Shown here one piece after another: positions 1 to 64,000 of a stretch of DNA of 64,000 nucleotides; within the stretch, counting starts at the first letter, position 1; every line of letters begins with the position of its first letter. The notes beneath the pieces were generated by a model. The model saw only the letters and a program-made list of their open reading frames with translations, searched no databases and was not told where the DNA came from. The stretch is taken from NCBI GenBank assembly GCA_016861245.1, contig BOKZ01000001.1, positions 615,006 through 679,005 on the forward strand, given 5' to 3'. This DNA is from Patescibacteria group bacterium (lineage in GTDB: Bacteria > Patescibacteriota > UBA1384 > 2-12-FULL-50-11). The translations under genes were made by a program, and so were the position numbers.

Positions 1-6
1 AGCAAC

Positions 7-2496
7 ATGAATAGCAATTCGGACAACTTCATAAATAGATTAAGCGAAACCGCTCAGAAGATCCTTACTGATTCAGAGCTGTTCGCTCGGACGCTTCACA
101 GCGGGTTAGATACCCAACACTTACTTACTAGTTTGTCGGCCAACGCCGGCACGCTTGCTTACGAGTGGCTTCGTGAAAGTGGGATTACGCCAGAGCGTAT
201 TAGCTATGTTCTGCACGCAAACGCCGAACAGCTCAAACCGACAGAAATAATTTCAACCGATATTAAGCGAATTCTAAAAATCGCACATCGCAAGGCCTCG
301 CAATATCAAACACCAACAGTTGATACCGAGCACTTACTTTTAGCGCTAACTAGCGCCAAAGATTGTAACGCTTACAGAGTACTCCTGTTATTAGAGATCG
401 ATCCGAAGACGTTGCGAGATCAGCTCGAAGAGTACTTCGAACAAGTTCAAGAAGCAACGATGACAGACGATGGCGAAGATGACGAACCGATCGAGCACGG
501 TCAGTTTCCTTCATTAGGTCGTGAACAACAAAAAACAGCGCCAAAACCGAAAACTGCAACGGAATTTTTCACAACCGATATAACGGCTCTGGCCAAAGAA
601 GGTAAGCTCGACCCTGTTATTGGCAGAAGTAACGAAATTCAGCGGATGACGCAAATTCTAATTCGACGCGTAAAGAATAACCCAATCCTTACCGGTGAAC
701 CAGGCGTTGGTAAAACTGCGATAGTTGAAGGTTTGGCGCAGAGAATCGCCTCTGGTGACGTACCGCAACATTTAGCCGATAAGCGCGTTCTAAGCCTTGA
801 TCTGGCCTTGCTTATCTCCGGTACCACGTATCGAGGGCAATTTGAGGAGCGAACGAAGAAATTAATGGACGAGGTAATAAAAGCCGGCAACGTTATTCTT
901 TTTATCGACGAACTCCACACAATTGTTGGCGCCGGCGCCGCTGAAGGCTCGGTCGATTTATCAAACATCATCAAACCAGCGCTCGCCAAGGGTCAGCTCC
1001 GACTCGTCGGCGCAACGACCAACGACGAGTATCGAAAATATATCGAGAAAGATCCCGCTTTAGAGCGAAGACTACAAAAAATTATCGTCGAGGAACCTTC
1101 AAGCGAAGAGACGGTACTAATTCTTCAGGGACTCAAACCCGTATACGAGAAACACCACGGAGTTACATTTGACGACGAGGCGATCCACGCCGCCGTCGAC
1201 TTATCTAAGCGCTATATCTCAGATCGATTTTTGCCGGACAAAGCGATCGATTTAATCGACGAGGCCGCCGCTGCCGCACAGCTAGAGGAGAAACAGCTGA
1301 AGATTTCTAACCAACTTCAGGAGTTAGAGAGACGCCGCAAGCACGCTCATACCGAGCACATTAAAGCTCGAGATATGGTTGACTACAAAACGGCGATGGA
1401 GTATCGAACGCTTGAACTTCGACTACAAAACGAGATTGAGAAAGTAAAAACCAAATTACCAAAGCGCGTTAAGGCTCGCGTTATTACTCGTGAAGATATC
1501 GCCCGAGTAGTGTCGCTCTGGACCGGAGTTCCGGTTGTGTCATTAGCTAAATCCGACAAAATTCGCCTTTCAAACCTAGAAGCGGCGCTTAAAGCATCGA
1601 TTGTGGGGCAAGATGAGGCTATCAGCTCGATCGCCGCTGCCGTTAAGCGTTCTTCAGTGGGCGTGGCTGATCCGCGCCGTCCGCTCGGTTCGTTCATTTT
1701 CCTCGGACCAACCGGCGTTGGGAAAACCGAATTAGCTAAGGTTCTAGCTCGAGAAGTTTACGGCCGAGAAGAAGCGCTAGTTAAAATTGATATGAGCGAG
1801 TTCATGGAGCGTCACAACGTCTCAAGGCTCGTCGGTGCACCGCCAGGCTACGTCGGCTACGAAGACGCTGGCAAACTAACGGAAACAATTCGTCGTCAGC
1901 CGTACTCGGTAGTATTGCTCGACGAGATCGAGAAAGCCCATCCAGACGTATTTAATATGCTCTTACAAGTAATGGAGGATGGGTACATCACCGATGCAAA
2001 AGGTCGCAAGGTAAACTTCCGCAACACTATTATTATTATGACTTCAAATATCGGTATGGCAGAACTGAATCGCCACGCCGCTATCGGCTTTAAGACCAAC
2101 GAGAATAACCTAGAAGACAAGTACGAATTGGTTAAAAAACACGTCATGGACCGACTCAAAGACAGTTTTCAGCCCGAATTTCTTAACCGGTTAGATAAGA
2201 TTATCGTCTTTAGACCGCTCGGCCAGGAGAATATCCGTCAGATCGTTGAACGACAGCTGCGCGAGTTAAAACTTCGCTTAGCTATGGAGGAGATCGATCT
2301 CCAAGTTGAAAAGACCGCCGAAGAGTTTATCGCCGAGCGCGGATTCGATCCAGAGTTCGGTGCCAGACCGATCCGCCGTGTTATTACCGAATACATCGAA
2401 AATCCGCTCTCAGATTTACTCTTAAGCGGTAAGCTGTCGAAGAAGTCTCCCGTACGTGTACTGCGAAAAGGCGATAAACTAGCGCTTGTTAAATAA
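7..2496 (+). CDS. clpC: ATP-dependent Clp protease ATP-binding subunit ClpC (two AAA+ modules, Clp-N repeats)
   Basis: 829 aa. N-terminal Clp-N repeats. Walker A GEPGVGKTAIVEGLAQRI. Second AAA module with GPTGVGKTELAKVLA and VGAPPGYVGYEDAG. The short coiled-coil middle domain fits ClpC rather than ClpB. Confidence 0.9.
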   Translation: MNSNSDNFINRLSETAQKILTDSELFARTLHSGLDTQHLLTSLSANAGTLAYEWLRESGITPERISYVLHANAEQLKPTEIISTDIKRILKIAHRKASQYQTPTVDTEHLLLALTSAKDCNAYRVLLLLEIDPKTLRDQLEEYFEQVQEATMTDDGEDDEPIEHGQFPSLGREQQKTAPKPKTATEFFTTDITALAKEGKLDPVIGRSNEIQRMTQILIRRVKNNPILTGEPGVGKTAIVEGLAQRIASGDVPQHLADKRVLSLDLALLISGTTYRGQFEERTKKLMDEVIKAGNVILFIDELHTIVGAGAAEGSVDLSNIIKPALAKGQLRLVGATTNDEYRKYIEKDPALERRLQKIIVEEPSSEETVLILQGLKPVYEKHHGVTFDDEAIHAAVDLSKRYISDRFLPDKAIDLIDEAAAAAQLEEKQLKISNQLQELERRRKHAHTEHIKARDMVDYKTAMEYRTLELRLQNEIEKVKTKLPKRVKARVITREDIARVVSLWTGVPVVSLAKSDKIRLSNLEAALKASIVGQDEAISSIAAAVKRSSVGVADPRRPLGSFIFLGPTGVGKTELAKVLAREVYGREEALVKIDMSEFMERHNVSRLVGAPPGYVGYEDAGKLTETIRRQPYSVVLLDEIEKAHPDVFNMLLQVMEDGYITDAKGRKVNFRNTIIIMTSNIGMAELNRHAAIGFKTNENNLEDKYELVKKHVMDRLKDSFQPEFLNRLDKIIVFRPLGQENIRQIVERQLRELKLRLAMEEIDLQVEKTAEEFIAERGFDPEFGARPIRRVITEYIENPLSDLLLSGKLSKKSPVRVLRKGDKLALVK

Positions 2497-2571
2497 CTCT
2501 CTAACTCATTGACTTTTTACCCCCTATATGGTAGGGTAGTTGCGATTTGCACAGGAGGTGCAACGTACATA

Positions 2572-2897
2572 TGAAAACACGGACGTCAACCATCATTTTC
2601 TTCACAGCCGTAGCGCTGCTCGTCTGGCACTACCACCTCGACCCAGGTGGTGTAGTGCTCTCGGACATCCCCAACGATCCGAACGTCACCGAAGGGTGGC
2701 CGTGGCTCGTTGGCGCGATCGGAATCATTTTGATCCCGTTCGGCTTCCTTGTGAGGCAATACGAAAACGAGCAGTACGAAGCCGCGAAGAAGCAACGGGC
2801 GATATCGCAAGAAACCAAACGACGCCGAGAGCGGAATAGAACTAACCTTCTGATTCGAGTCTCGGCCGAGACTGGCATCCCGCAGTATCGCCGCTAA
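2572..2897 (+). CDS. hypothetical small membrane protein (2 predicted TM helices)
   Basis: ORF 2547..2897. The internal ATG at 2572 is preceded by AGGAGGT. Two hydrophobic segments (IIFFTAVALLVW, LVGAIGIILIPFGFLV) and a basic C-terminal tail. I do not recognise a family. Confidence 0.4.
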
Positions 2898-2911
2898 CAA
2901 CGTCTTTCCAC

Positions 2912-2951
2912 GGGACCCTAGGACACGTTTACGTGCACCGGGGTCCCTTTT
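2912..2951 (+). terminator. intrinsic terminator hairpin (GGGACCC...GGGTCCC + T-run)
   Basis: Perfect 7-bp GC stem followed by TTTT directly after the 2572..2897 gene. A second hairpin, CGCGCAacgagTGCGCG (2965..2981), has the T-run on the opposite strand and serves the convergent minus-strand gene. Confidence 0.6.
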
Positions 2952-2991
2952 CATATAAAAAATCGCGCAACGAGTGCGCGAAAATTGTGGC

Positions 2992-3294
2992 TTATGCAGC
3001 CAGTATTGGTTCGAACGGGATTAGCCCCAGCCGACAAGCCGCCCTAAAGGCTTGGACGCGATTATTCACCATCAGCTTGTCGTAGATATTTGCCAAGTGA
3101 AAATCCACGGTTCGCTTTGAGATGAACAGTACATCTGCAGCTTCTTTACTACTGTGTCCTTGAGCGATTAAGCTCAGGACCTCAATTTCGCGCCTAGTTA
3201 AGCGAACAGCGTTTAGAACCGGTCGCTTGACTTGTTGACTGGGGCATAACGCCCCGGGTTTGTCTAAGGTACTACCAATCAATACAGCCTCCAT
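2992..3294 (-). CDS. LuxR/GerE-family helix-turn-helix transcriptional regulator (stand-alone DNA-binding domain)
   Basis: 100 aa. The C-terminal segment LTRREIEVLSLIAQGHSSKEAADVLFISKRTVDFHLANIYDKLMVNNRVQA is a typical LuxR-type HTH. Confidence 0.75.
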   Translation of the reverse strand: MEAVLIGSTLDKPGALCPSQQVKRPVLNAVRLTRREIEVLSLIAQGHSSKEAADVLFISKRTVDFHLANIYDKLMVNNRVQAFRAACRLGLIPFEPILAA

Positions 3295-3424
3295 CCCGAA
3301 GATACGGGGGTTACTAGTGTACTGGAGTTATTGGATTAAGTCTAGCCTCACTAGAGCTATTTCGGCTTCTGTTCGGTTTTCCACTTATCCACAATCGAAC
3401 TGTTGTTTCGGAAATTGTTTGGGG

Positions 3425-3452
3425 ATAAGTAACAAAAATGCGCCCGATTGGG
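3425..3452 (-). terminator. intrinsic terminator (GCGCCC-loop-GGGCGC + T-run on minus strand)
   Basis: Minus-sense reads CCAGAGCGCCCAATCGGGCGCATTTTTGTTAC, directly after the stop of the 3461..4008 gene. Confidence 0.6.
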
Positions 3453-3460
3453 CGCTCTGG

Positions 3461-4008
3461 TTAGGTTCTTCTGAGAATTAACTTGATGGCGTCATGGAGA
3501 CGCCGCTTATCATTCACCTCGTTGATGATTGTGAAGTCGGCCACGGCGATTGGACCACCTTTGGCACTATTTTCGATCTCAGCTCGATCCCTAGCTTCAG
3601 CTTCCTCGGCTGTGAGCGGCCGCATCCGGCGAACAGCAAGACGTTCTTTGCGCACCCTCGGCGACGCGTAGACGCACAGAACCTGAAGTTGCGGAAACTC
3701 TTCGCGAAGAATGAGTAGTTCGTCCCAGCTATAGAGCCCGTCTATCACCGTATCACCCTTCTCGAACGCCACCCGGATTCGGTCGATGTTTAGGATAGCG
3801 TACGCCGCCATACCTAAACGAGCGCGAAATTCTTCCCGTACCGTCCGCTCACTTGCTTCACCTGACGGCATCCCTCGTTTTTCTACCTCGTCCAGCGTTA
3901 CCTGCCCGAAGTAGATTTTTTGGTACCCGACCGAAACCAAAAAATCACAGACCTCGCCCTTGCCTGACCCAGACATACCAACGACAGCAATTAGCTTGTT
4001 TCCCATAA
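3461..4008 (-). CDS. P-loop nucleoside/nucleotide kinase family protein (dephospho-CoA kinase-like / dNMP kinase-like)
   Basis: Walker A LIAVVGMSGSGKGEV near the N-terminus. The start is chosen at MGNKLIAV (GAGGTG RBS 8 nt upstream). The longer ORF to 4096 has no RBS. The specific kinase type is not resolved. Confidence 0.55.
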
Positions 4009-4053
4009 TAGGTACACCTCTGTACTGGGAGAAAGTATAACAAAAACTTGCAT

Positions 4054-4070
4054 ATTCGGGAATTGTTCGG
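4054..4070 (+). promoter_or_regulatory. candidate LexA/SOS operator (site C: ATTCGG-GAATT-GTTCGG)
   Basis: Direct repeat with GTTC-N7-GTTC spacing. It sits in the spacer of the putative promoter of the 4084 gene and matches sites A, B and D. Confidence 0.4.
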
Positions 4071-4083
4071 GTACGGTAGGAAT

Positions 4084-4344
4084 ATGCAATTCTCAACCGC
4101 CGTTGAAGAGATTAACGAGCCGATTAAGGTTTTAGCTAGTTTCGACGCCGGTCGATTACGACTCCATACCTTTCTTTGGAACGATCGCATCTATAAGGTC
4201 GATCGATTTAATTTACTACATATCTCTAAAGACGGCGCCGGGCAAAGATATCATTATTGCGTTAGCTCAGCCGGTAACGACTACCAACTACGCTTTAACC
4301 CAATCGATCTCGAGTGGCGCCTTGAAAAAGTCTGTACTGGGTAA
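4084..4344 (+). CDS. hypothetical protein; gene carries the GTTCGG-N5-GTTCGG operator-like motif in its promoter (possible SOS-induced small protein)
   Basis: ORF 4048..4344. The likely start is MQFSTAVEE, preceded by GGTAGGAATATG. About 86 aa, no TM. The motif ATTCGGGAATTGTTCGG lies between a TTGCAT -35 and the -10. A bidirectional terminator, CCCAAGcaaataCTTGGG, follows at 4352..4369. Confidence 0.45.
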   Translation: MQFSTAVEEINEPIKVLASFDAGRLRLHTFLWNDRIYKVDRFNLLHISKDGAGQRYHYCVSSAGNDYQLRFNPIDLEWRLEKVCTG

Positions 4345-4371
4345 TAAAAAAACCCAAGCAAATACTTGGGA

Positions 4372-4683
4372 TTACGGACGAACGGTAATGAGAGGGTGAA
4401 GGCGTCTAAAGCGGTTAACGTCGCTGTATGCTAGCTCAGCGCGATACCCACTGCCTACTAACCAGTAACGCGGCTGCTTGGGATCAAACAAGTCCTCGAT
4501 AACGGCGCAGCTTTTGCAAAAAGCAAAATGAAAACAGATAAGCCACAGCGGGATGCTGCACGGCCCCAGAAAGCAAAAGAGTGCCGTTCCGAGCACGGCA
4601 GTGACGATTAGGTAATGAATATTACCGTTTCGTACGTTTTCGATCGTGCCAATCGGGAGCTCTGAGAAGTCTTGATAAGTCAT
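4372..4683 (-). CDS. hypothetical membrane protein
   Basis: 103 aa. Hydrophobic core LIVTAVLGTALFCFLGPCSIPLWLICFHFAF and Cys pairs. No family recognised. Confidence 0.35.
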   Translation of the reverse strand: MTYQDFSELPIGTIENVRNGNIHYLIVTAVLGTALFCFLGPCSIPLWLICFHFAFCKSCAVIEDLFDPKQPRYWLVGSGYRAELAYSDVNRFRRLHPLITVRP

Positions 4684-4771
4684 ATACTCTCCAGGTACAA
4701 ATGTCGGGTTAGTATAGCAAACCGGCGCCTGCTTGTCAGTAAAAAAACTGGGCGGTTGCCCAGTTGGTATA

Positions 4772-5125
4772 TTAGTTTTCTGAGATGCGTTCGAGAGAGT
4801 GCCTCACCTGGAGCTCTTCGATTTTTGCCTCATCGATCGGTGCGCTGTAGCCGCGATACTGGATCTCCCAAACGCTTGATCGCTTATCGTTGGGGTCGTC
4901 GCGCCTAATAACTCGCAACGGGTGCCGCCACTGATAGAGAGCTAGCATCAGCCCAACAAGCCCCGAAGCGGCGGCGAGCCAGACGTTGTTAAGCCCGATA
5001 CCGCACAACGCAGCTACTAAACTCATCGAGAGGAACCAGAGTCCGCCTCGAATCTTATTTCTTTCGTACATTCGAACAACATCGTTATACATCGGCATCA
5101 GCCAACCTCCAAAGAACAAATTCAC
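4772..5125 (-). CDS. hypothetical membrane protein (bacterial PH-like fold suspected)
   Basis: 117 aa. Two TM-like segments followed by a charged C-terminal region. An alternative start at MPMYND is possible. Confidence 0.35.
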   Translation of the reverse strand: MNLFFGGWLMPMYNDVVRMYERNKIRGGLWFLSMSLVAALCGIGLNNVWLAAASGLVGLMLALYQWRHPLRVIRRDDPNDKRSSVWEIQYRGYSAPIDEAKIEELQVRHSLERISEN

Positions 5126-5162
5126 TTCGATCTTACACTAATTGTCAAAAACGCTAATTGAC

Positions 5163-5179
5163 GTTCGGGTTTTGTTCGG
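5163..5179 (+). promoter_or_regulatory. candidate LexA/SOS operator (site A: GTTCGG-GTTTT-GTTCGG) in dinB promoter
   Basis: Perfect direct repeat of GTTCGG with a 5-nt spacer. It lies immediately 3' of a TTGACG -35 and upstream of the GAATAAT -10-like element. Confidence 0.5.
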
Positions 5180-5290
5180 TATTGTAAGAATAATGGATAT
5201 TGTCGACGTTATCGTTGCGGTGTACGCGAGTGGGGGGTAAGTGAGTATTATTTTACATCTCGATATCTCGCCCTGCGGGCTCGTCTCCAA

Positions 5291-6556
5291 ATGAAAGAAT
5301 CAAAGATTCTCCATTTGGATATGAACTCGTATTTTGCGGCGATGGAGCAGCAAGCGTACCCAAATTTGCGCGGTAAACCGATCGGTGTCGCCGGTAAGGG
5401 TAAAAGCGAGCGGACAGTGATCGTCGGCGCATCGATCGAGGCGAAGAAATTTGGTATTACTTCTGGAACGCCAGGTTGGGAAGCGCTAAAACTCTGTCCA
5501 CAACTAATTATCATTCCCGCCGATTACAGCCGTTACGTCTACACTAGTCGCAAAATATTTAGTTTATTAGAGCGCTTTAGTCCAACGGTCGAGGTTTTTT
5601 CGATCGACGAGGCGTTCATCGATCTCGGCAACGCTTGTTCCTGGGAGGACGCGCTACAAATAGCTAAACAAATTAAGCAATTAATTCGAACCCAGGTTGG
5701 GGAGTGGATGAGCTGCTCGGTTGGTATATCGTACGGACGAACGCTCGCGAAGCTCGGTAGCGAACTTCAAAAACCGGACGGTCTGGTTTTAATTAGACCC
5801 GAAGACTTCGCTGAAATAGCGGAGAGAACGCCGATCGAGAAGCTCTGCGGCATCGGCTGGCGACTACGACCGCGCTTGAATCAACTCGGTGTTACCACTA
5901 TTGCCCAGTTGGGGAGGTTACCGAAAAGCACGCTAGTTAGTGTTTTTGGTGATCACACCGGTAACTGGCTCCATAGTATCGGTAACGGTATCGAGAGCAG
6001 ACGCCTGCGCTCGTTTCACGACTTGCCGCAAGAAAAATCGATCAGTCACGCCTATACGCTGCCACGCGATATTACTCATACCGCCGACGTTCGCAGAGTC
6101 TTACTACTTTTATCTGAACGAGTCGGTGTACGGTTGCGTAAAAAAGGACTAATGGCTAGAAGCGTTTCTGTTTATTTGCGCTTTGGCGACAGAACTGGCT
6201 GGGCAACGCGATCAACTGGTAAGGAATATTTCCTCGACGGTTACCGAATTTACCAGTTAGCGCTCAAGCAGCTCGAAAAAATCCCGAGCCAGAAGTCTAT
6301 CCGATTAGTTTCAGTGGCGGTGACTGAACTGTGTCGTCAAACGGAGATCGCTCAACCGCTCTTTCCGGAAAGTCGACAAGCGGAACGAGTTGTATTAGCT
6401 ATGGATCGAATTAACCATAAATACGGCGAGCTCACCGTTTATCGCGGCAGTTTGCTCGGTGTTAAGCAGAAGATATTTAACTTACCAGACGGACGAAATC
6501 ATCGACTCTATGTTCCAAAAATTAGCGAGATTAATCCGTTCCTGAAGCGGTTTTAG
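5291..6556 (+). CDS. dinB: DNA polymerase IV (Y-family translesion polymerase DinB)
   Basis: 421 aa. N-terminus ILHLDMNSYFAAMEQQ, and SIDEAFIDL with the catalytic acidic residues. Typical DinB length. Sits directly upstream of lexA. Confidence 0.9.
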   Translation: MKESKILHLDMNSYFAAMEQQAYPNLRGKPIGVAGKGKSERTVIVGASIEAKKFGITSGTPGWEALKLCPQLIIIPADYSRYVYTSRKIFSLLERFSPTVEVFSIDEAFIDLGNACSWEDALQIAKQIKQLIRTQVGEWMSCSVGISYGRTLAKLGSELQKPDGLVLIRPEDFAEIAERTPIEKLCGIGWRLRPRLNQLGVTTIAQLGRLPKSTLVSVFGDHTGNWLHSIGNGIESRRLRSFHDLPQEKSISHAYTLPRDITHTADVRRVLLLLSERVGVRLRKKGLMARSVSVYLRFGDRTGWATRSTGKEYFLDGYRIYQLALKQLEKIPSQKSIRLVSVAVTELCRQTEIAQPLFPESRQAERVVLAMDRINHKYGELTVYRGSLLGVKQKIFNLPDGRNHRLYVPKISEINPFLKRF

Positions 6557-6578
6557 GTTTAATATCTGCTATTGACAC

Positions 6579-6595
6579 GTTCGGTTTTTGTTCGC
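6579..6595 (+). promoter_or_regulatory. candidate LexA/SOS operator (site B: GTTCGG-TTTTT-GTTCGC) in lexA promoter (autoregulation)
   Basis: Same motif and the same position relative to a TTGACA -35 as at dinB. Confidence 0.5.
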
Positions 6596-6607
6596 TACTG
6601 TGAATAT

Positions 6608-7210
6608 ATGTTAACGCCAAAACAAAAATTAATTTTAGACTTCGTTGAGCAATTTATTAACGAAAACGACTACGCGCCAAGCTATCGTGAGATCGCCGAG
6701 CATTTTGGCTTTAGTTCGGTTGCAACTGTAGCCGAACACATTGAAAATTTACGACTCAAAGGTTACTTAGCCAACCAAGATACCGGATACCGTTCGCTTA
6801 AAGTTACTAATATCGATGTCGAGCCAGATAGCGGCTTATTTACAATCGCCGTACCGCTACTTGGTGCAATTAGGGCGGGTAAACCGGTCGAGGCAGTACG
6901 AACTAACGAAACGCTTGAGGTGCCGAGAGATATGATGGGTAAAAACGTGTTTGCGCTTAAGGTTCGCGGCGATTCGATGATGGATGACGGTATTTTGGAT
7001 GGTGATTTTGTGGTGGTTGAGCCGTGTCAGAACCCAAAAAATGGCGATATTGTGGTTGCGTTAATTAATAAAGACGAAGTTACCCTAAAACGTTTCTACC
7101 GTGAGAAAGATCATATTCGCTTACAACCGGCCAATAAGAAGTACCAGCCGATCCGAGTTAAAAAGGTGAGTATTCAGGGTAAAGTACGCGGCGTAATCCG
7201 GAAGTTCTAA
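6608..7210 (+). CDS. lexA: LexA repressor (S24 peptidase)
   Basis: N-terminal winged HTH (LTPKQKLILDFVEQFINENDYAPSYREIAEHFGF). Cleavage site VPLLGAIRAGKP. Ser-Lys dyad (GDSMMDDGILDGDFVVV...LKRF). Start set at MLTPKQ; the longer ORF from 6572 is less likely. Confidence 0.9.
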   Translation: MLTPKQKLILDFVEQFINENDYAPSYREIAEHFGFSSVATVAEHIENLRLKGYLANQDTGYRSLKVTNIDVEPDSGLFTIAVPLLGAIRAGKPVEAVRTNETLEVPRDMMGKNVFALKVRGDSMMDDGILDGDFVVVEPCQNPKNGDIVVALINKDEVTLKRFYREKDHIRLQPANKKYQPIRVKKVSIQGKVRGVIRKF

Positions 7211-7288
7211 CATCAGCTGTCTGTAAAAGTTGAGTAATAATCTGGCTAATGGTATATGTCAGATATGAAGCAATGGGGGAGTCGGTAA

Positions 7289-7528
7289 ATGGCCAAAAAA
7301 GCCTCTCGGAAGTTTTTCTTGTTCGGGAAGTATTCTTTGGCGTTGCTGCTACCTAAGAAATGGCTAACAGAACTCGGCGCCGACCGAAAAACAACTGTGA
7401 CCTTAGAATACGATCATAAGAAAAAACGAATCATTGTTAAATTCTCGCCAACAAGTAGCCCAAAGAGTAAAAAACCCAAAAAAGATAAACAGCTAGACGA
7501 AACCTGGCAACCAATACCGCAGATCTAA
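7289..7528 (+). CDS. AbrB/SpoVT-like small DNA-binding protein with Lys-rich tail
   Basis: 79 aa. The N-terminal GKYSLALLLPKKWLTELG resembles the swapped-hairpin beta-barrel of AbrB/MazE. The KKPKKDK tail is basic. Confidence 0.4.
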   Translation: MAKKASRKFFLFGKYSLALLLPKKWLTELGADRKTTVTLEYDHKKKRIIVKFSPTSSPKSKKPKKDKQLDETWQPIPQI

Positions 7529-7612
7529 CTTCGAGATCAACACACAGCTCAGGGGGGATCCACGAATTTACTATTTGTCAGTTGAGACGAACGAGGTTAC
7601 GATAGGGATAAT

Positions 7613-8140
7613 ATGGCGAGGGATTTTGATTTTCGTAGAACTCCTACAACAAAACCTATTATCAAGACTCCGGTTACTCCGGCGCCCGTTGCGCGACCTC
7701 CTATTCAGAGCGCACAGCCGATAAAACGATCCAAAAACGTTAGCTGGGTTGCTGTTGTGGTGATTCTGGCAGTATTTGCGGTTGGACTCGGACTATACTA
7801 CCAATCGCTGCAGGCACCAAGGTCCAACGTACAAACGAACTCAGAAAGTTCTGTAGAACAGCAGTCGGAGAAAAAGCAGTTGGTGGTTGATGTATTTGAT
7901 GGCGGTGCCGGTACAGACGTTCTGTCAACTACAGTCGCAACGCTCAAACAGAACGGTTTTACCGTTACAGATTCAGGGAAAGCACAGTTCGAATACGATA
8001 AGACGTATATTTGGTACGTAACTGGGTTTGAGAGCGACGCACAAAAGATTGCTTCATTACTAAGTAGTAGAAAAACTGTACTGAAAGAATCTAAGGTCAG
8101 CGGCGGTTTCACCATACAAATCCAATTAGGAAAGGAATAA
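7613..8140 (+). CDS. membrane-anchored LytR_C (LytR C-terminal) domain protein
   Basis: 175 aa. Pro-rich N-terminus, one TM (VAVVVILAVFAVGLGLY), then LVVDVFDGGAGTDVLSTTVATLKQNGFTVTDSGKA, typical of the LytR_C domain. Confidence 0.6.
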   Translation: MARDFDFRRTPTTKPIIKTPVTPAPVARPPIQSAQPIKRSKNVSWVAVVVILAVFAVGLGLYYQSLQAPRSNVQTNSESSVEQQSEKKQLVVDVFDGGAGTDVLSTTVATLKQNGFTVTDSGKAQFEYDKTYIWYVTGFESDAQKIASLLSSRKTVLKESKVSGGFTIQIQLGKE

Positions 8141-8655
8141 TGAGCATTAACTACTCAAATCAGCGGGTTGGGGTCTTCGTCGACGTCCAGAACTTGTATT
8201 ACAGCGCCAGGGCGATGTACGACGCTAACGTTAACTTCGGACGGATACTGGAAACAGCAGCGAACGGACGTCAGCTTATTAGAGCGATCGCGTATGTTAT
8301 TAAATCTGAAGCGCCGAAAGAACAGGGCTTTTTTGACGCACTCGAAAAAGCCGGCTTTGAAGTGAAGTCAAAAGACATTCAGGTGTTCGCTGACGGTCAG
8401 AAAAAAGGGGATTGGGACGTCGGCGTTGCGATCGATGCAATAAAAATTGCGGACCGGCTTGATGTAGTAGTACTAGTTACTGGTGACGGCGATTTTATCC
8501 CGTTAGTAACGTACCTGCGTGAAAATCGCGGCTGTCGGGTAGAGGGTGTAGCGTTCGGGCGAAGTACCTCGAGTAAACTAATCGAATCACTAGATTCATT
8601 CGTTGACATCGACGACGACAAGCGCGGTTTTTTATTTAAAAGTCGAGGGAAGTAA
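8140..8655 (+). CDS. NYN/LabA-like (PIN-like) domain protein
   Basis: 171 aa. VGVFVDVQNLYYSA...VVVLVTGDGDFIPLV matches the conserved acidic residues of LabA/NYN nucleases. Confidence 0.65.
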   Translation: MSINYSNQRVGVFVDVQNLYYSARAMYDANVNFGRILETAANGRQLIRAIAYVIKSEAPKEQGFFDALEKAGFEVKSKDIQVFADGQKKGDWDVGVAIDAIKIADRLDVVVLVTGDGDFIPLVTYLRENRGCRVEGVAFGRSTSSKLIESLDSFVDIDDDKRGFLFKSRGK

Positions 8656-9386
8656 TGTTAAAAGTTCGCGATCTACAAATTCCACTCACGCATTCCACCG
8701 ACGGTCTGTCGTTTCAATTGCAATCTGGTGAAATTTTAGGAGTTATCGGAAAAAACTCATCGGGAAAAAGCGAACTACTAGAGTGTTTGGCGACTCCTTC
8801 TCTAGCTCGCTCGGGCAGTGTATCGATAAATAATGTGGACGCTCTACAAGAATCTCTTAAGTACAGGCATTTGATCGGGTATCTACCGAACCCCGTAATT
8901 ATCGAGCCACACCTCACCGGCATCGAGTTTCTTGAGTTAATAAGCGGAAGCTACGAGTTATCGCCGAAGGATCGAACTGAACAGATCTTGAAACTAGCCG
9001 AAGAGTTAGGCTGTCACTCTGAAATGTTTACGTTAATTGAGCGACTCTCGAATTCAACTAAACAAAAAATTGCGTTTATCGCGACGCTGCTTCACTCACC
9101 GAGAGTTCTCTTCTTAGATGAACCTTGGCAGTTTCTCGACTGGAGCGGCCAAGAAGCAGTGACTCAGATTATCAAAAACCAGCAAGTTGAGGGACGTGTT
9201 GTTGTTATTTCGAGCAACGACCTCGATCGTCTAGAGGAGCTGACAAAACAATATCTCGTACTAGACGAGGGTGCCACGCTGGCGATGGGGACTCTTACAG
9301 AGCTAGCGAACAGTACGCGGTCCAAATCAAAATCACTGCCCGACATTTGGCGCTCAATGGAAAAAATTGGCCATTTGCGTGAGTAA
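8655..9386 (+). CDS. ABC transporter ATP-binding protein (degenerate signature motif)
   Basis: Walker A GKNSSGKSELLECL. Walker B VLFLDEPWQFLD. Weak signature LSNSTKQKIA. Confidence 0.7.
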   Translation: MLKVRDLQIPLTHSTDGLSFQLQSGEILGVIGKNSSGKSELLECLATPSLARSGSVSINNVDALQESLKYRHLIGYLPNPVIIEPHLTGIEFLELISGSYELSPKDRTEQILKLAEELGCHSEMFTLIERLSNSTKQKIAFIATLLHSPRVLFLDEPWQFLDWSGQEAVTQIIKNQQVEGRVVVISSNDLDRLEELTKQYLVLDEGATLAMGTLTELANSTRSKSKSLPDIWRSMEKIGHLRE

Positions 9387-10717
9387 TGAGTTATCTTTCG
9401 TTGGCGCTCCTTGGTATTAGTAGAGTACTAGTTCGGCGGAATCGAACGGTGAGCGTGCTCAATATTATTTTAACGCTGATAATACTTGCTGTTTGGGCAG
9501 CGATTATTTGGTTTATCCGTGCTGAGTACAACGGAGCGTTAGTTCTACAACTAACAGTGTTAGTACAGGTACTTTCAGTCTCCGCGCTCGTCATCTTTTC
9601 CTCCTCGGCCATTTGGCAAAAGTACTTTTCAAGACAAACGATCGCTTGGTTAGAAGCGATGCCAGCGTTAGTATTTGGCTCGATCATCTCGATAGTTACG
9701 CTGGTACCGTACTACTTGGCGTACACCTCACTGAGCAGTAACCCGTATATACTCCTGCGCTTAGTTTCGATCACACTGCTCTGTATATCCTGGGGAGTTA
9801 TCGCCGCCTCGATCGGTTTATTTATACAAAAGACTACCGCCTCCGTACTGGCCCGCGCATTACTCTATATTGCTGCTTGCGCTGGAGTATTCTACTTAGT
9901 TTCGTCGGAAATTTTCACCGTTATTAGTACTGGCCTACAAGCCAGTACGATTAATACAGCTATTACAGCTACGCTACTAACCGTTGGGCTATGCGGGTTC
10001 TCGATCGCATTGCTTGAAGTAGTATCAAGTATCCCCGATAGATTCCACCGCGCGTATCGGTATTCTGGGCTACTTACTTCCTTTAGGATATTTGGTATTA
10101 GTGGCGACCAACGAAGCGTTCAAATTACAAACGCGGTCTTACACTGGTTGCGCAGTACCTCAAATCAATATCGTTTAGCGGCGCTACTATTAGTGCTCTA
10201 CGGCATCAACAAAATATATCAGGCTACAGAGTTAATCGACCAACGCGGCTCGATACTACTGTTAGGGGCTGTAATCTGTGCGTTTACCGCCACGATTAGT
10301 TTTACTGCTACAACTCGCTCGCAATTGCAGCGATATCACTGGTTACCCTTAACAAAAAACTCGGCCGCTACCAGCGATTGGTTAGCAGGAGTACTAATTT
10401 ACGCGCTGACGCTTGCGGTGTTCTACTGGTTTTCGACAAATATCTCGCTATCAGTTTTTGGGACAATCGCAGCGGTGGCATTAATAACGCATACTATTAC
10501 CGTTGGGGTGGTTTACAACTTGAGCAGAGTGCACCAACATTTTACTGATCGTTTAACTCCCTTGATTATCGGCAGCGCCTTACTCGGTCTAACACCTGGG
10601 TTATTCTTCCAGATCGTACCAACGGACATCACCTATGCTGTACTTGGACTTTGGCTACTTTCGACATTGGTATTTTTTCGTTTCGTCAATCGAGAGAATC
10701 AGCTTTCTGTACGTTAA
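9386..10717 (+). CDS. polytopic membrane protein, putative permease partner of the upstream ABC ATPase
   Basis: 443 aa. About 10-12 hydrophobic helices. Translationally coupled (ATGA overlap) to the ABC ATPase gene. Confidence 0.5.
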   Translation: MSYLSLALLGISRVLVRRNRTVSVLNIILTLIILAVWAAIIWFIRAEYNGALVLQLTVLVQVLSVSALVIFSSSAIWQKYFSRQTIAWLEAMPALVFGSIISIVTLVPYYLAYTSLSSNPYILLRLVSITLLCISWGVIAASIGLFIQKTTASVLARALLYIAACAGVFYLVSSEIFTVISTGLQASTINTAITATLLTVGLCGFSIALLEVVSSIPDRFHRAYRYSGLLTSFRIFGISGDQRSVQITNAVLHWLRSTSNQYRLAALLLVLYGINKIYQATELIDQRGSILLLGAVICAFTATISFTATTRSQLQRYHWLPLTKNSAATSDWLAGVLIYALTLAVFYWFSTNISLSVFGTIAAVALITHTITVGVVYNLSRVHQHFTDRLTPLIIGSALLGLTPGLFFQIVPTDITYAVLGLWLLSTLVFFRFVNRENQLSVR

Positions 10718-10751
10718 TTCCTTTATTCGACGGCGCTAGTATAATTACAGG

Positions 10752-12113
10752 ATGAAGATTACCGCACCGAGATGGTTATCCGATCTTGCCCAAAACTATT
10801 CAAGTGAGTCTCATCAACTGTTTTTAGTGGGTGGGGCAGTTCGAGACCAGCTATTAGACAAACCGGTGAATGAGTGGGATTGCGCGACCGATGCTTTGCC
10901 CTCAGAAACGGAGCACTTACTACGCAAAGCCGGTGTGAAGGGTATAAACAAAATCGGGGAGCGATTCGGAACTATCGTCGGCAACTACCACGGCGAAGTT
11001 GTTGAGATTACAACCTTTCGAAGCGAGGAATACAGCGAGTATTCACGCAATCCTGAAGTAAAGTTTGGGACAGATATTGAGTCAGATTTAGCCCGGCGAG
11101 ACTTTACGATTAACGCGATCGCATACGATTTACAAAACTCGAAGATTCTCGATCCACATAACGGTGTCGCGGATATAAACAACCGACGAATACACGCAGT
11201 TGGCAGAGCCGTTGATCGGTTTCGCGAAGATCCTCTTAGGATGTTACGCGCTATCCGCTTAGCGGCAGTATTAGGTTTTACTATTAGTCACGAGACGCTC
11301 TCTGCAATTACTACTGAACGCGAACGGTTCAGCTTGTTAACTATCGAGCGAGTTAATCAAGAAGTCTCAAAAATGCTTTTAGCTAAAAGCCCGAGTGCTG
11401 GTATAAAGCTGTTGGTGGAAACCGGACTCATTACCTATATTCTTCCAGAATTATTGCCATCAATTGACCTCGAGTTTGACGCGAAAGAACATAAGGACAT
11501 TTACGCCCATATCTTACAAGTACTAGACAATACTCCGCCGAAACTCGAATTGCGCTGGTGCGCGCTCCTACACGATATCGCCAAGCCGTTAACTCGTAAG
11601 AAAATCGGCGGCGAGTACCACTTTTTAGGCCATGAAGTTGTCGGTGCCCGTATGGCAAAACAAATCCTACGAAGGTTGAAGTACTCAAACGAATTTGTTG
11701 AGTACGTCTCAAAGTTAACGTACTTGCACCAGCGAATTCCAAACGACGACGGCAGCTGGACGGACGGCGCTGTCCGACGGTTTGTACGCGATGCGGGCGA
11801 ATTATTAGAAGACTTATTCATTTTTGCCGAGGCTGATAGTACCGGCAAAAACGAACGCAAATTACAAGAGTACAGGAAAAAACGAGAGAATTTAAAAAAG
11901 CGAATTACCCAACTCGAACAAGAAGCCGAGATCGCTAAAATAAAGAGTCCGCTTTCCGGGGATGAATTGGTTGAGTTATTTCACCGAAAACCAGGGCCTT
12001 GGATTAAACCAATTAAAGACGAGTTACTGCGGATGGTGCTAGATAACGAACTTCACGCTGAAGATAAAAAAAAGGCCGTCGAGATTGCTCGACGGCTCGC
12101 CCCAAAGGGCTAG
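10752..12113 (+). CDS. cca: CCA tRNA nucleotidyltransferase with HD domain
   Basis: LVGGAVRDQLL...DFTINAIAY...RDFTINA form the head and neck of the PolyA polymerase/CCA family. An HD-like motif is downstream (LHDIAKP...HEVVGA). Confidence 0.85.
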   Translation: MKITAPRWLSDLAQNYSSESHQLFLVGGAVRDQLLDKPVNEWDCATDALPSETEHLLRKAGVKGINKIGERFGTIVGNYHGEVVEITTFRSEEYSEYSRNPEVKFGTDIESDLARRDFTINAIAYDLQNSKILDPHNGVADINNRRIHAVGRAVDRFREDPLRMLRAIRLAAVLGFTISHETLSAITTERERFSLLTIERVNQEVSKMLLAKSPSAGIKLLVETGLITYILPELLPSIDLEFDAKEHKDIYAHILQVLDNTPPKLELRWCALLHDIAKPLTRKKIGGEYHFLGHEVVGARMAKQILRRLKYSNEFVEYVSKLTYLHQRIPNDDGSWTDGAVRRFVRDAGELLEDLFIFAEADSTGKNERKLQEYRKKRENLKKRITQLEQEAEIAKIKSPLSGDELVELFHRKPGPWIKPIKDELLRMVLDNELHAEDKKKAVEIARRLAPKG

Positions 12114-12526
12114 GGGTTCATCACAGCAGCGACAGCACTCTGCAGGAACGCTCCTGCCTGGGGCACTGCCGCCCTGTTGAGTGTTTCGGCCACCTCTAGA
12201 TTGAAGTGCCCAATTGTTAAGGCACCGCATACCCTTGAGTGTGGGAAATCTCCCACACGATCCAAGTACTCCTCCGATGGCAGGCGCACGTAACAGCGAT
12301 CCTGCACATCGGAGAGTGCCTTGAGCGTTGGCTGAAGCGTCGGCAGTCCTCGGCGAGGGACGAAGATTGTCACCATCGCAGTCGGATGCTGTTTGGCTAG
12401 CTGTGCAAGCTCGCCACCCTCGAGACAGGTGATGATCGCACGATCGTTGCCGATAACCGGTCGATCAAAGACTTTGCGTCCTCCAATCTGGAGGTCTTTT
12501 CCTGCGATAATAGCGCTAATGTTCAT
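12110..12526 (-). CDS. hypothetical protein (GC-rich gene, family not recognised)
   Basis: 138 aa. Coherent ORF on the minus strand in a locally GC-rich stretch. Convergent with cca and overlaps its stop by 4 nt. Confidence 0.4.
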   Translation of the reverse strand: MNISAIIAGKDLQIGGRKVFDRPVIGNDRAIITCLEGGELAQLAKQHPTAMVTIFVPRRGLPTLQPTLKALSDVQDRCYVRLPSEEYLDRVGDFPHSRVCGALTIGHFNLEVAETLNRAAVPQAGAFLQSAVAAVMNP

Positions 12527-12626
12527 ATTCCTCCCGGTACTCGAAGTACCTGTGCAAAAATCATACAGTTTTTAACCAAAAAGTCACTAGTATTGGCACC
12601 TATTTTTGGTTCAGGTATGGTAAGTA

Positions 12627-13736
12627 TTGTTAAGGAGGGAAGTGAGCCGAATTTCATTATTTTTTCAAAACAATCGTAAGAAGTTACTTATCGTCGGACC
12701 AGTAATAGGAATACTGTTATTTGGTGCGATTGTGGCTGGGTATCGATATTTCGTACCAGCACCAACAGAAGAACCGAAGCCAGTCGTTCAGGAAAAACCA
12801 GCACCAACAACAGCACCGAGCTTATTTACTGGATTAGAGGTAAAAATTGGTGAGGAGAATCGTCGATCGGTAGCTGCGATGATCGAAAATTCGCAGGCAG
12901 CTCGTCCGCAGGTTGGTTTAACGAGCGCTGATATCGTTTACGAAGCAGTTTCTGAAGGCGGAATTACTCGTTTTGTAGCGATATATTCGAGTAGTTACCC
13001 AGAGAAAGCTGGTCCAATTCGATCGGCGCGTAGTTACTTTATAGATTGGTTGAGCGAGTACGATTCGATGTACGTCCACGCTGGCGGCTCACCAACAGCT
13101 TTGTCCAGAATTGGGCAGTACGCGATCAAAGATTACCCTCACAGCAACGACGGCACCTACGTACGCGAGCCGCAGCGAGGCGTTGCTTCTGAACACACGT
13201 TGTTTGCTAATATTTTAAAGATTTATCAAAATGGAACTGGCAAAAAAGGTTGGTCGGCAACGCATGATTTTGCAAGTTGGAAGTTTAAGAAGCCGACCAC
13301 TCCAACGGGCGGGGGATCCATCACAGTTGACTTCTCAACAGCCCCGTTCAAGGTTGTTTGGGATTTTGATATTGCAACTAACAAATGGTCGCGAACGATG
13401 GCTGGTCTTCCCCATAAAGATCGGTTAAGCGGCGAGCAAATTACCGCCACCAACGTTGTTGTTATTACTGTCCAACGCTCTGCCAACGCTCCATACAGTG
13501 GAACAGGCAAAGAATCTGAGTGGACGATGCAGACGATCGGTTCTGGTGTTGCTTCGGTGTTTCGCGACGGTACTCGTATCGATGGCACTTGGAAAAAGCC
13601 AAGCAGGACTGAAAGAACCAGGTTTTACGACGCGGCAGGAGCGGAGATAGAGCTTAACCAAGGAAAAACATGGGTTGAAGTTCTGCCGCAAACAGGAGCG
13701 CTAACTTTTGTGCCAACTACAACTCCAACTCAATAA
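12627..13736 (+). CDS. DUF3048 (YerB-like) domain lipoprotein/secreted protein
   Basis: N-terminal TM/signal, a Pro-rich linker, then AAMIENSQAARPQVGLTSADIVYEAVSEGGITRFVAIYSS, characteristic of DUF3048. Confidence 0.65.
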   Translation: MLRREVSRISLFFQNNRKKLLIVGPVIGILLFGAIVAGYRYFVPAPTEEPKPVVQEKPAPTTAPSLFTGLEVKIGEENRRSVAAMIENSQAARPQVGLTSADIVYEAVSEGGITRFVAIYSSSYPEKAGPIRSARSYFIDWLSEYDSMYVHAGGSPTALSRIGQYAIKDYPHSNDGTYVREPQRGVASEHTLFANILKIYQNGTGKKGWSATHDFASWKFKKPTTPTGGGSITVDFSTAPFKVVWDFDIATNKWSRTMAGLPHKDRLSGEQITATNVVVITVQRSANAPYSGTGKESEWTMQTIGSGVASVFRDGTRIDGTWKKPSRTERTRFYDAAGAEIELNQGKTWVEVLPQTGALTFVPTTTPTQ

Positions 13737-13747
13737 ACAAAGTGCAA

Positions 13748-13782
13748 AACAAAAAGGACTCAGATGAGTCCTTTTTGCGAAG
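13748..13782. terminator. bidirectional intrinsic terminator (AAAAAGGACTCA-gatg-AGTCCTTTTT)
   Basis: Perfect hairpin flanked by A-run and T-run, between convergent genes. Confidence 0.65.
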
Positions 13783-13784
13783 GT

Positions 13785-14480
13785 TTAACCTTCGATACTG
13801 TTCGCGATCCCGATAACCTTATTCACGTAGCTCATCGAGTAGTTATAACGCAGTAAAGCGTTCGTAACGTTACCCGAGGCAGCACCGTTGGCTGCAAGGA
13901 GCTTCGCGGCACCAAACAAACAGTCTGGTGCGTAGGTGCTATCTTTGATACCGTCGCCGTTACCGTCTTGAGCGTAAGCTCGCCACGTTCCCGGCATAAA
14001 CTGACACGGACCCTGGGCACCGGCGTACGAACGAATCGTTGTATGCCAGCGCTTACCAGACTCCACCTGCCAGACAGCTTCGAGAATTTTCCAGTCAATT
14101 CCGTAAGCGCTCGCGGCTTTTTGAGCCCACAGACGCTTAACAGCTAGACCAGGATCAGCCTCACTTACCGTTTTTGGTGTAACAGATGTTGCTACAACGG
14201 CTGTTTTCGGCTTCTCTGCAGCTTTAACTGTCGGTAACTCCAATGTTTTCGGTTGAACCACGACGATTTCAGCGGTTAAAGGCTGAAGTTTCGATTCGAT
14301 TACAACCGGTGTTGATACTTGCGTATCAGCGGATTCACCAGCAGTTGGCATCACTAACGGAACAACCATTAAAAGCGCTCCGAGATAGCGAAGATCAAAC
14401 GACTTGTTAACAGTGCGTACCACCCTCCTGCAACTCTTGCGAAATTGGGCAAGAGTACAAGGAATGTAAATTGTACTCAA
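13785..14480 (-). CDS. lytic transglycosylase (SLT domain), secreted
   Basis: Signal/TM at the N-terminus. The C-terminal part, AYGIDWKILEAVWQVESG...GAQGPCQFMPGTWRAY, is characteristic of membrane-bound lytic murein transglycosylase/SLT_2. Confidence 0.75.
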   Translation of the reverse strand: MSTIYIPCTLAQFRKSCRRVVRTVNKSFDLRYLGALLMVVPLVMPTAGESADTQVSTPVVIESKLQPLTAEIVVVQPKTLELPTVKAAEKPKTAVVATSVTPKTVSEADPGLAVKRLWAQKAASAYGIDWKILEAVWQVESGKRWHTTIRSYAGAQGPCQFMPGTWRAYAQDGNGDGIKDSTYAPDCLFGAAKLLAANGAASGNVTNALLRYNYSMSYVNKVIGIANSIEG

Positions 14481-14657
14481 CTCCTTACTTGTTTCCGCCG
14501 TGAGGCGGCCTTCTCGGTTACGTTACCAGCGCTAGTTACCTAGCGACTAACGAATAACTTCCCAAAAGAAGTGTTGGTACCTTACCATATCTGAACCAGA
14601 AAGTCAACCAGTTAACACCGTATTGCGAGCTGGGAAAATACAAGTAACAATACCGGT

Positions 14658-14990
14658 ATGAACAACTGTTTATTCTGCAAAATTGTGATCGGAACGATAC
14701 ACTCGAATAAAGTTATAGAGACCGCCCACTCGTACGCATTTCACGACATTCACCCCAAAGCTCCGACACACGTATTAATTATTCCTAAGCGACACGTCGA
14801 ACGGCCAGAGGAACTAAGGCCGGAAGAGATCGCAGACATGCTCGCCTGCAGCGAAGAAATTGCTCAGATCACTGGAGTCAAGGAGAGCGGTTACAGGTTA
14901 CTATTTAACGTTGGGGCGCATGCCGGCCAAGAGATCGATCACGTACACCTACACATACTCGGAGGTGCGAGCGCGAAGGCGATGTACTAG
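14658..14990 (+). CDS. HIT-family (histidine triad) nucleotide hydrolase
   Basis: 110 aa. HIT motif HVHLHILGG near the C-terminus. Confidence 0.85.
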   Translation: MNNCLFCKIVIGTIHSNKVIETAHSYAFHDIHPKAPTHVLIIPKRHVERPEELRPEEIADMLACSEEIAQITGVKESGYRLLFNVGAHAGQEIDHVHLHILGGASAKAMY

Positions 14991-15026
14991 TTAACATCTG
15001 TCAAAAATAGTGCTAAAATTTCACTA

Positions 15027-15233
15027 ATGTCTGACAATTATTCACCCCGAGAACGCGAAGGCGCACCATCAGTCGAAGTTGTACTTCGCCGCTTTTTCCG
15101 TGACGTCCAACAGTCTGATCTTATGACTGAGATTAAGCGCCGCCGCTACTTTGAGAAATCGCCGTCGCGAAATGCGCGTCGAGCGGCTGCACACGGCAAA
15201 GAAACTCGCCGCCGAGCTAAGCGCGGGTACTAA
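15027..15233 (+). CDS. rpsU: 30S ribosomal protein S21
   Basis: 68 aa basic protein. VVLRRFFRDVQQSDLMTEIKRRRYFEKSPSR matches bS21. Confidence 0.85.
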   Translation: MSDNYSPREREGAPSVEVVLRRFFRDVQQSDLMTEIKRRRYFEKSPSRNARRAAAHGKETRRRAKRGY

Positions 15234-15685
15234 TGAATCTAACTAGTCAAATTGAAGCCGATCTTACCGAAGCACTTCGAGAGAAAAACGAAGTCAAGAA
15301 AACAGTATTGCGCTCGTTGAAAAGCGCTCTCAAAAACGCGTCGATCGAAAAAAACCAAGCAGTGTTAAGCGAAGAGGAAGAGCTTCAAGTTATAGCCCGA
15401 GAAATTAAGCGTCGTAAGGAAGCGATCGCAGCCTACGAAAGCGCAAACAAACCAGAATTAATGGCCGATGAGCAAGCAGAACTTGAAATTCTTTCGGTAT
15501 ATCTACCGGCGCAGTTAAACGAAGACGAGATCCGCCGTGAAGTTCAGGAAGTACTTAATTCCGGTAGTTATTCGCTATCAACGATGGGTCAAGCAATGGG
15601 AGCCGTTAGTCAAAAACTCAAAGGCAAGGCCGATATGTCGGCTGTTTCGCAAATTGTTCGAGACGAACTGACAAAGCTCGGTTGA
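15233..15685 (+). CDS. yqeY: GatB/YqeY domain protein
   Basis: 150 aa. N-terminal LTSQIEADLTEALREKNEVKKTVLRSLKSALKNA is typical of YqeY. A TAATG overlap with rpsU matches the usual rpsU-yqeY pairing. Confidence 0.8.
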   Translation: MNLTSQIEADLTEALREKNEVKKTVLRSLKSALKNASIEKNQAVLSEEEELQVIAREIKRRKEAIAAYESANKPELMADEQAELEILSVYLPAQLNEDEIRREVQEVLNSGSYSLSTMGQAMGAVSQKLKGKADMSAVSQIVRDELTKLG

Positions 15686-15688
15686 GCT

Positions 15689-16075
15689 ATGACTTATAAC
15701 GTCCGTGTTACTGTTATCAACGAAACAGAACTGATTGTCGCCGAGGAGGTATTTTCTCAGGTAATTTCGCGGATCGTTAATCGCTTGCGACCAGTTAAAG
15801 CCGTTGATACAGTGGGAGTTGAGATAGTATTGGTGGGGGATCAAAAAATACAAACATTAAATAAGCAGTATCTACACAACGATTACCCGACCGACGTTCT
15901 CAGCTTTCCGCCGTCTGAGCGTTCTATCGAGCAAGCTCAAACACTCGGTAGTATAGTCATCTCAATCGACACCGCCGCTAAACAGTCGAAACAAGCTGGT
16001 GTGGCGATCGAGAAAGAGCTGGAGGTACTAACCGGTCACGGTTTATTACATTTACTAGAGTTCCACCACAAATAA
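15689..16075 (+). CDS. ybeY: rRNA maturation endoribonuclease YbeY
   Basis: 128 aa. C-terminal metal site LTGHGLLHLLEFHH (H3xH5xH-like). Confidence 0.75.
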   Translation: MTYNVRVTVINETELIVAEEVFSQVISRIVNRLRPVKAVDTVGVEIVLVGDQKIQTLNKQYLHNDYPTDVLSFPPSERSIEQAQTLGSIVISIDTAAKQSKQAGVAIEKELEVLTGHGLLHLLEFHHK

Positions 16076-16090
16076 TGAAATGCGAGGGGA

Positions 16091-17329
16091 ATGCCACGAG
16101 ATAACTTGTTAGTCGGATTAGATATTGGGACCTCAAAAGTAGCTGCTTGCGTCGGTGTAATTAACGAAAACGAAATCCAGATCGTCGGACTCTCCGCTGT
16201 AGCCCATAGCGGACTACGTAAAGGGGTGATCACTGATTTAGAAGAAACGGTGAGCGCTGTTTCCCAGGTACTCGAAGACGTCGAACGGATGGTCGGCTCT
16301 CCGATTACACACTGCTACGTGTCAGTTGCCGGACCTTCGATCGAATCGTTCCCAGCAAAAGGCGTGGTGGCGGTCTCGAAGCCAAACGGCGAGATCGATC
16401 ATAGCGACGTCGAGCGAGTAATCGACGCCGCTCGAACTGCGACGCTACCACAGAACCGGGAACTGCTCCATTTGTTTCCAGAGCGTTATTTTGTTGACGG
16501 TCAGAACCAAGAGCGCGATCCAGTTGGTATGAACGGCATTCGTCTCGAGGTTGAAGCGCTCCTGATTAGCGCCACCGCAGCCGCTTCAAGAAACTTAACA
16601 AAAACCATCTACCAAGCCGGCTTAGAGCTAGACGGTGTTGTATTCGGCCCGTTAGCCTCAGCCAAGTTATTAACTAATAAAAAACAGCGTGAGAGCGGGG
16701 TAGCGTTAGTAGATATCGGCGCCGGCTCAACCGATTTAGTTATTTACGAAGAAGGGCAGTTGATTCACGCAGCATCTTTACCAGTTGGATCGATGCACAT
16801 CACTAACGATATCGCGATCGGCCTACGAACGAACTTGGACGTCGCTGAAGCGATAAAGCTGCGTTACGGCAGCGTACTAAAGGAAAAAATCCGCGAGAGC
16901 GAGACGATAAATCTATCTAGTTTCGACCCAGGCGAGTCGGATAAAGTAACTCGGAAGCAAGTTGCGGAGATAGTAGATGCCAGAGCGGCCGAGATTTTTC
17001 ATTTACTAAAAGAGGAGCTGCAAAAAGTCGGTAAAGACGGCCTATTACCGGCCGGAGTAATCTTTACCGGCGGCGGCAGCGATTTGGAGGGTCTCACAGA
17101 ATTAGCCCGTTCAACACTACGATTACCGGCCACGATCGGCTTTCCGGTAGTGACAGTTTCGGGTATGATTGACAAGATCGATAGTCCGATATACGCTACC
17201 AGCGTCGGACTTGTCCTCTGGGCTTCAGAAGAAACCGGAGGCAAAGATGCACCTTGGCGGCTCGATTTAGGAAAATTTGGGGGGGTAGTTGACCGTTTTC
17301 GAGGAATTTTTAAGAATTTTACAAACTAG
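16091..17329 (+). CDS. ftsA: cell division protein FtsA
   Basis: 412 aa actin-like ATPase. LVGLDIGTSKVAACVG phosphate-1 motif. Sits upstream of ftsZ. Confidence 0.9.
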   Translation: MPRDNLLVGLDIGTSKVAACVGVINENEIQIVGLSAVAHSGLRKGVITDLEETVSAVSQVLEDVERMVGSPITHCYVSVAGPSIESFPAKGVVAVSKPNGEIDHSDVERVIDAARTATLPQNRELLHLFPERYFVDGQNQERDPVGMNGIRLEVEALLISATAAASRNLTKTIYQAGLELDGVVFGPLASAKLLTNKKQRESGVALVDIGAGSTDLVIYEEGQLIHAASLPVGSMHITNDIAIGLRTNLDVAEAIKLRYGSVLKEKIRESETINLSSFDPGESDKVTRKQVAEIVDARAAEIFHLLKEELQKVGKDGLLPAGVIFTGGGSDLEGLTELARSTLRLPATIGFPVVTVSGMIDKIDSPIYATSVGLVLWASEETGGKDAPWRLDLGKFGGVVDRFRGIFKNFTN

Positions 17330-17378
17330 AAAACGGGTGAATGTTGACGGTCGCGACATTTCTCGTTAGTGGAGAATA

Positions 17379-18590
17379 ATGGACAGGGAAAGCTTAGACA
17401 CCTTCGCAAATATTAAAGTCTGTGGCGTTGGCGGTTCCGGTGGGAACGCTATCGCCCGAATGATTGCCGCTCGAGTTCGAGGCGTCGAATTTATTGCTAT
17501 TAATACCGACGCGCAAGCGCTGTTAAATAACCCCGCGCCAGTAAAGGTTCAGGTCGGTAAAGAAACTACACGTGGATTAGGCGCTGGTGCCGATACAGAG
17601 GTTGGTCGCAAGAGTGCCGAAGAGAATAAAGACGAAATTTACGAAGTGCTTAAAGGCGCAGATATGGTTTTTGTTACGTTCGGCGCTGGTGGCGGTACCG
17701 GTACGGGTGCGGGACCGATGGTGGCGCAAATCGCTAAAGAACTCGGAGCGCTAACTGTTGGCGTTGTTACTAAACCGTTTAGTTTCGAAGGTTTACGCCG
17801 TAAAAAAATGGCTGAGATCGGTATAGAAGAACTCCGAGACAAAGTCGACACGTTAATTACAATTCCTAACGACCGCTTACTCCAGGTTATCGACAAGAAA
17901 ACGTCGCTACCAGATGCGTTCGGTATCGTCGACGATATCTTACGCCAAGGCGTTCAAGGAATTTCTGATTTAATTATTATTCCTGGAATTATTAACGTTG
18001 ACTTTGCTGACGTTCGAACAATTATGCACGACGCCGGCTCAGCGTTAATGGGAATCGGTCGCGCCAGCGGTGAGAACCGTGCGATCGAGGCCGCTCGTCA
18101 AGCGATCGATTCGCCGCTCCTAGAGCTCTCGATCGATGGCGCTAAAGGCATCCTTTACAACATCACCGGCGGACCAGATATGACGATGTACGAGGTTGAG
18201 GAAGCGTCTAAGGCTATTACTGAAGCAGCAGACCCAGAAGCAAATATCATCTTTGGCGCGATCGTCGACGACGCGATGTCCGGCGAGATTAAGATTACTG
18301 TCATCGCCACTGGGTTCGAAGCTGAACTAGCCAAGCCGCCAACAAAACGCCGCGCTAGCGAAGATATGATCGGATTTGGCGCCCGAGGCAATCAAGTTCA
18401 AAACTCGTCAACGATTCCGTTTTTCGGCTCTCAAAACACTCCGCAACAGCCGTTTACACTCGAACAAGAGCCGATGGATCTGACGCCACGCCGCGAGCGA
18501 ATCACACCACCGCCACCAGCACCGACTAAAGACGAAGAAAAAGACGACGAGCTCGACGTCCCAGCCTTCATCCGTAGAAAATTGAGGTAA
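17379..18590 (+). CDS. ftsZ: cell division GTPase FtsZ
   Basis: [10 protein letters not shown] and the tubulin signature [10 protein letters not shown]. Pro-rich C-terminal linker, then the conserved C-terminal peptide [13 protein letters not shown]. Confidence 0.95.
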
Positions 18591-18685
18591 CTCAATTTTC
18601 GAAGGAACGAGTAAACGCGAGTATTAGACAAAAACTTCGTTAAACCGAACCGATTCCAGGAAATTTCGTTACTACGATCAAGAAC

Positions 18686-18711
18686 CGAACAGTTGTTCGG
18701 CTTTTGTGCGG
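18686..18711 (+). promoter_or_regulatory. candidate operator in nrdJ leader: palindrome CGAACAGTTGTTCG overlapping GTTCGG-CTTTT-GTGCGG (site D)
   Basis: About 110 nt upstream of nrdJ and just 5' of a TTGACA...TGGTAGGGT promoter-like element. The second half-site is degenerate. Confidence 0.35.
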
Positions 18712-18819
18712 TTTGCTGCTTGACACAATTAATGACCGATGTGGTAGGGTGAGCAAGATACGGAGGGGTAAGATTTTCCCTGGAATCACTACATATAAGG
18801 TTAATTTGGAGGATGAGGG

Positions 18820-21800
18820 ATGGCACAAAAGCGTAAGAGTGATGACGTGAGTTTGAGCGAAATCGCTCTTAAACCGGTGGAGATTTCTGTCGATCTGCCA
18901 AGCGATAAAAAAGCAAAACCGGGGCTGAAAGTGACTCGTCGGTTCACAAAAGAGGGTGAAGACGTTTTCTCGACAGTTACATGGGAGAAACGGAGTTCTG
19001 TTATCTCCGACGAGAAAGGTAATATCATCTCCCAAATTAATGATATCGATGTACCGAGCAGCTGGACTCAGCTAGCTACTGATATTATCGCTTATAAATA
19101 TTTTCGCAAAGCAGGGTTACCAACGAAAGAGGGGAGAGAGACATCGGTTAAACAACCGATTTTTCGTATCGCTCATACGATCGCGGATTTCGGCGAGAAA
19201 TTCGGCTATTTTGCCAGCGCCAGCGACCGGCAGGCCTACGAGGAAGAGCTTATTTACCTACTCCTAACACAACGAGCGGCGTTCAACTCACCAGTATGGT
19301 TTAACTGTGGCTTATATCATCAGTACGGAATACAGGGTCAAGGCGGATCTTTCTATTGGGATTTTAAAGAAGATAAGGTTTTAGAAACAAAAACTGCTTA
19401 TCGTAACCCGCAATGTTCGGCTTGTTTTATTTTATCGGTTACCGACACGTTGCCGGGAATTTTTGAGTTAGTAAAAACTGAGTCGCATATCTTTAAGTAC
19501 GGCTCGGGAGCTGGCGCCAATTTCTCCACGCTTAGAAGTCGTTTTGAACGATTGAGCGGCGGCGGTTACTCAAGCGGGATGATGAGTTTTCTACGTGTTT
19601 TTGACCGTGCGGCAGGCGCAACTAAATCCGGCGGTACTACCAGACGGGCAGCAAAAATGGTGGTCGTTAACATCGATCACCCTGAAATCGAGGACTTTAT
19701 TGAGTGGAAGGTAAAAGAAGAGAGAAAAGTTCAGATACTAATCGACGCTGGCTACGAGTCGGATTTTAACGGCGAGGCGTACAGCACTGTTTCTGGACAA
19801 AATTCCAATAATTCAGTTCGGATTACCGACGAATTTATGCACGCCTACGAAAATGACGGCGAATGGCAAACCCGAAGTGTTACTACTAAAGAACCTATAA
19901 AAACATTTAAGGCCCGGGAGTTAATGGATCGAATCGCACAGGCAGCCTGGAAGTGCGCGGATCCAGGCGTTCAGTTTGATACGACTATTAACGAATGGCA
20001 CACCTGCCCAAATACCGATCGAATCAACGCCTCAAACCCGTGCTCGGAATATATGTTTCTCGACGACTCGGCTTGTAACCTAGCGTCGATTAACTTGGGT
20101 AAGTTCATTAACGAGAACGGCGAGTTTGATATTGCTGGTTATCGTCACGCTTGCCGCATAATGTTTATCGGCCAAGAAATAGAAGTAGATTTATCTTCGT
20201 ACCCAACCGCAACGATCGCTAAAAACAGTCACGACTATCGGCCGCTCGGCCTCGGCTACGCCAATCTTGGTGCGCTATTGATGCTTAAAGGCGTACCTTA
20301 CGACTCAGAAGAGGGCTTTGCCATCGGTGGAGCGTTAACCGCTATTATGTGCGGCCACGCCTATAAAACGTCAGCGGAAATCGCTGCCGTTAAGGGTCCG
20401 TTTAACGGTTTCGTACGCAACCGCGCGCCGATGTTAAATGTTATGAAGAAACACCGAGCCGCTGCTTATAAGATCAACGAGAAACACTGCCCAACCGATC
20501 TATTTGAAGCCGCCAAACAAGACTGGGACGAAGCGGTAGCGCTCGGCGAACAGTTCGGTTACCGAAACTCACAAGCAACGGTTATCGCTCCGACTGGGAC
20601 GATCGGACTACTGATGGATTGTGATACTACCGGTGTTGAGCCGGATTTTGCGTTAGTTAAATTCAAAAAGCTCGCTGGTGGCGGCTCGATGAAAATTGTT
20701 AATAACGCTGTCCAACAAGCGCTAAAAAATCTTGGGTACACGGAAACACAGCGTAAAGAAATTATCGACTACGCCGTTGGTACTGGTAGCCTCGACGGCA
20801 GTACACCGATTAATAGAGCCTCGTTAGTGAAAAAGGGACTACTTGATAGTGAGATCCAAAAGATTGAGGATTCATTAAAAAGCGCGTTCGACATTACCTA
20901 CGCATTCAACCGTTTTTCGCTTGGTGAAGACGCGTTTAATCGTCTCGGAATTACTCCTGAGATCGAGCAAAAATCGGGCTTTTCCTTCCTTAAACATATT
21001 GGCTTTACCGACTCCGAGATTACCCAGACAAACGAGGTTATTTGCGGTACGCAGATGTTGGAGGGGGCACCTCACCTAAAGGTTGAGCACTACCCAGTTT
21101 TCGACTGTGCTAACAAGTGTGGATCAAAGGGGACTCGCTATATTAAAGCGATGGCTCACGTTCATATGATGGCCGCAGTTCAGCCGTTTATCTCAGGAGC
21201 AATCTCGAAGACCATCAACATGCCGCACGAGGCGACAGTAGAAGACGTAAAAGACGTTTATATCCAATCCTGGAAATTAGGCATTAAAGCGCTAGCCTTG
21301 TACCGCGACGGATCGAAGTTGTCTCAACCACTCAACACGAAAAAAGAGGAGGAGAAAGAGGAAAGGTCGCAAGAAACTGTTGTTGTTTATAAGCCACGAC
21401 GCAGACGTCTTAGCGACGAACGCCAGGCGATCACTCATAAATTTAGTATTGCTGGACACGAAGGCTATATCACTGTCGGTCTCTACGAAGACGGTCAACC
21501 CGGCGAGATCTTTATCACTATGGCAAAACAGGGGAGTGTGATTAGCGGTTTGATGGACGCTTTTGCTACTTCGATCTCGATGGCGCTGCAATACGGCGTA
21601 CCGTTATCTGTTATTATCAGAAAATTTGCCAATAGTCGTTTCGAGCCGTACGGGTTCACTTCCAATCCGCAGATTCGCATCGCCAAATCGATCGTAGACT
21701 ATATCGCGCGCTACCTTGGAATTAAGTTCCTCTCCACCGCCGAACAACAAGAAATCGGTATTAAATCCGATAACCCTGCCGCTTCGAGCCAGGCGCCGCT

Positions 21801-22020
21801 TGAGCTAGAAACAAACGGACCGGGCGTCGCTGTACCGATTAAGCTCGGCGAAAGCGAGAAAGACGTAGAAGAAGATCAGGACGATTCTGACATTACCTCA
21901 CCGCCACCAGCAGCCTCCTCAGACGCTCCGCCGTGTCCAACCTGTGGATCGATGACAACTAAAACCGGTACCTGTTACACTTGTTTGTCGTGCGGTTCGA
22001 CTACCGGTGGCTGTAGCTAG
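18820..22020 (+). CDS. nrdJ: ribonucleoside-diphosphate/triphosphate reductase, class II (adenosylcobalamin-dependent, NrdJ long monomeric form) with C-terminal Cys4 zinc ribbon
   Basis: 1066 aa. Active-site region NPCSEYMFLDDSACNLASINL, typical of class II/Ia RNR catalytic domains. The size, the absence of an adjacent nrdF, and the C-terminal CPTCGSMTTKTGTCYTCLSCG fit NrdJ. GGAGG RBS 7 nt upstream. Confidence 0.85.
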   Translation: MAQKRKSDDVSLSEIALKPVEISVDLPSDKKAKPGLKVTRRFTKEGEDVFSTVTWEKRSSVISDEKGNIISQINDIDVPSSWTQLATDIIAYKYFRKAGLPTKEGRETSVKQPIFRIAHTIADFGEKFGYFASASDRQAYEEELIYLLLTQRAAFNSPVWFNCGLYHQYGIQGQGGSFYWDFKEDKVLETKTAYRNPQCSACFILSVTDTLPGIFELVKTESHIFKYGSGAGANFSTLRSRFERLSGGGYSSGMMSFLRVFDRAAGATKSGGTTRRAAKMVVVNIDHPEIEDFIEWKVKEERKVQILIDAGYESDFNGEAYSTVSGQNSNNSVRITDEFMHAYENDGEWQTRSVTTKEPIKTFKARELMDRIAQAAWKCADPGVQFDTTINEWHTCPNTDRINASNPCSEYMFLDDSACNLASINLGKFINENGEFDIAGYRHACRIMFIGQEIEVDLSSYPTATIAKNSHDYRPLGLGYANLGALLMLKGVPYDSEEGFAIGGALTAIMCGHAYKTSAEIAAVKGPFNGFVRNRAPMLNVMKKHRAAAYKINEKHCPTDLFEAAKQDWDEAVALGEQFGYRNSQATVIAPTGTIGLLMDCDTTGVEPDFALVKFKKLAGGGSMKIVNNAVQQALKNLGYTETQRKEIIDYAVGTGSLDGSTPINRASLVKKGLLDSEIQKIEDSLKSAFDITYAFNRFSLGEDAFNRLGITPEIEQKSGFSFLKHIGFTDSEITQTNEVICGTQMLEGAPHLKVEHYPVFDCANKCGSKGTRYIKAMAHVHMMAAVQPFISGAISKTINMPHEATVEDVKDVYIQSWKLGIKALALYRDGSKLSQPLNTKKEEEKEERSQETVVVYKPRRRRLSDERQAITHKFSIAGHEGYITVGLYEDGQPGEIFITMAKQGSVISGLMDAFATSISMALQYGVPLSVIIRKFANSRFEPYGFTSNPQIRIAKSIVDYIARYLGIKFLSTAEQQEIGIKSDNPAASSQAPLELETNGPGVAVPIKLGESEKDVEEDQDDSDITSPPPAASSDAPPCPTCGSMTTKTGTCYTCLSCGSTTGGCS

Positions 22021-22038
22021 CGAGGCGGAGTAATACCG

Positions 22039-22578
22039 ATTTACACCAAAAAAGGGGATAACGGTGAGACCGGGTTACCCGGAGGACGACGGCTTAGCAA
22101 AGCCGATCGTCTCTTCGAGGTCCTAGGCGGCCTTGATCAAACCAGCGCCACACTCGGGTTGGCGGTGGCGCAAATAAAAAACAAACGGTTACGCGACGAA
22201 TTACAAAATATTCAGCGCCACTTTTTGGCGATCGGGGCGACGCTTGCCTCAGAAAAACCGTTAGAGATGCCAATAATTGCCGAGTTGCCGGCTCTAACTA
22301 AGCACCTGGAACACCAAATCGATATCTGGGATAAACAGTTGCCCGAATTGAAAAATTTTATCTTAGCCGGTGGCTCCGTTGCAGGCGCTACCCTGCACCA
22401 AGCCAGAACGTTTATCCGACAAGCTGAGAGGAATTATTATTGCCTAGACAGCAATCAAAAAATCCCTGAAATCGGCATATACCTCAACCGACTTTCTGAT
22501 TACCTTTTTCAAGCTGCGAGATATTACAATTTCCTCCAAAAGCAGCCTGAGGCGATTTGGAAGTACACAAAAGATTAG
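22039..22578 (+). CDS. ATP:cob(I)alamin adenosyltransferase, PduO-type (N-terminal start unresolved; no canonical start codon)
   Basis: Translation immediately after the nrdJ TAG gives ...IYTKKGDNGETGLPGGRRLSKADRLFEVLGGLDQTSATLGLAVAQ, the hallmark PduO-type N-terminus (IYTxxGDxGxT). The six-frame track only starts at a TTG at 22159. Candidate starts are ATT at 22039 and ATA at 22033. Confidence 0.75.
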   Translation: MYTKKGDNGETGLPGGRRLSKADRLFEVLGGLDQTSATLGLAVAQIKNKRLRDELQNIQRHFLAIGATLASEKPLEMPIIAELPALTKHLEHQIDIWDKQLPELKNFILAGGSVAGATLHQARTFIRQAERNYYCLDSNQKIPEIGIYLNRLSDYLFQAARYYNFLQKQPEAIWKYTKD

Positions 22579-22638
22579 GTGTAATTGAGTTGACTTTCTG
22601 GAGAAAAATCGGTATAGTGGTGGCGTTAAGTTAATAGG

Positions 22639-22692
22639 GACGGTAGTGCTGGAAACGGTCGATCCCCTCCCGTCGTTTCCAGTACTACCGTC
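22639..22692 (+). other. long near-perfect hairpin (about 21-bp stem) in the pduO to 22774 intergenic region
   Basis: GACGGTAGTGCTGGAAACGG...CCGTCGTTTCCAGTACTACCGTC. A TATAGT -10-like element lies about 25 nt upstream. A canonical terminator follows at 22708..22745. Confidence 0.45.
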
Positions 22693-22707
22693 TTTAGAAA
22701 ATCAACA

Positions 22708-22745
22708 AGAAGCCCTCGGTTAATCCCGAGGGCTTCTTTATTATT
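22708..22745 (+). terminator. intrinsic terminator (GAAGCCCTCGG-ttaatc-CCGAGGGCTTC + T-run)
   Basis: Perfect 11-bp stem followed by TTTATTATT. Confidence 0.7.
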
Positions 22746-22773
22746 ACGACGACTATGATATCCTGATAGACAC

Positions 22774-23328
22774 ATGAGAAGCGAGTCAACCTCACCAACT
22801 GCCATCGTTTTAACCTGTATTGCTGCGCTCGGTAGACTAATCCCGCATCCCGCCAATATGACGCCGATTGGGGCTAGTAGCTTATTTGGTGGTGCGATGG
22901 TTGCCAGACCATGGAATTACTTATTACCGCTTCTAACAATGTTTGTAACTGATATTTTTCTCGGCTTCCACGCTACTATGCCGTACGTCTACGCCAGTAT
23001 TGCAATCGGGGTATTTCTGGCTGAATCGTTTCTAAAGAAGTCTGCGAACTTAAAACTTGTAGCCATCATCTCAGTTGTAAACGCTGTATTATTCTTCATC
23101 GTTACCAATTTTGGCGTCTGGGCAAGCTCAACGCTGTATCCAAAAACTACGGCTGGATTATACCAATGTTACGTTATGGGCTTACCGTTTCTGCGGAATA
23201 TGGTAATCGGGGATGTGTTGTTCGGCGTCGGATTCTTCGCCATGTATCAGTACGCTCACAAAACTGCAGTAAAAACCGCGTTTGACAATTGGGCGATCCG
23301 ATCGTTACAGTTGGCGAGGATTAAATAG
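22774..23328 (+). CDS. small polytopic membrane protein (5-6 TM); candidate vitamin transporter S-component (BtuM/ECF-S-like) by context
   Basis: 184 aa, mostly hydrophobic (LIPHPANMTPIGASSLFGG..., VAIISVVNAVLFFIVTNFGVW...). The start is uncertain: 22774 or 22858. Located between the adenosyltransferase and thioredoxin genes. Confidence 0.4.
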   Translation: MRSESTSPTAIVLTCIAALGRLIPHPANMTPIGASSLFGGAMVARPWNYLLPLLTMFVTDIFLGFHATMPYVYASIAIGVFLAESFLKKSANLKLVAIISVVNAVLFFIVTNFGVWASSTLYPKTTAGLYQCYVMGLPFLRNMVIGDVLFGVGFFAMYQYAHKTAVKTAFDNWAIRSLQLARIK

Positions 23329-23336
23329 GAGGAATA

Positions 23337-23614
23337 TGAGCAACGTAACACTAATAGATTTCTGGGCGGCTTGGTGCGGACCGTGTAAAGTGATGCACCC
23401 GATCGTAGAAGAGCTCGAAAAAGAATATAGCGGTAAACTGACCGTTACAAAATACGACGTTGATGATCCTGCAAATCAGTCTGTAGTTCAGAAATACGAG
23501 GTTATGGCGATGCCAACGTACTTTATTGAAAAAGACGGAGAAGTGGTACAGCAGTTCGTCGGCGCTCAGAGCAAAAAGACTCTCGCCGACGCTATCGATA
23601 AAGTACTAAGTTAA
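23337..23614 (+). CDS. trxA: thioredoxin
   Basis: Active site WAAWCGPCK. AGGAGG RBS 6 nt upstream of MSNVTLIDF. About 92 aa. Confidence 0.9.
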
Positions 23615-26539
23615 TTGTTGGAACAGTTGAACGATTTCTGACTCTTCGTCATCGATAGGAAAATCTTTTCTTGAGAGTATCTCGTTGTAGGAATCTACAA
23701 CATCTCGCTTCATTTGTTTAATTTCGTCAGTAGTAATCTGAAAAACTTCGCAACGAAACGTCTTTTTATCATCGATAAATTGGATGGCGAATTCTTTTGC
23801 TTGATACGGAAAGAGTGGGTCGAGTTCGCACAGCATAGCGTAGAATACTAATTGCGCTTTCATTTTACCGTCAGAGTCCTGGGTTTTCCCTTCGATATAA
23901 TTTGCAGTTCTTGATTGTGAACCGGTTTTATAGTCGATAATTCGAACGTTTTTCGTTGTTGGGCTAATCGGTTCGATGCAGTCAATTTTACCGTTTAGCC
24001 AAATTTTTTCTAACATCACCTGGTGAGGTCTAAAACTGTACTCAGTCCCAAGCGGCCTAATCCATGTGGGGGCGTGAGAGTCGTAAAACTCACTTAATAC
24101 ATCGATGCCCTGCTCAAGAAAGGTGTCTCGGTTAGTGTACGGAATGCTCCTCTGTATCTCTTCTCTAAAGTAGAGGAGTAGTTTTTGCTTAGTCGGTAAT
24201 TTCTTGAACGCCTTGTAGTCTCGGTTAAAGCGCTCAAGGGCGGCGTGGACCGAGTCACCGTAAGCCAAGCTTGGCGTAAACGGCGTCGGTAACTTATATA
24301 CGTGTTTCAGTAAGTAAGTTCGTGGGCATGTTTTATAATCCCAGTATGCCGTGAACGAGAACGGGACTTGAGCCACACGCTCCCGGATAAAAGAGAGTTC
24401 GGCGGAGTTGATTGAGGAGTCGGGAATAGGGAAGAGTTGTTGAGTAATGAACCGGCTAAGTTGTGTTTCTTTAATCGTTAGCGGTTCCGATCGAGCAGTC
24501 GTTTCTATCTCTTTAACCAACTGGCTCGGAAGCTCATCACGACCATCAGCGCCGATTTGCGAATACGAAATAGTTAACTGCTTTCTTGCACGAGTTATCG
24601 CCACATAGAACAGTCGTCTCATATCTTCTAACTCATCATTATCAGTACCGGCCGCACCGATCAGCTCACTAGGAATTTTTACCGTAGAACGATTCGGCTT
24701 AACGCGCCAAACGCGATCGGTGGCATGAGGAATAAATACAACGTCAAACTCGAGTCCCTTTGCTTGATGGACAGTATTAATAAACACGCCCGCGGTTTCA
24801 GCGCGGGATCGATTAACTGAAAATGACAGACCGTACGTCCGATGTAGCTCAAGGTATTCGAGCCAATCAGAGAGTTGCGCGGTTTGATTTCGCTTGGCGT
24901 ACTCGCGACAATTTTCAATTAGCGTCGCCACTAACTCAAGGCTCGATAAGTGCTGCGGTCGCTTCCGAATAGCGTCGAGAACACCGCCACGATACAACAC
25001 CTCTTCGACAAGTTCCGGCACCGATAGCAGTTCTTGCCGGTGGTGCCATTCAACGAGACGCTCAGCCACATTTTTTATACCCTGGTTCGCGGTTTCAAGG
25101 GCAGCAGCGATTATTTTCTTCTTTGTTTCGCGAGCAGTATTAATTACCTCAATTACACTCAGCGCCTCTTTTGTACCGACAAGCGCTCGAAGCGCGCTGG
25201 CAACTGCCACATCGTTATTCGGATCGTTGATTGCTCGTAGTAGTTGGACTAACACTTGAACTTCTCTTTCTTTTAGCAAATCCGTACTTTGTAGGCCGGC
25301 CACCACCAAACCGGCTTTCTCAGCTGAATCACGAAAATCATTCGCTTCGCTATTAGTTCGAAAAAGTACCGCCATCTCCTCCCAAGCGATACCATCCTTG
25401 TGCAAACGGTTCAGACGATCGATGAGCGCAAAATGTTCAGCAATTTGGGTTGTAGCTACTAAAATATCTGGCTGTAACCCTGGGCTTACAGTTGCTTGTA
25501 GGGAGTCAGCGACGGCTGGGATTTGTTTTGAGAGTTGCTGGCTGTTGTGAGAAATTAATTCGTGAGCTGTTTCTAGAATTTCTGGAGAGCTTCGATAGTT
25601 TTGAGTTAGTGAAATCACTGTAAGATCGGGATACCTTCGGTAAAAATGCAGCATATTTGTCACTGAAGCGCCCTGGAAGCGGTAGATGGCTTGTTTATCG
25701 TCACCGACGACAAATAAATTTGGCGTCTCGAAAAAATCAGCGAGTAACTCGACTAATTTATTCTGAGCGTTGTTAGTATCTTGATACTCATCAACTAAAA
25801 TATATTGATACCGTTCCTGAAAATATGCTTTAACTTCGGCGTTTTTTTGTAGCGCCGAGAGTGCCAGTAGAATCATATCTTCGTAGTCGTAGACAGAGCG
25901 ACGTTCTAACTCTTTTTGGTACTCCGTTAAAATCTCTGCGAACTCGAGCAGGATCTGGCTCGTTCGTTTGTTCCGTTCAGCTTCAGTCTTATTTTTTACT
26001 TTTTTCCGACCGAGCGCTTGGACGTACGTAACTATCTGATTAACCTCGATCGCTTCCTGCTTAGCCGTCCTAATCGCGCTCGCGATATCGCGAACGTGCG
26101 CCGTTTCGCTTCGAAGTGGACGCAGTAATTTTACTGATGGATTTTTTTTAATGATCTTCTCAAGTAGTAGTAGGCGCTCAAGATTATCTAGTTGAGTGAG
26201 TGTACGAGCGGTTGAAAAAATATGGGGGAAGGTGCCGATAACTTCGTTAGCGAAACCGTGGAACGTTGCGATCGTTACTTGATATGAAACAGCACCGATA
26301 TATTTGGTAAGACGCTCTCTTAGAGCCACAACACCGGCTTCAGTGAAAGTAAGCGCTAAAATATTTTTTGCCGACAGCTGAGTGCTCTGTAAGATAGCTG
26401 CAATTCTAAGCGCGACAACTTGTGTTTTACCCGTACCCGGTCCCGCTACTACCATCACCGGGCCCTCAATCGCTTCGACAGCTTGTCGCTGAGCAGTGTT
26501 AAGTTTGCGCAACTCTTTTCTAAATCGGTTTTCGCTCAT
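23606..26539 (-). CDS. UvrD/PcrA-family SF1 helicase fused to a C-terminal PD-(D/E)xK (RecB/AddB-like) nuclease domain
   Basis: 977 aa. Walker A VMVVAGPGTGKTQV. A UvrD-like helicase core fills the N-terminal two thirds. The C-terminal region carries IDYKTG...FYAMLCE, a RecB-family nuclease signature. Confidence 0.75.
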   Translation of the reverse strand: MSENRFRKELRKLNTAQRQAVEAIEGPVMVVAGPGTGKTQVVALRIAAILQSTQLSAKNILALTFTEAGVVALRERLTKYIGAVSYQVTIATFHGFANEVIGTFPHIFSTARTLTQLDNLERLLLLEKIIKKNPSVKLLRPLRSETAHVRDIASAIRTAKQEAIEVNQIVTYVQALGRKKVKNKTEAERNKRTSQILLEFAEILTEYQKELERRSVYDYEDMILLALSALQKNAEVKAYFQERYQYILVDEYQDTNNAQNKLVELLADFFETPNLFVVGDDKQAIYRFQGASVTNMLHFYRRYPDLTVISLTQNYRSSPEILETAHELISHNSQQLSKQIPAVADSLQATVSPGLQPDILVATTQIAEHFALIDRLNRLHKDGIAWEEMAVLFRTNSEANDFRDSAEKAGLVVAGLQSTDLLKEREVQVLVQLLRAINDPNNDVAVASALRALVGTKEALSVIEVINTARETKKKIIAAALETANQGIKNVAERLVEWHHRQELLSVPELVEEVLYRGGVLDAIRKRPQHLSSLELVATLIENCREYAKRNQTAQLSDWLEYLELHRTYGLSFSVNRSRAETAGVFINTVHQAKGLEFDVVFIPHATDRVWRVKPNRSTVKIPSELIGAAGTDNDELEDMRRLFYVAITRARKQLTISYSQIGADGRDELPSQLVKEIETTARSEPLTIKETQLSRFITQQLFPIPDSSINSAELSFIRERVAQVPFSFTAYWDYKTCPRTYLLKHVYKLPTPFTPSLAYGDSVHAALERFNRDYKAFKKLPTKQKLLLYFREEIQRSIPYTNRDTFLEQGIDVLSEFYDSHAPTWIRPLGTEYSFRPHQVMLEKIWLNGKIDCIEPISPTTKNVRIIDYKTGSQSRTANYIEGKTQDSDGKMKAQLVFYAMLCELDPLFPYQAKEFAIQFIDDKKTFRCEVFQITTDEIKQMKRDVVDSYNEILSRKDFPIDDEESEIVQLFQQLT

Positions 26540-26614
26540 CGAGGGTTAGTCTAATGCTTTTCGTAGTTCTCTCCAAGTCGGCCCCTTGACAATAATTTAC
26601 CGATCGTTCAGAAT

Positions 26615-26880
26615 ATTCGTACCTCGTCAAAGGCAACGCGACCGGAGACGAGCCGCGACCCACAGTCGCGGTGCAGCTGCTCCTTTCAGGAGCGCAACCG
26701 TACCTGGAAAGGTGACGACAACCACCCTGTCGGTAGAGACCACCAAGTGTCTCACAAGCCGATACGGTCCCCCCGCGTCTCACGCGGTAAGTGTTCGTCG
26801 TCGAACGGTCATCCGATCGGGCCCTGGCGCCCGAGCCCCCAATACCGCCCTCCTGTTTGGTGCGTGAGGGGGTCTTTTTT
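26615..26880 (+). ncRNA. candidate structured non-coding RNA (GC-rich, hairpin-dense, promoter and terminator present; family unidentified)
   Basis: About 260 nt at roughly 62% GC in a 48% GC background. A TTGACA -35 lies at 26586. There are at least six local perfect stems (CCGCGAC/GTCGCGG, GCTCC/GGAGC, GAGAC/GTCTC, CCGCG/CGCGG, CGTTCG/CGAACG, TCGGGC/GCCCGA). It ends with CCCTC...GAGGGGG + T8. ORFs in all frames are Arg-rich junk. Confidence 0.4.
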
Positions 26881-26894
26881 TATACACTAACACT

Positions 26895-27602
26895 ATGAAT
26901 CAACCAGAAATCATCGCCGAAACTAACGACTACTTTGTAATAAACAAGCCGGCCGATATGGCGGTAGAGCCGCCATCAAAGCAAAAAACATTACTGGATT
27001 GGCTACTACAAACCAAAAGAATATCTACTGACGGCTGGGAACTGGAGAGTCGTTACGGCGTAGTTCACAGGCTTGATACCGACACATCAGGCGTTATTAT
27101 TTGGGCAAAAAACCCTGCATCACAACAAAACTTGAAACAACTCTGGCAGGGGAGAGCCGTTAAAAAAACCTATCTGGCATTGGTGATAGGGGAGTGTCCA
27201 CAAAACGGCACGATCGAACTTCCGCTCGTGCGCGATAATAAGAACGATCGCCAAGCCATTGCCTGGCTAACGGACCAGCGCGCTCGAGCGGCGATTACCG
27301 ATTACGAGCGAATCGCTATCGGCAGTATCGATTCGTTACAGTGTAGTTTAGTACGAGCGCATCCGATTACTGGTAGAACCCATCAAATCCGCGTTCACCT
27401 AAAGGCGATCGGACATCCGATTATCGGCGATGAGCTTTACGGCGAAAAATCGACCGACACGCTCGCTAAAAAACTACATATCAGCCGTCAGTTTCTTCAC
27501 GCAACCGAGCTTTGCCTACCAAACACAGATTGTTATCGCGCCAACCTACCGAAAGAGCTAGTCGAATCGCTTAGTGCTGCCGGGATCGACTACGTTGAGT
27601 AA
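26895..27602 (+). CDS. rluA: RluA-family pseudouridine synthase
   Basis: 235 aa. Catalytic motif HRLDTDTSGVIIWAKN. No S4 domain. Confidence 0.85.
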   Translation: MNQPEIIAETNDYFVINKPADMAVEPPSKQKTLLDWLLQTKRISTDGWELESRYGVVHRLDTDTSGVIIWAKNPASQQNLKQLWQGRAVKKTYLALVIGECPQNGTIELPLVRDNKNDRQAIAWLTDQRARAAITDYERIAIGSIDSLQCSLVRAHPITGRTHQIRVHLKAIGHPIIGDELYGEKSTDTLAKKLHISRQFLHATELCLPNTDCYRANLPKELVESLSAAGIDYVE

Positions 27603-27629
27603 CGGGGATCTTCTTGGTAAGATTCATCA

Positions 27630-28688
27630 ATGCGACACGCAGTAATTATGGCTGGCGGAACCGGAACACGACTCTGGCCACTTAGCCGAAAATCTACACC
27701 AAAACAGTTCCAGAAGTTAATTGGTGAGCGAACGCTACTACAACAAACTTACGATCGTATTCGCGGTATCATTGACCCAGAACAGGTTTGGGTGGTGACC
27801 GGCGAGCAGTATAAAGAGTTGGTTATCGAACAGCTGCCGGAGATTTTAGCTGCTCATATTATTACCGAACCAGTTGGACGGAACACCGCACCGGCAACAG
27901 CATTGGCAACCCTTAGTATATTAAAGGAAGATCCCGAAGCCGTCTTATTTGGCTTATTACCAGCCGATCATTACGTCGGCAAGCCGAAAGTCTTCGCAGA
28001 AGCAACCAAGGCAGTTTTCTCGTTTATCGAACAACACCCAGAATACGTGGTTACTATCGGAGTTCGACCGACCGAACCGAATACCGGACTTGGGTATATC
28101 AAAATGGGCGACAAGCTTGAATCGATTCAGAAACGAGCGATCTTCCATGTCGAATCGTTTCATGAGAAACCAAACCAAATAACGGCTGAGGAGTTTGTGA
28201 CGAGCGGTGAGTACTTATGGAACGGCGGCTACTATCTATTTAACGGCGCCAAAATGATCGAGTATTACGAGCAGCTTGCTCCGGAGATACTGCGAACTGT
28301 TGGCGAATACATCGAAGACCCGACTGTCGAGCTATATAACAGTGTTTCTTCTGAGCCGATCGATAAAGCGATCTCAGAGAAGCTTTCTAATTTAGCAGTG
28401 ATTCCGGTCGAGATGGATTGGAGCGATATCGGCAATTGGGCAACGCTACACGAAATTCTCTCAGAACAGGGGAAAAGTACTGAAGTCGTGATAGGGGATA
28501 GTATCTCAGATAAAACAAGCAACACCTTAGTAATGGGTGGAAGCAAATTAATTGTCACAGTAGGAGTGAAAGATATTGTTGTTATCGACACGGACGACGT
28601 CATTCTGATCTGCGAGAAGGGGAGTGTACAAGACGTTAAAAAAATTGTAGAACAGTTGCAGGAGCAGGGAAGAGAACACCTGCTGTAA
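27630..28688 (+). CDS. manC: mannose-1-phosphate guanylyltransferase-like sugar nucleotidyltransferase
   Basis: N-terminal AVIMAGGTGTRLWPLSR nucleotidyltransferase motif. 352 aa with a C-terminal left-handed-helix-like region. Confidence 0.75.
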   Translation: MRHAVIMAGGTGTRLWPLSRKSTPKQFQKLIGERTLLQQTYDRIRGIIDPEQVWVVTGEQYKELVIEQLPEILAAHIITEPVGRNTAPATALATLSILKEDPEAVLFGLLPADHYVGKPKVFAEATKAVFSFIEQHPEYVVTIGVRPTEPNTGLGYIKMGDKLESIQKRAIFHVESFHEKPNQITAEEFVTSGEYLWNGGYYLFNGAKMIEYYEQLAPEILRTVGEYIEDPTVELYNSVSSEPIDKAISEKLSNLAVIPVEMDWSDIGNWATLHEILSEQGKSTEVVIGDSISDKTSNTLVMGGSKLIVTVGVKDIVVIDTDDVILICEKGSVQDVKKIVEQLQEQGREHLL

Positions 28689-28697
28689 TTCACACTT

Positions 28698-29954
28698 ATG
28701 CGAAGAAATTTCTGGATCGGTTTTATTTTAATCCTTGGTTTAATTGGGCTCGGCGCGTACGTGAGCTTGCCGTCAACCGAACAGTTCCTCGGTCGCGATA
28801 CAATAGTACGACAGGGGCTTGACCTCCAGGGTGGAGCGCGGTTAGTGTACGAGCTTGATCTCAGCCGCACAAACGACGACGATCGAACAAACGCAATTGA
28901 GTCAACTCGTCAGGTAATCGAGCGTCGCGTTAATAGTACCGGGGTAACGGAGCCGTTAATTCAACCAGGCAAACTCGGCACTAAACAAACGTTAATTGTT
29001 GAGCTGCCGGGAATTACTGATGTCAACGAAGCGACCGACCTAATCGGTAAAACCGCCCAACTAGATTTTCGAGAAGCCGATCCGAACTCCGATGACAAAT
29101 GGCTTCCAACTGGTTTAACTGGCAAGCAGCTATCTCGGGCGACGGTTACTTTCGATCAAACCACTAACGCGCCGCAAATTAGCCTAACGTTCAATAACGA
29201 AGGTAAACAGTTATTCGGCGACATTACCGGGAGAAATATCGGCAAGCCCGTTGCGATTTTTCTAGACGAAGAAGTTCTGTCGGCGCCGACTGTTCAGGAT
29301 AAAATTACTGCTGGCGAAGCGGTTATTACTGGTCAATTTAGTATTCAAGAAGTAAAAGAGATTGTCAGTTTGCTAAACGCTGGAGCGCTCGATGTGCCGA
29401 TCAAACTCGTAGAGCAGCGAACTGTCGGAGCAACACTTGGTGAAGATTCGGTAAAACGGAGCCTAGTTGCCGGCCTGGTCGGACTGATTTTGGTTGTAAT
29501 ATTTATGTTGATCAACTACCGAGTTGCAGGGATCGTGGCGGTCTTGGCGCTGTTAGCCTATACCGTTATCACGTTCGGATTATTCAAGTTTATTCCAGTT
29601 ACGTTAACACTCGCTGGAATCGCTGGTTTTATTCTGTCGATCGGTATGGCTGTTGACGCCAATATTTTAATGTTTGAGCGGATGCGCGAAGAGTTAGCGT
29701 TGGGTAAAGATATTAAAATAGCAATGGAGGAGAGCTTCCGTCGCGCTTGGCCGTCGGTTCGCGACTCGAATATGGCAACGATCATTACTTGTGCGATTCT
29801 TTTCTTCTTTACAACGGGGGTAGTAAAAGGTTTTGCGTTAACTCTGGCCGTTGGTGTCATTGTTTCGCTATTTAGTTCGATTACTGTTAGTCGTTCGTTG
29901 CTACGCTTATTTGCCCTTAACGGCGGCCTACGAAGGATGTTGGAGAGAGTATGA
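28698..29954 (+). CDS. secD: protein translocase subunit SecD
   Basis: 418 aa. N-terminal TM, a large periplasmic domain, and a C-terminal 6-TM bundle with MFERMREE. Confidence 0.9.
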   Translation: MRRNFWIGFILILGLIGLGAYVSLPSTEQFLGRDTIVRQGLDLQGGARLVYELDLSRTNDDDRTNAIESTRQVIERRVNSTGVTEPLIQPGKLGTKQTLIVELPGITDVNEATDLIGKTAQLDFREADPNSDDKWLPTGLTGKQLSRATVTFDQTTNAPQISLTFNNEGKQLFGDITGRNIGKPVAIFLDEEVLSAPTVQDKITAGEAVITGQFSIQEVKEIVSLLNAGALDVPIKLVEQRTVGATLGEDSVKRSLVAGLVGLILVVIFMLINYRVAGIVAVLALLAYTVITFGLFKFIPVTLTLAGIAGFILSIGMAVDANILMFERMREELALGKDIKIAMEESFRRAWPSVRDSNMATIITCAILFFFTTGVVKGFALTLAVGVIVSLFSSITVSRSLLRLFALNGGLRRMLERV

Positions 29955-30868
29955 CATATCGATTTTTAGGGAGAAAGAAAATACTTTGGTTGGCGATCTC
30001 TGTGGCAATTATGATCCCCGGTATCATCGCCTTAAGTGTTTGGAAGCTGCCGCTTGGTATCGACTTCAGGGGCGGCGCACAGTTTGAGTTGAAATTCGAC
30101 AAAACGCCTACACAGGAAGCGCTCAAACAGAAAATTACCAGCTACCCAGAGGCTAGGGGAGTGACTGTAACAACAGCGGAAGGGGAGTCGTTCATCGTTC
30201 GCGTCCTGCCGATTAGCGAAGGGGAGTATAAGGAAATTTCTAAAAAATTAGAGACAGATTTCGGCACATACACTGAGAAACAGTTTCAATCGGTTGGACC
30301 GAGCGTTTCGAAAGATTTAACCCGCAAAGCGATCACAGCTGTTGTAATTGCTACTCTGTTAATTATCCTCTACCTTACTTACTCGTTCAGGGGCGTCTCC
30401 CACCCTGTTTCCTCCTGGAGATTCGGCTTAGTAGCCGCCGTGGCGCTGTTGCACGATCTGTTAATCTCGATCGGCGTATTTGCGATTCTCGCCCACTACT
30501 TTAACTACGAGGTTGATAGCTCCTTTATTACGGCGATGTTAACCATCATGGGCTTCTCAGTTCACGATACAATTGTAGTGTTCGATCGCATTCGAGAGAA
30601 CTTAACGAAAAACCGAGTCGGAGCCGCTGCAGAGTTCGAACAGGTTGCCGACAACTCGCTTGGTGAGACGCTCAACCGTTCAATCGCTACCAGTCTAACG
30701 GTTATCTTCACCTTAAGTGCGTTAGCGATTCTTGGCGGCGAAAGTATCCGTGGTTTTGTGGTGACTTTATTAGTCGGAATTTTCATCGGCACGTACTCAT
30801 CGATATTTACCGCCACGCCGCTGCTAGTTTTGTGGCAACAACGCGTTTTTAATAAACAACGCTCGTAG
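29951..30868 (+). CDS. secF: protein translocase subunit SecF
   Basis: 305 aa. Overlaps secD by 4 nt. C-terminal RND-like TM bundle. Confidence 0.9.
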   Translation: MTYRFLGRKKILWLAISVAIMIPGIIALSVWKLPLGIDFRGGAQFELKFDKTPTQEALKQKITSYPEARGVTVTTAEGESFIVRVLPISEGEYKEISKKLETDFGTYTEKQFQSVGPSVSKDLTRKAITAVVIATLLIILYLTYSFRGVSHPVSSWRFGLVAAVALLHDLLISIGVFAILAHYFNYEVDSSFITAMLTIMGFSVHDTIVVFDRIRENLTKNRVGAAAEFEQVADNSLGETLNRSIATSLTVIFTLSALAILGGESIRGFVVTLLVGIFIGTYSSIFTATPLLVLWQQRVFNKQRS

Positions 30869-30960
30869 AAATTGGGTACTCAACGAGTACTTAATCATCA
30901 AAAATTTAAACTGCGCTTAAAACGCAAATTTAACGGTAAAGTTGTTTTTAATAGGTTAAT

Positions 30961-31080
30961 TTAGATACTGAATAGTAATTTCAGCAGCAGTGCGACAACA
31001 AATGCAGCGATAATGAGCAAGACGTACTCAATAAGAAAGGGGAGGAGCTCTTGGTTAATAAATCGAGTAATGGGCTTCAT
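30961..31080 (-). CDS. candidate 39-aa hydrophobic small peptide (not in ORF track)
   Basis: MKPITRFINQELLPFLIEYVLLIIAAFVVALLLKLLFSI. A single TM helix in an AT-rich 470-nt intergenic gap, upstream of and co-oriented with the ATPase operon. No clear RBS. Confidence 0.25.
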   Translation of the reverse strand: MKPITRFINQELLPFLIEYVLLIIAAFVVALLLKLLFSI

Positions 31081-31343
31081 TTAAGATAATCATACCAAGA
31101 CTATATGAAATAGTAATTATTTTTACGTCGTACAATGTATCTTGTGCGACACTTAAGAACAGATGGCGATTAAATTATTAAAAATATTAGCCATAAGAGC
31201 CGGTCCCTAAATAAGCGGAAATAGTGGTGCAGCGCAGCTGTGACCCCCGGGGACCTCCCTGAGAAAAGTAGAAATTGCAAAATTTTTAACACTTCTCCCC
31301 CACTGCCGGCGGGGGAGAAGGTAGCAAACAAAAAATTAATCTG

Positions 31344-34259
31344 TTATTTTATTTCGTCGATCGGCTCGTAATCGTCGTTAATTTTAGGTCTGTCAACGTG
31401 CGTCGAATCTAGTTTCAGACCCAGCGAGTCAGCCTGATCCCAGGTAATTAAATGCGTCAATTCTTCGTCACTCTCCCCTGCTCCCCCACTCTGCGGCTCG
31501 GTGTCTAGATGTAATTCTTCGATCACTTGTTCGCTAATCGCCGCTTCTGGTGCTGGACTCACAGGCGAGGAACTCTCAGAAACTGGGGACTCCCCTGCTT
31601 CAGTCGGTTTTTCAACCATATCCCCTTCTGGAGAAACCGCGTACCATTGCCGATTAAAACGATCTTTCAGTATCTCCATCTTCTTCGGCAAGATAAACTC
31701 AGTTTCCTTTACGATCTCTTGTTGCTCTTCTGTTTGGATATCTGATTTAACAGGTTCGGCCTCGGTTTGATTTTTTTCTGTGGGTAGGGTGACAATCCGA
31801 TCCATCTTTTTCGCGTTTTCGACGCTGTGCGGATTTTTATCCTCTTCTTCGCTTAAGTTGATCGGTGACGACCAATCGGTGATGTAATCTTCGACGTCAC
31901 TTTTTGGTGTAGCAAACGCCTCCCGACTAGCAATTACAACTTGATCCTTCAGCATCGCTTTTTCGGTTGGCGGCGGTAGCGTTGCGGCGGAGAACGCCGG
32001 CACCGTAACGCCGTCGATCGCCATCTTTAAGTAAATCTGGCGGTTCGGCTGGTTCACTAAATCGTTTACATCGAAAACTGGCTGGAACTCATTTTTTAGC
32101 GCCTCGGCGTCGGCCGCGCCGACACGAAACGCTACCATCGTACCAACGTTCCCGAATACAGCGTTTGCGACAGTCTCCGGCATCTGGCTGATGTACTGGT
32201 TAATCATCACCAAATTGAGTCGGTATTTACGAGCTTCAGAAAGAATTGTTGCAAACGAGTCGGTCGCAAAATTCTGAAACTCGTCTACGTATAAGTAGAA
32301 ATCACGTCGATCTTCTTCTGCAACATTTGTTCGTCCCATCGCTGCAAGTTGAATCTTAGTAATTAACATAGAACCAAGCAGCGCCGAGTTATCCTCGCCA
32401 ATTTTTCCGGTCGAGAGATCGGCAAGTAGAATCTTGCCTTCGTCCATAATTTTCCGGATATCCATCGTCGATCGCGGTTGTCCGACAATATTCCGAATTG
32501 TTGAAGACGAGAGGAACTGGCCGACTTTGTTTTGGATCGGTGCGATCGCTTCTTGCCTAAACTTCGGTTCGTACTTTTCGTACTCGTTCACAAAGAAGTC
32601 CTTAATGACCGGGTCTTTCAGCACGCTAATTACTTTTCGACGATAGGCGTTGTCGGTAAGAATTCGCATTACACCCAGTAGCGTCGAGTTCGGATATTCA
32701 AGCAACGCCAATACGGAATTACGTAGGATATACTCCAAGCGCGGACCCCAAGATTCGCCGAAGATCTTTTTAAAGATTCCGACAACACCGGAGGCGACAA
32801 CGTTTTGCATCTCCGGTTGAACGTTTTCTAAGATGTTAAAACCGATCGGGAAATCGTGATCGGCTGGGTTGAAGTAAACGACGTCGTGAATGCGTTCTTC
32901 CGGAATAAAATCTAGTACGTGATCGATCAGCTCGCCGTGCGGATCAACAACAGCGACCCCTCTACCTTCGCGAATATCGTCGTAGATCATGTTTTCCATT
33001 AGCGTCGACTTACCGGTTCCGGTTTTACCGATGATGTAAGCGTGTAAACGACGATCTTTCTTTTTAATACCGAACTTGCGAATTTCGTTACGGAAGTTTG
33101 TTTGCGCGAATACTGTTAGCTCGTCCGCTGGCACGGTCCCGATTAGCGGCAAGTTCGACGGCGGTTCCCCTTTTTTGGAGCCTGCCCACGCGATCGTCGG
33201 CGTAGCCACTGTTTCTGACGGGAAATGGTAAAGCGACGCTAGCTCGGTGATGTTAAAAATCATATCGCCAGCGCCAATATCACGATTTCGGTAGAGCGTG
33301 ATTACATCGTGATCGGTTACGATTTCTTTTGACGCAAACCCGTTTAAGTTAAGCGTATTGTATTGCTTATAAGCGCCGACAATTTGCTCTAGCTTGGCGC
33401 TGGCGGCGTACTGCTCCGGCGCGATCGCCACGATGCGAATCGTAGAGCCAAATCCGAGTTTTGTAATCTTCTCTTCGATTCCCTTAAGCGCTTGTTGAAC
33501 CGGGCCGCTTAATTCTTTTGCTTTACTCTCTTTTTTCTCTTCCGGAGCGCTGCCAGCGCCAGTAGCGACGCTCTTAATAAAATCGACCGTGAAGTTCTTC
33601 ATTTCTTTAGCGACCAACTCGACGGCGCCAACTTGTTTAGCTGGCGGTTCTTTAACGTTTTTAATCTCAGCGTCTCCGAGCTTTTGCCAGTCGTCGTCGA
33701 TCGGTCGGACGATCAACTGAACCCAAATTTCCTCGTGATCACCAGCCGAACTAAGCACCCCGGTAATCGATGAAAGCGGGTCAACTTCAAAGTTTTGGAA
33801 CGTTTTAATTGGATAAACAGGCGGTTTTTTAAGAACGAGTTCAGTTGCCGCCACCGCTTTTTCTTCCGGCGCAATCGCGTAATCTTGATCGGTCGGTACT
33901 ACAGAAATCTCAACGTTCGGGTACTGCGCGTAAATCTGACTCGTCACAAATTCTTTCAACTCCGCTGGCATTTGAGCAAAGAATGTGATGGTTTTATTTT
34001 TAGAAATTACTTCAAAGCTAATATGTTGTTGTTGTGAAACGCTTTCACGAAAGATACCGTGCAACGCGGCGAACATCTGCTCTGCCGCTTGTGGCGTGCG
34101 GTCGTTGTTTTTTGGTACCGATATCGAAACTAGTACCCGATCGCTCGGACCGAGGTGTTCGGCTACTTCTTGCTTGACTGTCGAGCTACGTCGCCAGAAG
34201 TAAACAGCGCCGCCGATAAAGAAGGCAGTAAATAGTAAATTGATCGTTAGTAACAACAT
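31344..34259 (-). CDS. membrane-anchored type IV coupling protein-like ATPase (VirD4/TraG/TrwB-like, FtsK-HerA superfamily), paralog B, with long acidic C-terminal tail
   Basis: 971 aa. N-terminal TM (LLLTINLLFTAFFIGGAVYFW). Walker A IIGKTGTGKSTLMENM followed by AVVDPHGEL (DPxGE as in TrwB). Walker B FYLYVDEFQNF. The roughly 230-aa C-terminus is acidic and low-complexity. The start overlaps the stop of paralog A (TAATG). Confidence 0.7.
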   Translation of the reverse strand: MLLLTINLLFTAFFIGGAVYFWRRSSTVKQEVAEHLGPSDRVLVSISVPKNNDRTPQAAEQMFAALHGIFRESVSQQQHISFEVISKNKTITFFAQMPAELKEFVTSQIYAQYPNVEISVVPTDQDYAIAPEEKAVAATELVLKKPPVYPIKTFQNFEVDPLSSITGVLSSAGDHEEIWVQLIVRPIDDDWQKLGDAEIKNVKEPPAKQVGAVELVAKEMKNFTVDFIKSVATGAGSAPEEKKESKAKELSGPVQQALKGIEEKITKLGFGSTIRIVAIAPEQYAASAKLEQIVGAYKQYNTLNLNGFASKEIVTDHDVITLYRNRDIGAGDMIFNITELASLYHFPSETVATPTIAWAGSKKGEPPSNLPLIGTVPADELTVFAQTNFRNEIRKFGIKKKDRRLHAYIIGKTGTGKSTLMENMIYDDIREGRGVAVVDPHGELIDHVLDFIPEERIHDVVYFNPADHDFPIGFNILENVQPEMQNVVASGVVGIFKKIFGESWGPRLEYILRNSVLALLEYPNSTLLGVMRILTDNAYRRKVISVLKDPVIKDFFVNEYEKYEPKFRQEAIAPIQNKVGQFLSSSTIRNIVGQPRSTMDIRKIMDEGKILLADLSTGKIGEDNSALLGSMLITKIQLAAMGRTNVAEEDRRDFYLYVDEFQNFATDSFATILSEARKYRLNLVMINQYISQMPETVANAVFGNVGTMVAFRVGAADAEALKNEFQPVFDVNDLVNQPNRQIYLKMAIDGVTVPAFSAATLPPPTEKAMLKDQVVIASREAFATPKSDVEDYITDWSSPINLSEEEDKNPHSVENAKKMDRIVTLPTEKNQTEAEPVKSDIQTEEQQEIVKETEFILPKKMEILKDRFNRQWYAVSPEGDMVEKPTEAGESPVSESSSPVSPAPEAAISEQVIEELHLDTEPQSGGAGESDEELTHLITWDQADSLGLKLDSTHVDRPKINDDYEPIDEIK

Positions 34260-36655
34260 TAGAGTGAAATTGCGTCAACTGGTGGCAAAGAGTATTGCTT
34301 ACGTGCGGCAGTGCGAATCCAGTTAGACATCTCTATTGTACCCTTGTTTGGGCTCTTTACGCCTCGGAGACTAAACGGTTTGGTTGGCGTCAGGTCCACG
34401 AGCAGCTTAACATAGGCCTGAAACCGGTCAAGGTTGGTTAGATCCTCAACGGACAAGCCGACCATCTCGTGGCTAAGGTACTCGGCGTCTTCAGCGCCGA
34501 CGCGATACGCAATTAATGTACCGACGTTACCAATCACCGCATCGCGGATTTTTTCGGTTAACTGCGCAAAATACTGGTTCGTAATATTTAAACAGAGCCT
34601 GTACTTTCGTGCTTCGGCTAAAATTGTTGCGAACGTGTCGGTCGTAAAATTCTGAAACTCATCAACGTACAAATAGAAATCTTGGCGATCTTCCTCTGGA
34701 ATATCGGCGCGACTAAACGCAGCCACTTGCATTTTCGAAACAAGAATAAGCCCGAGTAGATTCGAGTTAATCTCACCAATTTTACCCTTGGCTAAGTTGA
34801 TGAGCAGGATCTTTTTACCGTCCATTACTTCGCGAAAATCAAACGAACTTTTTTTCTGGCCGATAATATTGCGCATTAAATCGTTGGTCATAAAGCGACC
34901 GAACTTCGAGATAAAATAGTTATACATCTCCGATTTATGGAAATCGGAGGTTTTGGCTAATTGCTGCTGCCAAAAGGCTTTCACAACCGGATCGGTAACG
35001 TTGGCGACAGATTTTTCCCGGAACGCGTCGTCGGTGAAGAGTCGTGGCAGATCGATCAAACTGCCGCCATCTGGGTTGCTCATTACCGTCAGCGCTGCGT
35101 TACGTGCCCAGTGCTCCCACTGCGGTCCGACGATGCCGGTACGGTTAGGGTCAAAAAGCTTGTAGAAAATTTCGATTACTTCTTGAATTAGAAAGTCTTT
35201 TTCCTCCGGACGACTGTACTCTAGTAAGTTCAGTCCGAGTGGATACTCGGTATCTGATGGGTCAAATAGGATAACGTCTTTAGCGCGGTGAGTTGGAACC
35301 TTCTTTAATAAACTTTCAATCGCGTCACCGAGCGGATCGATAAAACATAGCCCTTTACCGGCGTGCATGTCTTGCTCAATCATCGTCTCAAACAACGTCG
35401 TTTTCCCAACACCAGTTTTTCCGATCATGAATAAGTGTCGACGCCGATCTTCGTCTTTAAGCCGAACCAACTGACGCGTACCGCGGTAGATCGACTCGCC
35501 CAACACCACGCCGTCGTTTGGCAAATTCGCCGGCGCCGGTAACGAGCGAGCGACTAACCACTTAACGCCAGGTGTCTCCAACGAACGGTTCGGCAGATGA
35601 AAAATACTACTTATCTCTTCAACGTTTAGGATCATCCGCGGCGCCCCGGTAAATAGACGCAGCAAATAATCGCGGGCAATCTTTTGCGGCGCCACTTTTT
35701 TATATTTCAAACTATTAAATTGCGGCGAGTAAAACTGCGCCATCGACGAAATAATAATATTTAAATTAGCGTCAGCAGACGCTTCGTCTTTTCCGGTCGC
35801 CACAATCCTAATTATTACTTCAAATCCCGTCTTAGCGCCTTTTTCCTGTAGACCTTTAATCAGCTCTTCCTGCTGAGGGTTGAGCGGCTGTGGCTTTTCT
35901 TCCACTTTAGTTGGTCGTACAACTTCGCCGATCATACCGGCAACGCGCCCGGTTTTAGAGCGATTAACTAAATGCATTTTGTTGTTAGTAACGTGTCCAG
36001 TAGCCACGACGGTATGCTGACGCCACGAGTCGTTGATCGGTCGAATAAGCAGTTGGACCGCGGCTGTGCCGTTGTCTTTTAATTTCGTTAGTGCGTTCGT
36101 CATCGCCGAGAGCGGATCGGTCTCCAAATAACGGTAAGTTTTTAACGGTAAGATAAAACTTTTAGCTTGTTCCATTACTGCGCCGCTAACTGCTGGAGCT
36201 TCGGCGGTAAAAATCGGCGGCGGCACATCGTACTGAATTTCCGCGGTCGGAAAGTAACTATGCAGTTGTCTCTCAACGATCGATTGAATGCGCTTCGGAC
36301 AAATTATTAAAAACTGAATCACGTTACCGACCGAAACGATCTCCAAACTAACGTGCGCCGGCGTACTAAATAACCAATCAATAAAATGTTTCTGATGAAT
36401 GGTGGTGGTTAACGAAGAGTAGAACTGCTCCATCGGCGAGATTAAGTCTTTAAAGTCTTTGATCGGCTCGTTAGCTTGATCAGTTCGTTTCTGTGTATCG
36501 CGCGGTACTGTTACCGTCATCGCTACAAGACTTTTTACATCATCAAATGTATCTTTTTTCTGGAAGTAGCGTAAAAACAGCGTCAAGATGATCGGTACAA
36601 TCGCAATGACGGCAATAATTGTAAAAAATAAGTAATTAGGTAGGCCGTCAAACAT
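34259..36655 (-). CDS. membrane-anchored type IV coupling protein-like ATPase (VirD4/TraG/TrwB-like), paralog A
   Basis: 798 aa. N-terminal TM (YLFFTIIAVIAIVPIILTLFL). Walker A MIGKTGVGKTTLFETM followed by CFIDPLGDA. Walker B FYLYVDEFQNF. Same architecture as paralog B, with about 35-40% identity by eye in the ATPase region. Confidence 0.7.
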   Translation of the reverse strand: MFDGLPNYLFFTIIAVIAIVPIILTLFLRYFQKKDTFDDVKSLVAMTVTVPRDTQKRTDQANEPIKDFKDLISPMEQFYSSLTTTIHQKHFIDWLFSTPAHVSLEIVSVGNVIQFLIICPKRIQSIVERQLHSYFPTAEIQYDVPPPIFTAEAPAVSGAVMEQAKSFILPLKTYRYLETDPLSAMTNALTKLKDNGTAAVQLLIRPINDSWRQHTVVATGHVTNNKMHLVNRSKTGRVAGMIGEVVRPTKVEEKPQPLNPQQEELIKGLQEKGAKTGFEVIIRIVATGKDEASADANLNIIISSMAQFYSPQFNSLKYKKVAPQKIARDYLLRLFTGAPRMILNVEEISSIFHLPNRSLETPGVKWLVARSLPAPANLPNDGVVLGESIYRGTRQLVRLKDEDRRRHLFMIGKTGVGKTTLFETMIEQDMHAGKGLCFIDPLGDAIESLLKKVPTHRAKDVILFDPSDTEYPLGLNLLEYSRPEEKDFLIQEVIEIFYKLFDPNRTGIVGPQWEHWARNAALTVMSNPDGGSLIDLPRLFTDDAFREKSVANVTDPVVKAFWQQQLAKTSDFHKSEMYNYFISKFGRFMTNDLMRNIIGQKKSSFDFREVMDGKKILLINLAKGKIGEINSNLLGLILVSKMQVAAFSRADIPEEDRQDFYLYVDEFQNFTTDTFATILAEARKYRLCLNITNQYFAQLTEKIRDAVIGNVGTLIAYRVGAEDAEYLSHEMVGLSVEDLTNLDRFQAYVKLLVDLTPTKPFSLRGVKSPNKGTIEMSNWIRTAARKQYSLPPVDAISL

Positions 36656-36977
36656 CTTTATTGGCCTCGAAGAAGTGCTCCATCATCGCTTGAACGGCAC
36701 CGATATCGGCTTTTGAGTCTGTAAGTGCCTCGTCGATGGCAGCTTTCGGCGCCGAGGACTCCGACTCAGGCTGCTGTTGGCTACTTTTTGCGGGTTCGAC
36801 TTCTTTTTGTTGTACTTCCTGAACTACTCTTGTCTGTTCAGCAGCCCCACCTCCGGTTTCTGGTTGTTGACCGATCCAAGGGCCTTCGTTGAGCCGTTCT
36901 CGCCACTGCGATACCTCTGGACCTACGCTCTGATCAGACTCCGGAGCAACTCCGGAGAACCTTGGTTTACCCTCCAT
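36648..36977 (-). CDS. small acidic low-complexity protein, first gene of the ATPase module
   Basis: 109 aa. Gln/Glu/Pro-rich and predicted disordered. Overlaps the start of ATPase A by 8 nt. Confidence 0.4.
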   Translation of the reverse strand: MEGKPRFSGVAPESDQSVGPEVSQWRERLNEGPWIGQQPETGGGAAEQTRVVQEVQQKEVEPAKSSQQQPESESSAPKAAIDEALTDSKADIGAVQAMMEHFFEANKDV

Positions 36978-37014
36978 AACATAAATATACCAGTCCCCGT
37001 CTCTTTTGTAAGTC

Positions 37015-38660
<1,646 letters not shown>

Positions 38661-38974
38661 CCATAAATTTTACCATCTTCAGGGTAGTTTGTCGCCGGCA
38701 GCTATCGCTATCTGAAAATTGTGTATACTAAAAGTGTCCTTCATTAAGGACTTGAAAAGTTGGCCACTAAGCAACTTTTGACTTACCTTGAGCGTCGCAA
38801 CTCACACTGTTAGTTTGTTCGTTAGGAATTTTGAGGTGAGTAGCAGCATAGATAGGATGCACTGCTGTCCGTAGGCGAAAGTGCTGCCGTGTGGTAGTTA
38901 GAGATTTTGCGATCTCTCCGAGATGGGTTGTGGCCGTATCTGTCTTGTGGTTCGCACGCGACGCAATTACGGAA

Positions 38975-39012
38975 GAAGTCCCCGTGTACGCAAATACGCG
39001 GGGCTTCTTTTT
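38975..39012 (+). terminator. intrinsic terminator-like hairpin (CCCCG...CGCGGGG + T7)
   Basis: GTCCCCGTGTACGCAAATACGCGGGGCTTCTTTTTTTG sits at the end of a 400-nt ORF-free region. Confidence 0.5.
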
Positions 39013-39071
39013 TTGTTAGGTTTTCCCTACACTGTGACTAATCTGCACCTACCGATTTACAGGAGAAAAGC

Positions 39072-40028
39072 ATGATCAACGTAGTCAAATCTGCATGGAA
39101 GTGGCTATTAACTTTCGTGCTCAAACCGCTCGTCCTCTACAGAAGCCGCGAACACGTTGAATTCAAATTCAATTGGTTCAGTACGTTTCTAGTGCTGCAG
39201 TCAGCGGCGTGCATCAGCCTCGTACTGTGGCTGTACCATCGCATCTCGCCGGAGCTCTTTGCCGTACAGTTCAACTCGCCCTGGTACGAGTATGTGATCT
39301 GTTTCGTCGTCGCTCACGCGTTCATGGGACTGTTCGAGTACTTCTTTCATCGCTACACGCTCCACGGGCTGTTCTGGAAGTTCCTCTGGTTTCTCCATCG
39401 GAAGCACGAGGAGCATCACGGCCTTACGCACGTCACCGACCTTAAGGGTAGCACTGAAGTGGCGTCGAGGAGTAAAGTTCGAAACAAGTACGCGATCAAA
39501 GACGGCGACCAAATTCAGTCGTCGGCCTTTCCGGCCTACGCCCTGGTCACCTTCTGGGGGATCTTCAGTCTTGTTCTCGTCCCACTGCAGCTACTCTTGC
39601 GATCGCAACCGATCGTTATAACCGGCTACATGTCGGTTGTGTTTTCGTTCGGTCTCTACGAGATTATCCACGCCATCTGGCATCTGGATTACGACAAGCA
39701 TTGGAAAAAGCGCGTCGAAACCTCAAAGACTTGGCGAACGATCTACGGGTTCCATCTCATGCACCACGTCCGTGGTTGCAGTAGAACTAACCTGGCAATC
39801 AGCGGCGTATTCGGCTACTGGCTATGGGACAAACTGTTCGGCTCGCTCTACATTCCATCCGAGTTACCACTCGAAGGCGTGGAGATCGATCCCGACACGC
39901 TCAAGCCCCCGAAACCGCCTCGCTGGCTCCAGTGGCTCGACGAAAAAGTCGATGCCCGCGCAGCCCGCATCAAAAAGCAAGAAGCCAAACGGCGTCTCGC
40001 CGTGCATCAGTCCTCCTCGCGCCCGTAA
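39072..40028 (+). CDS. fatty acid hydroxylase/sterol desaturase superfamily membrane protein (di-iron His-box enzyme)
   Basis: 318 aa. His boxes HRYTLH, HRKHEEHH, HAIWHLD and HLMHH, with several TM segments. The gene is GC-rich (all-frame shadow ORFs), suggesting horizontal acquisition. Confidence 0.7.
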   Translation: MINVVKSAWKWLLTFVLKPLVLYRSREHVEFKFNWFSTFLVLQSAACISLVLWLYHRISPELFAVQFNSPWYEYVICFVVAHAFMGLFEYFFHRYTLHGLFWKFLWFLHRKHEEHHGLTHVTDLKGSTEVASRSKVRNKYAIKDGDQIQSSAFPAYALVTFWGIFSLVLVPLQLLLRSQPIVITGYMSVVFSFGLYEIIHAIWHLDYDKHWKKRVETSKTWRTIYGFHLMHHVRGCSRTNLAISGVFGYWLWDKLFGSLYIPSELPLEGVEIDPDTLKPPKPPRWLQWLDEKVDARAARIKKQEAKRRLAVHQSSSRP

Positions 40029-40044
40029 GTGCGCGAGGACTTTT

Positions 40045-40221
40045 TTATACCACTTCGTTTTCGTCCGTTGGCTCTTCGGCAACAGCTTTTACGTGTAAAT
40101 CATCAACGCAGTTACACGCTTCCATCATCGCACCAACCATCGTGCAAGAATCCGTATCGCAGGCCTTTGGGACATCACTTTTTCCGCCGCACGTTCCTCG
40201 ACAAACATAGTGTTCACTCAT
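40045..40221 (-). CDS. small Cys-rich protein (58 aa; 8 Cys, putative metal-binding)
   Basis: MSEHYVCRGTCGGKSDVPKACDTDSCTMVGAMMEACNCVDDLH. GGAGGTG RBS 7 nt upstream. Its start overlaps the stop of the upstream gene (ATGAGTGA). Confidence 0.5.
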   Translation of the reverse strand: MSEHYVCRGTCGGKSDVPKACDTDSCTMVGAMMEACNCVDDLHVKAVAEEPTDENEVV

Positions 40222-40447
40222 TTTTTTCACCTCCGTTCCAAAATGCGGTGTATATAACACCATCGCTCCCTTTTCGGTCTTCAGTATACCACCCCGCTTC
40301 TTTTGCCCACTCCCCTACTCTTTTATTGCGTTTTTTCTGGGACAAAGCATATAGTTCGTCTTTTTCGTCTTGATTCATCTCCCGCCCAAACCTCGCTTGG
40401 AATAAGTCATCAAAACTAAATCGGCAAGAATAACTCATTGCATGCAA
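40214..40447 (-). CDS. hypothetical small protein, translationally coupled to the Cys-rich gene
   Basis: 77 aa (or 54 aa from MNQDEKD). Charged protein, with WYTEDRKGSDGVIYTAFWNGGEK. No family recognised. Confidence 0.35.
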   Translation of the reverse strand: MHAMSYSCRFSFDDLFQARFGREMNQDEKDELYALSQKKRNKRVGEWAKEAGWYTEDRKGSDGVIYTAFWNGGEKNE

Positions 40448-40501
40448 TGTAACAAAAAGGAGCCAAATTGGCTCCTTTTTCGAATTCTAAATTAGAATTC
40501 T

Positions 40502-40882
40502 TTACTTAAGTTCGACCGTAGCGCCGGCTTCTTCGAGTTTCTTCTTAGCAGCTTCAGCGTCTTCCTTCTTCATTGTGCCGAGCTCTTTTGGAGCGGCATC
40601 AACGAGATCTTTAGCTTCTTTAAGACCGAGTTCTTGTTTGATCTCACGGACTGCCTTAATGACGGCGATCTTTTGGTCGCCAGAAGCAGCGAGGACAACG
40701 TTGTACTCAGACTTCTCTTCTGCGGCTTCCGCAGCACCACCGCCAGCAGCTGGCGCAGCACCGGCTGCCATTACTGGCATAGCGCTAACGCCAAACTTCT
40801 CTTCTAAACCTTTTACTAACTCTGAGAGCTCCATTACGGAAAGCTCACCAACCTGCTCGATAATTTTTTCTACGTTACTCAT
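40502..40882 (-). CDS. rplL: 50S ribosomal protein L7/L12
   Basis: 126 aa. N-terminal dimerisation helix, Ala/Pro hinge, and C-terminal domain [20 protein letters not shown]. Confidence 0.95.
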
Positions 40883-40909
40883 TTATTTTCCTTTCTTACT
40901 TTCTATTTA

Positions 40910-41425
40910 TTATTTCTTCGATTCCTCAACCGCTCGTACCACGTAGGCAAACTGCTGTAGTGGGAAGTTTAAGTTGTAAACCAATCCTTGGATTAAACCG
41001 TGGAGACGGCCAACAACCTGAGCTTGTAAGGTTTCTTTACTTGGGAGTGAGGCGAGGGTTTTAACGGCTGAAGAGTCAAAGAAATTGCCGTCGATCCAAC
41101 CGCCGAGAATCTCTAACGATTCAGTTTCTTTCGCGAAATCGCTTAGCATTTTTGCCGCTACAACTTCATCTTGAAAGCCGTAAGCAATTGCGAGCTGTTT
41201 CTCTGGAATTTCCAGTTCGCGTTTCTGGTTTTTTAAGATCAGGCGAAGGAGATTATTACTCAACATTCGAACCTTACCCTGCTCTTCAAACGCCTTATCT
41301 CGAAGCGCCAGGTTCGCCTTAGCGTTAAGCGCTGTGTACGCAAAGATAATACTAATGCGTGAGGCTTCGAGCTCGCTGGTAAGCTGCTCAACTAACGCGA
41401 CTTTTTGTGCTCGTAGTAATGCCAT
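40910..41425 (-). CDS. rplJ: 50S ribosomal protein L10
   Basis: 171 aa. Sits upstream of rplL. The N-terminus LRAQKVALVEQLTSELEAS is typical of uL10. Confidence 0.9.
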   Translation of the reverse strand: MALLRAQKVALVEQLTSELEASRISIIFAYTALNAKANLALRDKAFEEQGKVRMLSNNLLRLILKNQKRELEIPEKQLAIAYGFQDEVVAAKMLSDFAKETESLEILGGWIDGNFFDSSAVKTLASLPSKETLQAQVVGRLHGLIQGLVYNLNFPLQQFAYVVRAVEESKK

Positions 41426-41478
41426 TTATTTCTATAATTCTAGGTTGAATTTATATGGTTCTGAACAGTGTCGCGGAA

Positions 41479-41518
41479 GCTGAATTGATTGGTTTGCCGT
41501 AGGCAAAATTCAGCTGAG
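41479..41518. repeat. 40-nt hairpin repeat element copy 1 (GCTGAATTGATTGGTTTGCC-loop-GGCAAAATTCAGCTGAG) in rplJ leader
   Basis: About 80% identical to the element at 50317..50354. Both lie 50-130 nt upstream of minus-strand gene starts. Confidence 0.5.
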
Positions 41519-41695
41519 CGCCAAGTAGTATGTTGCCGCTGGAGCGACATAACTACATCTGTGAAGAAACATGTAAATGCAACAAATTGACGCCCAAAGA
41601 GACGTCGCTTGCGGCTTCGTCCTCGGCAGGATTTACGGCTTGTCTCTTACGAGGGCCACCTACTTTCTTTGGAACAGAGTAATTTTCCCAAAAAA

Positions 41696-42211
41696 CTAGT
41701 TGAGTGTCAATAAAGCCCGTAAATGCTCGGCCGACATCCGGCCGGGGAAAAAGTATTTAATTCTATTGCCGCTGATGTAATAGCTAGCTGGAATAGTTCC
41801 GGACCAACTTCTAAACGTCGTCCCCTGCTCATCGAAATAATTAGGAAACGTCACACCAAGTTCGTTTAGCTTTGCTGCCGCCACATCGGGCTGATCCTGA
41901 ATATTAATTAATACTGGCTTTAAAGCAGTGCCCGTTAATATATTCTTTTGTTCTGTTAATAATAGGACGCACTCGTTGCAGCTGCTATTCCAGAAGGTTA
42001 CGAGCGTTGGCGAACCAACCACCTGTTCGATCGCAACCTTCTTCCCTTGAGCATCGATAATCGACGATGCTGGCAGCGCGTCGTCAACTGCAAATGGCGT
42101 AATGTCGTTTGGGTCAATCTTTGTATTTACAGTTTCGCTCGTACCACTTAGGAAAATCCCAACAACAATAATTGAGAGCACAAAAATGACCGGCAAAATA
42201 AGCCGGTTCAT
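41696..42211 (-). CDS. membrane-anchored TlpA/redoxin-family thiol-disulfide oxidoreductase
   Basis: 171 aa. N-terminal TM. Thioredoxin-fold active site FWNSSCNEC (CxxC). Inserted between rplA and rplJ. Confidence 0.7.
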   Translation of the reverse strand: MNRLILPVIFVLSIIVVGIFLSGTSETVNTKIDPNDITPFAVDDALPASSIIDAQGKKVAIEQVVGSPTLVTFWNSSCNECVLLLTEQKNILTGTALKPVLINIQDQPDVAAAKLNELGVTFPNYFDEQGTTFRSWSGTIPASYYISGNRIKYFFPGRMSAEHLRALLTLN

Positions 42212-42238
42212 TCTTTACGGGCCCCTCTGCCCATTTCG

Positions 42239-43138
42239 TTATTTCAGAAACGTTAAATCAATGGCTGCCGAAGGGCTCATTGTAGAAGTAATGTAGGCAG
42301 CAGAAATTCGACTCTTCTGAATACTACCTAACATCGCAGCAGCGTTTTCTTTGAGTTTAGCGGTATCCCAGGAAACTTTACCGATTATCTGGTGAATATT
42401 ATCGCTACTATCAATTCGATACTCAACTTTGCCGGAGTTAATTTCTTCAATCGCTTTTTTCGGATCGTTGGTGACGGTACCGGATTTTGGATCTGGCATC
42501 TTGCCTTTTGGTCCTAAGATTTTAGCGATTTTACCAACCTTTGGCATCAGCTCGGGCGAAGCGATCGCAACATCAAAATCGATCTTTTTTGTTTTAGCGA
42601 TCTCTTCGATCTTGGCTTCATCGAGAACAATAATCTTCTTCTCTTTGCCGGTGCCGTGCGGTAAATGAATAACGCTCTTAGAAGATTCTGTACTGCCCTT
42701 ACTTTTCTTTTTAAGCAACTTTAAATGCAACTCAACACTACCATCAAATTTTGAGTACGAAGTCTTTTTAATCAGTTCGATCGCTTCTTCTAAGTCGTAG
42801 AGTTTACCTTTTTCGATATGGGCAGTTGCGGCCGCATATTTAGCTGAGCGCTTTTTCTTCGTGGCGACCTTTGCAGGTTTTGCGCTTTTCTTCGGAGATT
42901 TCTTATTTACTGCCTCAGCAGATTCGTTGTCTGTGTGAATGGCAGCAACTTCGGCTGGCACAACTGCATCGGCATCAGCTGCTTCCTCAGCAATCAGAGC
43001 TTTCTCGGCTTCTTCGTCTGGATTATTTTCGACCTCATCTTGCGAAGCTTCGTCAGCACGCGCTGTTAAAACTTCTGCTTCTTCGATAGCAGATTTTTCT
43101 TGGTCGACGGCGTTATTAGTTGTTTTTTTCTTTGGCAT
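42239..43138 (-). CDS. rplA: 50S ribosomal protein L1 with an 85-aa low-complexity N-terminal extension
   Basis: The C-terminal roughly 215 aa align to uL1 (KGKLYDLEEAIELIKK...GPKGKMPDPKSGTVT). The N-terminal 85 aa are Ala/Glu/Lys-rich. Confidence 0.85.
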   Translation of the reverse strand: MPKKKTTNNAVDQEKSAIEEAEVLTARADEASQDEVENNPDEEAEKALIAEEAADADAVVPAEVAAIHTDNESAEAVNKKSPKKSAKPAKVATKKKRSAKYAAATAHIEKGKLYDLEEAIELIKKTSYSKFDGSVELHLKLLKKKSKGSTESSKSVIHLPHGTGKEKKIIVLDEAKIEEIAKTKKIDFDVAIASPELMPKVGKIAKILGPKGKMPDPKSGTVTNDPKKAIEEINSGKVEYRIDSSDNIHQIIGKVSWDTAKLKENAAAMLGSIQKSRISAAYITSTMSPSAAIDLTFLK

Positions 43139-43694
43139 TAAAAGTATTCGGTTCTAGTTGTTCTTCCATAGATTTTATCAGATAAGAGACGACTCGGTCA
43201 ACGATCGCACCAAGCTCCCGACGCTCATCGGAACTAAACTTTGATAATACGTACTCGGCCAAGTCGTGATCGTGATGTTCGGGACGACCGATACCAATAC
43301 GAATACGCCAGTAGTCCGGTCCGATCTCGTTATCAATCGATTTAATGCCGTTATGTCCGCCGCTAGTGCCACCGTGTTTAACACGAACTTCGCCAAACCG
43401 GAACTCGGTGTCGTCGTGGATAACCCAGAGACGTTCGCGGTCCAGTCCGTGTTTTTGCATTAACGCCTCAACCACGTGACCAGATTCGTTCATGTACGTT
43501 CCTGGCTTAATCAACTGTATTTTTTCGCCACGAAACTGGAATGCGATTTCGTCGCTATTAAGTAAATGCTTTTGACGATGCCAGTGCGTCTCACCTAGTT
43601 GCTTTGCCAGCGCTTCGATAACTTCAAAACCGACATTATGCCTTGTTCCTTCGTATCGATCACCCGGATTACCTAACCCGATAATTGTTAGCAT
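43116..43694 (-). CDS. pth: peptidyl-tRNA hydrolase
   Basis: 192 aa. LTIIGLGNPGDRYEGTRHNVGF with the catalytic His. Overlaps rplA by 23 nt. Confidence 0.9.
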   Translation of the reverse strand: MLTIIGLGNPGDRYEGTRHNVGFEVIEALAKQLGETHWHRQKHLLNSDEIAFQFRGEKIQLIKPGTYMNESGHVVEALMQKHGLDRERLWVIHDDTEFRFGEVRVKHGGTSGGHNGIKSIDNEIGPDYWRIRIGIGRPEHHDHDLAEYVLSKFSSDERRELGAIVDRVVSYLIKSMEEQLEPNTFNAKEKNN

Positions 43695-43697
43695 TAA

Positions 43698-44009
43698 CTA
43701 CATCCCAGGTAGTTTCATGTCCTTGAGTAGTGGCTGCATTCGGGTGGCGGATTCGGTCTGAGCGCGGCTCATTGCTTGACCGATTGTGTCCTTAAGATTT
43801 GCCTCGAGCTCATTCTTTTTTTCCGGAGTTAGTAGTTCATCAGCAATTTCAATGGCTACAATCTTCATCTCGCCGCTTACTACAACACCAACGAGATTAT
43901 CAGTAGAGCGCGCTTCGATCTCTAGCTCTTTAAGCTCTTTTTGTAGCTGTTTGGCTTTCTTTTGGAGCTGATACATATCTTTCATCTGTCCGAAATTTGG
44001 TAATGCCAT
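43698..44009 (-). CDS. ybaB: nucleoid-associated protein YbaB/EbfC
   Basis: 103 aa. MKDMYQLQKKAKQLQKELKELEIEA...VGVVVSGEMKIVAIEI. Confidence 0.8.
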   Translation of the reverse strand: MALPNFGQMKDMYQLQKKAKQLQKELKELEIEARSTDNLVGVVVSGEMKIVAIEIADELLTPEKKNELEANLKDTIGQAMSRAQTESATRMQPLLKDMKLPGM

Positions 44010-44995
44010 TATTTTGTTTCCTTTCTTTTTAGTAATAAATATTTTGCGTACGCATCGATGAACGTTTCTATTTTGCCGTCGAGCACGTCGTCGACAGCGC
44101 TGGTTTCAAAGCCAGTGCGCACATCTTTAACGAGCTGGTACGGCTGTAGTACGTACGATCGAATCTGATTTCCCCAGGAAGCTAAGACCGGCTCGCCTTT
44201 GTGTTTCTGCTCTTCGGCACGCTGGCGTTCTTCCTCGAGTAATTGTAGCTTTGCTTGAAGGATTTTCATAGCCTGTAACTTATTTTGCAGTTGACTTCGT
44301 TCGTTCTGGCAAGTTACTACGATCTTGGACGGCAAGTGAGTAATTCGTACTGCCGAATCGGTAGTATTAACGCCTTGCCCGCCGTGACCCCCAGCTCGAT
44401 AAACGTCGATCTTTAGTTCATCTGGATTAATTACTAATTCTGATTTTTCAACTTCTGGGACAACCTCTACAAGCGCAAACGAGGTGTGACGGGATTTACT
44501 AGCATCAAACGGCGAGATTCGGACGAGCCTATGAACGCCGCCTTCGCCTTTGAGCTTGCCGTACGCGCGAAAACCTTTAACCTGCAACATCGCGCTTTTA
44601 ATCCCCGCTTCTTCACCGGCGCTTTTTTCTAGCAACTCCACTTTGAAGTTAGCGCGTTCGCAGTAACGAGTGTAGAGACGTAAGAGCATCTCGGCCCAAT
44701 CCTGAGCTTCGGTGCCGCCAGAGCCGGCGTGAACAGAAAGATACGCATTCGAGTCGTCGTGTTCGCCAGTAAAAACTGCTTCTCGCTCTATCTCATCGAG
44801 CTCGCGTTCGCTTTCTGCTAATTCGAATCGCAAAAGCATATCTTCAAGGTGTTTATACTCCTGCGTTAGCTTAGCGGCATGTTGATGATCACTCCAAAAT
44901 TCTGGATTTTTCATCTGTTCCTGAATGCGAGCTAGGCGCTCCTGTTTAGAAGGAATCCCCAATAGTTCTTCTAGTTCTTTTTTACGATCATTCAT
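44009..44995 (-). CDS. prfB: peptide chain release factor 2 (no programmed +1 frameshift site present)
   Basis: 328 aa. GGQ motif (GGHGGQGVNTTDSAVRITHLP). SPF tripeptide (RISPFDASKSR) marks RF2 rather than RF1. The ORF begins about where the E. coli frameshift site would be, and no CTTTGAC lies upstream. Confidence 0.85.
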   Translation of the reverse strand: MNDRKKELEELLGIPSKQERLARIQEQMKNPEFWSDHQHAAKLTQEYKHLEDMLLRFELAESERELDEIEREAVFTGEHDDSNAYLSVHAGSGGTEAQDWAEMLLRLYTRYCERANFKVELLEKSAGEEAGIKSAMLQVKGFRAYGKLKGEGGVHRLVRISPFDASKSRHTSFALVEVVPEVEKSELVINPDELKIDVYRAGGHGGQGVNTTDSAVRITHLPSKIVVTCQNERSQLQNKLQAMKILQAKLQLLEEERQRAEEQKHKGEPVLASWGNQIRSYVLQPYQLVKDVRTGFETSAVDDVLDGKIETFIDAYAKYLLLKRKETK

Positions 44996-45015
44996 ATAAG
45001 TATTTTACTCTAGTT

Positions 45016-45088
45016 CCCCAAAGCGTGCTTGGGGTGGGGGTGAAGGGGGTAGGGGCAGCGCTTCGCAAGTAGCACCCCCTACCCCCTT
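45016..45088. repeat. GC-rich G-tract palindromic repeat element, copy 1
   Basis: CCCCAAAGCGTGCTTGGGGTGGGGGTGAAGGGGGTAGGGGCAGCGCTTCGCAAGTAGCACCCCCTACCCCC. About 85% identical, in inverted orientation, to 51366..51448. Confidence 0.6.
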
Positions 45089-45142
45089 CTATAAAAATTG
45101 AGTCTTTGGTTGAACAAAATTTTTGTAAGTTTTTAAGTAACA

Positions 45143-45172
45143 AAAAAAGACCCATTTCTGGGTCTTTTTTTG
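45143..45172. terminator. bidirectional intrinsic terminator (AAAAAAAGACCCAtttcTGGGTCTTTTTTT)
   Basis: Perfect hairpin flanked by A7/T7, downstream of the 45180..45734 gene on the minus strand. Confidence 0.7.
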
Positions 45173-45179
45173 TTACTTG

Positions 45180-45734
45180 TTAACCAAGTAAGTCAGCTTC
45201 TTTGCGAGCTAACATGTAGCGACGTAAAGCAACCGCTAGGGTTGTTAACGCACCCGGAAGGATAGCAGCTTCCGCACCAGCCTTTGGTAAGGTGGTGACA
45301 GTCTTGCTAACTACCACTTTGTTAGCACACTTCGCAGCAGCTTTAGCAGCGCTGGCGCTCGAAGACGAGCTAGCAGCGGAACTGGCTGAAGCAAAGGCAC
45401 TCGGACAATCCGCCGTCTGAGTTACGGTGTTACCACCGCTTGTTGCAGACGAAGAACTTGAGCTAGAACTCGAAGAGCTAGAACTCGAAGACGAGCTTGA
45501 GCTAGACGAACTCGAACCGCTAGAGCTAGACGAGCCGCTTGAAGCAGCCGAACTAGCAGAAGCACCGGCACCAGCAGAAGCTGATACGCCACCAACACTA
45601 GCCGAAGCAGCGCTTGAAGAGCTAGCAGACGAGCTTGAGCTCGAAGAGCTAGAACTTGAAGCAGCGGCAACTAGCGCAGGGCTAGTAAAGGCTACTGTTA
45701 AGGCAACTAAGATGGAAACTAATATATATTTCAT
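45180..45734 (-). CDS. serine-rich repeat surface protein with C-terminal LPxAG-type sortase sorting signal
   Basis: Signal peptide MKYILVSILVALTVAFTSPALVAA. About 100 residues of near-pure Ser/Ala/Gly. C-terminal TLPKAG, then a hydrophobic stretch, then RRYMLARKE (cell-wall-anchor architecture). AGGAGAT RBS before MKYIL. Confidence 0.6.
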   Translation of the reverse strand: MKYILVSILVALTVAFTSPALVAAASSSSSSSSSSSASSSSAASASVGGVSASAGAGASASSAASSGSSSSSGSSSSSSSSSSSSSSSSSSSSSSSATSGGNTVTQTADCPSAFASASSAASSSSSASAAKAAAKCANKVVVSKTVTTLPKAGAEAAILPGALTTLAVALRRYMLARKEADLLG

Positions 45735-45880
45735 TATATCTCCTATTATCATCTCACTTGCCCTAAGGCAAGTGTGCTTATATTTTCATTCACTTTTCAG
45801 ACTAATCTCGACTTCTAATTAGTCGGAAAAGAAATGTTCCGAGGCACAGGTTTTAAGGCCTGCACCTCGGAAAGGATGTT

Positions 45881-46633
45881 CTATCCTCCTGCCGCTGCTG
45901 CCGAGCTGGAGCTCGACGATGACGACGAAGAGGAAGAACTGGAAGAGCTTGAGCTCGAAGACGAGCTCCCGCCCGCGCCACCTGCACCGCCGAAAGCAAG
46001 AGCTGCAACGTTGAACGTATTGCCCTTGCCCAGCTGGGCATTGAAGGAGACGCCGCCGATCACCGGCGAGATCACCGTCGGAGCGCCCAGGTTGGCGATG
46101 TGTTGCTGCTGGGTGGGCAGCAACATGACGGGAATGTACTTCGGCACTTCGACCGGCCGATCGACCGGCACGTAGACCGGCACTTCGACCCGTCGTTCGG
46201 GACCAGGTACCGTCACTCGGTACTCGCGAACCAACGTGCGTTGGTACGTCAGCGTTCGAGTCTCGGTTTTCACCGCCGACCGCTGCCAGATCAGGTTGTT
46301 GCAAGCAACAATCTGAAGCGGCAGATCGGTCTTGCGATCGCAGAGAACCTGGCGACCAGCGAGCGATTCGTACTTGAACTCGTTACGGTTGCGGTAGTGA
46401 ACCCAACCGTACTCGCCCTGACGACCGGCACGTCGGTACGTGCCCTCGTTGCTCACCGGAAGTCGCGAGTAGGACCATTGGTAGTCCTTGGAGAGCAGAA
46501 GGTCTGGGCCTTCCTGGTACTCTCGGACGAACTCCCGAGTTCCAGAACTCGTTGACGGGTCAATGCTCTGCGCACCAGCGAGGCTGGCACAGATCAGAGC
46601 GGCAATGACGAGAGGGGTGTGGATCAGTTTCAT
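45881..46633 (-). CDS. secreted hypothetical protein with C-terminal poly-Ser tail (GC-rich islet)
   Basis: 250 aa. Signal peptide MKLIHTPLVIAALICASLAGAQS. Val/Pro-rich repeats (VEVPVYVPVDRPVEVPKYIPV). Ends with GGAGGAGG + S24. Local GC is about 60%. Confidence 0.55.
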   Translation of the reverse strand: MKLIHTPLVIAALICASLAGAQSIDPSTSSGTREFVREYQEGPDLLLSKDYQWSYSRLPVSNEGTYRRAGRQGEYGWVHYRNRNEFKYESLAGRQVLCDRKTDLPLQIVACNNLIWQRSAVKTETRTLTYQRTLVREYRVTVPGPERRVEVPVYVPVDRPVEVPKYIPVMLLPTQQQHIANLGAPTVISPVIGGVSFNAQLGKGNTFNVAALAFGGAGGAGGSSSSSSSSSSSSSSSSSSSSSSAAAAGG

Positions 46634-46634
46634 C

Positions 46635-47807
46635 TTAGTTCTCCTCGCTCAAGCGGAAGACGAGAGTTCGCTCTCGTCCGTCGGCGTCGATCAGTGTGAT
46701 CGTCGCTCCAAGGAAGCGCTTGATACTTCCCCAGGCTATCGCTTCGTGGCGATCGCCGCTTCGGCGCAACATCAGCGGGTGGTCTTTGTCGTCGAGCCTC
46801 AGTACCGCTGTAAACTGCCTGGAGTCACTCAACGTCAGTACCACTTGATTCCGACGGGAGGATAACTGGATCTCAGTTACCTCCGGCGCGAACGTGTGAC
46901 GACGTGCATCTCCGAGTAGTTGCTGCTCGGTGGCGTTCAGCTCTGAACGGAGGAAGTCGAACTTCTGCTCCGAACTTGTCTGCATCGCACCAACAGTAAC
47001 AGCGCAAAACTCGACTGGAGGCTGGTTAGCACCGGCCGTTCCAGCGTTACCTGCGTTACCGACGTTTGCACCGGTTGGAAAACCACCGGGCAAAGCGGTG
47101 TTGCCTGTCTGCGTAGTCGGCGGCTGGTTAGCCGGTCGACCTTGCAGGGCAATTTGGAACTCCTCAAGCGAAGTAAAGTTCCGAATCGTTCCGTCCGGCA
47201 TCTGAGCCGTGTATGACTGAACGACTGGATACATACTTCCACCCGCGCCGGCCGTAGCCAGGCGAGCTTGCTCGTCAGCGGCCATTTGGAGAAATTGGCG
47301 GATATCGAGACGAATGAACGTCGCACTCCCCCACTCCGTACGGCTCGTACGAACCTTGATCTGGTTGATTCCAAGATCTAGATCGCTGACGGCGATGAAC
47401 GGATAGTCGCCAACCACGCCCTGAGCGCCGCTGGGTCTACCTCTCACCACCCTGCCACCTTCGACCTTCCGCCACTCGACTAACTTGTCGTTGACGTAGA
47501 TTGTGTGGTCGTGAGCTGGTGAGCTGTTCGTGAAGGCTTTCACCTTCAGCAGAACTTTGTCACCAAACCAGACCGAAGTCTGAGTGGTGGGATCCCAGCT
47601 CGTAAAGTAAGTCGGTTGATCGCCCTTGACGATGTAAACGTCGAAAACGACCTTGACGGCCGAAATCGGACGTTCTTGCGTTTGGGCGATCCGGGCGTTG
47701 ATACCCGAGCTGATTGCTCCGAAGAGCAACGACTCGAGCAACTGTGCCTTTGCGAACGTTGGGGCAATGGCAAGAACCACCGCCATCAGAATTGCGGATT
47801 TCTTCAT
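46635..47807 (-). CDS. secreted hypothetical protein (GC-rich islet)
   Basis: 390 aa. Signal peptide MKKSAILMAVVLAIAPTFAKAQ. A Gly/Asn/Ala-rich linker in the middle. No family recognised. Its stop is 1 nt from the start of the next gene. Confidence 0.55.
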   Translation of the reverse strand: MKKSAILMAVVLAIAPTFAKAQLLESLLFGAISSGINARIAQTQERPISAVKVVFDVYIVKGDQPTYFTSWDPTTQTSVWFGDKVLLKVKAFTNSSPAHDHTIYVNDKLVEWRKVEGGRVVRGRPSGAQGVVGDYPFIAVSDLDLGINQIKVRTSRTEWGSATFIRLDIRQFLQMAADEQARLATAGAGGSMYPVVQSYTAQMPDGTIRNFTSLEEFQIALQGRPANQPPTTQTGNTALPGGFPTGANVGNAGNAGTAGANQPPVEFCAVTVGAMQTSSEQKFDFLRSELNATEQQLLGDARRHTFAPEVTEIQLSSRRNQVVLTLSDSRQFTAVLRLDDKDHPLMLRRSGDRHEAIAWGSIKRFLGATITLIDADGRERTLVFRLSEEN

Positions 47808-48073
47808 CTTTGTATCTCCTGTGCGTGCATTCCGCGGATCGCGGTGACGCTCTTGTCAGCGCCATCTCAGCCAGGAAGAGGGAAGGAGGGAAACTGTCGA
47901 GGTCGAGCAAGCTCAGCCTGTAATGACAGCTCTCCCTAATCCCAGCCGAGAGGGCACCGACAAACAGAAACTACAAAGACATATACTATTACTCTCTCCA
48001 ATCCACTCGCAATCTCATCGGTAGATATTAATTGCGAGCGGGTTGGAGATGGCGAGACGAGCTCGCCGAGGAT

Positions 48074-48092
48074 GTTGGTGGAGGCGCCGGGA
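48074..48092 (-). repeat. 19-nt direct duplicate of the tmRNA-like gene 3' end (ATTCCCGGCGCCTCCACCA on minus strand); att-like
   Basis: Identical to 48131..48149, 38 nt downstream of the tmRNA-like 3' CCA. This is the kind of duplicate left by site-specific integration at tRNA/tmRNA 3' ends. Confidence 0.55.
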
Positions 48093-48126
48093 ATACACCG
48101 TAACTGTGTGATCCCCGCCGCTCCAA

Positions 48127-48264
48127 AGGCAAATCTTGGTGGAGGCGCCGGGAATTGAACCCGGTTCCAAAAAGAGAAACACGATGTCGTTGGTTTTTGT
48201 TTAGGCATTTTCCCAACTTGAGCTACCACGCTCAGACTTCGCTCTTACCCTCTCTGTCGAACCC
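48127..48264 (-). ncRNA. ssrA: tmRNA (ssrA)-like gene comprising only the tRNA-like domain and P2 helix (138 nt; no tag reading frame found)
   Basis: The minus-strand 5' end GGGGGCGUAAGGGUUCGACAGAGAGGG matches the tmRNA 5' consensus (compare B. subtilis GGGGACGUUACGGAUUCGACAGGGAUGG). The 3' end AUCGUGUUUCUCUUUUUGGAACCGGGUUCAAUUCCCGGCGCCUCCACCA matches the tmRNA T-arm/acceptor/CCA (compare AUCGAUGUUUCUGGACGUGGGUUCGACUCCCACCGUCUCCACCA). The 5' GGGGGCG pairs with the 3' CGCCUCC. The body is far too short for pseudoknots or a tag ORF. Confidence 0.55.
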
Positions 48265-48483
48265 TTACGCCCCCACTGCTTGGGTACCAAAAACTGCCAC
48301 TGCTTTCCAATTCGCCTCATCAGCATTAATCGGAACAATCGAGACAAGGTTCCAGCCCCGTTCTGACATTTCATCGAAGGAAATTGGTTCTTCTGCAAAC
48401 TGCAAGTCTCTGACTCGCAGACAGACGTTTTTCTCGCTGTCCACTGTTGCAACTATTGGTAGGGTTCTGTATTGCATATTCAC
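48265..48483 (-). CDS. hypothetical small protein (72 aa) abutting the tmRNA-like 5' end
   Basis: MNMQYRTLPIVATVDSEKNVCLRVRDLQFAEEPISFDEMSERGWNLVSIVPINADEANWKAVAVFGTQAVGA. Balanced composition. Not SmpB. Confidence 0.35.
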   Translation of the reverse strand: MNMQYRTLPIVATVDSEKNVCLRVRDLQFAEEPISFDEMSERGWNLVSIVPINADEANWKAVAVFGTQAVGA

Positions 48484-48916
48484 TCCAATCAGCTCACGGT
48501 ACAGGCGGTATTAATGTAACCGCTCGTTCATGGGCTAGTTGGAGAGAACGGATTGTTAAAGTGTGCCGCTATGAACGAAAGCTCTTTGGACATTCGTCGC
48601 ACGGCAGGCTTCTTGCGAAGCGATTGCACTATATAAAGGAAGTTAGATACCTACGAGCGGTTGTTGCGACGACGCTACGTTGGATACGTCCCACTGGGAG
48701 CGCAACGCTACGGTGTAATTCGAAACATCCAAACGTAAGTAAAATAAAAAGCCGTGGTAGACAGAACAACTACTAGAAAGTAGGTTCCGCTGCGCACTAC
48801 CGATGCGATCTCACGACTGTTTCAACTTCTTTTTTGTTTTGGTGCAATACACTTTTTGAGTGTGCACGAACAATAGCATATGCTAGTTAAGATGTCAATG
48901 AATGTGAGGCAAATTT

Positions 48917-50251
48917 TTACCGCGGTATATAAATTGTACCATTGACGGTATCAACCACTTCGTAGCCTACCTGCTCGATTTCTGCTTTGCGATTGTCGGC
49001 AGTGAGAAAATCGTTCTTAGCTCGGGCTGCGTCCCGATCTTCGGCTAATCGCTTCGCCGAGTCACTATTTTCAATTGGCATATACCTTAAACCAAAGATA
49101 TCAAATAAGTTATCGGTATCAGCTTTATTGATAAGTTGAGCATTCTCACCCCAGAGTTGCAGTGCTTTCGGGCTATCGAGATCGTCGTTTAACGCGTCTA
49201 TAATTGCGTCAAATACTTGCATATCTGTTTTTTCAGGAGAAATAGCATATGCCTGAAATATCTTGCGACGCAGAGCGATTCCTTGCTCCATAACTGTTTT
49301 TGTGTAATCAAATGGCTTACGATAATGTGTTTGGTAAAAGGCGAGCCTTAATTCATTAGCGCTATACTGCTTTAGTGCTTCTTGAACAGTAAGACTGTTG
49401 TGAAGAGATTTACTCATCTTCTGACCGCCTACACTCAGCATCCCAGTGTGAACCCAGTAATTAGCCATGGTTTTACCTGTTAAACTCTCTGACTGAGCGA
49501 TCTCGTTCTCGTGATGAGGAAACACGTGCTCTAGACCTGATCCGTGTAGATCAAAAGTGTCGCCAAGATACTTACGACTCATAGCAGAACACTCGATATG
49601 CCAACCAGGGTAACCTCTACCCCAAGGCGAATCCCAAGTCATCTCGTTAATTGAGACTGGAGCAGCTTTCCACAGGGCAAAATCTGCCGGTGAACGTTTG
49701 TCTCCAGCAGCTTCTACTCGCGTGCCAGTAAGTATCTCGGTTAAGCCGCGATGGCTTAGCTTACCGTAATCTTTCTTTTTCGCGACACTAAAGTAGACGT
49801 TCCCAGCAGCAGTTGTATAGGCATATCCTTCCTTAATTAGTCCCTCAACGAACTCAATAATGTCGTTGATGTGTTCAGAAGCTTTAGGGAAATTATTAGG
49901 TAATCGAACCTGAAGCGCTTCTAAATCTCTCAAGTGTGCTTGAGTAAAGTGATCAACAATCTGGCGTACCGTTTGACCTGTTTCGTGGGCTTTCTTTTGA
50001 ACCTTATCTGCTCCGACTTCGGCGTCGTTAACCATATGCCCAACATCGGTAATATTCTGGATATAAGTAACTTTATAGCCCAGATAGGTTAAGAAACGAA
50101 CCAGTAAATCAAACCCTAAATATGTTCGGGCGTGACCGAGGTGGTCGTAGTCGTAAACGGTTGGTCCGCAAACGTACATTCGAACCTCACCGTCGGTAAT
50201 TGGTTTAAACTCGTCTTTTGTACCCGTAAGTGTGTTATAGATCCGAAACAT
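48917..50251 (-). CDS. cysS: cysteine--tRNA ligase
   Basis: 444 aa. HIGH-type motif [14 protein letters not shown] motif, and a Zn-binding Cys pattern of class I CysRS. Confidence 0.95.
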
Positions 50252-50316
50252 CCTCTTCTTTGTACCTTAATTATTCTTACTTAAAAAGCAATTAAGTAGT
50301 CGCTTGACATACGCGG

Positions 50317-50354
50317 GCTGAAAGATTGGTTTTGCGAAGCAAATTTCAGCTGAG
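50317..50354. repeat. 40-nt hairpin repeat element copy 2 (GCTGAAAGATTGGTTTTGC-gaa-GCAAATTTCAGCTGAG) in cysS 5' region
   Basis: See copy 1 at 41479..41518. Confidence 0.5.
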
Positions 50355-50412
50355 AATTCAGCGACGAGCTCGCTGGAAGTGAGGAGCGGTCAAGCGATAC
50401 TAAATTGCGGTC

Positions 50413-50682
50413 CTACTCGTCGCCGTAACTGTCTTCGTTATAAGACCGCTGGTCTTCGTTTAATTCTTTTTCCGCGAGTGACTCAAGCGACTCCGAACCG
50501 CTTTCATCAACTGGCACCGAAAGATCATCGTCTTCTGCAGAGAGTTCGTGGTCTGTTGGTTCGCGCATCGCATCAACCGGGACAAGTCGCCCGCCACAGC
50601 TGGTACACGACTCGTTCGCAACGGGTGTTGTCGTTCCGCAATCCTCACAGATAAATTCTTCGGCGGTTGTTTGTTCTTCCAT
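50413..50682 (-). CDS. small acidic protein with N-terminal CxxC...CxxC zinc ribbon
   Basis: 89 aa. FICEDCGTTTPVANESCTSCGG, then a highly acidic C-terminus. The plus-strand alternative (50379..50654) is Arg-rich and less plausible. Confidence 0.45.
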   Translation of the reverse strand: MEEQTTAEEFICEDCGTTTPVANESCTSCGGRLVPVDAMREPTDHELSAEDDDLSVPVDESGSESLESLAEKELNEDQRSYNEDSYGDE

Positions 50683-50699
50683 ATTAGTATTGTATCCAA

Positions 50700-51335
50700 C
50701 TATTGGTCTTTTTGTGAATACGAGCGACGGCCTTCAAGCGCTCGACTCAGCGTTAACTCGTCGGCGTACTCCAAGTCACCACCGACTGGCAGTCCGCGTG
50801 CTAATCTTGTTACCGAAAGCTCTTTAATCGTTCCTAATTCAACCGCGGATTTAATTTGCTCGTCGATATATAGCGCTGTCGCCTCGCCCTCTAAAGACGG
50901 GTCGGTTGCTAAAATAACCTCTTTGATTTCGTTAGAATTGAGTCGCTCGAGTAACTGTGAGATCGCTAAGTCCTCTGGACCGACGTGGTTGATCGGCGAG
51001 ATCTGGCCGCCGAGAACGTGGTAGCGACCGTTAAATCTTGCTTTTTCAAGTGCTAAAACATCAAGCGCCTCTTCAACCACTGCTAACTTTTGTTGGTCGC
51101 GTGTACTATCGCTGCATATCGGACACGGATCGCTCTCAGCGATTATTTGGCAAACAGAACAAGTAGTTAAGTTCTCTCGTAATTCGCTAAACGCCTGAGC
51201 GAAGCGCTGTAACTCGTGTGATTCGCGCCCTAGTAGATAAAACGTGAGACGGTTTGCTGTCTTTGGTCCGATCCCCGGCAAGGATCCAAGAACTTCAGCT
51301 AGTGCTTGAATGGATTTTGGTAGTACTTTACTCAT
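50700..51335 (-). CDS. recR: recombination protein RecR
   Basis: N-terminal HhH (LAEVLGSLPGIGPKTANRL). C4 zinc finger (CSVCQ...CPICSD). Toprim domain. Confidence 0.9.
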   Translation of the reverse strand: MSKVLPKSIQALAEVLGSLPGIGPKTANRLTFYLLGRESHELQRFAQAFSELRENLTTCSVCQIIAESDPCPICSDSTRDQQKLAVVEEALDVLALEKARFNGRYHVLGGQISPINHVGPEDLAISQLLERLNSNEIKEVILATDPSLEGEATALYIDEQIKSAVELGTIKELSVTRLARGLPVGGDLEYADELTLSRALEGRRSYSQKDQ

Positions 51336-51365
51336 TTATCATTTGTTATATTAGCCATTTTTTAT

Positions 51366-51448
51366 GCAGGGGACAGGGGGTGCTATTTGCGAAGCGCTAC
51401 CCCTATCCCCTGCACCCCAACCCCAAGCACGCTTTAGACACGGGGTTG
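51366..51448. repeat. GC-rich G-tract palindromic repeat element, copy 2 (inverted relative to copy 1)
   Basis: GCAGGGGACAGGGGGTGCTATTTGCGAAGCGCTACCCCTATCCCCTGCACCCCAACCCCAAGCACGCTTTAG. Its reverse complement aligns with 45016..45088. Confidence 0.6.
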
Positions 51449-51461
51449 AACAGACATCTCG

Positions 51462-53684
51462 TTATTTCCCTTTGGCTGGAGCTCCTTCTTCTTCCGAATA
51501 GTCGCACTGACTACAACTGATGCCAGCTTTTTTCTTTAATAAAATATTTTGACAGCGAGGGCATTTTTTATTTATCGGTTCGTCCCAAAACGCCGTTTTA
51601 CAGCTCGGATAACCGCTGCATCCCCAGAAATATTTACCACGTTTCGTGGTTTTTCGCACCAAATCCTTGCCACAATTTGGACAGGTAACACCAGAACTAA
51701 TAACAATCGGTTTCGTGAATTTGCATTTCGGATAGTCAGAGCAACCTAAGAATGTTCCAAACCGACCTTGTTTAATAGCGAGCGACTTGCCGCAATCAGG
51801 GCAGTTTTCTTTTACTTCCTCTGCAATCTGCTTCTCTTGCTCCGGTGAGAATACATCGTCTAAAAACGGTGCTCGGTAATCGCACTCTGGGTAACCGCTA
51901 CAAGCGTAAAACTTACCGAAGCGCCCCAATTTTATCACTACCGGCTTGCCGCACTTCGGACAGACTTTATCTGTCGCCTCTTCAACGATCGCTTTTTTCT
52001 CTATGGTTTTTTCTTTCTCCTGGAGCAATTTCTCGAATGGTTGATAGAAACTCCTGAGAACGGGAACTAGCTCCTTTTTTCCCTCAGCGATATCGTCTAA
52101 ACTCTCCTCCATCTCGGCAGTGAAGTTATAATCGACGATGCTTGGAAAGTTCTCGACCAGTAAATCCGTAACGACTTCAGCTACTTTTTCCGGAAAGAAC
52201 CGGCCGGTTTGGCGAGTAACGTAGCCGCGATCCACAATCGTGCTCATAATCGGAGCGTACGTCGACGGTCTGCCGATACCGCGCTTTTCAAGCTCGCGAA
52301 CGAGTGTGGCTTCTGAGTAACGAGCTGGCGGTTCAGTAAAATGCTGCATCGGATCTGCAGATTTTAGACCCAGCTTTTCGCCCTCGACAAGCTCTGGTAA
52401 TCGTTCAAATCGCTCTTCGGAATCCGGGTAGACTTTTAGAAAACCATCAAAAGTTAACTCTCGACCACGCGCAGAAAGTGAGACGCCGGCTGAAGTTTTA
52501 ATACGCACAGCTGTTGTTTTAACTTCAGCTGGACTCATCATCGAAGCGGTTGCGACCTGCCAAATTAAGTTATAGAGGCGGTAATGATCGCGGGAGACCT
52601 TGCTCTCTAGCTCCTTAGGCAAGATCGAAAAATCGGTTGGTCTGATCGCTTCGTGCGCTTCCTGAGCGCCCCGAACTTTCTTTGTAAAAGTATTCGGCGT
52701 TGACGGAATATAGCGCTGTCCGAACATCGAGCTAACTTGTTGTTCAGCTTGACGCTTAGCTGAATCGGCTATGTTGTGTGAGTCGGTTCGCATATACGTA
52801 ATCAAACCAACCGTACCCTTGCCCGGGATATCGATGCCCTCGTATAGATCTTGGGCAATTTTCATCGTTTTTTTAGCGGAGAAACTACAAACACGAGCCG
52901 CCATTTGTTGTAAGGTTGAGGTGATTAGTGGCGGCTGCGGTTTTAGTTTGCTTTCGGATGTTGTAATAGTCTCAACTGATATATCGGCTGCGGAGAGTTT
53001 TTTTGCTAGGAGCTGTGCTTCTTTTTCAGTTTTGAGCTCTAACTTGCTAGCGCCGCTTCCAAGAATAATTGCCGGGAAGTGCGCTGATTTAGTTTTTAGC
53101 TGAACTTCAAGCGTCCAAAACTCCTTCGTTACAAACGCCTTAATTTCACGCTCACGCTCAACAACCAAGCGAACAGCTACCGATTGGACCCTTCCGGCTG
53201 ATAGCCCGCGATAAACTTTTTTCCAGAGCAACGGTGAGAGCTTGTATCCAACTAAGCGGTCGAGAATTCGTCTCGCTTGTTGTGCGTCAACGAGATCGCG
53301 CGAAACTTGTCTCGGTTTTTCGATCGCGTTTTGGACGGCAGATTTTGTAATTTCGGTAAAACTAATTCGATGTATCGGTTTCTTGGTTTTGAGCTGCTCT
53401 ACTAAGTGCCAGGCAATCGCCTCTCCTTCTCGGTCCGGGTCGGTGGCAAGATACAACTCTTCGCTCGCATCTAACTCTTTTTTTATTTCGCTCACAACCT
53501 TCTTAGCTTTAGGAATAAGTTGATACGAAACTTCGAAATCGTCGTCGACATCAATCCCTAACTTACTTTTAGGTAAGTCACGAACGTGCCCGTAGGACGC
53601 TCTCACGACAAAATCCTTGCCGAGATACTGACCGATGGTCTTGGCTTTGGCTGGTGATTCTACGATAACTAATTTCTTTGACAT
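51462..53684 (-). CDS. topA: DNA topoisomerase I with C-terminal zinc-ribbon repeats
   Basis: 740 aa. Toprim N-terminus LVIVESPAKAKTIGQYLG. Catalytic Tyr region. Four C-terminal CxxC...CxxC ribbons. Confidence 0.95.
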   Translation of the reverse strand: MSKKLVIVESPAKAKTIGQYLGKDFVVRASYGHVRDLPKSKLGIDVDDDFEVSYQLIPKAKKVVSEIKKELDASEELYLATDPDREGEAIAWHLVEQLKTKKPIHRISFTEITKSAVQNAIEKPRQVSRDLVDAQQARRILDRLVGYKLSPLLWKKVYRGLSAGRVQSVAVRLVVEREREIKAFVTKEFWTLEVQLKTKSAHFPAIILGSGASKLELKTEKEAQLLAKKLSAADISVETITTSESKLKPQPPLITSTLQQMAARVCSFSAKKTMKIAQDLYEGIDIPGKGTVGLITYMRTDSHNIADSAKRQAEQQVSSMFGQRYIPSTPNTFTKKVRGAQEAHEAIRPTDFSILPKELESKVSRDHYRLYNLIWQVATASMMSPAEVKTTAVRIKTSAGVSLSARGRELTFDGFLKVYPDSEERFERLPELVEGEKLGLKSADPMQHFTEPPARYSEATLVRELEKRGIGRPSTYAPIMSTIVDRGYVTRQTGRFFPEKVAEVVTDLLVENFPSIVDYNFTAEMEESLDDIAEGKKELVPVLRSFYQPFEKLLQEKEKTIEKKAIVEEATDKVCPKCGKPVVIKLGRFGKFYACSGYPECDYRAPFLDDVFSPEQEKQIAEEVKENCPDCGKSLAIKQGRFGTFLGCSDYPKCKFTKPIVISSGVTCPNCGKDLVRKTTKRGKYFWGCSGYPSCKTAFWDEPINKKCPRCQNILLKKKAGISCSQCDYSEEEGAPAKGK

Positions 53685-54760
53685 TATTTTCGAAGATAGT
53701 ATCCCGGTTTCGGCTGATATACTCGATCGAGCAGCTCAAGCTGAGTTACCAATCCTAAGACTACCTCAATCGGCTTATTAACTACAACCGCTAACTGCTC
53801 AATATTTTTTGGGTCCTGAATGAGTAAGTCTAGAACCTGGAGTAACTCACTGTCAAGACTATTATCAATAACCTCTGAGCGCTCCAAGTCGAAATATTCA
53901 AATAATTGATCAGAGCTAATTAGGGCTGTAGCCCCGTGCTGTACTAACAAATTAGTACCAGCTGCGCTGCTGCGAGTAATATCTCCCGGCACCGCCATAA
54001 GATCACGATTATAATCGATCGCACTTTTTGCGGTTGTGAGCGAACCAGATTTTATTATCGCTTCAATTACAACTGTACCGCGTGATAACCCAGCGATAAT
54101 ACGATTTCGTATCGGAAATCTGTAGCCTTTCGGTCGAGACAACGGAGGGTACTCGCTTAGTAATAGGCCGCCTCTCGCGATAATATTTGTTGCTAGTTGG
54201 GTGTGGTCGATTGGATAAATCTCGTCTAAGCCGCCGGCCATAACTGCTACTGTCCGGCCTCCTGAATCCAACGAGCGCTCGTGTATTTTTTTATCGATTC
54301 CGTACGCTAGGCCTGAAATCGTCGTCAGCTTCGAGAGTAGTGATGGTGGGAAGAGCATCTCAATAACGCTAGTGCCGTACGTTGAACATTTACGGCTGCC
54401 GACTACAGATATCGTCGGTCGTTGCAACGCTGATAAATCCCCTTGGTAAAACAACCAGAGCGGCGGATCTGGTATCACGGATAGTAGTTTCGGGTACTGT
54501 CGGCTACCTAGAAGGATGATATCGATACCGTACTTTTTTAAACAACCTAACTCGCCTTTTTGATCAAGTTTCCGATTCTTGAGCGCCGTCGATTGAGTAC
54601 TAGTTAGCACTTTTTGACCGTTGTCGTCGAGCGCCTCCCGAAGTGTTTGATACTGCCCGTATATTTTATGCCACGCGATCGGACCGATCGCTTCAATCGC
54701 TGCCAAAGATAGTAATTCAGACTCAGTGATCCCCAAAAAGAAGCGTGGGGTTGTTGACAT
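53684..54760 (-). CDS. dprA: DNA processing protein A (DprA/Smf)
   Basis: 358 aa. Rossmann-like core ISVVGSRKCSTYG...GLAYGIDKKIHERSLDSGGRTVAVMAGGLD. N-terminal SAM-like and C-terminal winged-helix regions. Confidence 0.9.
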   Translation of the reverse strand: MSTTPRFFLGITESELLSLAAIEAIGPIAWHKIYGQYQTLREALDDNGQKVLTSTQSTALKNRKLDQKGELGCLKKYGIDIILLGSRQYPKLLSVIPDPPLWLFYQGDLSALQRPTISVVGSRKCSTYGTSVIEMLFPPSLLSKLTTISGLAYGIDKKIHERSLDSGGRTVAVMAGGLDEIYPIDHTQLATNIIARGGLLLSEYPPLSRPKGYRFPIRNRIIAGLSRGTVVIEAIIKSGSLTTAKSAIDYNRDLMAVPGDITRSSAAGTNLLVQHGATALISSDQLFEYFDLERSEVIDNSLDSELLQVLDLLIQDPKNIEQLAVVVNKPIEVVLGLVTQLELLDRVYQPKPGYYLRK

Positions 54761-54997
54761 TGTTATTAGCGTATGGTAATTTATCCGAACTTGTCGAGTC
54801 TAACTCGACAGAAGACACCGGCGTTACGTTAGTAGCTCCGCTGCCTTCTTCGCTACGGCACCCCTGGCCCTATAAATTTCGGTCGGGAAAAATTGCATTC
54901 GCAGGTGTCGAGAGTGATGAGGGGTAAGGGAAAGGCCATCGCGCAAGCGATGGCTTTTTCCGTACTGACAAGTATTAATTTAACCGGCGGTATTTTT

Positions 54998-55423
54998 TTA
55001 CTTCTCGACTTCAATACCCATCGAGCGGGCAGTACCTTCAATAATTTTTGAGGCTTGTTCAACGGTGCGAGCGTTTAAGTCTGTGAGTTTGTTCTCAGCG
55101 ATTGCTGCAATCTGAGCTTTGGTAACCTTGCCAACCTTTTCTTTACGCGGTGTCTGCGAACCTTTTTCTAAACCAGCTGCTTTTAGTAGTTGAATCGCTG
55201 CCGGCGGAGTTTTAGTAATAAAGCTAAACGTTCGATCTTCGTAAATTGAGATCTCAACTGGAACGATCGTATCACCCATCGCCCGAGTTTGCTCGTTAAA
55301 CTGAGTGATAAAATCCATCATATTAACGCCGTGCGGACCAAGAGCAGTACCGATTTGTTGACCAGGCGTCGCTTTACCGGCCGGTGCTTGGAGCTTAATA
55401 ATTGTTTTTACTTTCTTTGCCAT
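54998..55423 (-). CDS. rplK: 50S ribosomal protein L11
   Basis: 141 aa. [30 protein letters not shown]. Confidence 0.95.
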
Positions 55424-55431
55424 GTAATTAA

Positions 55432-56007
55432 TTAGATTTTTTTAACTTGGAGAAAATCGAGGTTAACCGGAGTTTCGCGGCCGAACATCGAAACAGAGAC
55501 TTTGATCTTGCCCTTTTCTGGATCGACTTCGGTAATTTTACCTTCGTAACCCTTAAGTGGGCCGTCGCTAATACGTACAAGATCGTCTTTTGCTAAATCA
55601 ACAGTGTGTTCCGGCTCATCTTTTGCCATTTTTGCCTTAATTGCTACTACTTCCGATTCAGGAATTGGCGTCGGTCGGATACCGCTACCCAAAAATCCGG
55701 TTACGCTCGGGGTATTTCGGACAACGTACCAAGATTCGTCGGTTACAATCATATGAACGAAAACGTATCCCGGGAAGCTACGCTTCTCGACGGTCTTGCG
55801 TTTGCCGTTCTTAATTTCAACTTGTTTTTCTTTCGGTACGATTACTTCAAAAATATAATCTTGCAGCTTTAGAGTAGCCGCGCGTTGCTTTAAATTCTCA
55901 GCGACTTGATCCTCGTATCCAGCGTAGGTGTGGATTACGTACCAACCAGCTTCGCCGCTTTGGCGTCGCTCTTGTGTCTCTGGGATTGAATCGATAGTAT
56001 CGCTCAT
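55432..56007 (-). CDS. nusG: transcription termination/antitermination factor NusG
   Basis: 191 aa. NGN domain ([14 protein letters not shown]) and a C-terminal KOW ([19 protein letters not shown]). Confidence 0.9.
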
Positions 56008-56195
56008 TATTTGACCGCCAATATCACTAGTTTTTGTAATCCTAAATCAAAGGCGCCGAAAATTACAGTCGCTACAGCCACACTTAAAAGAACCATTAAG
56101 GTATGGCGAATAACTGTCTCGCGCTTCGGCCAAATAACTTTTCGCGCTTCCTCGATAAGCGATCCAACGAATGCGACTCCTGGTACTTTAACCAT
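56007..56195 (-). CDS. secE: preprotein translocase subunit SecE
   Basis: 62 aa. Single C-terminal TM. VIWPKRETVIRHTLMVLLSVAVATVIF. Confidence 0.85.
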   Translation of the reverse strand: MVKVPGVAFVGSLIEEARKVIWPKRETVIRHTLMVLLSVAVATVIFGAFDLGLQKLVILAVK

Positions 56196-56538
56196 TTTTC
56201 ACCTTTTTTGTGGTCTTAGCTTTAGCTGTGGGCTTTTTCGATTCTGTTTTAGCAGCGGCACCGATCGCTACAACTTCAAGCTCGGAAAGTTGTTGTCTAT
56301 GACCGTAGCGCTTTAAATAACGAACCTTATTTTTGAACTTTAAACCGCTCACTTTTTCGCCTAAGAAATGTCGCAAAACTTTAAGCTGAATCTGTTGATC
56401 GCTCAACTGGTCCTTGAGAGAAATTGTCGCGCCCTCTTTATCGGCAACTTGGTTAACAGTAATTTTTTTACCAGCACGAACAACGTGCTGTTTGCCGCCG
56501 GCGGTTACAACTGCCAATTTGTGTTCGGAATTGCTCAT
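56188..56538 (-). CDS. rplU: 50S ribosomal protein L21 with Lys-rich C-terminal extension
   Basis: AVVTAGGKQHVVRAG...KRYGHRQQLSELEV matches bL21. The roughly 25-aa KTESKKPTAKAKTTKKVKNG tail is extra. Confidence 0.75.
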   Translation of the reverse strand: MSNSEHKLAVVTAGGKQHVVRAGKKITVNQVADKEGATISLKDQLSDQQIQLKVLRHFLGEKVSGLKFKNKVRYLKRYGHRQQLSELEVVAIGAAAKTESKKPTAKAKTTKKVKNG

Positions 56539-56603
56539 ACTTTTTATAATTAACGGATTATATTGTACGAAAAATACCCTATTGCGTCAATGCAGCGAAC
56601 CAA

Positions 56604-57716
56604 TTAGTGAAATAGGATTTTTTTATGCCGAATTGCGATACTCTCCACAATTCCGATCGCTGCGAAATCTACAATTAAAGCCGTACCGCCGTACGACATA
56701 AATGGCAGCGGTATACCAGTTACCGGCAGTAAACCGATATTCATTGAGATGTGAACGAATCCTTGAAAAAAGAACTTGGCAGCGATTCCAATACAAAGTA
56801 GTTGCGCAAACGGATCGTCCGCTTCACGAGCAACAGCCAAGATTCGAAAAATCAACAGCGTGTATAAGCTAACAGCTAGCACCGACCCAACAAAGCCAGT
56901 TGCTTCGGCAAAACCAGCGAAAATAAAATCGGCGTGAGCGACCGGCAAAAAATTCAAAACTGTTTGAGAGCCCTGACCGAAACCTCGGCCAAATAAGCCG
57001 CCACTACCGACCGCGATGAGTGACTGTCGAACATTGTAACCTTCGCCCAACGGGTCGCTCATCGGGTTAAGAAATGTCTCAACCCGTTGTCGCTGATACG
57101 GCTGCAAATTGAAAAATAGTACTGGCAGCGCCACTACGATAATACCGGCGAGTAGCGCTAGCATCCTGCGTGACGGTTTTGCTGCAAGAAAGATCGATAA
57201 AAAAACTATCAACAACACTGACGCTGTGCCAAGATCCGGTTGCAGCATCACCAAACCAACTGGCAGGGCTGCGATCAGTAAAAACCCGACAATCCGTCTC
57301 CAACCCATTACACCAATATGCTGGGCTAAAAACGCCGAGCCCGTAACTGCGCCAATTAACTTAAAAACTTCCGAGGGCTGGAGCTGGAAGAAACCGAAAT
57401 CTAGCCATCGATACGCGCCAAAGACTTTGAGAACAAATGGAAGACTCGGTGCTAGAAACGGTAATAGCGGTATAAGAAGTAGGATGCCAACCACAAATAG
57501 CAAAACGTTAAATGAGCGTAGTGCTCGATAGTCGATCGACATCATTACAACCATCGCCAGTATGGCTACGAGGGCAAATACTCCTTGATCGATCGCCAAG
57601 CGATTGCCGTATTGATGAAAGGTGATCGTGTAGATAGTTATAATTCCAGTAATTGTTAGAACAATTGGAATTAGTAACACGAACCACTCGATCGGTAGAC
57701 TCCAAAACCTACGCAT
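56604..57716 (-). CDS. SEDS-family peptidoglycan glycosyltransferase (FtsW/RodA)
   Basis: 370 aa with about 10 TM helices. Conserved VGSGGLFGRGFGQG and FIFAGFAEATGFVG motifs. Confidence 0.9.
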   Translation of the reverse strand: MRRFWSLPIEWFVLLIPIVLTITGIITIYTITFHQYGNRLAIDQGVFALVAILAMVVMMSIDYRALRSFNVLLFVVGILLLIPLLPFLAPSLPFVLKVFGAYRWLDFGFFQLQPSEVFKLIGAVTGSAFLAQHIGVMGWRRIVGFLLIAALPVGLVMLQPDLGTASVLLIVFLSIFLAAKPSRRMLALLAGIIVVALPVLFFNLQPYQRQRVETFLNPMSDPLGEGYNVRQSLIAVGSGGLFGRGFGQGSQTVLNFLPVAHADFIFAGFAEATGFVGSVLAVSLYTLLIFRILAVAREADDPFAQLLCIGIAAKFFFQGFVHISMNIGLLPVTGIPLPFMSYGGTALIVDFAAIGIVESIAIRHKKILFH

Positions 57717-57731
57717 ACTACTGTAGTAACC

Positions 57732-58154
57732 TTACGGAAGAACGTTGTCGAGCGCGCAATTGGCTAAATAATCGGCTCGTCGGTTCGCCTCGCGTCGTAC
57801 GGCGTTAAATTCGATCGTATTACCGCTTTTTTGGAGTTGGTTGATGTAGCCAAGAATCTTTTCGTAATGCGGCTTAAGAAGCGCATCTTTTACCTTATAA
57901 ACACCTTGAATTTGTTTTACCATTAACTCGCTATCGGAGTAGCACTGGATCGTGAAATCGGTAATGTTATTTGTAATTAAATACTCAAGCGCCGCGACCA
58001 TTGCCCGATACTCCGCCTGATTGTTCGTTGTTTTACCGATACTTTCAAAGCGCTCAACCAACAACTCTTTCAGTCCTTGGATCGTGTAAGCGATCGCTGC
58101 TGGACCAGGGTTACCTCTGGAAGCACCGTCGGTGTGTATAGAAATAGATCGCAT
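57732..58154 (-). CDS. rnhA: ribonuclease HI
   Basis: 140 aa. IHTDGASRGNPGPAAIA and the TNNQAEYRAM active-site region. Confidence 0.85.
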   Translation of the reverse strand: MRSISIHTDGASRGNPGPAAIAYTIQGLKELLVERFESIGKTTNNQAEYRAMVAALEYLITNNITDFTIQCYSDSELMVKQIQGVYKVKDALLKPHYEKILGYINQLQKSGNTIEFNAVRREANRRADYLANCALDNVLP

Positions 58155-58198
58155 CTAAGTGCAATATACGGTTTATTCTCGAATACGTCTAGGAGCGA

Positions 58199-59125
58199 CT
58201 ATCGACTAACGTTACCGCCGCCTGCGTAGAGGTTATAGTCGTAAATTCCGATTAACGTGCCGCTAACTCTATTAACTTCTGCCACCAGCGTTCGTTTACT
58301 CGAGCCGTAATACCCGGTTGCGATAATAACGGTTGTCAGCGAATCGATTTCCGGTCCGCGTGTTGTACCGACGCCGCTACCGCTAGTAGTGGTAGAAGTA
58401 ATTAAAGCAAACTTAACATCACAGAAATACGGTCGGAATCGCAAAGTGGTAGTAATGTCGTTTGTGGTTTTTATATCCCAGTTTTCGTTAACCCCCATCG
58501 AGTCGTAAATTGGGTTGCCGCCCCAACGAACCTGTTTTTGCGTTAAGACTTGCCCGCCTTCAGTGATCTGTTCTAACTGAACAAACGCTCGGTTATCGCT
58601 ACACTGAAACTGAAACGCGTGACGCAGATAATATGGTAGGCTATCAGCCCTATTCTCAAAGCCCGTTAGCTCTACTGCGGTATCTTTCACCGCCGTTTTA
58701 GCCGAGGCCCAGTCGAGAGTGCCGTTAGCAGCGATACCAATACTTGGGACTTTGTACTTAACTTCAAGATCGTAGTACTGTTCTTTTGGGTCGTAATTTA
58801 AGCCAGCAGTAGTCGAGAGATCTTCGTTGTTATCTACCTCAAACGTGGCAGTCTGCGGATACCTTGCGCTTGTTATACCGTAACGAAAAGCCTTACCGCT
58901 CAATGTCTGTATATCACGGTTAAACCGATATCTGGCTAACCCATCCTCAATCCCGGCTTTAGCGGCGTAGTACGCTAAAATATTATCTTCTTCGCGAGAA
59001 GATTGGCTAAACTGGACTAAGCTTATGCGCTGAGCCGCAAAAACGACCACTAAAACACCGCTAATGATCAATAGAACCATTAAGATACTGCTACCGGTTT
59101 TTTGTTGTTTAAATATTCCCCTCAT
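58199..59125 (-). CDS. pilus-associated protein with N-terminal TM anchor (PilX-like minor pilin candidate)
   Basis: 308 aa. N-terminal hydrophobic helix LMVLLIISGVLVVVFAAQRISLV with no GFTLIE motif. Co-oriented with the pseudopilin genes and overlaps the next gene by 4 nt. Confidence 0.5.
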   Translation of the reverse strand: MRGIFKQQKTGSSILMVLLIISGVLVVVFAAQRISLVQFSQSSREEDNILAYYAAKAGIEDGLARYRFNRDIQTLSGKAFRYGITSARYPQTATFEVDNNEDLSTTAGLNYDPKEQYYDLEVKYKVPSIGIAANGTLDWASAKTAVKDTAVELTGFENRADSLPYYLRHAFQFQCSDNRAFVQLEQITEGGQVLTQKQVRWGGNPIYDSMGVNENWDIKTTNDITTTLRFRPYFCDVKFALITSTTTSGSGVGTTRGPEIDSLTTVIIATGYYGSSKRTLVAEVNRVSGTLIGIYDYNLYAGGGNVSR

Positions 59126-59808
59126 CGCGATCCACCTGTTGTGATTGTTGTACTAACACTATAACACTTCGCTCGGACTTCTGCGCTAGTGCATATTGCT
59201 GTGATATCGATCGGCTTGAAGGTAAACGACAATCGTATAAACGGTGAGTGAGGCACAACTGGAGGATCTGGGACTGAGGCATCTTTAGGATTACTCCCAG
59301 AGAAAAATGGAGTACCGATTAAGCCAGTTTCTACTTTATATCCGTTAGAGAGGATTGACACCGCAGGTGACGACTCCGAACAGCTCAGCACCCGGGAATT
59401 ACCTTGGGTTCGAACTGTACAGCCCCTATGCTCTTTTAGAGTTATATCACCTGTTGGCTCGACGTTAAAAACCTTGTAAACGTAATCGGTCGAGCGCGGA
59501 TACTTCAACACGATCTTTAAACAACCGTCACTAAAATCATATCCGACAAATTCGCCGCCAGCCTGAACACAGTTGCCCTGCCCCTGCTCGTTCGTAATTT
59601 GTTCATTCAAATAGACGTATCTTAAGTCGTTAGTAATTCGATCTATTACGGAGCGCGCAACCTCCGTTCGGCGACGTGTCTCACCGCTTTTGAGCGACGA
59701 GGCTGCGCTTCGGGCAAAGATACCTAGCGTCAAGATTGCTAAACCAGAAAAAATTGCGACTGCAACTAATAACTCTAATAACGTGAAGGCTTTTCGTTTC
59801 TTTTGCAT
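59122..59808 (-). CDS. type IV prepilin-like minor pilin/pseudopilin
   Basis: 228 aa. N-terminal class III signal KRKAFTLLELLVAVAIFSGL. Confidence 0.75.
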   Translation of the reverse strand: MQKKRKAFTLLELLVAVAIFSGLAILTLGIFARSAASSLKSGETRRRTEVARSVIDRITNDLRYVYLNEQITNEQGQGNCVQAGGEFVGYDFSDGCLKIVLKYPRSTDYVYKVFNVEPTGDITLKEHRGCTVRTQGNSRVLSCSESSPAVSILSNGYKVETGLIGTPFFSGSNPKDASVPDPPVVPHSPFIRLSFTFKPIDITAICTSAEVRAKCYSVSTTITTGGSR

Positions 59809-59811
59809 AGA

Positions 59812-60600
59812 TTACAAATCGCCGACGCTTCGCCAATTTGTTAGCATCGTTGCGATGTCAGTAAAGCGATACTCACCGCGATCATTCCACAGCACAACTG
59901 AACGAACCTTAACAGCGTTGCCATCTAGAATTAACTTCGGACTGCCGGTACCAAGTCCTTCGCGATTAAGGCTTGGTCGTGTCAACAAGCAGTACCTATC
60001 GAAACGTAATTGATCAACAGTCGGCGCTTCCTGATAGCAAGTGGTTGCCGAAGCGTTACGTGGGCCGTCCGTGACAATTTTGGTTGTTGTATCGTCGCCG
60101 TTAGTATTGCAGTGCAATTTGTTGGTATTTTGATTCGCCGTTCTAATAGCTCCAACTGCTTCGACGCAGATAAATCGGTAGCCACGCAAATTCTCAGCTT
60201 GAATTTCGTCGCCAGTTAGCGGCGCCGGATCAAATGTGGCCGTTTTATACTCCAAAACATTTTTATATTCGGTCGGCAACGGCTGTAATCTCCAAGTAAT
60301 CCCATCAGCGTTGGCTACTAAATAGTGCCAGCCGTAACGATCTGAGGTTAGGTTTGGCGTGTGAAACCAATACTGTTGTCCTTGGGAAAAGCCTTGTATC
60401 CTTGAGTTGTCATCACGGATCTTCGTGGCAAATTCGATACCTTCAGCCGCCCAGCGGTTTGTCACTGTCGTATCACTACTAATAACAGTTCCTTGGATAA
60501 TAGAGTTGCTCAGCCCAACAACGGCTGCGGAAACAACAAAGAGTATGCCACCGGCAACCAAAACTTCTAAAAGCGTAAATGCCCGCTTCAATCTATTCAT
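59812..60600 (-). CDS. type IV prepilin-like minor pilin/pseudopilin
   Basis: Start at MNRLKRAFTLLEVLVAGGILFV (GGTGGAG RBS). About 262 aa. The longer ORF to 60630 lacks an RBS. Confidence 0.75.
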   Translation of the reverse strand: MNRLKRAFTLLEVLVAGGILFVVSAAVVGLSNSIIQGTVISSDTTVTNRWAAEGIEFATKIRDDNSRIQGFSQGQQYWFHTPNLTSDRYGWHYLVANADGITWRLQPLPTEYKNVLEYKTATFDPAPLTGDEIQAENLRGYRFICVEAVGAIRTANQNTNKLHCNTNGDDTTTKIVTDGPRNASATTCYQEAPTVDQLRFDRYCLLTRPSLNREGLGTGSPKLILDGNAVKVRSVVLWNDRGEYRFTDIATMLTNWRSVGDL

Positions 60601-61234
60601 ACTCCACCTGTACCCTCCCAGTGTAGTCATCTAATTTAACTTTTGCTCTTTTATCTTGGTAAGTCAAATGAAAAATGTCTTCTGGAAAGATCGGCGGCAG
60701 CTCCTGCCAAATAGTACCGGTGTTCCCTGGTCTTTCAAGAAGGAAAAGCTGCTGTGTAGGGGCTTTAAACGCGATAAAGAACGAGTCTTGGTCGTAAACT
60801 TTCCGAGACCGGGCAGTAAACGTCACACGTTGGACAAAACATGGGCCAGATTGTAACCGAGCTTGTGTTCTGGCAGCTAACGGTCTGCATGCAGCCGTGG
60901 TGGAGTTAGCGGGATACGAGATACGAACGATCGAGAAATAGTTGTTGGTATTAATGTTATCGAGCAGTATTGCGTAATAACCGACGTCATCGACACCAAG
61001 CGAACCGCTATTTCCACCTGTCTCATCGATTTGTTGCGTTGAACCGGATAGCAAACGCACTTCTTCGAGCTTTGCCTTAAACAACTCAGCATCGTTTGCA
61101 ACGCTGTTTTTTGAGAGTGATCGATCGATATTGGGAATAATGAGCGCAATTAAAAGACCGATTATGGCCATAGAGATAATTAACTCAATTAAAGTAAAGC
61201 CTCGACGAACTCTTAGCCTAAAATCCCCTCTCAT
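60593..61234 (-). CDS. type IV prepilin-like minor pilin/pseudopilin
   Basis: 213 aa. RRGFTLIELIISMAIIGLLIALIIP. Confidence 0.75.
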   Translation of the reverse strand: MRGDFRLRVRRGFTLIELIISMAIIGLLIALIIPNIDRSLSKNSVANDAELFKAKLEEVRLLSGSTQQIDETGGNSGSLGVDDVGYYAILLDNINTNNYFSIVRISYPANSTTAACRPLAARTQARLQSGPCFVQRVTFTARSRKVYDQDSFFIAFKAPTQQLFLLERPGNTGTIWQELPPIFPEDIFHLTYQDKRAKVKLDDYTGRVQVEYE

Positions 61235-61268
61235 GTTCCTTTAGCGTAGCGAATTGTTCATTTGTTGG

Positions 61269-62075
61269 CTACGACCCGATGACGTACGTCGGAATGCCGA
61301 TCAATCCAAGATACCAGGTAACTAGTTGATCACCCCAGAAAAAAGCGATTAACGCGCCGACGATCATAAACGGCACAAACGGTATCGCTGTTTTCAGCTT
61401 GGCTTGTTTACTAGCAATCGCCAGCGAGCCAAATAGGCCACCAACCAGAAAAGTGCTGACAAGAAACACAAAAGCATTCGGATAACCAACTAAGGCGCCA
61501 AGCGCCGCAGCGATCTTAACATCGCCCTCCCCCATCCATTTACCCTTGCTTGGGTAGACGATCAGCGCGATTGGCGCCACACCAACTAGCAGGCCGAGCG
61601 CCGTGTTCAGGAGCGAATCGTAATACACAACAGAGAACAGCACGGTCCCAACCAAGAGTATGTATGCCATCAAATCGGGCACCATCTGCTCGTAGAGATC
61701 GTGGAAGAATATTACAATCATCGCACCGACCGCTACAATTGCACCAATAAACGCAAGTACACCAAGTGGCAACGTAAAAATACCAGACTCGAATATCCGA
61801 TTATAAAATACTACGATGAGTGCTGCAGCAGATAACTCGACTACCGGATACTGCCACGAAATCGGCTTGCGACAGTACCGACACTTCCCGCCAAGCGTAA
61901 CGTAGCTCAATAGTGGCACCAGATCGTACCATCGTAGTTGCTGTTTGCAATGCGTACAGGCAGAGCGATCTTTTAGAATTGATAGCCATTGGTCGTAGCG
62001 ATAAATTACAACGTTCAGAAACGACCCAAACACTAGTCCGAAGATAAACGCGATAATCGTACCAACCTCAACCAT
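61269..62075 (-). CDS. pilD: prepilin peptidase (A24 family, PilD) with N-terminal Cys4 zinc site
   Basis: 268 aa. CTHCKQQLRWYDLVPLLSYVTLGGKCRYCRKPI. Polytopic, with conserved catalytic Asp regions (EGDVKIAAALG). Confidence 0.85.
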   Translation of the reverse strand: MVEVGTIIAFIFGLVFGSFLNVVIYRYDQWLSILKDRSACTHCKQQLRWYDLVPLLSYVTLGGKCRYCRKPISWQYPVVELSAAALIVVFYNRIFESGIFTLPLGVLAFIGAIVAVGAMIVIFFHDLYEQMVPDLMAYILLVGTVLFSVVYYDSLLNTALGLLVGVAPIALIVYPSKGKWMGEGDVKIAAALGALVGYPNAFVFLVSTFLVGGLFGSLAIASKQAKLKTAIPFVPFMIVGALIAFFWGDQLVTWYLGLIGIPTYVIGS

Positions 62076-62150
62076 AGCTCTACATTACTTATTTCCGACG
62101 TAAAAAAGAAGAACCCATCCGGGTTCTTCTTTTTTTTAACTAAGTGTTTT

Positions 62151-62624
62151 TTAGTTCGGACCGCTGACTGTGAAGACTTTGCCAGTGGTTAACGTCAGGA
62201 AGCCTGTGCAGGCACCGATATCTAACGATGCAGCGCCGTCTACAACGTTAGAACCGTTATCAGTTGCGCTAAGCAGCGTCACACCAGCTCCCCACGCTGC
62301 ATCAGATGAACAGGACATATAAGCGGTTGTTTGCGAATCATAATTCCAAGCCTCAGACGTCGCCCCACCACCTAAGTACGCATTCAACGATGCCCCTAAG
62401 TTGGCTTCGGAAATAGTACTTTCAGTCAATGACGGGTAAACCGGGTTTTGCTGGTCGGCCGCGTATTGTTCTACGGCCGTAGCAATATTTCTTAAGTTAT
62501 TTTTATACTGGGTATCCTGTGCTTTTTGTCGTGCGCCTGAAAGCGAGACAATAATTAATGCCGCAAGAATACCAATAATGGCGATTACCACCAACAGCTC
62601 GATGAGCGTAAAACCTTTTTTCAT
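62151..62624 (-). CDS. type IV major pilin, paralog 1
   Basis: Start at [39 protein letters not shown]. The upstream in-frame MDSVQ... has no RBS. Confidence 0.8.
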
Positions 62625-62703
62625 ATCCCTCCTAATTTCTAATATTTCAAGTTCGTTCTGAACTGAATCCAAGGGAACGTGTTCCCCTGGAATTCAAACC
62701 AGA

Positions 62704-63234
62704 TTACTGCGGACCAAATGCCGTAAAGTACTTGGCAGTTGTTGTAGTGAATCCGTTCAGTGCGATACCACCGACCGTAGGGCCAGTTGTAGCAACACCT
62801 GCAACAACATTGGCACCGTTGTCTGAGGCGCTTCGCAAGCGTGCCCCGGCAGCCCAACTCGTGAATGGAGTTGATGCATTTGTTCGATACATAGTGTCTC
62901 CCGTAGTTGCACCGGTATAGACCGTGCCAGTACCCGTATTAAAGACAGTTGAGTTAGCACCGCCACCCATATAGTCGTCTAACGCAGCAACTAAGCCGGC
63001 GTTACTAAAGATGATCCCTGTCCCAGCTCCATGATAGACGGGGTTTGGCTGATCTAAGGCATACTGCTCGATAGCTGTGGCAAGGTTTCGAACATTATTC
63101 TTGATTTGCGTATCCTGTGCTTTTTGTCGTGCGCCTGAAAGCGAGACAATAATTAATGCCGCAAGAATACCAATAATGGCGATTACCACCAACAGCTCGA
63201 TGAGTGTAAAACCTTTTTTCATATTTAGTTTCAT
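62704..63234 (-). CDS. type IV major pilin, paralog 2
   Basis: [43 protein letters not shown]. The first 37 residues after the leader are identical to paralog 1. The C-terminal variable domain is divergent. AGGAGGAG RBS. Confidence 0.8.
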
Positions 63235-63350
63235 TTCTCCTCCTTTTGGGAATATAAATGTGAACTTTCGTCGACCGCCCCTCTCGTTCTGAAAAGATCG
63301 GTGAAAGCCATTACATTCAATATCATTCTATCCATCTTGTCTGTCAAGCA

Positions 63351-64000
63351 TTACTGAATAATATTGGCTAAGTTGTAAATCGGCACGATGATCGAGAACA
63401 CCAGAAATGCTACACCTAAACCGACGATTACGAAGACAACCGGCTCAACTAATGCCGACATATTACGAATTGCCTGGTTGGTTTGTGCCTCGTAGAAATC
63501 CGCTAGTTTACCGAGAACTTGTTCTAGTTTACCGGTTTTCTCGCCAGCGGCGATCATCTCGGTAATCGTTGCCGGAAAAATTGGGTATCGAATAAGTGTT
63601 TGTGAAATCGGTGCGCCGCGCTCAACGTTTCTAGCAACCTGGTGCAGCGCCTCTCGGTAGACGATACTATCTAATACCAGCGCCACAGAATCGATCGCCT
63701 GAATAATCGGTACGCCGGCCTGAATAAGAATTCCTAGGATTCGAGTAAAACGCGCCATCTCAAGACTAACGATCAACGAATTTACTGCCGGGATCTTGAG
63801 AATAAAATTATTAAACCCTCGGCGACCTTCATCGGTTGAGATGTAACGAATGAATAGAAAAACTAGAATGCCTAATCCAAGAACGTAAAAGAACCAGTAG
63901 TTAATTAAACTATTAGTAATAAAAACTACGGTTTTAGTTGTCCATGGTAACTCTGCGCCCGACTCTTCGAATACCGATTGAAGCGCCGGAACGATCCGCG
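63351..64000 (-). CDS. pilC: type IV pilus assembly platform protein PilC/GspF (C-terminal part; gene continues past window end)
   Basis: The C-terminal T2SS-F repeat ITEMIAAGEKTGKLEQVLGKLADFYE, then a TM helix. The reading frame is open upstream of the listed Met. Confidence 0.8.
   Translation of the reverse strand, partial: RIVPALQSVFEESGAELPWTTKTVVFITNSLINYWFFYVLGLGILVFLFIRYISTDEGRRGFNNFILKIPAVNSLIVSLEMARFTRILGILIQAGVPIIQAIDSVALVLDSIVYREALHQVARNVERGAPISQTLIRYPIFPATITEMIAAGEKTGKLEQVLGKLADFYEAQTNQAIRNMSALVEPVVFVIVGLGVAFLVFSIIVPIYNLANIIQ

Follow-up and report, generated by a model that had tools for sequence, protein, structure and literature searches.

A compact cobalamin module in a Patescibacteria genome and the putative AUA start codon of its pduO gene

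Organization and conservation of the cobalamin module

Four plus-strand genes within the 64,000 nt stretch of DNA analyzed here, referred to as the window, form a compact cobalamin module in the genome of a small, uncultured bacterium of the Patescibacteria (Berkelbacteria-like). The first gene, nrdJ (18820..22020, stop codon TAG at 22018-22020), encodes a class II, adenosylcobalamin-dependent ribonucleotide reductase of 1066 aa, which matches NF005122 with 1349 bits (cut-off 859) as well as TIGR02504, PF02867, PF08471, and PF12637. It is followed by a gene for a PduO-type ATP:cob(I)alamin adenosyltransferase (pduO, 22033..22578, 181 codons, proposed start codon ATA at 22033, stop codon TAG at 22576-22578), a gene for a 184 aa DUF6580 membrane protein (22774..23328; PF20221, 1e-45) that is a probable cobalamin uptake protein, and a gene for a 92 aa thioredoxin with a WCGPC active site (23336..23614; PF00085; 97.9 bits against TIGR01068, cut-off 96.8). 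The most likely start of the thioredoxin gene is the ATG at 23336, because AGGAGG is present upstream, the length of 92 aa agrees with that of the orthologs (called at 92-96 aa), and the Pfam match opens just past this codon; the TTG at 23282 is less likely. The thioredoxin would serve as the reductant for NrdJ.

The four genes do not form a single continuous operon, because three elements separate pduO from the DUF6580 gene, all read on the plus strand. A promoter-like site, TTGACT-17 nt-TATAGT (22590..22618), agrees with the consensus at 10 of 12 positions, and its TTGAC and −10 elements are conserved in the orthologous loci. Next lies a conserved structured RNA (22630..22698), recognized by folding and covariation, which folds into a long hairpin whose apical loop is invariant and contains UCGAUCCCCUCCCGU. 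Its minimum free energy is −65.8 kcal/mol (z = −10), compensatory changes were found in 15 of the 26 pairs, and 87% of the cells were paired, compared with 40–50% in slid controls; in 500 shuffles, these values were never attained. The corresponding covariance model yielded one match per locus, upstream of DUF6580 only and far better on the plus strand, and no Rfam family matched the hairpin. The third element is an intrinsic-terminator-like hairpin (22707..22746) whose stem of 13 bp includes 8 G-C pairs and is followed by a T-rich tail; it reads as a terminator in either direction, and the orthologous loci have equivalent G+C-rich hairpins with T runs behind them. Thus, nrdJ-pduO and DUF6580-thioredoxin probably constitute two transcription units, the second of which would open with its own promoter-like site, the structured RNA, and the terminator-like hairpin.

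The first-pass annotation of this region had described a cobalamin-centred cluster, and the comparison with other genomes bore out and strengthened this description, given that nrdJ-pduO-DUF6580, with or without trx, recurs in Patescibacteria. DUF6580 homologs accompany pduO and nrdJ in four distinct arrangements, namely, nrdJ-pduO-DUF6580-trx, nrdR-nrdJ-pduO-DUF6580, nrdR-nrdJ-[AdoCbl-II riboswitch]-DUF4430-DUF6580-pduO, and nrdR-nrdJ-pduO-DUF4430-DUF6580. The locus with the third order (L109) lends further support to the link with cobalamin: an AdoCbl-II aptamer (58.1 bits vs 36.5) precedes DUF4430-DUF6580-pduO, as in B12 uptake operons controlled by AdoCbl-II or other cobalamin riboswitches, and transcobalamins carry DUF4430 as their C-terminal domain (PMC4350170). 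The sequences thus show both a conserved neighbourhood and, in a single homologous locus, a cobalamin riboswitch. In the window lineage, no cobalamin riboswitch was found; unlike in the riboswitch-controlled operons, the equivalent place is occupied by the unrelated long hairpin, which is conserved and covarying and carries an invariant CCCCUCCC loop.

The DUF6580 membrane protein

The AlphaFold2 model of the DUF6580 protein (pLDDT 91.6) has a predicted fold resembling that of ECF S-components. The top Foldseek matches were BtuM with cyanocobalamin, FolT, PanT, CbiM, and ThiT, with TM-scores to S-components of up to 0.66, and the best match in the PDB was BtuM with cyanocobalamin (8c7p, probability 0.98), although the E-values were weak (0.08–1.4). 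When the family profile was compared with PDB sequences, the only meaningful match (E = 0.012) was the 182 aa 'Membrane protein' chain of 6FNP, which, by its size and name, we take to be the S-component CbrT; the alignment spans helices 1–3. Below the Pfam threshold, 4 of the 53 family members matched ECF_trnsprt and 8 matched ECF-ribofla_trS. The invariant residues of the family are R21, H25, N28, D60, H66, N112, W116, Y122, and D147.

Two characterized cobalamin transporters are the closest points of comparison. BtuM of Thiobacillus denitrificans is a solitary S-component-like vitamin B12 transporter (PMC6072759), and the DUF6580 protein is likewise a small (about 180 aa) membrane protein with a predicted S-component fold and a cobalamin-linked context, without an ECF module nearby (none was seen in the 64-kb window). 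However, it belongs to a different sequence family, the TM-scores to BtuM are only 0.45, and there is no invariant counterpart of the invariant Co-ligating cysteine of BtuM. The suggestion made from the window alone that the protein is BtuM/ECF-S-like was therefore apt with regard to the fold and the weak profile matches, whereas the family assignment is DUF6580, not BtuM. ECF-CbrT of Lactobacillus delbrueckii contains the cobalamin-specific S-component of an ECF transporter (PMC5997447, PDB 6FNP); the profile match to the 6FNP chain reflects marginal similarity, and, unlike for ECF-CbrT, neither the window nor the related loci showed EcfA or EcfT genes. Taken together with the gene context, these features suggest that the DUF6580 protein transports cobalamin, probably as an S-component-like corrinoid uptake protein that works as BtuM or CbrT do.

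The start codon of pduO

A re-reading of the letters confirmed what had been noted about the nrdJ TAG, the reading frame shared by nrdJ and pduO, and the missing canonical start. Following the TAG, the codons in the same frame are CGA GGC GGA GTA ATA CCG ATT TAC ACC AAA AAA GGG GAT, and there is no in-frame ATG, GTG, or TTG between the TAG and the TTG at 22159, 40 codons past the ATT. Nevertheless, the open frame (22021..22575) scores 155 bits against PF01923 (cut-off 24), the match opening at profile position 1 with the Ile of the ATT at 22039, and 136 bits against TIGR00636 (PduO_Nterm, cut-off 108). The protein thus resembles known PduO-type enzymes: the match is full-length, exceeds both curated cut-offs, and takes in the N-terminal YTKxGDxGxT segment; N-terminal residues 1–42 open with IPIYTKKGDNGETGLPGGR. 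It differs from them in the start codon only, and the Patescibacteria gene is an accessory of nrdJ rather than part of a diol or ethanolamine pathway. In nearly every long ORF of the window, the start codon is canonical, mostly ATG, and at most about 15 codons from the upstream in-frame stop; a few other ORFs with seemingly exceptional starts turned out to have normal ones once Pfam domain positions were checked. The missing canonical start is therefore peculiar to pduO among the window ORFs. Many window genes end in TAG as an ordinary stop codon, and the genetic code is therefore standard.

Orthologs with 57–66% identity (P0004-P0014) have the N-termini MPIYTKKGD, MTIYTKKGD, or MSIYTKKGD, and in two loci (L050 and L051) the ATG of the ortholog Met aligns exactly with the window ATA at 22033, which identifies this ATA, by alignment, as the orthologous position. 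Closer relatives have no ATG there. ATA CCG is also present in a GTDB metagenome-assembled genome (L001, 94% aa identity), in four Logan assemblies (L046-L049, 96%), and in L044/L045 (78%), and ATT CCA is found at the same position in L103 (72%), so that the conservation of ATA or ATT covers three lineages with relatives of 72–96% identity. Between the window and L044, whose nrdJ is 92% identical to that of the window, dS is saturated in all genes compared; thus, as judged from these alignments, ATA or ATT was kept across saturated synonymous divergence. In the same comparison, the dN/dS of pduO is 0.06; that of its N-terminal 42 codons is 0.07. The 41 codons from the ATA to the first canonical start contain 15 synonymous and 3 non-synonymous differences between the window and L044, and 20 and 8, respectively, between the window and L103. 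These substitution patterns indicate that the N-terminal codons ahead of the TTG at 22159 have evolved under purifying selection.

A purine-rich, Shine-Dalgarno-like tract, GAGGCGGAG (22022..22030, plus strand), precedes the gene. Its GAGG is separated by 7 nt from the ATA at 22033, and its GGAG by 2 nt from this ATA and by 8 nt from the ATT at 22039. Such motifs precede only 14 of the 46 window genes. In all three non-ATG lineages, a tract of this kind is located 5–8 nt upstream (AGGA in L044 and AAGGCGGAAGA in L103), and the nrdJ stop lies 11–12 nt upstream of the pduO start (12 nt in the window). All these features suggest that pduO translation is initiated at the AUA. Near-cognate initiation had already been among the options listed in the first-pass annotation, there placed at the AUU (22039) or at AUA with the upstream GGAG; it is the favoured option here, with the ortholog position, AUA 22033 rather than AUU 22039, as the start.

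Initiation at the AUU at 22039 via the GGAG at 22027-22030, with the AUA untranslated, would benefit from the good GGAG-N8-ATT spacing, from the Pfam profile opening at this very Ile, and from the fact that the codons of the relatives (ATT, ATA, and ATC) are all near-cognates. However, this interchange among Ile codons is the behaviour expected of an internal codon, whereas the ATA CCG just before it does not vary among the ATA lineages and stands exactly at the position of the ortholog ATG, and in L044 the AGGA is 5 nt from the ATA but 11 nt from the ATC. An AUU start is thus unlikely, if still the strongest of the competing explanations. In L044, an in-frame TTG 7 codons upstream of the ATA, overlapping the nrdJ end, is a possible alternative start, so that the solution may differ between lineages. 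Production of the transferase by readthrough of the nrdJ TAG, as an NrdJ-adenosyltransferase fusion, appears improbable. The single TAG between the two genes in one frame (in the window, L001, and L046-L049) and the C that follows it speak for this option, TAG followed by C being a context in which termination is comparatively weak in E. coli. Yet the shared frame, a 1-in-3 coincidence, is not conserved: a 1-nt deletion shifts pduO out of the nrdJ frame in L044/L045, L103 has a tandem TAG TAA stop, and in more distant orthologs the genes are 126–760 nt apart or separated by another gene. Moreover, TAG is the normal stop of many window genes, and none of the 120 PduO homologs listed is fused to a reductase.

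Equally improbable is a crippled pduO, that is, an early pseudogene or a gene yielding a truncated 139 aa product from the TTG at 22159 that lacks the ATP-binding N-terminus. Gene callers do report such truncated products in the clade (P0002, 137 aa; P0003, 152 aa), but this explanation conflicts with the strong purifying selection on the codons that precede the TTG and the low dN/dS over the whole gene, and none of the relatives has frameshifts or internal stops. A local sequencing or assembly error hiding a true ATG can practically be dismissed. A single G-to-A difference would suffice to create the anomaly, and an ATG in orthologs had been proposed beforehand as the sign of such an error; however, only the distant orthologs have one. 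Eight independent assemblies share the identical junction (the window itself, one metagenome-assembled genome in GenBank, and six from Logan that stem from different runs), and the 78% and 72% relatives have ATA or ATT at this position. Because distant orthologs alone have ATG and close ones have ATA or ATT, the difference points to an evolutionary ATG-to-ATA substitution rather than an error.

Probable coupling of pduO translation to nrdJ

We propose that an ancestral ATG was replaced by ATA in the window lineage (by ATT in one related lineage) and then retained, and that the intact pduO gene is translated in full from this near-cognate start. Initiation at the AUA, using the Shine-Dalgarno-like tract, would be weak: for AUA, AUC, AUU, and CUG, initiation in E. 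coli amounts to ~1–2% of that at AUG, a figure that may not fit Patescibacteria, and E. coli infC and pcnB naturally start with AUU (bioRxiv 10.1101/063800). As in these two genes, a near-cognate AUH is conserved where relatives have AUG, a Shine-Dalgarno motif is located upstream, and low or regulated output is expected. Unlike in infC and pcnB, the codon of pduO is mostly AUA rather than AUU, there is no sign of IF3-type autoregulation, and the start lies 11–12 nt past the stop of the upstream gene, which makes coupling to nrdJ translation likely. Ribosomes terminating at the nrdJ TAG probably aid initiation, via translational coupling or re-initiation. Tight coupling recurs in L009, a locus of Saccharibacteria, where the pduO ATG directly follows the nrdJ TAG.

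For the whole explanation, that is, an AUA-started pduO in a cobalamin module with DUF6580 as a corrinoid uptake protein and two transcription units, we estimate a probability of about 0.7. The expression of pduO is probably low and coupled to that of nrdJ. One would then expect adenosyltransferase to be made in a small, fixed ratio to the reductase, which fits an enzyme that only loads recycled cofactor.

The nrdJ-pduO junction and the ancestry of the pduO start

The nrdJ gene (18820..22020) ends with the TAG codon 22018-22020, after which the same frame continues with CGA GGC GGA GTA ATA CCG ATT TAC ACC AAA AAA GGG GAT. The first-pass annotation had proposed that the adenosyltransferase gene pduO (22033..22578) lacks a canonical start behind this stop codon, and the sequence confirmed this, the earliest ATG, GTG or TTG in the frame being TTG 22159. 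The frame from 22021 to 22575 matches PF01923 with 155 bits (cut-off 24) over profile positions 1-170 of 171, with the Ile of ATT 22039 at profile position 1, and TIGR00636 (PduO_Nterm) with 136.1 bits (cut-off 108.45) over positions 1-171 of 171. The N-terminal ATP-binding segment (I/V)YT(K/R)xGDxGxT is encoded at 22039-22077 as IYTKKGDNGETGL and is kept in relatives under purifying selection. By these full-domain HMM scores above curated cut-offs, the product is a PduO-type ATP:cob(I)alamin adenosyltransferase, with the activity predicted from the match. HMM matches likewise bore out the description of the flanking genes as encoding a class II ribonucleotide reductase, a 184-aa membrane protein and a thioredoxin; the assignment of NrdJ to class II is based on 1349 bits against NF005122 (cut-off 859), 583.6 against TIGR02504 (cut-off 399.95) and the class II N-terminal domain PF08471 (80 bits). 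Almost all other long ORFs of the window start canonically close to the upstream stop codon. Further genes that appeared to be start-less (DinB-like, pilin, T2SSF and three others) were dismissed, because their domain positions reveal normal starts, and recoding of TAG was ruled out, because many ordinary window genes end in TAG. Within the window, the missing canonical start is real and confined to pduO.

At 57-66% identity, the PduO orthologs are of conventional type, ~180 aa long, and have the N-terminus MPIYTKKGD, MTIYTKKGD or MSIYTKKGD. In the syntenic loci L050 and L051, the Met is encoded by an ATG exactly at the position of the window ATA 22033 (ATA CCG ATT TAC in the window versus ATG CCA ATT TAT in L051), and an ATG is also found at this position in the related loci L104-107. 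The search for an ATG in orthologous loci was thus successful for these lineages, but not for the closer relatives, which carry ATA or ATT: L044 and L045, with 78% identical PduO and complete synteny (ftsA-ftsZ-nrdJ-pduO-DUF6580-trx-helicase), have ATA CCG, and L103 (72% identical) has ATT CCA. The third codon varies among relatives between ATT, ATA and ATC, which is the behavior expected of an ordinary internal Ile codon. The simplest history, as far as the alignments suggest, is that ATG changed to ATA in the ancestor of the clade and was then retained, with ATT arising in one branch.

In the comparison of the window with L044, all genes examined show saturation at synonymous sites (dS ~1 to >3), and the dN/dS of pduO is 0.06. 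For the 41 codons between the ATA and the first canonical start, comparison with the window revealed 15 synonymous and 3 non-synonymous codon differences in L044 (dN/dS 0.07), and 20 synonymous and 8 non-synonymous codon differences in L103. This excess of synonymous differences is incompatible with a truncated product starting at TTG 22159 or with a decaying gene, and the pattern indicates that the N-terminus upstream of TTG 22159 is translated. Thus, a codon other than AUG, GUG or UUG occupies the orthologous start position, is kept in relatives and precedes a coding sequence under selection, features that pduO shares with the near-cognate (AUH) starts of the infC type. Near-cognate initiation, one of the options that had been put forward, is supported by ATA/ATT at the orthologous ATG position together with this selection, and the comparative evidence indicates that pduO, rather than lacking a start, has a true near-cognate one (AUA or AUU) that was retained in evolution.

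Alternative explanations and a proposed mode of initiation

A sequencing error at the junction had also been considered. A scan with one genome per species yielded a metagenome-assembled genome ('bacterium isolate DTUPAT3', L001), the PduO of which is 94% identical to that of the window, and its junction is the same apart from the third codon, ATA versus ATT in the window. In a protein search, three hits were informative: a truncated 137-aa call with 96% identity, present on four contigs that derive from separate sequencing runs, a 186-aa call (78% identical) and a 152-aa call (72% identical). All four contigs with the 137-aa call (L046-L049) contain TAG CGAGGCGGAGTA ATA CCG ATT, so that the ATA junction is present in eight assemblies (window, L001, L044-49), and ATA or ATT is found also in the 78% and 72% identical relatives, which effectively rules out an error. 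A scan of metagenome contigs for close pduO relatives returned solely homologs of at most 42% identity, which are uninformative for the junction. Alternatively, readthrough of the TAG in the common frame would generate an NrdJ-adenosyltransferase fusion, and a minor product of this kind may be formed in the window organism. However, the shared frame is not conserved, because a 1-nt deletion in the spacer puts pduO out of the nrdJ frame in L044 and L045 (where the gene caller picked a TTG overlapping the end of nrdJ as the start of pduO), L103 has the tandem stops TAG TAA after nrdJ, and in distant orthologs nrdJ and pduO are separated by 126-760 nt or by one whole gene. In addition, a fusion to a reductase was not seen among the 120 PduO homologs listed. 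The proposal of a readthrough fusion as the explanation was abandoned; judged from these comparisons, readthrough is not the conserved route to the adenosyltransferase.

For the near-cognate start, a mode of initiation can be proposed. In all three non-ATG lineages, a purine-rich Shine-Dalgarno-like tract is located 5-8 nt before the ATA or ATT (GAGGCGGAG in the window, AGGA in L044, AAGGCGGAAGA in L103), and the nrdJ stop codon lies 11-12 nt upstream of it. Only 14 of the 46 confidently placed window genes have a Shine-Dalgarno-like motif 3-11 nt from the start; the genome appears to lean little on such sequences and, because they are scarce, the double motif before pduO stands out. In a Saccharibacteria metagenome-assembled genome (L009, 5995-6003), the TAG of nrdJ is followed at once, in the same frame, by the ATG of pduO (…TGC TAG ATG AGT…), indicating that tight coupling of the two genes recurs in the phylum. 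The codons AUA, AUC, AUU and CUG support initiation in E. coli at roughly 1-2% of the AUG level, and infC and pcnB naturally start with AUU (bioRxiv 10.1101/063800). On the basis of the Shine-Dalgarno-like tracts, the close nrdJ stop and the low near-cognate yield in E. coli, we propose that initiation at AUA 22033 would be weak and would be aided both by the tract GAGGCGGAG and by ribosomes terminating on nrdJ. The outcome would be a low level of adenosyltransferase that is coupled to the reductase. As a sub-variant, translation may start at AUU 22039 instead of AUA 22033.

The DUF6580 membrane protein and its neighborhood

The 184-aa membrane protein (22774..23328) belongs to DUF6580 (PF20221; 156.3 bits, cut-off 27, 1e-45), a family of 6498 clusters at 50% identity (E <= 0.001), on which a literature search found no papers. 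An AlphaFold2 model built on 53 homologs (pLDDT 91.6, pTM 0.85) was compared with the PDB by Foldseek. The best match was BtuM with cyanocobalamin (8c7p), followed by the S-components FolT, PanT, CbiM and ThiT; the top ranks had probabilities of 0.9-1.0 and TM-scores of 0.45-0.66, with weak E-values of 0.08-1.4. The single meaningful match of the DUF6580 profile to PDB sequences (E = 0.012) was the 182-aa 'Membrane protein' chain of 6FNP, the entry of the vitamin B12 transporter ECF-CbrT; by its size and name, this chain was taken to be CbrT. Sub-threshold Pfam matches to the ECF S-component families PF12822 and PF07155 were found in a few DUF6580 members. As modeled, and at these weak E-values, the protein has the ECF S-component fold.

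In the BtuM family, a cobalt-ligating cysteine is invariant (Cys80 of BtuM_Td; PMC6072759). By contrast, the 53-sequence DUF6580 alignment has no invariant or nearly invariant Cys column, its invariant residues including H25, D60 and H66, and no BtuM chain was found among the PDB sequences by sequence or profile search at E <= 10. Thus, the earlier suggestion of a BtuM/ECF-S-like protein is supported by the fold and by a marginal match to 6FNP, but the protein is not a member of the BtuM family. Alignment to the BtuM and CbrT families and structure prediction, which had been suggested as checks, gave the match to the CbrT entry and the S-component fold, but no match to a BtuM sequence. In our reading, the DUF6580 protein would act like BtuM or CbrT, but belongs to neither family. 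The genes called in the related loci do not include an ECF module (EcfA, EcfA', EcfT). The ABC signature LSGGQ is absent from all long ORFs of the 64-kb window, so that a solitary, BtuM-like mode of action is possible.

A cobalamin role of DUF6580 is suggested most strongly by the gene neighborhood, as its homologs stay with pduO and nrdJ despite shuffled gene order. The order nrdJ-pduO-DUF6580-trx occurs in the window, L044, L050, L051 and L104-L107, nrdR-nrdJ(with intein)-pduO-DUF6580 in L108, nrdR-nrdJ-DUF4430-DUF6580-pduO in L109, and nrdR-nrdJ-pduO-DUF4430-DUF6580 in L110. Among the fetched PduO loci, DUF6580 adjoins pduO only in the Patescibacteria lineage. In L109, a 461-kb Patescibacteria contig, an AdoCbl-II riboswitch aptamer (RF01689, 4135-4214; 58.1 bits, gathering 36.5, E = 6e-12) is located between nrdJ and the DUF4430-DUF6580-pduO operon, directly in front of the latter; transcobalamins carry DUF4430 as their C-terminal domain (PMC4350170). 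In L108, a Roizmanbacteria-like contig, precomputed Pfam hits at 990-4466 indicate an nrdJ homolog with an intein and a LAGLIDADG endonuclease domain. The view of the cluster as cobalamin-centered is largely right, given the recurrent nrdJ-pduO-DUF6580 association and the aptamer of L109, but the window and its close relatives have no cobalamin riboswitch at the Rfam gathering threshold. At 22540-22830 and 18560-18860, none was found at E <= 10, and the search gave matches at chance level only, e.g., a terminator-driven His_leader. Upstream of nrdJ, the alignment revealed no conserved structured element, but solely the terminator of ftsZ and a promoter-like site.

The thioredoxin matches TIGR01068 with 97.9 bits (cut-off 96.8), and its translation contains the WCGPC active site. 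The longest ORF begins with TTG 23282, overlapping the DUF6580 gene. The likely start is ATG 23336, which is preceded by AGGAGG and leads to a short 92-aa thioredoxin without the usual N-terminal strand and helix. Convergent with this gene, and overlapping its last 9 nt, is a gene for a UvrD/PcrA-type helicase with a C-terminal PD-(D/E)XK nuclease domain (23606-26539, - strand) that is kept in all window-type loci.

A conserved RNA element upstream of DUF6580

Between pduO and DUF6580, an element at 22590-22746 consists of a promoter-like site (TTGACT-17 nt-TATAGT, 22590-22618), a very stable, covarying 69-nt hairpin (22630-22698; MFE -65.8 kcal/mol, z = -10) and a terminator-like hairpin (22707-22738). 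This arrangement is kept in nine divergent orthologous Patescibacteria loci, in which the apical loop CCCCUCCC(G/A)U is invariant while the stem covaries, with compensatory changes in 15 of the 26 pairs. Of the cells, 87% were paired, versus 40-50% in slid controls, and none of 500 shuffles reached the observed values. A covariance model of the hairpin, run over 643 kb, found one match per locus, always upstream of DUF6580 and at no other site, scoring 86.8 bits on the + strand versus 34.4 on the - strand. Rfam contained no match to the element. Elsewhere in the window, Rfam identified a very short tmRNA (48137-48319, - strand; 75 bits) in which 42 nt replace 274 central model positions; ARAGORN predicted a tmRNA of 183 nt with the tag peptide AKSERGSSSWENA and a 5' end different from that of the Rfam match.

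A ligand switch was considered and rejected, because no conserved anti-terminator emerged when the 5' strand of the hairpin was kept unpaired in the folding. In each of the nine orthologs, moreover, hairpin and terminator form independently of each other, which leaves a riboswitch of the classical P1/anti-terminator type unsupported. A -10-like TATGAT (22753-22758) follows the terminator about 15 nt before the ATG of DUF6580, and TG-N-TAnnnT-like sequences occupy the same place in the orthologs. The start region 22753-22773 contains no Shine-Dalgarno sequence, and DUF6580 may have its own short-leader, near-leaderless transcript from TATGAT. The element is a candidate for a new regulatory RNA and could act either as a leader in cis or as an independent small RNA with a C-rich loop. 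A role in the control of cobalamin uptake is the obvious hypothesis, because its position matches that of the AdoCbl-II riboswitch in L109. A more far-reaching proposal, which we regard as rather unlikely, is that an undescribed regulatory RNA, either a cobalamin-responsive cis-regulator or a small RNA with a C-rich loop, replaces the riboswitch of the sister lineage, and that DUF6580 is a new, widespread importer family (~6500 clusters at 50% identity).

To our knowledge, natural starts other than AUG, GUG or UUG have been documented in very few bacterial genes. pduO is a fresh case of this known, rarely documented phenomenon within a cobalamin salvage module, the putative transporter (DUF6580) and upstream RNA of which are uncharacterized. 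A defined clade has preserved this near-cognate start for a long period of its evolution, and the sister lineages with ATG serve as internal controls. With standard gene callers, pduO is either shortened to 137-152 aa or given a spurious, overlapping TTG start; because of these mis-assigned starts, metabolic reconstructions of these Patescibacteria may wrongly score the adenosyltransferase as damaged. For DUF6580, with its thousands of members, corrinoid uptake is suggested as a testable function; the structured RNA next to this putative transporter gene makes a tangible candidate for a novel RNA regulator. Patescibacteria are unable to synthesize cobalamin, although the ribonucleotide reductase on which they depend requires B12; a way in which they may acquire and activate this cofactor is suggested by the cluster.

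Follow-up and report, generated by a model that had tools for sequence, protein, structure and literature searches.

The window, by which we mean the whole 64-kb stretch of DNA that was analysed, has a GC content of 47.3% and contains, between a helicase gene and rluA, a 355-nt spacer that encloses the RNA element described here. The helicase gene lies upstream and is transcribed divergently, and an identical helicase product is assigned to the Pfam families PF00580, PF13361 and PF12705. On the other side, rluA is the first gene of an operon with the order rluA-manC-secD-secF, and the best relatives of its product are annotated as Patescibacteria, Saccharimonadales or Berkelbacteria. Members of the CPR (Patescibacteria) have strongly streamlined genomes of ~1 Mb, and to our knowledge next to nothing is known about their regulatory and structural RNAs. 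The features of the locus are as follows.

23606–26539, minus strand: helicase gene (977 aa; UvrD-type, with a C-terminal PD-(D/E)XK nuclease domain), the divergent upstream neighbour
26548–26553, minus strand: putative −10-like hexamer of the helicase gene, TAGACT, 8 nt before its ATG (sequence reading)
26571–26576, minus strand: putative −35-like hexamer of the helicase gene, TTGGAG, with a spacer of 17 nt (sequence reading)
26586–26591, plus strand: −35 hexamer of the RNA gene, TTGACA (promoter scan; conserved in the homologs)
26609–26614, plus strand: −10 hexamer of the RNA gene, CAGAAT, at a 17-nt spacer from TTGACA
26620–26881, plus strand: predicted RNA of ~262 nt, GC 61–64%
26873–26881, plus strand: terminator U-tract UCUUUUUUU (sequence reading; T-run invariant in the homologs)
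26883–26888, plus strand: putative −10-like hexamer of a leaderless rluA, TACACT, 6 nt before the ATG
26895–27602, plus strand: rluA-family pseudouridine synthase gene (235 aa; PF00849), the downstream neighbour

Composition and transcription signals of the spacer

The element stands out from its surroundings by composition. Its GC content is 0.63 in 150-nt windows versus ~0.45 in the flanks, and it holds the top 120-nt GC window of the entire 64 kb (0.667 versus a mean of 0.473). An earlier note on this DNA had described ~260 nt at ~62% GC, in agreement with the 61–64% that we found against 47% for the window. The element is single-copy within the 64-kb window, with neither internal nor window-wide repeats, and a blastn search of phage and plasmid collections gave no match to it. 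The idea of a TIGR or CRISPR-like array was dropped, as direct repeats are absent.

The TTGACA at 26586, proposed in the same note as a −35 box, is present and is kept in the homologs; in combination with CAGAAT at a distance of 17 nt it gives a sigma-70-like promoter score of 10/12. The promoter scan is not significant by itself (3 sites versus 1.0 ± 1.0 in shuffles). The TTGACA hexamer is invariant in the window sequence (W) and in the homologous loci L087, L090 and L092, and it also occurs in L099. By consensus and conservation only, the element would have its own promoter of the sigma-70 type, and the −10 spacing alone predicts an RNA start at ~26620–26622. On the opposite strand, AGTCTA (the putative helicase −10 read from the other strand) shows no variation across the four lineages of alignment A2, and the TCCAA in the −35 region of the helicase gene shows none in that alignment either.

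At the downstream end of the element, a GC-rich hairpin is followed by the T-run TCTTTTTTT, in which seven consecutive T at 26875–26881 lie 13 nt from the ATG at 26895. By consensus, this GC-rich hairpin with its U7, conserved in the homologs, reads as an intrinsic terminator. As to the terminator of the earlier note, its GC-rich hairpin and T-run are present, whereas the run is of seven T rather than eight and lies 13 rather than 14 nt before rluA, and the CCCTC...GAGGG stem proved to be genome-specific, using an insertion that is found in this genome only. The base of the hairpin in the window is formed by CCCCC (26836–40) and GGGGG (26868–72), which are kept in all homologs.

Directly after the terminator U-tract comes TACACT. 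A hexamer TACACT, TACAAT, TAAAAT or TATAAT is located 6–7 nt before the rluA ATG in ten lineages (W, L090, L092, L098, L099, L100, L095, L007, L008 and L251), including lineages without the RNA element. The arrangement TANNNT plus 6 nt plus start codon is found in seven of the 46 window genes versus ~1 at other offsets, an enrichment that points to a real leaderless-promoter signature in this genome. The rluA gene has no SD, which is present in 20 of the 46 window genes.

Hairpins, covariation and coding potential

The plus strand of the element folds with an MFE of −107.8 kcal/mol (z = −2.9; 1 of 200 shuffles as good), and the fold of the minus strand is weaker (z = −1.8). At least eight perfect local stems were counted where the earlier note had seen at least six of 5–7 bp, including one of 7 bp (CCGCGAC/GUCGCGG), four of 6 bp (CUCGUC/GACGAG, GCUCCU/AGGAGC, CCGCGU/ACGCGG and UCGGGC/GCCCGA) and three of 5 bp (GAGAC/GUCUC, GUUCG/CGAAC and CCCCC/GGGGG). 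The predicted hairpins, all on the plus strand, are listed below; separate MFE folds of each homolog give the same series.

26623–26652, plus strand: H1, CUCGUC / GACGAG with an 18-nt loop; double changes in 4 of 6 pairs
26653–26671, plus strand: H2, CCGCGAC-CCACA-GUCGCGG
26676–26695, plus strand: H3, GC(U)GCUCC-UUUCA-GGAGCGC; double changes in 5 of 7 pairs
26699–26717, plus strand: H4, CGUACCU-GGAA-AGGU(G)ACG, with a single bulged G
26724–26768, plus strand: H5, a three-part hairpin with a closing stem, GUCGGU/GCCGAU, an internal loop and an apical GAGAC/GUCUC
26773–26787, plus strand: H6, CCGCGU-CUC-ACGCGG, in a variable region
26793–26806, plus strand: H7, GUUCG-UCGU-CGAAC; covaries in five lineages
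26817–26834, plus strand: H8, UCGGGC-CCUGGC-GCCCGA
26836–26872, plus strand: H9, terminator hairpin with a CCCCC/GGGGG base, an AAY/A internal loop and an inner (U/C)AC.CGC / GCGUG helix

Pairing was assessed in the model-guided alignment A10, comprising four independent lineages and a near-identical strain, and in a hand-built helix table of five lineages including L098, which was aligned by hand. In A10, canonical pairing holds in 96.4% of 307 pair cells and 24 of the 68 pairs changed on both sides, versus 8.9 ± 2.3 in column shuffles (0/500), while the slid controls, with partners moved by 1–3 columns, gave 0–5 double-change pairs; the helix table has 265 canonical pairs out of 265 in ten helical segments, and all these pairing statistics are inflated in that they derive from only 4–5 independent lineages and from alignments fitted to the structure. 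MAFFT alignments of sub-regions, in which several stems were out of register, were excluded from the pair counts. G-U cells number 16 in the helix table and A-C cells are absent; taken with the promoter and the terminator, this places the RNA on the plus strand. By the test of compensatory substitution, the element is a conserved structured RNA: the search for covariation in relatives that the earlier note had proposed supports nine helices across four to five lineages.

Conservation is unevenly spread over these helices. H1, H2, H3, H5, H7 and H8 covary freely and the hairpin loops are not conserved, whereas three elements, namely H4, the internal loop of H5 and H9, have nearly invariant sequence. 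H4 combines a variable loop with an invariant stem sequence (CCGUACCU...GGUGAYGA, arranged as CCGUACCU-loop-AGGU-G-AYGA); 6 of its 7 pairs show no variation and one changes from G-C to G-U. A K-turn in this hairpin was considered and rejected, as it has no tandem G-A. The asymmetric internal loop of H5 places A opposite ACAA within the conserved GGUAG...CACAA, and L098 shares this architecture, with ACACA replacing ACAA (pairs checked). In the region of H6, L090 has an additional hairpin. The sequence of H9 (CCCCCAAYA...GUGCGUGA.GGGG) is nearly invariant, with 7 of 10 pairs showing no variation; this invariance could instead have its source in the rluA promoter, whose upstream portion H9 overlaps. 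As for overall shape, nothing in this string of hairpins points to a compact tertiary fold.

No conserved ORF was found among the homologs, as stop-free stretches vary between them in strand, frame and length. Protein-level matches across homologs are only local (12–24 residues) and are explained by nucleotide conservation. The element is non-coding, as the earlier note had held for its six reading frames.

Distribution among relatives and relation to known RNA families

Contigs with an identical RluA have an identical spacer too. A homologous element occupies the same site in L087, L090, L098, L092 and L099 (RluA identity of 95, 74, 71, 70 and 69%, respectively) and adjoins rluA in all five of these lineages. 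The homology of the elements is supported by a family HMM and by a CM built from the window sequence 26622–26876, which scores 60 bits in L090, 34 in L092 and 25 in L099. The L098 element has pairwise scores 5–21 sd above shuffles against L090, L092 and L099, and its score against the window's own sequence is not significant (z 1.9). The primary sequence diverges fast, so that at 70% RluA identity it is barely alignable beyond a few blocks.

The earlier note had made its reading depend on conservation of the region in related genomes, and the element is indeed conserved, though only within a narrow clade. Among sister lineages (RluA ~60%) with full synteny over 20 kb, only 49–190 nt separate the helicase gene from rluA, and these spacers have no CM match. 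The RNA is therefore clade-restricted and probably accessory. At the same site, L100 (RluA 74%) possesses an AT-rich promoter-to-terminator unit of ~300 nt. A decayed homolog was suspected there from an ATTkGTAGAA...GGCTTsACAA resemblance but was rejected, as Smith-Waterman scores were no better than those of shuffles (z ≤ 1.7). That the RNA is confined to a narrow clade and that L100 has a different sequence here both suggest a role that is accessory rather than essential.

L251 and L093 retain the promoter as TTGACA-17-GAGAAT and have units of 75–105 nt that are unrelated to the RNA and finish with a hairpin immediately upstream of the rluA −10. This shared promoter with short units suggests that a promoter-terminator unit at this site predates the 260-nt RNA. 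The short units of L251, L093 and L094 were also considered as homologs of the 3′ domain of the RNA; this was rejected, since both nhmmer and blastn match only the promoter.

Searches were extended to other sequence collections. An RluA profile search of genome contigs, for which the search patterns were too generic, gave among the matches listed two CPR loci (L007 and L008; 50% identity), both without the element. In metagenome contigs, the pattern CCCCNAYAN{3,20}GTGCGTGN{0,2}GGGG, too loose a terminator pattern for GC-rich metagenomes, had 120 chance matches, among which the family HMM found no homolog. Viral contigs gave 30 matches to the terminator pattern and 8 to a pattern of H4 plus H5, all by chance.

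We further compared the window with the 4227 models of Rfam 15 using cmscan. At gathering thresholds, the only match in the whole window was the tmRNA at 48137–48274, which is cut down to a length of just 138 nt. At E ≤ 10, the element region gave only a chance match of 15.9 bits to 'hya' on the minus strand, and at E ≤ 5 there was no match inside the element at the five homologous loci; the 'hya', 'SorX' and 'VqmR' rows were set aside as chance matches, lying either outside the element or on the strand opposite to it. Models of RNase P, 6S, SRP, tmRNA, T-boxes and riboswitches had no match at E ≤ 5–10, and the family consensus contains no RNase P P4 or CR-I to CR-V, no SRP domain IV (a GNAR loop with AGCA) and no tRNA-like ends. 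The earlier note, judging by eye, had likewise dismissed RNase P, tmRNA, SRP and riboswitches, for which the Rfam 15 cmscan is empty in the element. Its suggestion of a 6S-like RNA is unsupported because the covarying helices are local hairpins and do not form a rod with a central bubble; there is no match to the 6S model.

Several further identities were rejected on inspection. A T-box was suggested by UACCGC in H9, which by eye is found only in this genome, and a tRNA D-arm by GUCGGUAGAG, which by eye pairs otherwise here. A group II intron domain 5 was also rejected by eye, as was mimicry of the RluD substrate H69, with CCGUA alone in common. A literature search found no account of such an RNA in the CPR. 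The RNA family is absent from Rfam. Its kind is familiar: GC-rich intergenic islands have yielded other orphan lineage-specific structured small RNAs, and PMC8723152 describes the GC-IGR approach.

Candidate function and comparison with known systems

We hold with good confidence that the element represents a new family of structured small RNAs, free-standing and restricted to one clade. Of the three options named in the earlier note, a lineage-specific sRNA fits best, given the covariation, the lack of an Rfam family and the narrow clade. Transcription would begin at TTGACA-17-CAGAAT and end at H9 plus U7, abutting the −10 of a leaderless rluA, of which the RNA would be independent. The transcript would fold as a string of nine hairpins, most of whose stems drift in sequence yet stay paired. 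Such a stable RNA may work in trans, with the invariant internal-loop and bulge motifs serving as recognition sites, in a role that would be accessory and not essential. That it acts as a trans-acting protein-binding or scaffold RNA is a tentative proposal, read from the conservation pattern alone: selection appears to act on stems and on three invariant motifs, not on loops or a seed, for which reason protein binding is proposed. The bulged hairpin H4, the internal loop of H5 and the terminator hairpin are candidate protein-binding sites. We lean, on balance, towards the reading as a whole, that is, a free-standing structured ncRNA of ~260 nt from a new family that would act in trans by binding proteins or as a scaffold.

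The closeness of the element to rluA raises the question of a cis-acting 5′ leader of rluA-manC-secDF, such as a riboswitch or a protein-dependent attenuator, in which H9 would either terminate transcription or let the polymerase through. A promoter, ~240 nt of conserved structure and a strong terminator with the ATG 13 nt further on are what such a leader would look like; the element is next to rluA in all five lineages that have it, and sister lineages keep the TTGACA promoter and shorter terminator-ended units before rluA. However, rluA has its own conserved −10-like hexamer 6 nt before the ATG, at leaderless spacing, and orthologs of rluA at ~60% identity do without the element; both points disfavour the cis-leader of the earlier note, and the second indicates that the element is not general in rluA regulation. 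In a read-through transcript, a long structured leader would precede an AUG that lacks an SD, though SDs are common here. No antiterminator complement to either strand of H9 (CCCCCAAYAC or GUGCGUGAGGGGG) is conserved upstream in the folds of five lineages, as judged by eye, even weak scores are lacking for the riboswitch and T-box models, and nine separate hairpins in a string are unlike known aptamers. The RNA is thus probably not the leader of rluA, and we regard such a leader as unlikely. A different cis effect would be transcriptional interference or insulation, in which transcription from TTGACA ends on the rluA core promoter and thereby occludes it or protects it against the divergent promoter of the helicase gene, and the RNA is a by-product. 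As this would predict, the U-tract of the terminator abuts the rluA −10 in all lineages, including sisters with unrelated units of 75–105 nt. A by-product, however, would show neither compensatory changes that preserve nine helices nor, well away from the terminator, invariant motifs in H4 and H5, and a GC content 15 points over background implies selection on the RNA itself. We consider this explanation very unlikely as a full account, and some cis contribution at the rluA site, by promoter occlusion or insulation, is conceivable.

Among trans-acting alternatives, a base-pairing regulatory sRNA with a conserved seed that targets mRNAs elsewhere would also have its own promoter and terminator and a size in the sRNA range, and would be clade-restricted and fast-evolving, as typical regulatory sRNAs are. 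Conservation, however, falls on nucleotides of the H4 and H9 stems or of very short internal loops (A/ACAA), no single-stranded stretch of at least 7 nt is conserved that could serve as a seed, and 260 nt with nine covarying helices exceed the needs of a seed carrier; this makes a base-pairing sRNA rather unlikely. A very divergent housekeeping RNA (RNase P, 6S or a large SRP RNA) missed by Rfam in the CPR would share the GC-rich structure and the own promoter and terminator, and CPR RNAs can be aberrant, as the tmRNA of the window illustrates. Against it, there is no model match at E ≤ 10 for the window or at E ≤ 5 for four other homologs, the consensus is devoid of sequence resembling P4/CR-I or SRP domain IV, and the covarying helices are local, with neither a 5′-3′ closing stem nor a rod. 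The element is also absent from the syntenic site of close sisters and evolves much faster than housekeeping RNAs do, so that this identity is hardly credible. Restriction to one clade, and an AT-rich sequence without significant similarity at the same site of L100, would suit a non-functional GC-rich remnant of a decayed gene or inserted DNA that folds by chance. Yet compensatory changes keep 96–100% of the pairs despite a barely alignable primary sequence, promoter and terminator are conserved, and there is neither a conserved frame nor a repeat or mobile-element signature; a remnant is highly improbable. A far more ambitious possibility is that the element founds a new class of large, complex-folded ncRNAs in ultra-small CPR, an RNP scaffold or catalytic RNA with the H4 bulge and the H5 loop as its core. 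We regard this as distinctly unlikely; were it true, the function would be without precedent in bacteria and possibly tied to leaderless-rich, tmRNA-minimised expression.

For the preferred reading, a free-standing structured RNA that may bind proteins, a genome streamlined to ~1 Mb, the 15-point GC excess and nine kept helices together make it very unlikely that a 260-nt RNA is idle. With its defined (predicted) promoter, terminator and invariant motifs available for pull-downs, the RNA is an experimentally tractable candidate that could help to identify RNA-binding proteins or RNA functions peculiar to this large uncultivated radiation. The junction at which the terminator runs onto the promoter of a leaderless rluA also illustrates how compactly transcription units are packed in these genomes. 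The family is narrow and nothing so far indicates a new mechanism, so that we view it as a good lead rather than a surprise.

Among known systems, attenuating leaders (riboswitch, T-box and r-protein leaders) resemble the element in having a structured domain and then an intrinsic terminator directly upstream of a gene. The element differs from them in that rluA has its own −10 at leaderless spacing, a conserved antiterminator is absent (by eye), orthologous genes in sister lineages do without it, and no model of such a leader matches. 6S RNA (ssrS), found in most bacteria, consists of one long, irregular helix that is closed by 5′-3′ pairing and opens into a large bubble at its centre. It shares with the element the character of a stand-alone structured RNA of the abundant type, 150–300 nt long, with a promoter to itself and a GC content above that of the genome, whereas here covariation supports nine local hairpins with no closing stem, and there is no 6S model match. 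The protein-sequestering sRNAs of the CsrB/RsmZ type carry one motif (GGA) repeated in many loops. The element is similarly multi-hairpin and, as proposed here, may act in trans via protein-binding motifs and not by base pairing; unlike in CsrB, its loops are variable and the motifs of the H4 bulge, the H5 internal loop and H9 occur once each. Finally, the closest counterparts of its kind are orphan lineage-specific structured ncRNA motifs from the Weinberg/Breaker surveys, such as the raiA motif RNA, Chloroflexi-1, Acido-1 and Dictyoglomi-1. Unlike these motifs, all of which are in Rfam, the element has no sequence or structure match by cmscan at E ≤ 5–10, belongs to the phylum Patescibacteria and forms a linear string of nine hairpins, not a multi-way junction. 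Like them, it is a GC-rich island in a lower-GC genome with its own promoter, an intrinsic terminator and several covarying hairpins, is confined to one lineage, and adjoins a translation-related gene with which it is probably not co-transcribed.

Predicted promoters in the helicase-rluA spacer and gene starts across the window

The helicase gene (23606-26539, minus strand), which diverges from rluA (start at 26895, plus strand), appears from its upstream sequence to possess its own near-leaderless promoter:

26540-26580, minus strand: putative helicase promoter (TTGGAG, 17 nt, TAGACT, 8 nt, ATG)

Both hexamers of this promoter are invariant among homologs. Given their presence, the spacer would thus contain two back-to-back divergent promoters located 9 nt apart.

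Among the 46 genes in the window, seven possess a TANNNT motif exactly 6 nt upstream of the start codon, compared with approximately one at other offsets, and this motif enrichment indicates that leaderless mRNAs are frequent in this genome. Examples of such starts are as follows:

6608, 10752, 26895 and 27630, plus strand: start codons with TANNNT 6 nt upstream
38660, 44995 and 62075, minus strand: start codons with TANNNT 6 nt upstream

SD-like motifs were found for 20 of the 46 genes.

The site upstream of rluA in related loci

The predicted 260-nt structured RNA (26620-26881, plus strand) is missing from the sister lineages L251 (9847-10000), L093 (~366-477) and L094 (2336-2500). In L251 and L093, the TTGACA-17-GAGAAT promoter is retained and followed by a 75-105-nt unit unrelated to the 260-nt RNA, and in L251 and L094 a hairpin resembling a terminator is located immediately upstream of the rluA -10 element. 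These sequences suggest that a 'slot' upstream of rluA, from which some short transcript is made, has been conserved. In L100, where RluA is 74% identical, the same site (185-524) is occupied by a ~300-nt AT-rich unit (46% GC) with a TTGACA promoter at one end and a CCCCCC-UUCG-GGGGGG terminator at the other. The similarity of this unit to the 260-nt RNA family is not significant, and the helicase gene is absent upstream of it; the site has either been replaced or decayed past recognition.

Several independent assemblies end within the element or at its border: the contigs start 266 nt upstream of rluA in L089, a position 8 nt past the point where transcription of the 260-nt RNA is predicted to begin, 65 nt upstream of rluA in L005, and within the element in L098. 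These breaks could stem from strain micro-diversity or from RNA-derived reads among those runs.

Within the 260-nt RNA, the segment GCAACGCGAC (26633-26642) in the loop of its first hairpin could pair with GUCGCGGUGC (26665-26674), the 3' strand of the second hairpin (26653-26671), as an alternative to the latter (10 nt, 90% complementary). This potential pairing is confined to this genome and was not found in L090, L092 and L099, which carry homologous elements.

A short tmRNA gene

The window also contains the following gene:

48137-48274, minus strand: tmRNA gene, only 138 nt long

It comprises a complete tRNA-like domain, one short helix and the tag ORF (AKSERGSSSWENA*). ARAGORN yields an identical tag but sets the 5' end at 48319. 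Against the Rfam model, the gene scores 75.2 bits, and 42 nt take the place of 274 model positions, among them every pseudoknot. The tmRNA looks like an extremely minimised form with an unusual tag end.

What the first reader, a model, noticed from the sequence alone, without database searches (positions are those of the whole stretch)
31344..36977. Tandem paralogous membrane-anchored T4CP-like (VirD4/TraG/TrwB-type) ATPases with a coupled small acidic protein, and no other T4SS parts
Two adjacent genes of 798 aa and 971 aa have the same architecture. Each has one N-terminal TM helix, then about 370 residues of unknown domain, then an FtsK/HerA-superfamily P-loop ATPase.

- The Walker A (GKTG[VT]GK[ST]TL) is followed within 20 aa by a DPxGE/D motif.
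- The Walker B has the form FYLYVDEFQNF.
- This combination marks type IV coupling proteins such as TrwB, TraG and VirD4 rather than VirB4.

The pair is translationally coupled through a TAATG stop/start overlap, and an 8-nt overlap links it to a 109-aa disordered acidic protein upstream. The 971-aa paralog carries a roughly 230-aa acidic low-complexity tail.

No VirB-like channel components are present in 60 kb (no VirB6, VirB8-11 or relaxase). The module sits in one operon with tgt and a histidine phosphatase. The same window also encodes DprA, RecR and a type IV pilus locus. This may be a self-contained DNA or protein translocation motor, possibly for competence, cell-cell transfer or episymbiont-host interaction. 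In the sense of missing its canonical partners, it is undescribed.
Basis: partly seen in the sequence, partly recalled or inferred. Interest (0 to 1): 0.85.

Follow-up and report, generated by a model that had tools for sequence, protein, structure and literature searches.

The report
Paired VirB4/T4CP-hybrid membrane ATPases
Two neighbouring genes encode ancient sister copies of a membrane-anchored motor protein found in nearly all Patescibacteria; it joins a VirB4-like front half to a coupling-protein-like ATPase, its gene family is already catalogued, and one copy's counterpart is essential in the only genetically tractable relative.

Summary
ORFs of 109, 798 and 971 aa lie at the stated coordinates, with the stated overlaps and motifs.

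- **Family.** Both large proteins belong to a catalogued Patescibacteria-wide family (Pfam DUF8128 plus weak TrwB_AAD_bind/TraG-D_C hits). A 2025 survey probably counted these proteins among its "T4CP homologues" encoded away from virB4.
- **Age of the pair.** The two genes are ancient paralogues (35% identity; separate clades in 171/200 and 200/200 bootstraps), not a recent duplication. Adjacency and linkage to tgt were seen only in the window's own lineage and its nearest sampled relatives (7 of 84 loci).
- **Experimental data.** In Southlakia the two types sit at separate loci. Published Tn-seq calls the A-type orthologue essential and the B-type dispensable.
- **Tail.** The B-type acidic tail ends in conserved peptide motifs.
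- **Phage relatives.** Distant full-length homologues occur in SPO1-like Bacillus phages beside nickase and partition genes.

"No partners" cannot be concluded from 64 kb, because about 80% of Patescibacteria genomes carry a T4SS elsewhere. The pair most likely forms a membrane ATPase that energises or couples envelope translocation, probably with that T4SS.

The parts
36648..36977 (-). Small upstream ORF, 109 aa. It is acidic (pI 4.45), low in complexity, has no TM segment, and overlaps the A gene by 8 nt.
   Evidence: ORF listed; overlap ATGTTTGA and composition. A small same-strand ORF sits directly upstream in 56 of 84 related loci. No sequence homology was detected between classes or even to the closest relative L001. 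The positional counterpart in Southlakia, SEML1_0141, had zero Tn insertions, which could be a polar effect.
34259..36655 (-). A-type DUF8128/T4CP-like ATPase, 798 aa.
   Evidence: AlphaFold model has mean pLDDT 86.9. It groups with the single-locus genes of all other Patescibacteria classes. By gene-for-gene synteny it corresponds to SEML1_0142, which Tn-seq calls essential.
36572..36634 (-). A: single N-terminal TM helix (residues 8-28), followed by RYFQKKD. Predicted topology is N-out/C-in.
   Evidence: Hydropathy and sequence. The model shows a continuous helix over residues 7-41.
35501..36538 (-). A: DUF8128 domain (residues 40-385) with a VirB4 N-terminal-domain-like fold.
34286..35500 (-). 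A: FtsK/HerA-superfamily ATPase domain (residues 386-790), T4CP-like by sequence, with an all-helical insert at about residues 483-600.
35399..35422 (-). A: Walker A, GKTGVGKT (residues 412-419). DPLGD follows at residues 440-444 (35324-35338).
   Evidence: G412, K413, G415, G417, K418, D440, P441 and G443 are invariant across 73 A- and B-type sequences. The same block aligns to TrwB GATGTGKS...VDPNGD.
34646..34678 (-). A: Walker B block, FYLYVDEFQNF (residues 660-670).
   Evidence: D665, E666, F667, Q668, N669 and F670 are invariant across the 73 sequences.
31344..34259 (-). B-type DUF8128/T4CP-like ATPase, 971 aa. Its start codon shares one base with the A stop codon (TAATG).
   Evidence: B-types form their own clade in 200/200 bootstraps. 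The likely Southlakia counterpart, SEML1_0293, is non-essential, with reads falling 5817 to 1372.
34194..34256 (-). B: single N-terminal TM helix (residues 2-22), followed by RRSS.
33120..34148 (-). B: DUF8128 / VirB4-NTD-like domain (residues 38-380).
   Evidence: It aligns with the A N-domain. PF26449 is precomputed on the identical protein P0121.
31890..33119 (-). B: ATPase domain (residues 381-790). Walker A GKTGTGKS is at 33006-33029, DPHGE at 32931-32945, and Walker B FYLYVDEFQNF at 32268-32300.
   Evidence: Pfam TrwB_AAD_bind 36.5 bits, DUF87 29.3, TraG-D_C 26.8 and T4SS-DNA_transf 23.7.
31347..31889 (-). B: acidic, largely non-conserved C-terminal tail (residues 791-971). It has three conserved islands: RFNRQWY (31641-31661), LITWDQADSLGL (31416-31451) and the terminal PIDEIK (31347-31364).
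   Evidence: Across 120 B-type orthologues the median tail is 177 aa with 20% D+E. A-types of this lineage have a tail of about 13 aa. Conservation map; coordinates.
31292..31320 (-). GC-rich hairpin (CTTCTCCCCCGCC-GGC-AGTGGGGGAGAAG) 24 nt after the B stop codon. It is the likely end of the transcription unit.
   Evidence: Read directly from the sequence. It was not called by the terminator scan, because the T-run is not immediately adjacent.
36984..37012 (-). Promoter-like site (CTTACA-17-TATATT with an upstream TG) in the 37-nt gap between tgt and the small ORF. It may be an internal promoter for the triplet.
   Evidence: This is weak evidence, because promoter-like sites are not enriched in the region (6 found, 9.1 expected).

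Best explanation
**What it is (shown).** The two large genes are the A-type and B-type members of an ancient paralogue pair. The pair belongs to a Patescibacteria-wide, chromosomally encoded family of membrane-anchored FtsK/HerA-superfamily ATPases. Each protein has three parts:
- one N-terminal TM helix;
- a cytoplasmic domain of about 340 residues with the fold of the VirB4 N-terminal domain (Pfam DUF8128);
- an ATPase domain closest in sequence to type IV coupling proteins, with intact Walker A and B motifs and a helical insert.

The B-type adds an acidic, disordered tail that ends in conserved short peptide motifs.

**How it works (inferred).**
- By analogy with VirB4, TrwB and DotL, the proteins assemble into ring-shaped oligomers at the inner face of the membrane. 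Where both genes are co-translated, as here, the rings may be mixed A/B assemblies.
- ATP hydrolysis then drives or gates passage of a macromolecule through an envelope channel.
- The VirB4-like N-domain, together with the TM helix, is the docking module to membrane partners. In the R388 system the VirB4 N-domain binds VirB3 and VirB8 tails.
- The B-type tail motifs recruit an adaptor or substrate, as the C-terminal tails of TraD and DotL do.

**Most likely partner.** The best candidate is the phylum's chromosomal, relaxase-less, MPF-FATA-like T4SS. Its own gene cluster lacks a recognisable coupling protein, and it is essential for epibiotic growth in Southlakia. The A-type orthologue is also called essential in that screen.

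**What it is not.** The triplet is not a self-contained system. Its position next to tgt is an accident of lineage-specific gene order.
For: **Family and architecture.**
- Pfam T4CP families score above cut-off on both proteins.
- DUF8128 is precomputed on the near-identical proteins P0001 and P0121.
- The models are confident, with pLDDT 86.9 and 89.4.
- By sequence profile, only TrwB and DotL are significant.
- Catalytic residues are invariant across 73 A- and B-type sequences.

**Distribution.**
- Homologues occur in Microgenomatia, Paceibacteria, ABY1, Gracilibacteria/Peregrinibacteria, Saccharibacteria and Berkelbacteria.
- The N-domain profile finds 4,750 clusters at 50% identity.
- The neighbours are always housekeeping genes.

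**Ancient paralogy.** A-to-A identity across classes is 42%, against 35% for A-to-B. The A clade is recovered in 171/200 bootstraps and the B clade in 200/200.

**Experimental data from the literature (Wang 2023, PMC10633639, Tables S1 and S2).**
- SEML1_0142 is called ES/ES/ES, SEML1_0141 had 0 insertions, and SEML1_0293 is NE with a 4-fold fall in reads. Both large genes are flagged as "core" and "Patescibacteria-enriched".
- Gene-for-gene synteny ties SEML1_0142 to the A-type.
- The Southlakia T4SS cluster is essential and lacks a recognisable coupling protein.
- About 80% of Patescibacteria genomes carry virB4, and T4CP-like genes are almost never next to it.

**Tail.** The B tail carries conserved C-terminal peptide motifs.
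Against: - No physical or genetic link to the T4SS has been shown. The T4SS assignment rests on family resemblance and on both systems being essential in one organism.
- T4CP-like genes were detected in more genomes (2,918 of 3,035) than virB4 (2,417). Sampled draft genomes list T4CP rows without a VirB4 row. This argues against strict dependence on the T4SS.
- The T4CP sequence signal is weak, at 24-37 bits. The PADLOC mad8 model scores higher on the ATPase core, at 57 bits.
- The fold cannot separate T4CP from VirB4 or HerA.
- Canonical T4CPs have no VirB4-like N-domain.
- Distant phage homologues sit beside nickase and partition genes, not beside secretion genes.
- Oligomeric state, mixed A/B assembly and the function of the tail are untested.
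- Whether this particular genome has a virB4 cluster is unknown.
Confidence: 0.5

Rival explanations
1. The proteins form a T4SS-independent DNA motor. In this reading the family is a separate branch of the VirB4/VirD4 clade. It pumps or handles DNA at the membrane on its own or with unknown partners, for example in replication-linked segregation, DNA export, or exchange with the host cell.
For: - The family is more widespread than virB4: 2,918 against 2,417 of 3,035 genomes.
- Recurrent neighbours across classes are DNA-metabolism genes, including GyrB/GyrA, DnaX, NrdR/RNR, a Xer-type recombinase and a UvrD-nuclease.
- Full-length phage homologues lie in replication regions. SPO1 gp27.4, phage G gp156 and D6E ORF23 sit beside genes annotated "replication initiation by nicking" and "partition protein".
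- The ATPase carries the T4CP-type helical insert, which Pfam annotates as a DNA-binding domain.
Against: - Small Patescibacteria genomes are dense with housekeeping genes, so such neighbours are expected by chance, and they differ between classes.
- A canonical FtsK (4TM, alpha, motor and gamma domains) is present and essential in Southlakia, so chromosome segregation is already covered.
- There is no relaxase or nickase next to the bacterial genes.
- No DNA-binding test has been done.
Confidence: 0.25
2. This is the first reader's reading: a self-contained motor for competence or cell-to-cell transfer. It would work with the type IV pilus, ComEC and DprA machinery encoded nearby.
For: - DprA, RecR and a pilus locus lie in the same 64 kb.
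- The archaeal DNA-import ATPase models CedB and CedD give weak sub-threshold matches around Walker A.
Against: - In Southlakia, comEC is dispensable and is required for transformation, whereas the A-type orthologue is called essential. Competence therefore cannot be the A-type's main role.
- DprA, RecR and the pilus genes are 15-30 kb away, and they were not seen next to the gene in the other loci sampled.
- The CedB and CedD scores, 14-30 bits, are far below their cut-offs of 600-700.
Confidence: 0.07
3. The pair is a remnant or recent local duplication of a conjugative-element TraG/VirD4 gene, with the rest of the element lost.
For: NCBI names and Pfam hits are those used for conjugative coupling proteins.
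Against: - The paralogues are only 34-35% identical and form separate, well-supported clades.
- The gene order tgt / small ORF / A / B / SecDF is conserved among the closest relatives, and the surrounding genes are core housekeeping.
- The window shows no integrase, relaxase, repeats or composition shift at the locus.
- Orthologues are 50-84% identical, which is far more conserved than mobile T4CPs usually are.
Confidence: 0.02
4. The pair is the ATPase component of an anti-phage defence system of the HerA, mad8 or DptH type.
For: - PADLOC mad8 scores 57.7 and 56.5 bits on the ATPase cores, and HerA models score 23-34 bits.
Against: - The matches cover only the shared ATPase core.
- No effector or methylase partners are adjacent.
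- The family is near-universal, in conserved synteny, membrane-anchored, and one paralogue is essential. All of these are unlike defence islands.
Confidence: 0.03

Closest known systems
Type IV coupling proteins (TrwB of R388, VirD4, TraD, DotL/IcmO)
   Same: - Membrane-anchored FtsK/HerA-superfamily ATPase.
- The Walker A...DPxGD block aligns with TrwB.
- Pfam TrwB_AAD_bind, TraG-D_C and T4SS-DNA_transf score above cut-off.
- A helical insert sits in the nucleotide-binding domain.
- The acidic C-terminal tail with terminal motifs on the B-type recalls the partner-binding tails of TraD and DotL (from general knowledge).
   Different: - There is one TM helix rather than two.
- A VirB4-NTD-like domain of about 340 residues lies between the membrane anchor and the ATPase.
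- Scores are low, at 24-37 bits.
- No relaxase or T4SS genes are adjacent.
- The family is chromosomal, near-universal in the phylum and highly conserved, and it comes as two ancient paralogues.
VirB4 (TrwK of R388; VirB4 of Thermoanaerobacter, 4ag5)
   Same: - The two-domain layout is the same: an N-terminal domain followed by a RecA-like ATPase.
- An N-terminal TM helix fused in front recalls natural VirB3-VirB4 fusions (from general knowledge).
   Different: - There is no sequence-level membership. TIGR00929 VirB4_CagE scores 13.8 bits against a cut-off of 643, and AAA_10 scores 15.9 against 27.5. CagE_TrbE_VirB gives no hit, and TrwK is absent from PDB sequence-profile hits even at E <= 10.
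- Patescibacteria have a separate, shorter bona fide VirB4 inside their T4SS cluster, for example SEML1_0008 of 612 aa.
Patescibacteria "T4CP homologues" (Quinonero-Coronel et al. 2025) and Southlakia SEML1_0142 / SEML1_0293 (Wang et al. 2023)
   Same: - SEML1_0142 and SEML1_0293 belong to the same family as the window genes.
[quoted passage not shown]
- Domain positions match, with TrwB_AAD_bind at 402-719 in SEML1_0293 and 395-716 in the window's B.
- Layout matches: small ORFs upstream, and GyrBA or a sigma factor as neighbours.
- The 2025 survey's T4CP count probably includes this family, but the rows could not be mapped to DUF8128 proteins.
   Different: - Here the two paralogues are adjacent and translationally coupled, whereas in Southlakia they are about 140 kb apart.
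- Neither paper mentions the VirB4-like N-domain, the A/B split, or the essential call for SEML1_0142.
- The 2025 paper states that the Southlakia T4CP homologue is not essential, which fits only SEML1_0293.
phrog_5156: SPO1 gp27.4, Bacillus phage G gp156, CP-51, SP8 and D6E ORF23
   Same: - Homology runs the full length, including the N-domain. phrog_5156 scores 286-299 bits, and tblastn covers residues 66-754 at about 22% identity.
- Sizes are similar, at 825-907 aa.
- Small ORFs lie directly upstream.
   Different: - These genes are phage-encoded in Firmicutes phages.
- Their neighbours are annotated "partition protein", "replication initiation by nicking" and integrase.
- Their function is also unknown.
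FtsK/SpoIIIE and HerA
   Different: - There is no FtsK 4TM, alpha or gamma domain, and no HerA HAS-barrel.
- FtsK_SpoIIIE scores below its cut-off.
- A canonical, essential FtsK coexists in Southlakia.

Membership tests
Pfam DUF8128 (PF26449) family | Match to the PF26449 profile in the N-terminal region | tested here: met
   The profile is missing from the local Pfam copy. It is precomputed on P0001 (99% identical to A) and P0121 (100% identical to B), and on every listed homologue. One search names it DUF8128.
Type IV coupling protein (VirD4/TraG/TrwB) | Sequence-profile membership (TrwB_AAD_bind, T4SS-DNA_transf, TraG-D_C) | tested here: met
   All three score above the gathering cut-offs on both proteins, but weakly, at 23.7-36.5 bits. 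NCBIfam TraD and VirD4 equivalog models score far below their cut-offs, at 35-52 bits against 250-647.
Type IV coupling protein (VirD4/TraG/TrwB) | Nucleotide-binding domain with intact Walker A and B motifs and an inserted all-alpha domain | tested here: met
Type IV coupling protein (VirD4/TraG/TrwB) | N-terminal membrane anchor, typically two TM helices, followed directly by the NBD | tested here: not met
   There is a single TM helix, followed by a folded domain of about 340 residues before the NBD.
Type IV coupling protein (VirD4/TraG/TrwB) | Genetic association with a relaxase/Dtr module or a T4SS channel | tested here: not met
   None is present in the 64-kb window or in the flanks of 84 related loci. 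The rest of the genome could not be examined.
Type IV coupling protein (VirD4/TraG/TrwB) | Recruits substrates to a T4SS | not testable with these tools
   This needs interaction or secretion assays.
VirB4 | VirB4-type N-terminal domain fold | tested here: met
VirB4 | Sequence-profile membership (CagE_TrbE_VirB, TIGR00929, AAA_10) | tested here: not met
   TIGR00929 scores 13.8 bits against a cut-off of 643.1. AAA_10 scores 15.9 against 27.5. CagE_TrbE_VirB gives no hit. TrwK is absent from the PDB sequence-profile hits.
VirB4 | Encoded with virB3, virB6 and virB8 in one cluster | tested here: not met
   No such genes are in the window or in the related loci.
FtsK/SpoIIIE | 4TM N-domain, alpha/beta motor and gamma (KOPS-binding) domains | tested here: not met
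HerA / defence HerA-like (mad8) | HAS-barrel N-domain, or linkage to NurA, Sir2 or MADS partners | tested here: not met
   Only the ATPase core matches: DUF87 at 29.3 bits on B, mad8 at 57 bits. The N-domain is VirB4-like, and no partner genes are adjacent.

The most novel reading that the evidence does not exclude
DUF8128 ATPases would be a third, unrecognised lineage of the VirB4/VirD4 ATPase clade, retaining a VirB4-type N-domain on a coupling-protein-type motor. In this reading they form an essential translocation machine of their own in Patescibacteria, with relatives in SPO1-like phages. The machine would work independently of the known T4SS. It might move DNA or protein between the epibiont and its host, with the B-type tail motifs selecting the cargo.
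Probability: 0.2. Interest if true: 0.85.

Novelty: new variant of a known kind. Interest (0 to 1): 0.55.

Why it matters
Patescibacteria make up a large share of bacterial diversity and live attached to other cells. In the one tractable species their T4SS is essential, yet its gene cluster lacks a recognisable coupling ATPase.

This analysis points to a near-universal pair of VirB4/T4CP-hybrid ATPases as the obvious candidates for that missing component. One paralogue and its small upstream ORF already score as essential in published Tn-seq data. The later survey overlooked this and described the T4CP homologue as dispensable.

The analysis also defines concrete parts that can be tested:
- the VirB4-like docking domain;
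- the conserved tail peptides LITWDxADxLGL and PIDE(L/I);
- the positionally conserved small upstream ORF.

The hybrid architecture, and its distant relatives in SPO1-like phages, bear on how VirB4 and coupling proteins diverged from each other.

The gene family itself is not a new discovery, and no function has been shown.

Tried and rejected
- **FtsK substitute.** I considered this because the neighbours are DNA-metabolism genes and a Xer recombinase. I rejected it because Southlakia has a canonical, essential FtsK.
- **Small upstream ORF as a conserved partner family.** Profile-profile comparison between classes gave less than 1% probability. Only the Microgenomatia subfamilies are related to each other. 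Even the window and L001 show no significant similarity. Only position and composition are conserved.
- **Literature searches for PF26449 and DUF8128.** Neither term returned any paper.
- **AFDB fold search.** The library was not available, so families sharing the N-domain could be sought only in the PDB.
- **Sequence-level link of the N-domain to VirB4.** None was found.
- **virB4 status of Berkelbacteria-like genomes in the 2025 survey.** The class name does not appear in the text or in the stored tables.
- **Mapping the survey's "T4CP" rows to DUF8128 proteins.** The rows come from two profiles, t4cp1 and t4cp2, and I could not run those profiles.
- **Promoter and terminator scan.** Sites are no more frequent than in shuffled sequence, so the operon boundaries rest on gene overlaps and one hairpin.
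- **First tree script.** It timed out. I repeated it with vectorised distances.
- **Defence-system and mobile-element readings.** I tested both and set them aside (see the rival explanations).

Full report
**1. Observation**

- A and B align over 782 residues at 34% identity (E 4e-149), and the alignment includes the N-terminal 370 residues.
- Each has a single N-terminal hydrophobic helix followed by basic residues, so the rest of the protein should be cytoplasmic.
- Walker A (GKTGVGKT / GKTGTGKS), a DPxG(D/E) motif 21 residues later, and an identical FYLYVDEFQNF Walker B block are all present.
- The junctions are as described: TAATG between A and B, ATGTTTGA between the small ORF and A, and ATGA between the His-phosphatase gene and tgt. 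tgt and the small ORF are separated by 37 nt. A GC-rich hairpin follows B.
- Promoter-like sites lie upstream of the His-phosphatase gene and in the gap between tgt and the small ORF. Such sites are not enriched over shuffled sequence, so this is weak evidence.
- The small protein is acidic (pI 4.45) and the B tail is acidic (pI 4.3).

**2. The window**

Pfam scans of 55 ORFs show ordinary chromosomal housekeeping genes. They include ClpB, DinB, LexA, FtsA/FtsZ, class II RNR, a UvrD-nuclease, SecDF, tgt, ribosomal proteins L1, L10, L11 and L7/L12, RF, CysRS, TopA, DprA, RecR, FtsW and a tmRNA. A type IV pilus locus lies at 58-64 kb. There is no VirB4, VirB6, VirB8-11 or relaxase. Composition is flat across the locus.

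**3. Family**

Both proteins pass the Pfam cut-offs for TrwB_AAD_bind, TraG-D_C and T4SS-DNA_transf, but only at 24-37 bits. NCBIfam TraD and VirD4 models match far below their cut-offs.

Homologues are abundant at 50-84% identity. [quoted passage not shown] All carry an N-terminal Pfam family, PF26449 (DUF8128), that my local Pfam copy lacks.

A scan of species-representative genomes found the family in Microgenomatia, Paceibacteria, ABY1, Gracilibacteria/Peregrinibacteria and Saccharibacteria. The closest named relatives of the window are Berkelbacteria. A profile of the N-domain alone finds 4,750 clusters at 50% identity among 1.84 billion representatives, and the domain always follows a leader of about 40-60 residues.

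**4. Structure**

AlphaFold models are confident: pLDDT 86.9 for full-length A and 89.4 for the N-domain alone.

The architecture is therefore a TM helix, a VirB4-NTD-like domain, then a T4CP-like NBD with a helical insert. This is a hybrid of the two T4SS ATPase types. Neither paper I read on these genes mentions it.

**5. Paralogy and gene order**

In seven related loci (L001-L007) A and B are adjacent or separated by one or two genes. In L001-L006 tgt lies just upstream. SecDF lies convergently downstream in the loci whose sequence extends that far (L001-L003, L007).

In the 77 other species-representative loci there is a single A-like gene in a different housekeeping context:
- NrdR-RNR-PduO upstream and a Xer-type recombinase downstream in Microgenomatia;
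- GyrB/GyrA downstream in Saccharibacteria;
- a small coiled-coil protein and DnaX downstream in ABY1.

A neighbour-joining tree rooted on phage homologues recovers the A-types of all classes as one clade (171/200) and the B-types as another (200/200). Mean identity is 42% within A and 35% between A and B. The split therefore predates the divergence of the classes, and this is not a recent local duplication.

Supplementary Table S3 of the 2025 survey shows close pairs of "T4CP" hits in other genomes too (genes 83/85, 604/605, 273/276). I could not map which of those rows are DUF8128 proteins.

**6. Literature and experimental data**

*Quinonero-Coronel et al. 2025 (PMC12102498).*
- They report 5,713 T4CP homologues in 2,918 of 3,035 Patescibacteria genomes, only 148 of them near virB4.
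- VirB4 is present in 2,417 genomes.

*Wang et al. 2023 (PMC10633639).* They note that the essential Southlakia T4SS cluster lacks recognisable coupling and relaxase proteins. Their Tables S1 and S2 list two family members:
- SEML1_0293 is 921 aa, has TrwB_AAD_bind at 402-719, and lies next to a sigma factor as the B-type does in L007. It is non-essential, but its reads fall from 5817 to 2940 to 1372.
- SEML1_0142 is 1,019 aa and named "TraM recognition domain-containing". It is called ES/ES/ES, with 114 input insertions falling to 11, 11 and 9.
- SEML1_0141, a 139-aa ORF directly upstream of SEML1_0142, yielded no insertions. A polar effect on SEML1_0142 cannot be excluded.

A 1,019-aa Saccharibacteria DUF8128 protein (P0501) has the same gene order, gene for gene: YifB, two small ORFs, the ATPase, two minus-strand genes, GyrB, GyrA. 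It groups with the A-types.

The statement that the T4CP homologue is dispensable therefore fits only the B-like copy. Southlakia also has a canonical, essential FtsK and a dispensable ComEC.

**7. Accessory features**

*B-type tail.* The median length is 177 aa with 20% D+E. It is variable except for three islands, which in the window protein read RFNRQWY, LITWDQADSLGL and the terminal PIDEIK. In this lineage the A-types have no tail.

*Small upstream ORF.* An ORF of 90-200 aa lies directly upstream on the same strand in 56 of 84 loci. Homology is detectable only within Microgenomatia. The window's 109-aa protein has no significant similarity even to that of L001, whose ATPase is 72% identical.

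**8. Relatives outside the phylum**

Both proteins match phrog_5156 over their full length, at 286-299 bits. tblastn finds homologues of about 22% identity covering residues 66-754 in SPO1 (gp27.4), phage G (gp156), CampHawk, CP-51, SP8 and D6E. These sit beside genes annotated "partition protein" and "replication initiation by nicking", or beside an integrase.

IMG/VR contigs carry ATPase-only relatives of 350-430 aa, up to 56% identical to B's ATPase half. PADLOC's mad8 and HerA models match the ATPase core only.

**9. Interpretation**

*Shown.*
- The genes are real.
- They are ancient paralogues with intact catalytic motifs.
- The architecture is a VirB4/T4CP hybrid.
- The family is phylum-wide and chromosomal.
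- One paralogue's orthologue is essential in published data.

*Inferred.*
- The proteins form ring assemblies at the membrane.
- The VirB4-like domain plays a docking role.
- The B tail plays a recruiting role.

*Partner.* The phylum's T4SS is the most likely partner (confidence about 0.5). The main rival is a T4SS-independent DNA motor (about 0.25). Its support comes from the family's wider distribution than virB4, from the phage contexts, and from the recurrent DNA-metabolism neighbours.

*Set aside.* The competence, mobile-remnant and defence readings are unlikely.

**10. Verdict**

- This is a catalogued but uncharacterised family, seen here in an unusually compact, co-translated form.
- New here, as far as the searchable literature shows, are the VirB4-like identity of DUF8128, the A/B split with differing essentiality, the conserved tail motifs, and the phage relatives.
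- Interest is moderate.

Noticed in passing
window 45881-47807 (-): Two adjacent ORFs (250 and 390 aa) have signal-peptide-like N-termini and no Pfam match. They lie in the only GC-rich stretch of the window (57% against 45-50% elsewhere). The 250-aa protein ends in a poly-serine run of about 25 residues. Relatives keep two unannotated ORFs at the same position (L001 681-2596).
   Followed up: partly
window 39072-40028 (+): A 318-aa membrane protein has no Pfam hit but carries three histidine boxes (HEEHH, HAIWH, HLMHH). These are typical of membrane di-iron fatty-acid hydroxylase/desaturase-type enzymes, which is unexpected in a lineage said to lack lipid synthesis.
   Followed up: no
L085-L092 (IMG/VR viral contigs), e.g. 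L085 9932-11230: Stand-alone ATPase-only relatives of 350-430 aa lack the DUF8128 domain. They are up to 56% identical to residues 381-796 of the 971-aa protein. This suggests the motor module also circulates on mobile or viral elements of these bacteria.
   Followed up: partly
L095 (SPO1 gp27.4, 6881-9601), L097 (phage G gp156), L096 (D6E ORF23): Full-length distant homologues (phrog_5156, about 22% identity) occur in large Bacillus phages. They sit next to genes annotated "partition protein", "replication initiation by nicking" or integrase. In phage G a gene annotated "VirB-like" (gp155) lies directly upstream.
   Followed up: partly
Literature: PMC12102498 text compared with PMC10633639 Table S1: The 2025 survey states that the Southlakia T4CP homologue is not essential. 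The Tn-seq table lists two family members: SEML1_0293 is non-essential, but SEML1_0142 is called essential at all time points. The small ORF upstream of it, SEML1_0141, had no insertions.
   Followed up: yes
L007 9535-9753; L053 9135-9515: In some lineages the ORF upstream of the ATPase gene is a small TM protein (72 aa with one TM; 126 aa with two TM, like SEML1_0140). This recalls the virB3-virB4 gene order. In the window the upstream ORF has no TM segment.
   Followed up: no
window 58199-63776 (-): A type IV pilus locus holds five ORFs with the N-terminal methylation motif, a prepilin peptidase (PilD) and a PilC (T2SSF) fragment at the window edge. One 308-aa ORF (58199-59125) has no Pfam match.
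   Followed up: partly
window 23606-26539 (-): A 977-aa fusion joins a UvrD-type helicase to a C-terminal PD-(D/E)XK nuclease (AddA/PcrA-like). It is conserved at the same position in relatives (L001).
   Followed up: no
L002 12563-13132; L007 12230-12793; L014, L027, L079: A conserved protein of about 190-250 aa (cluster c19) has no Pfam match. It lies directly downstream of the A-type gene in several classes, and between A and B in L002 and L007. It is absent from the window.
   Followed up: no
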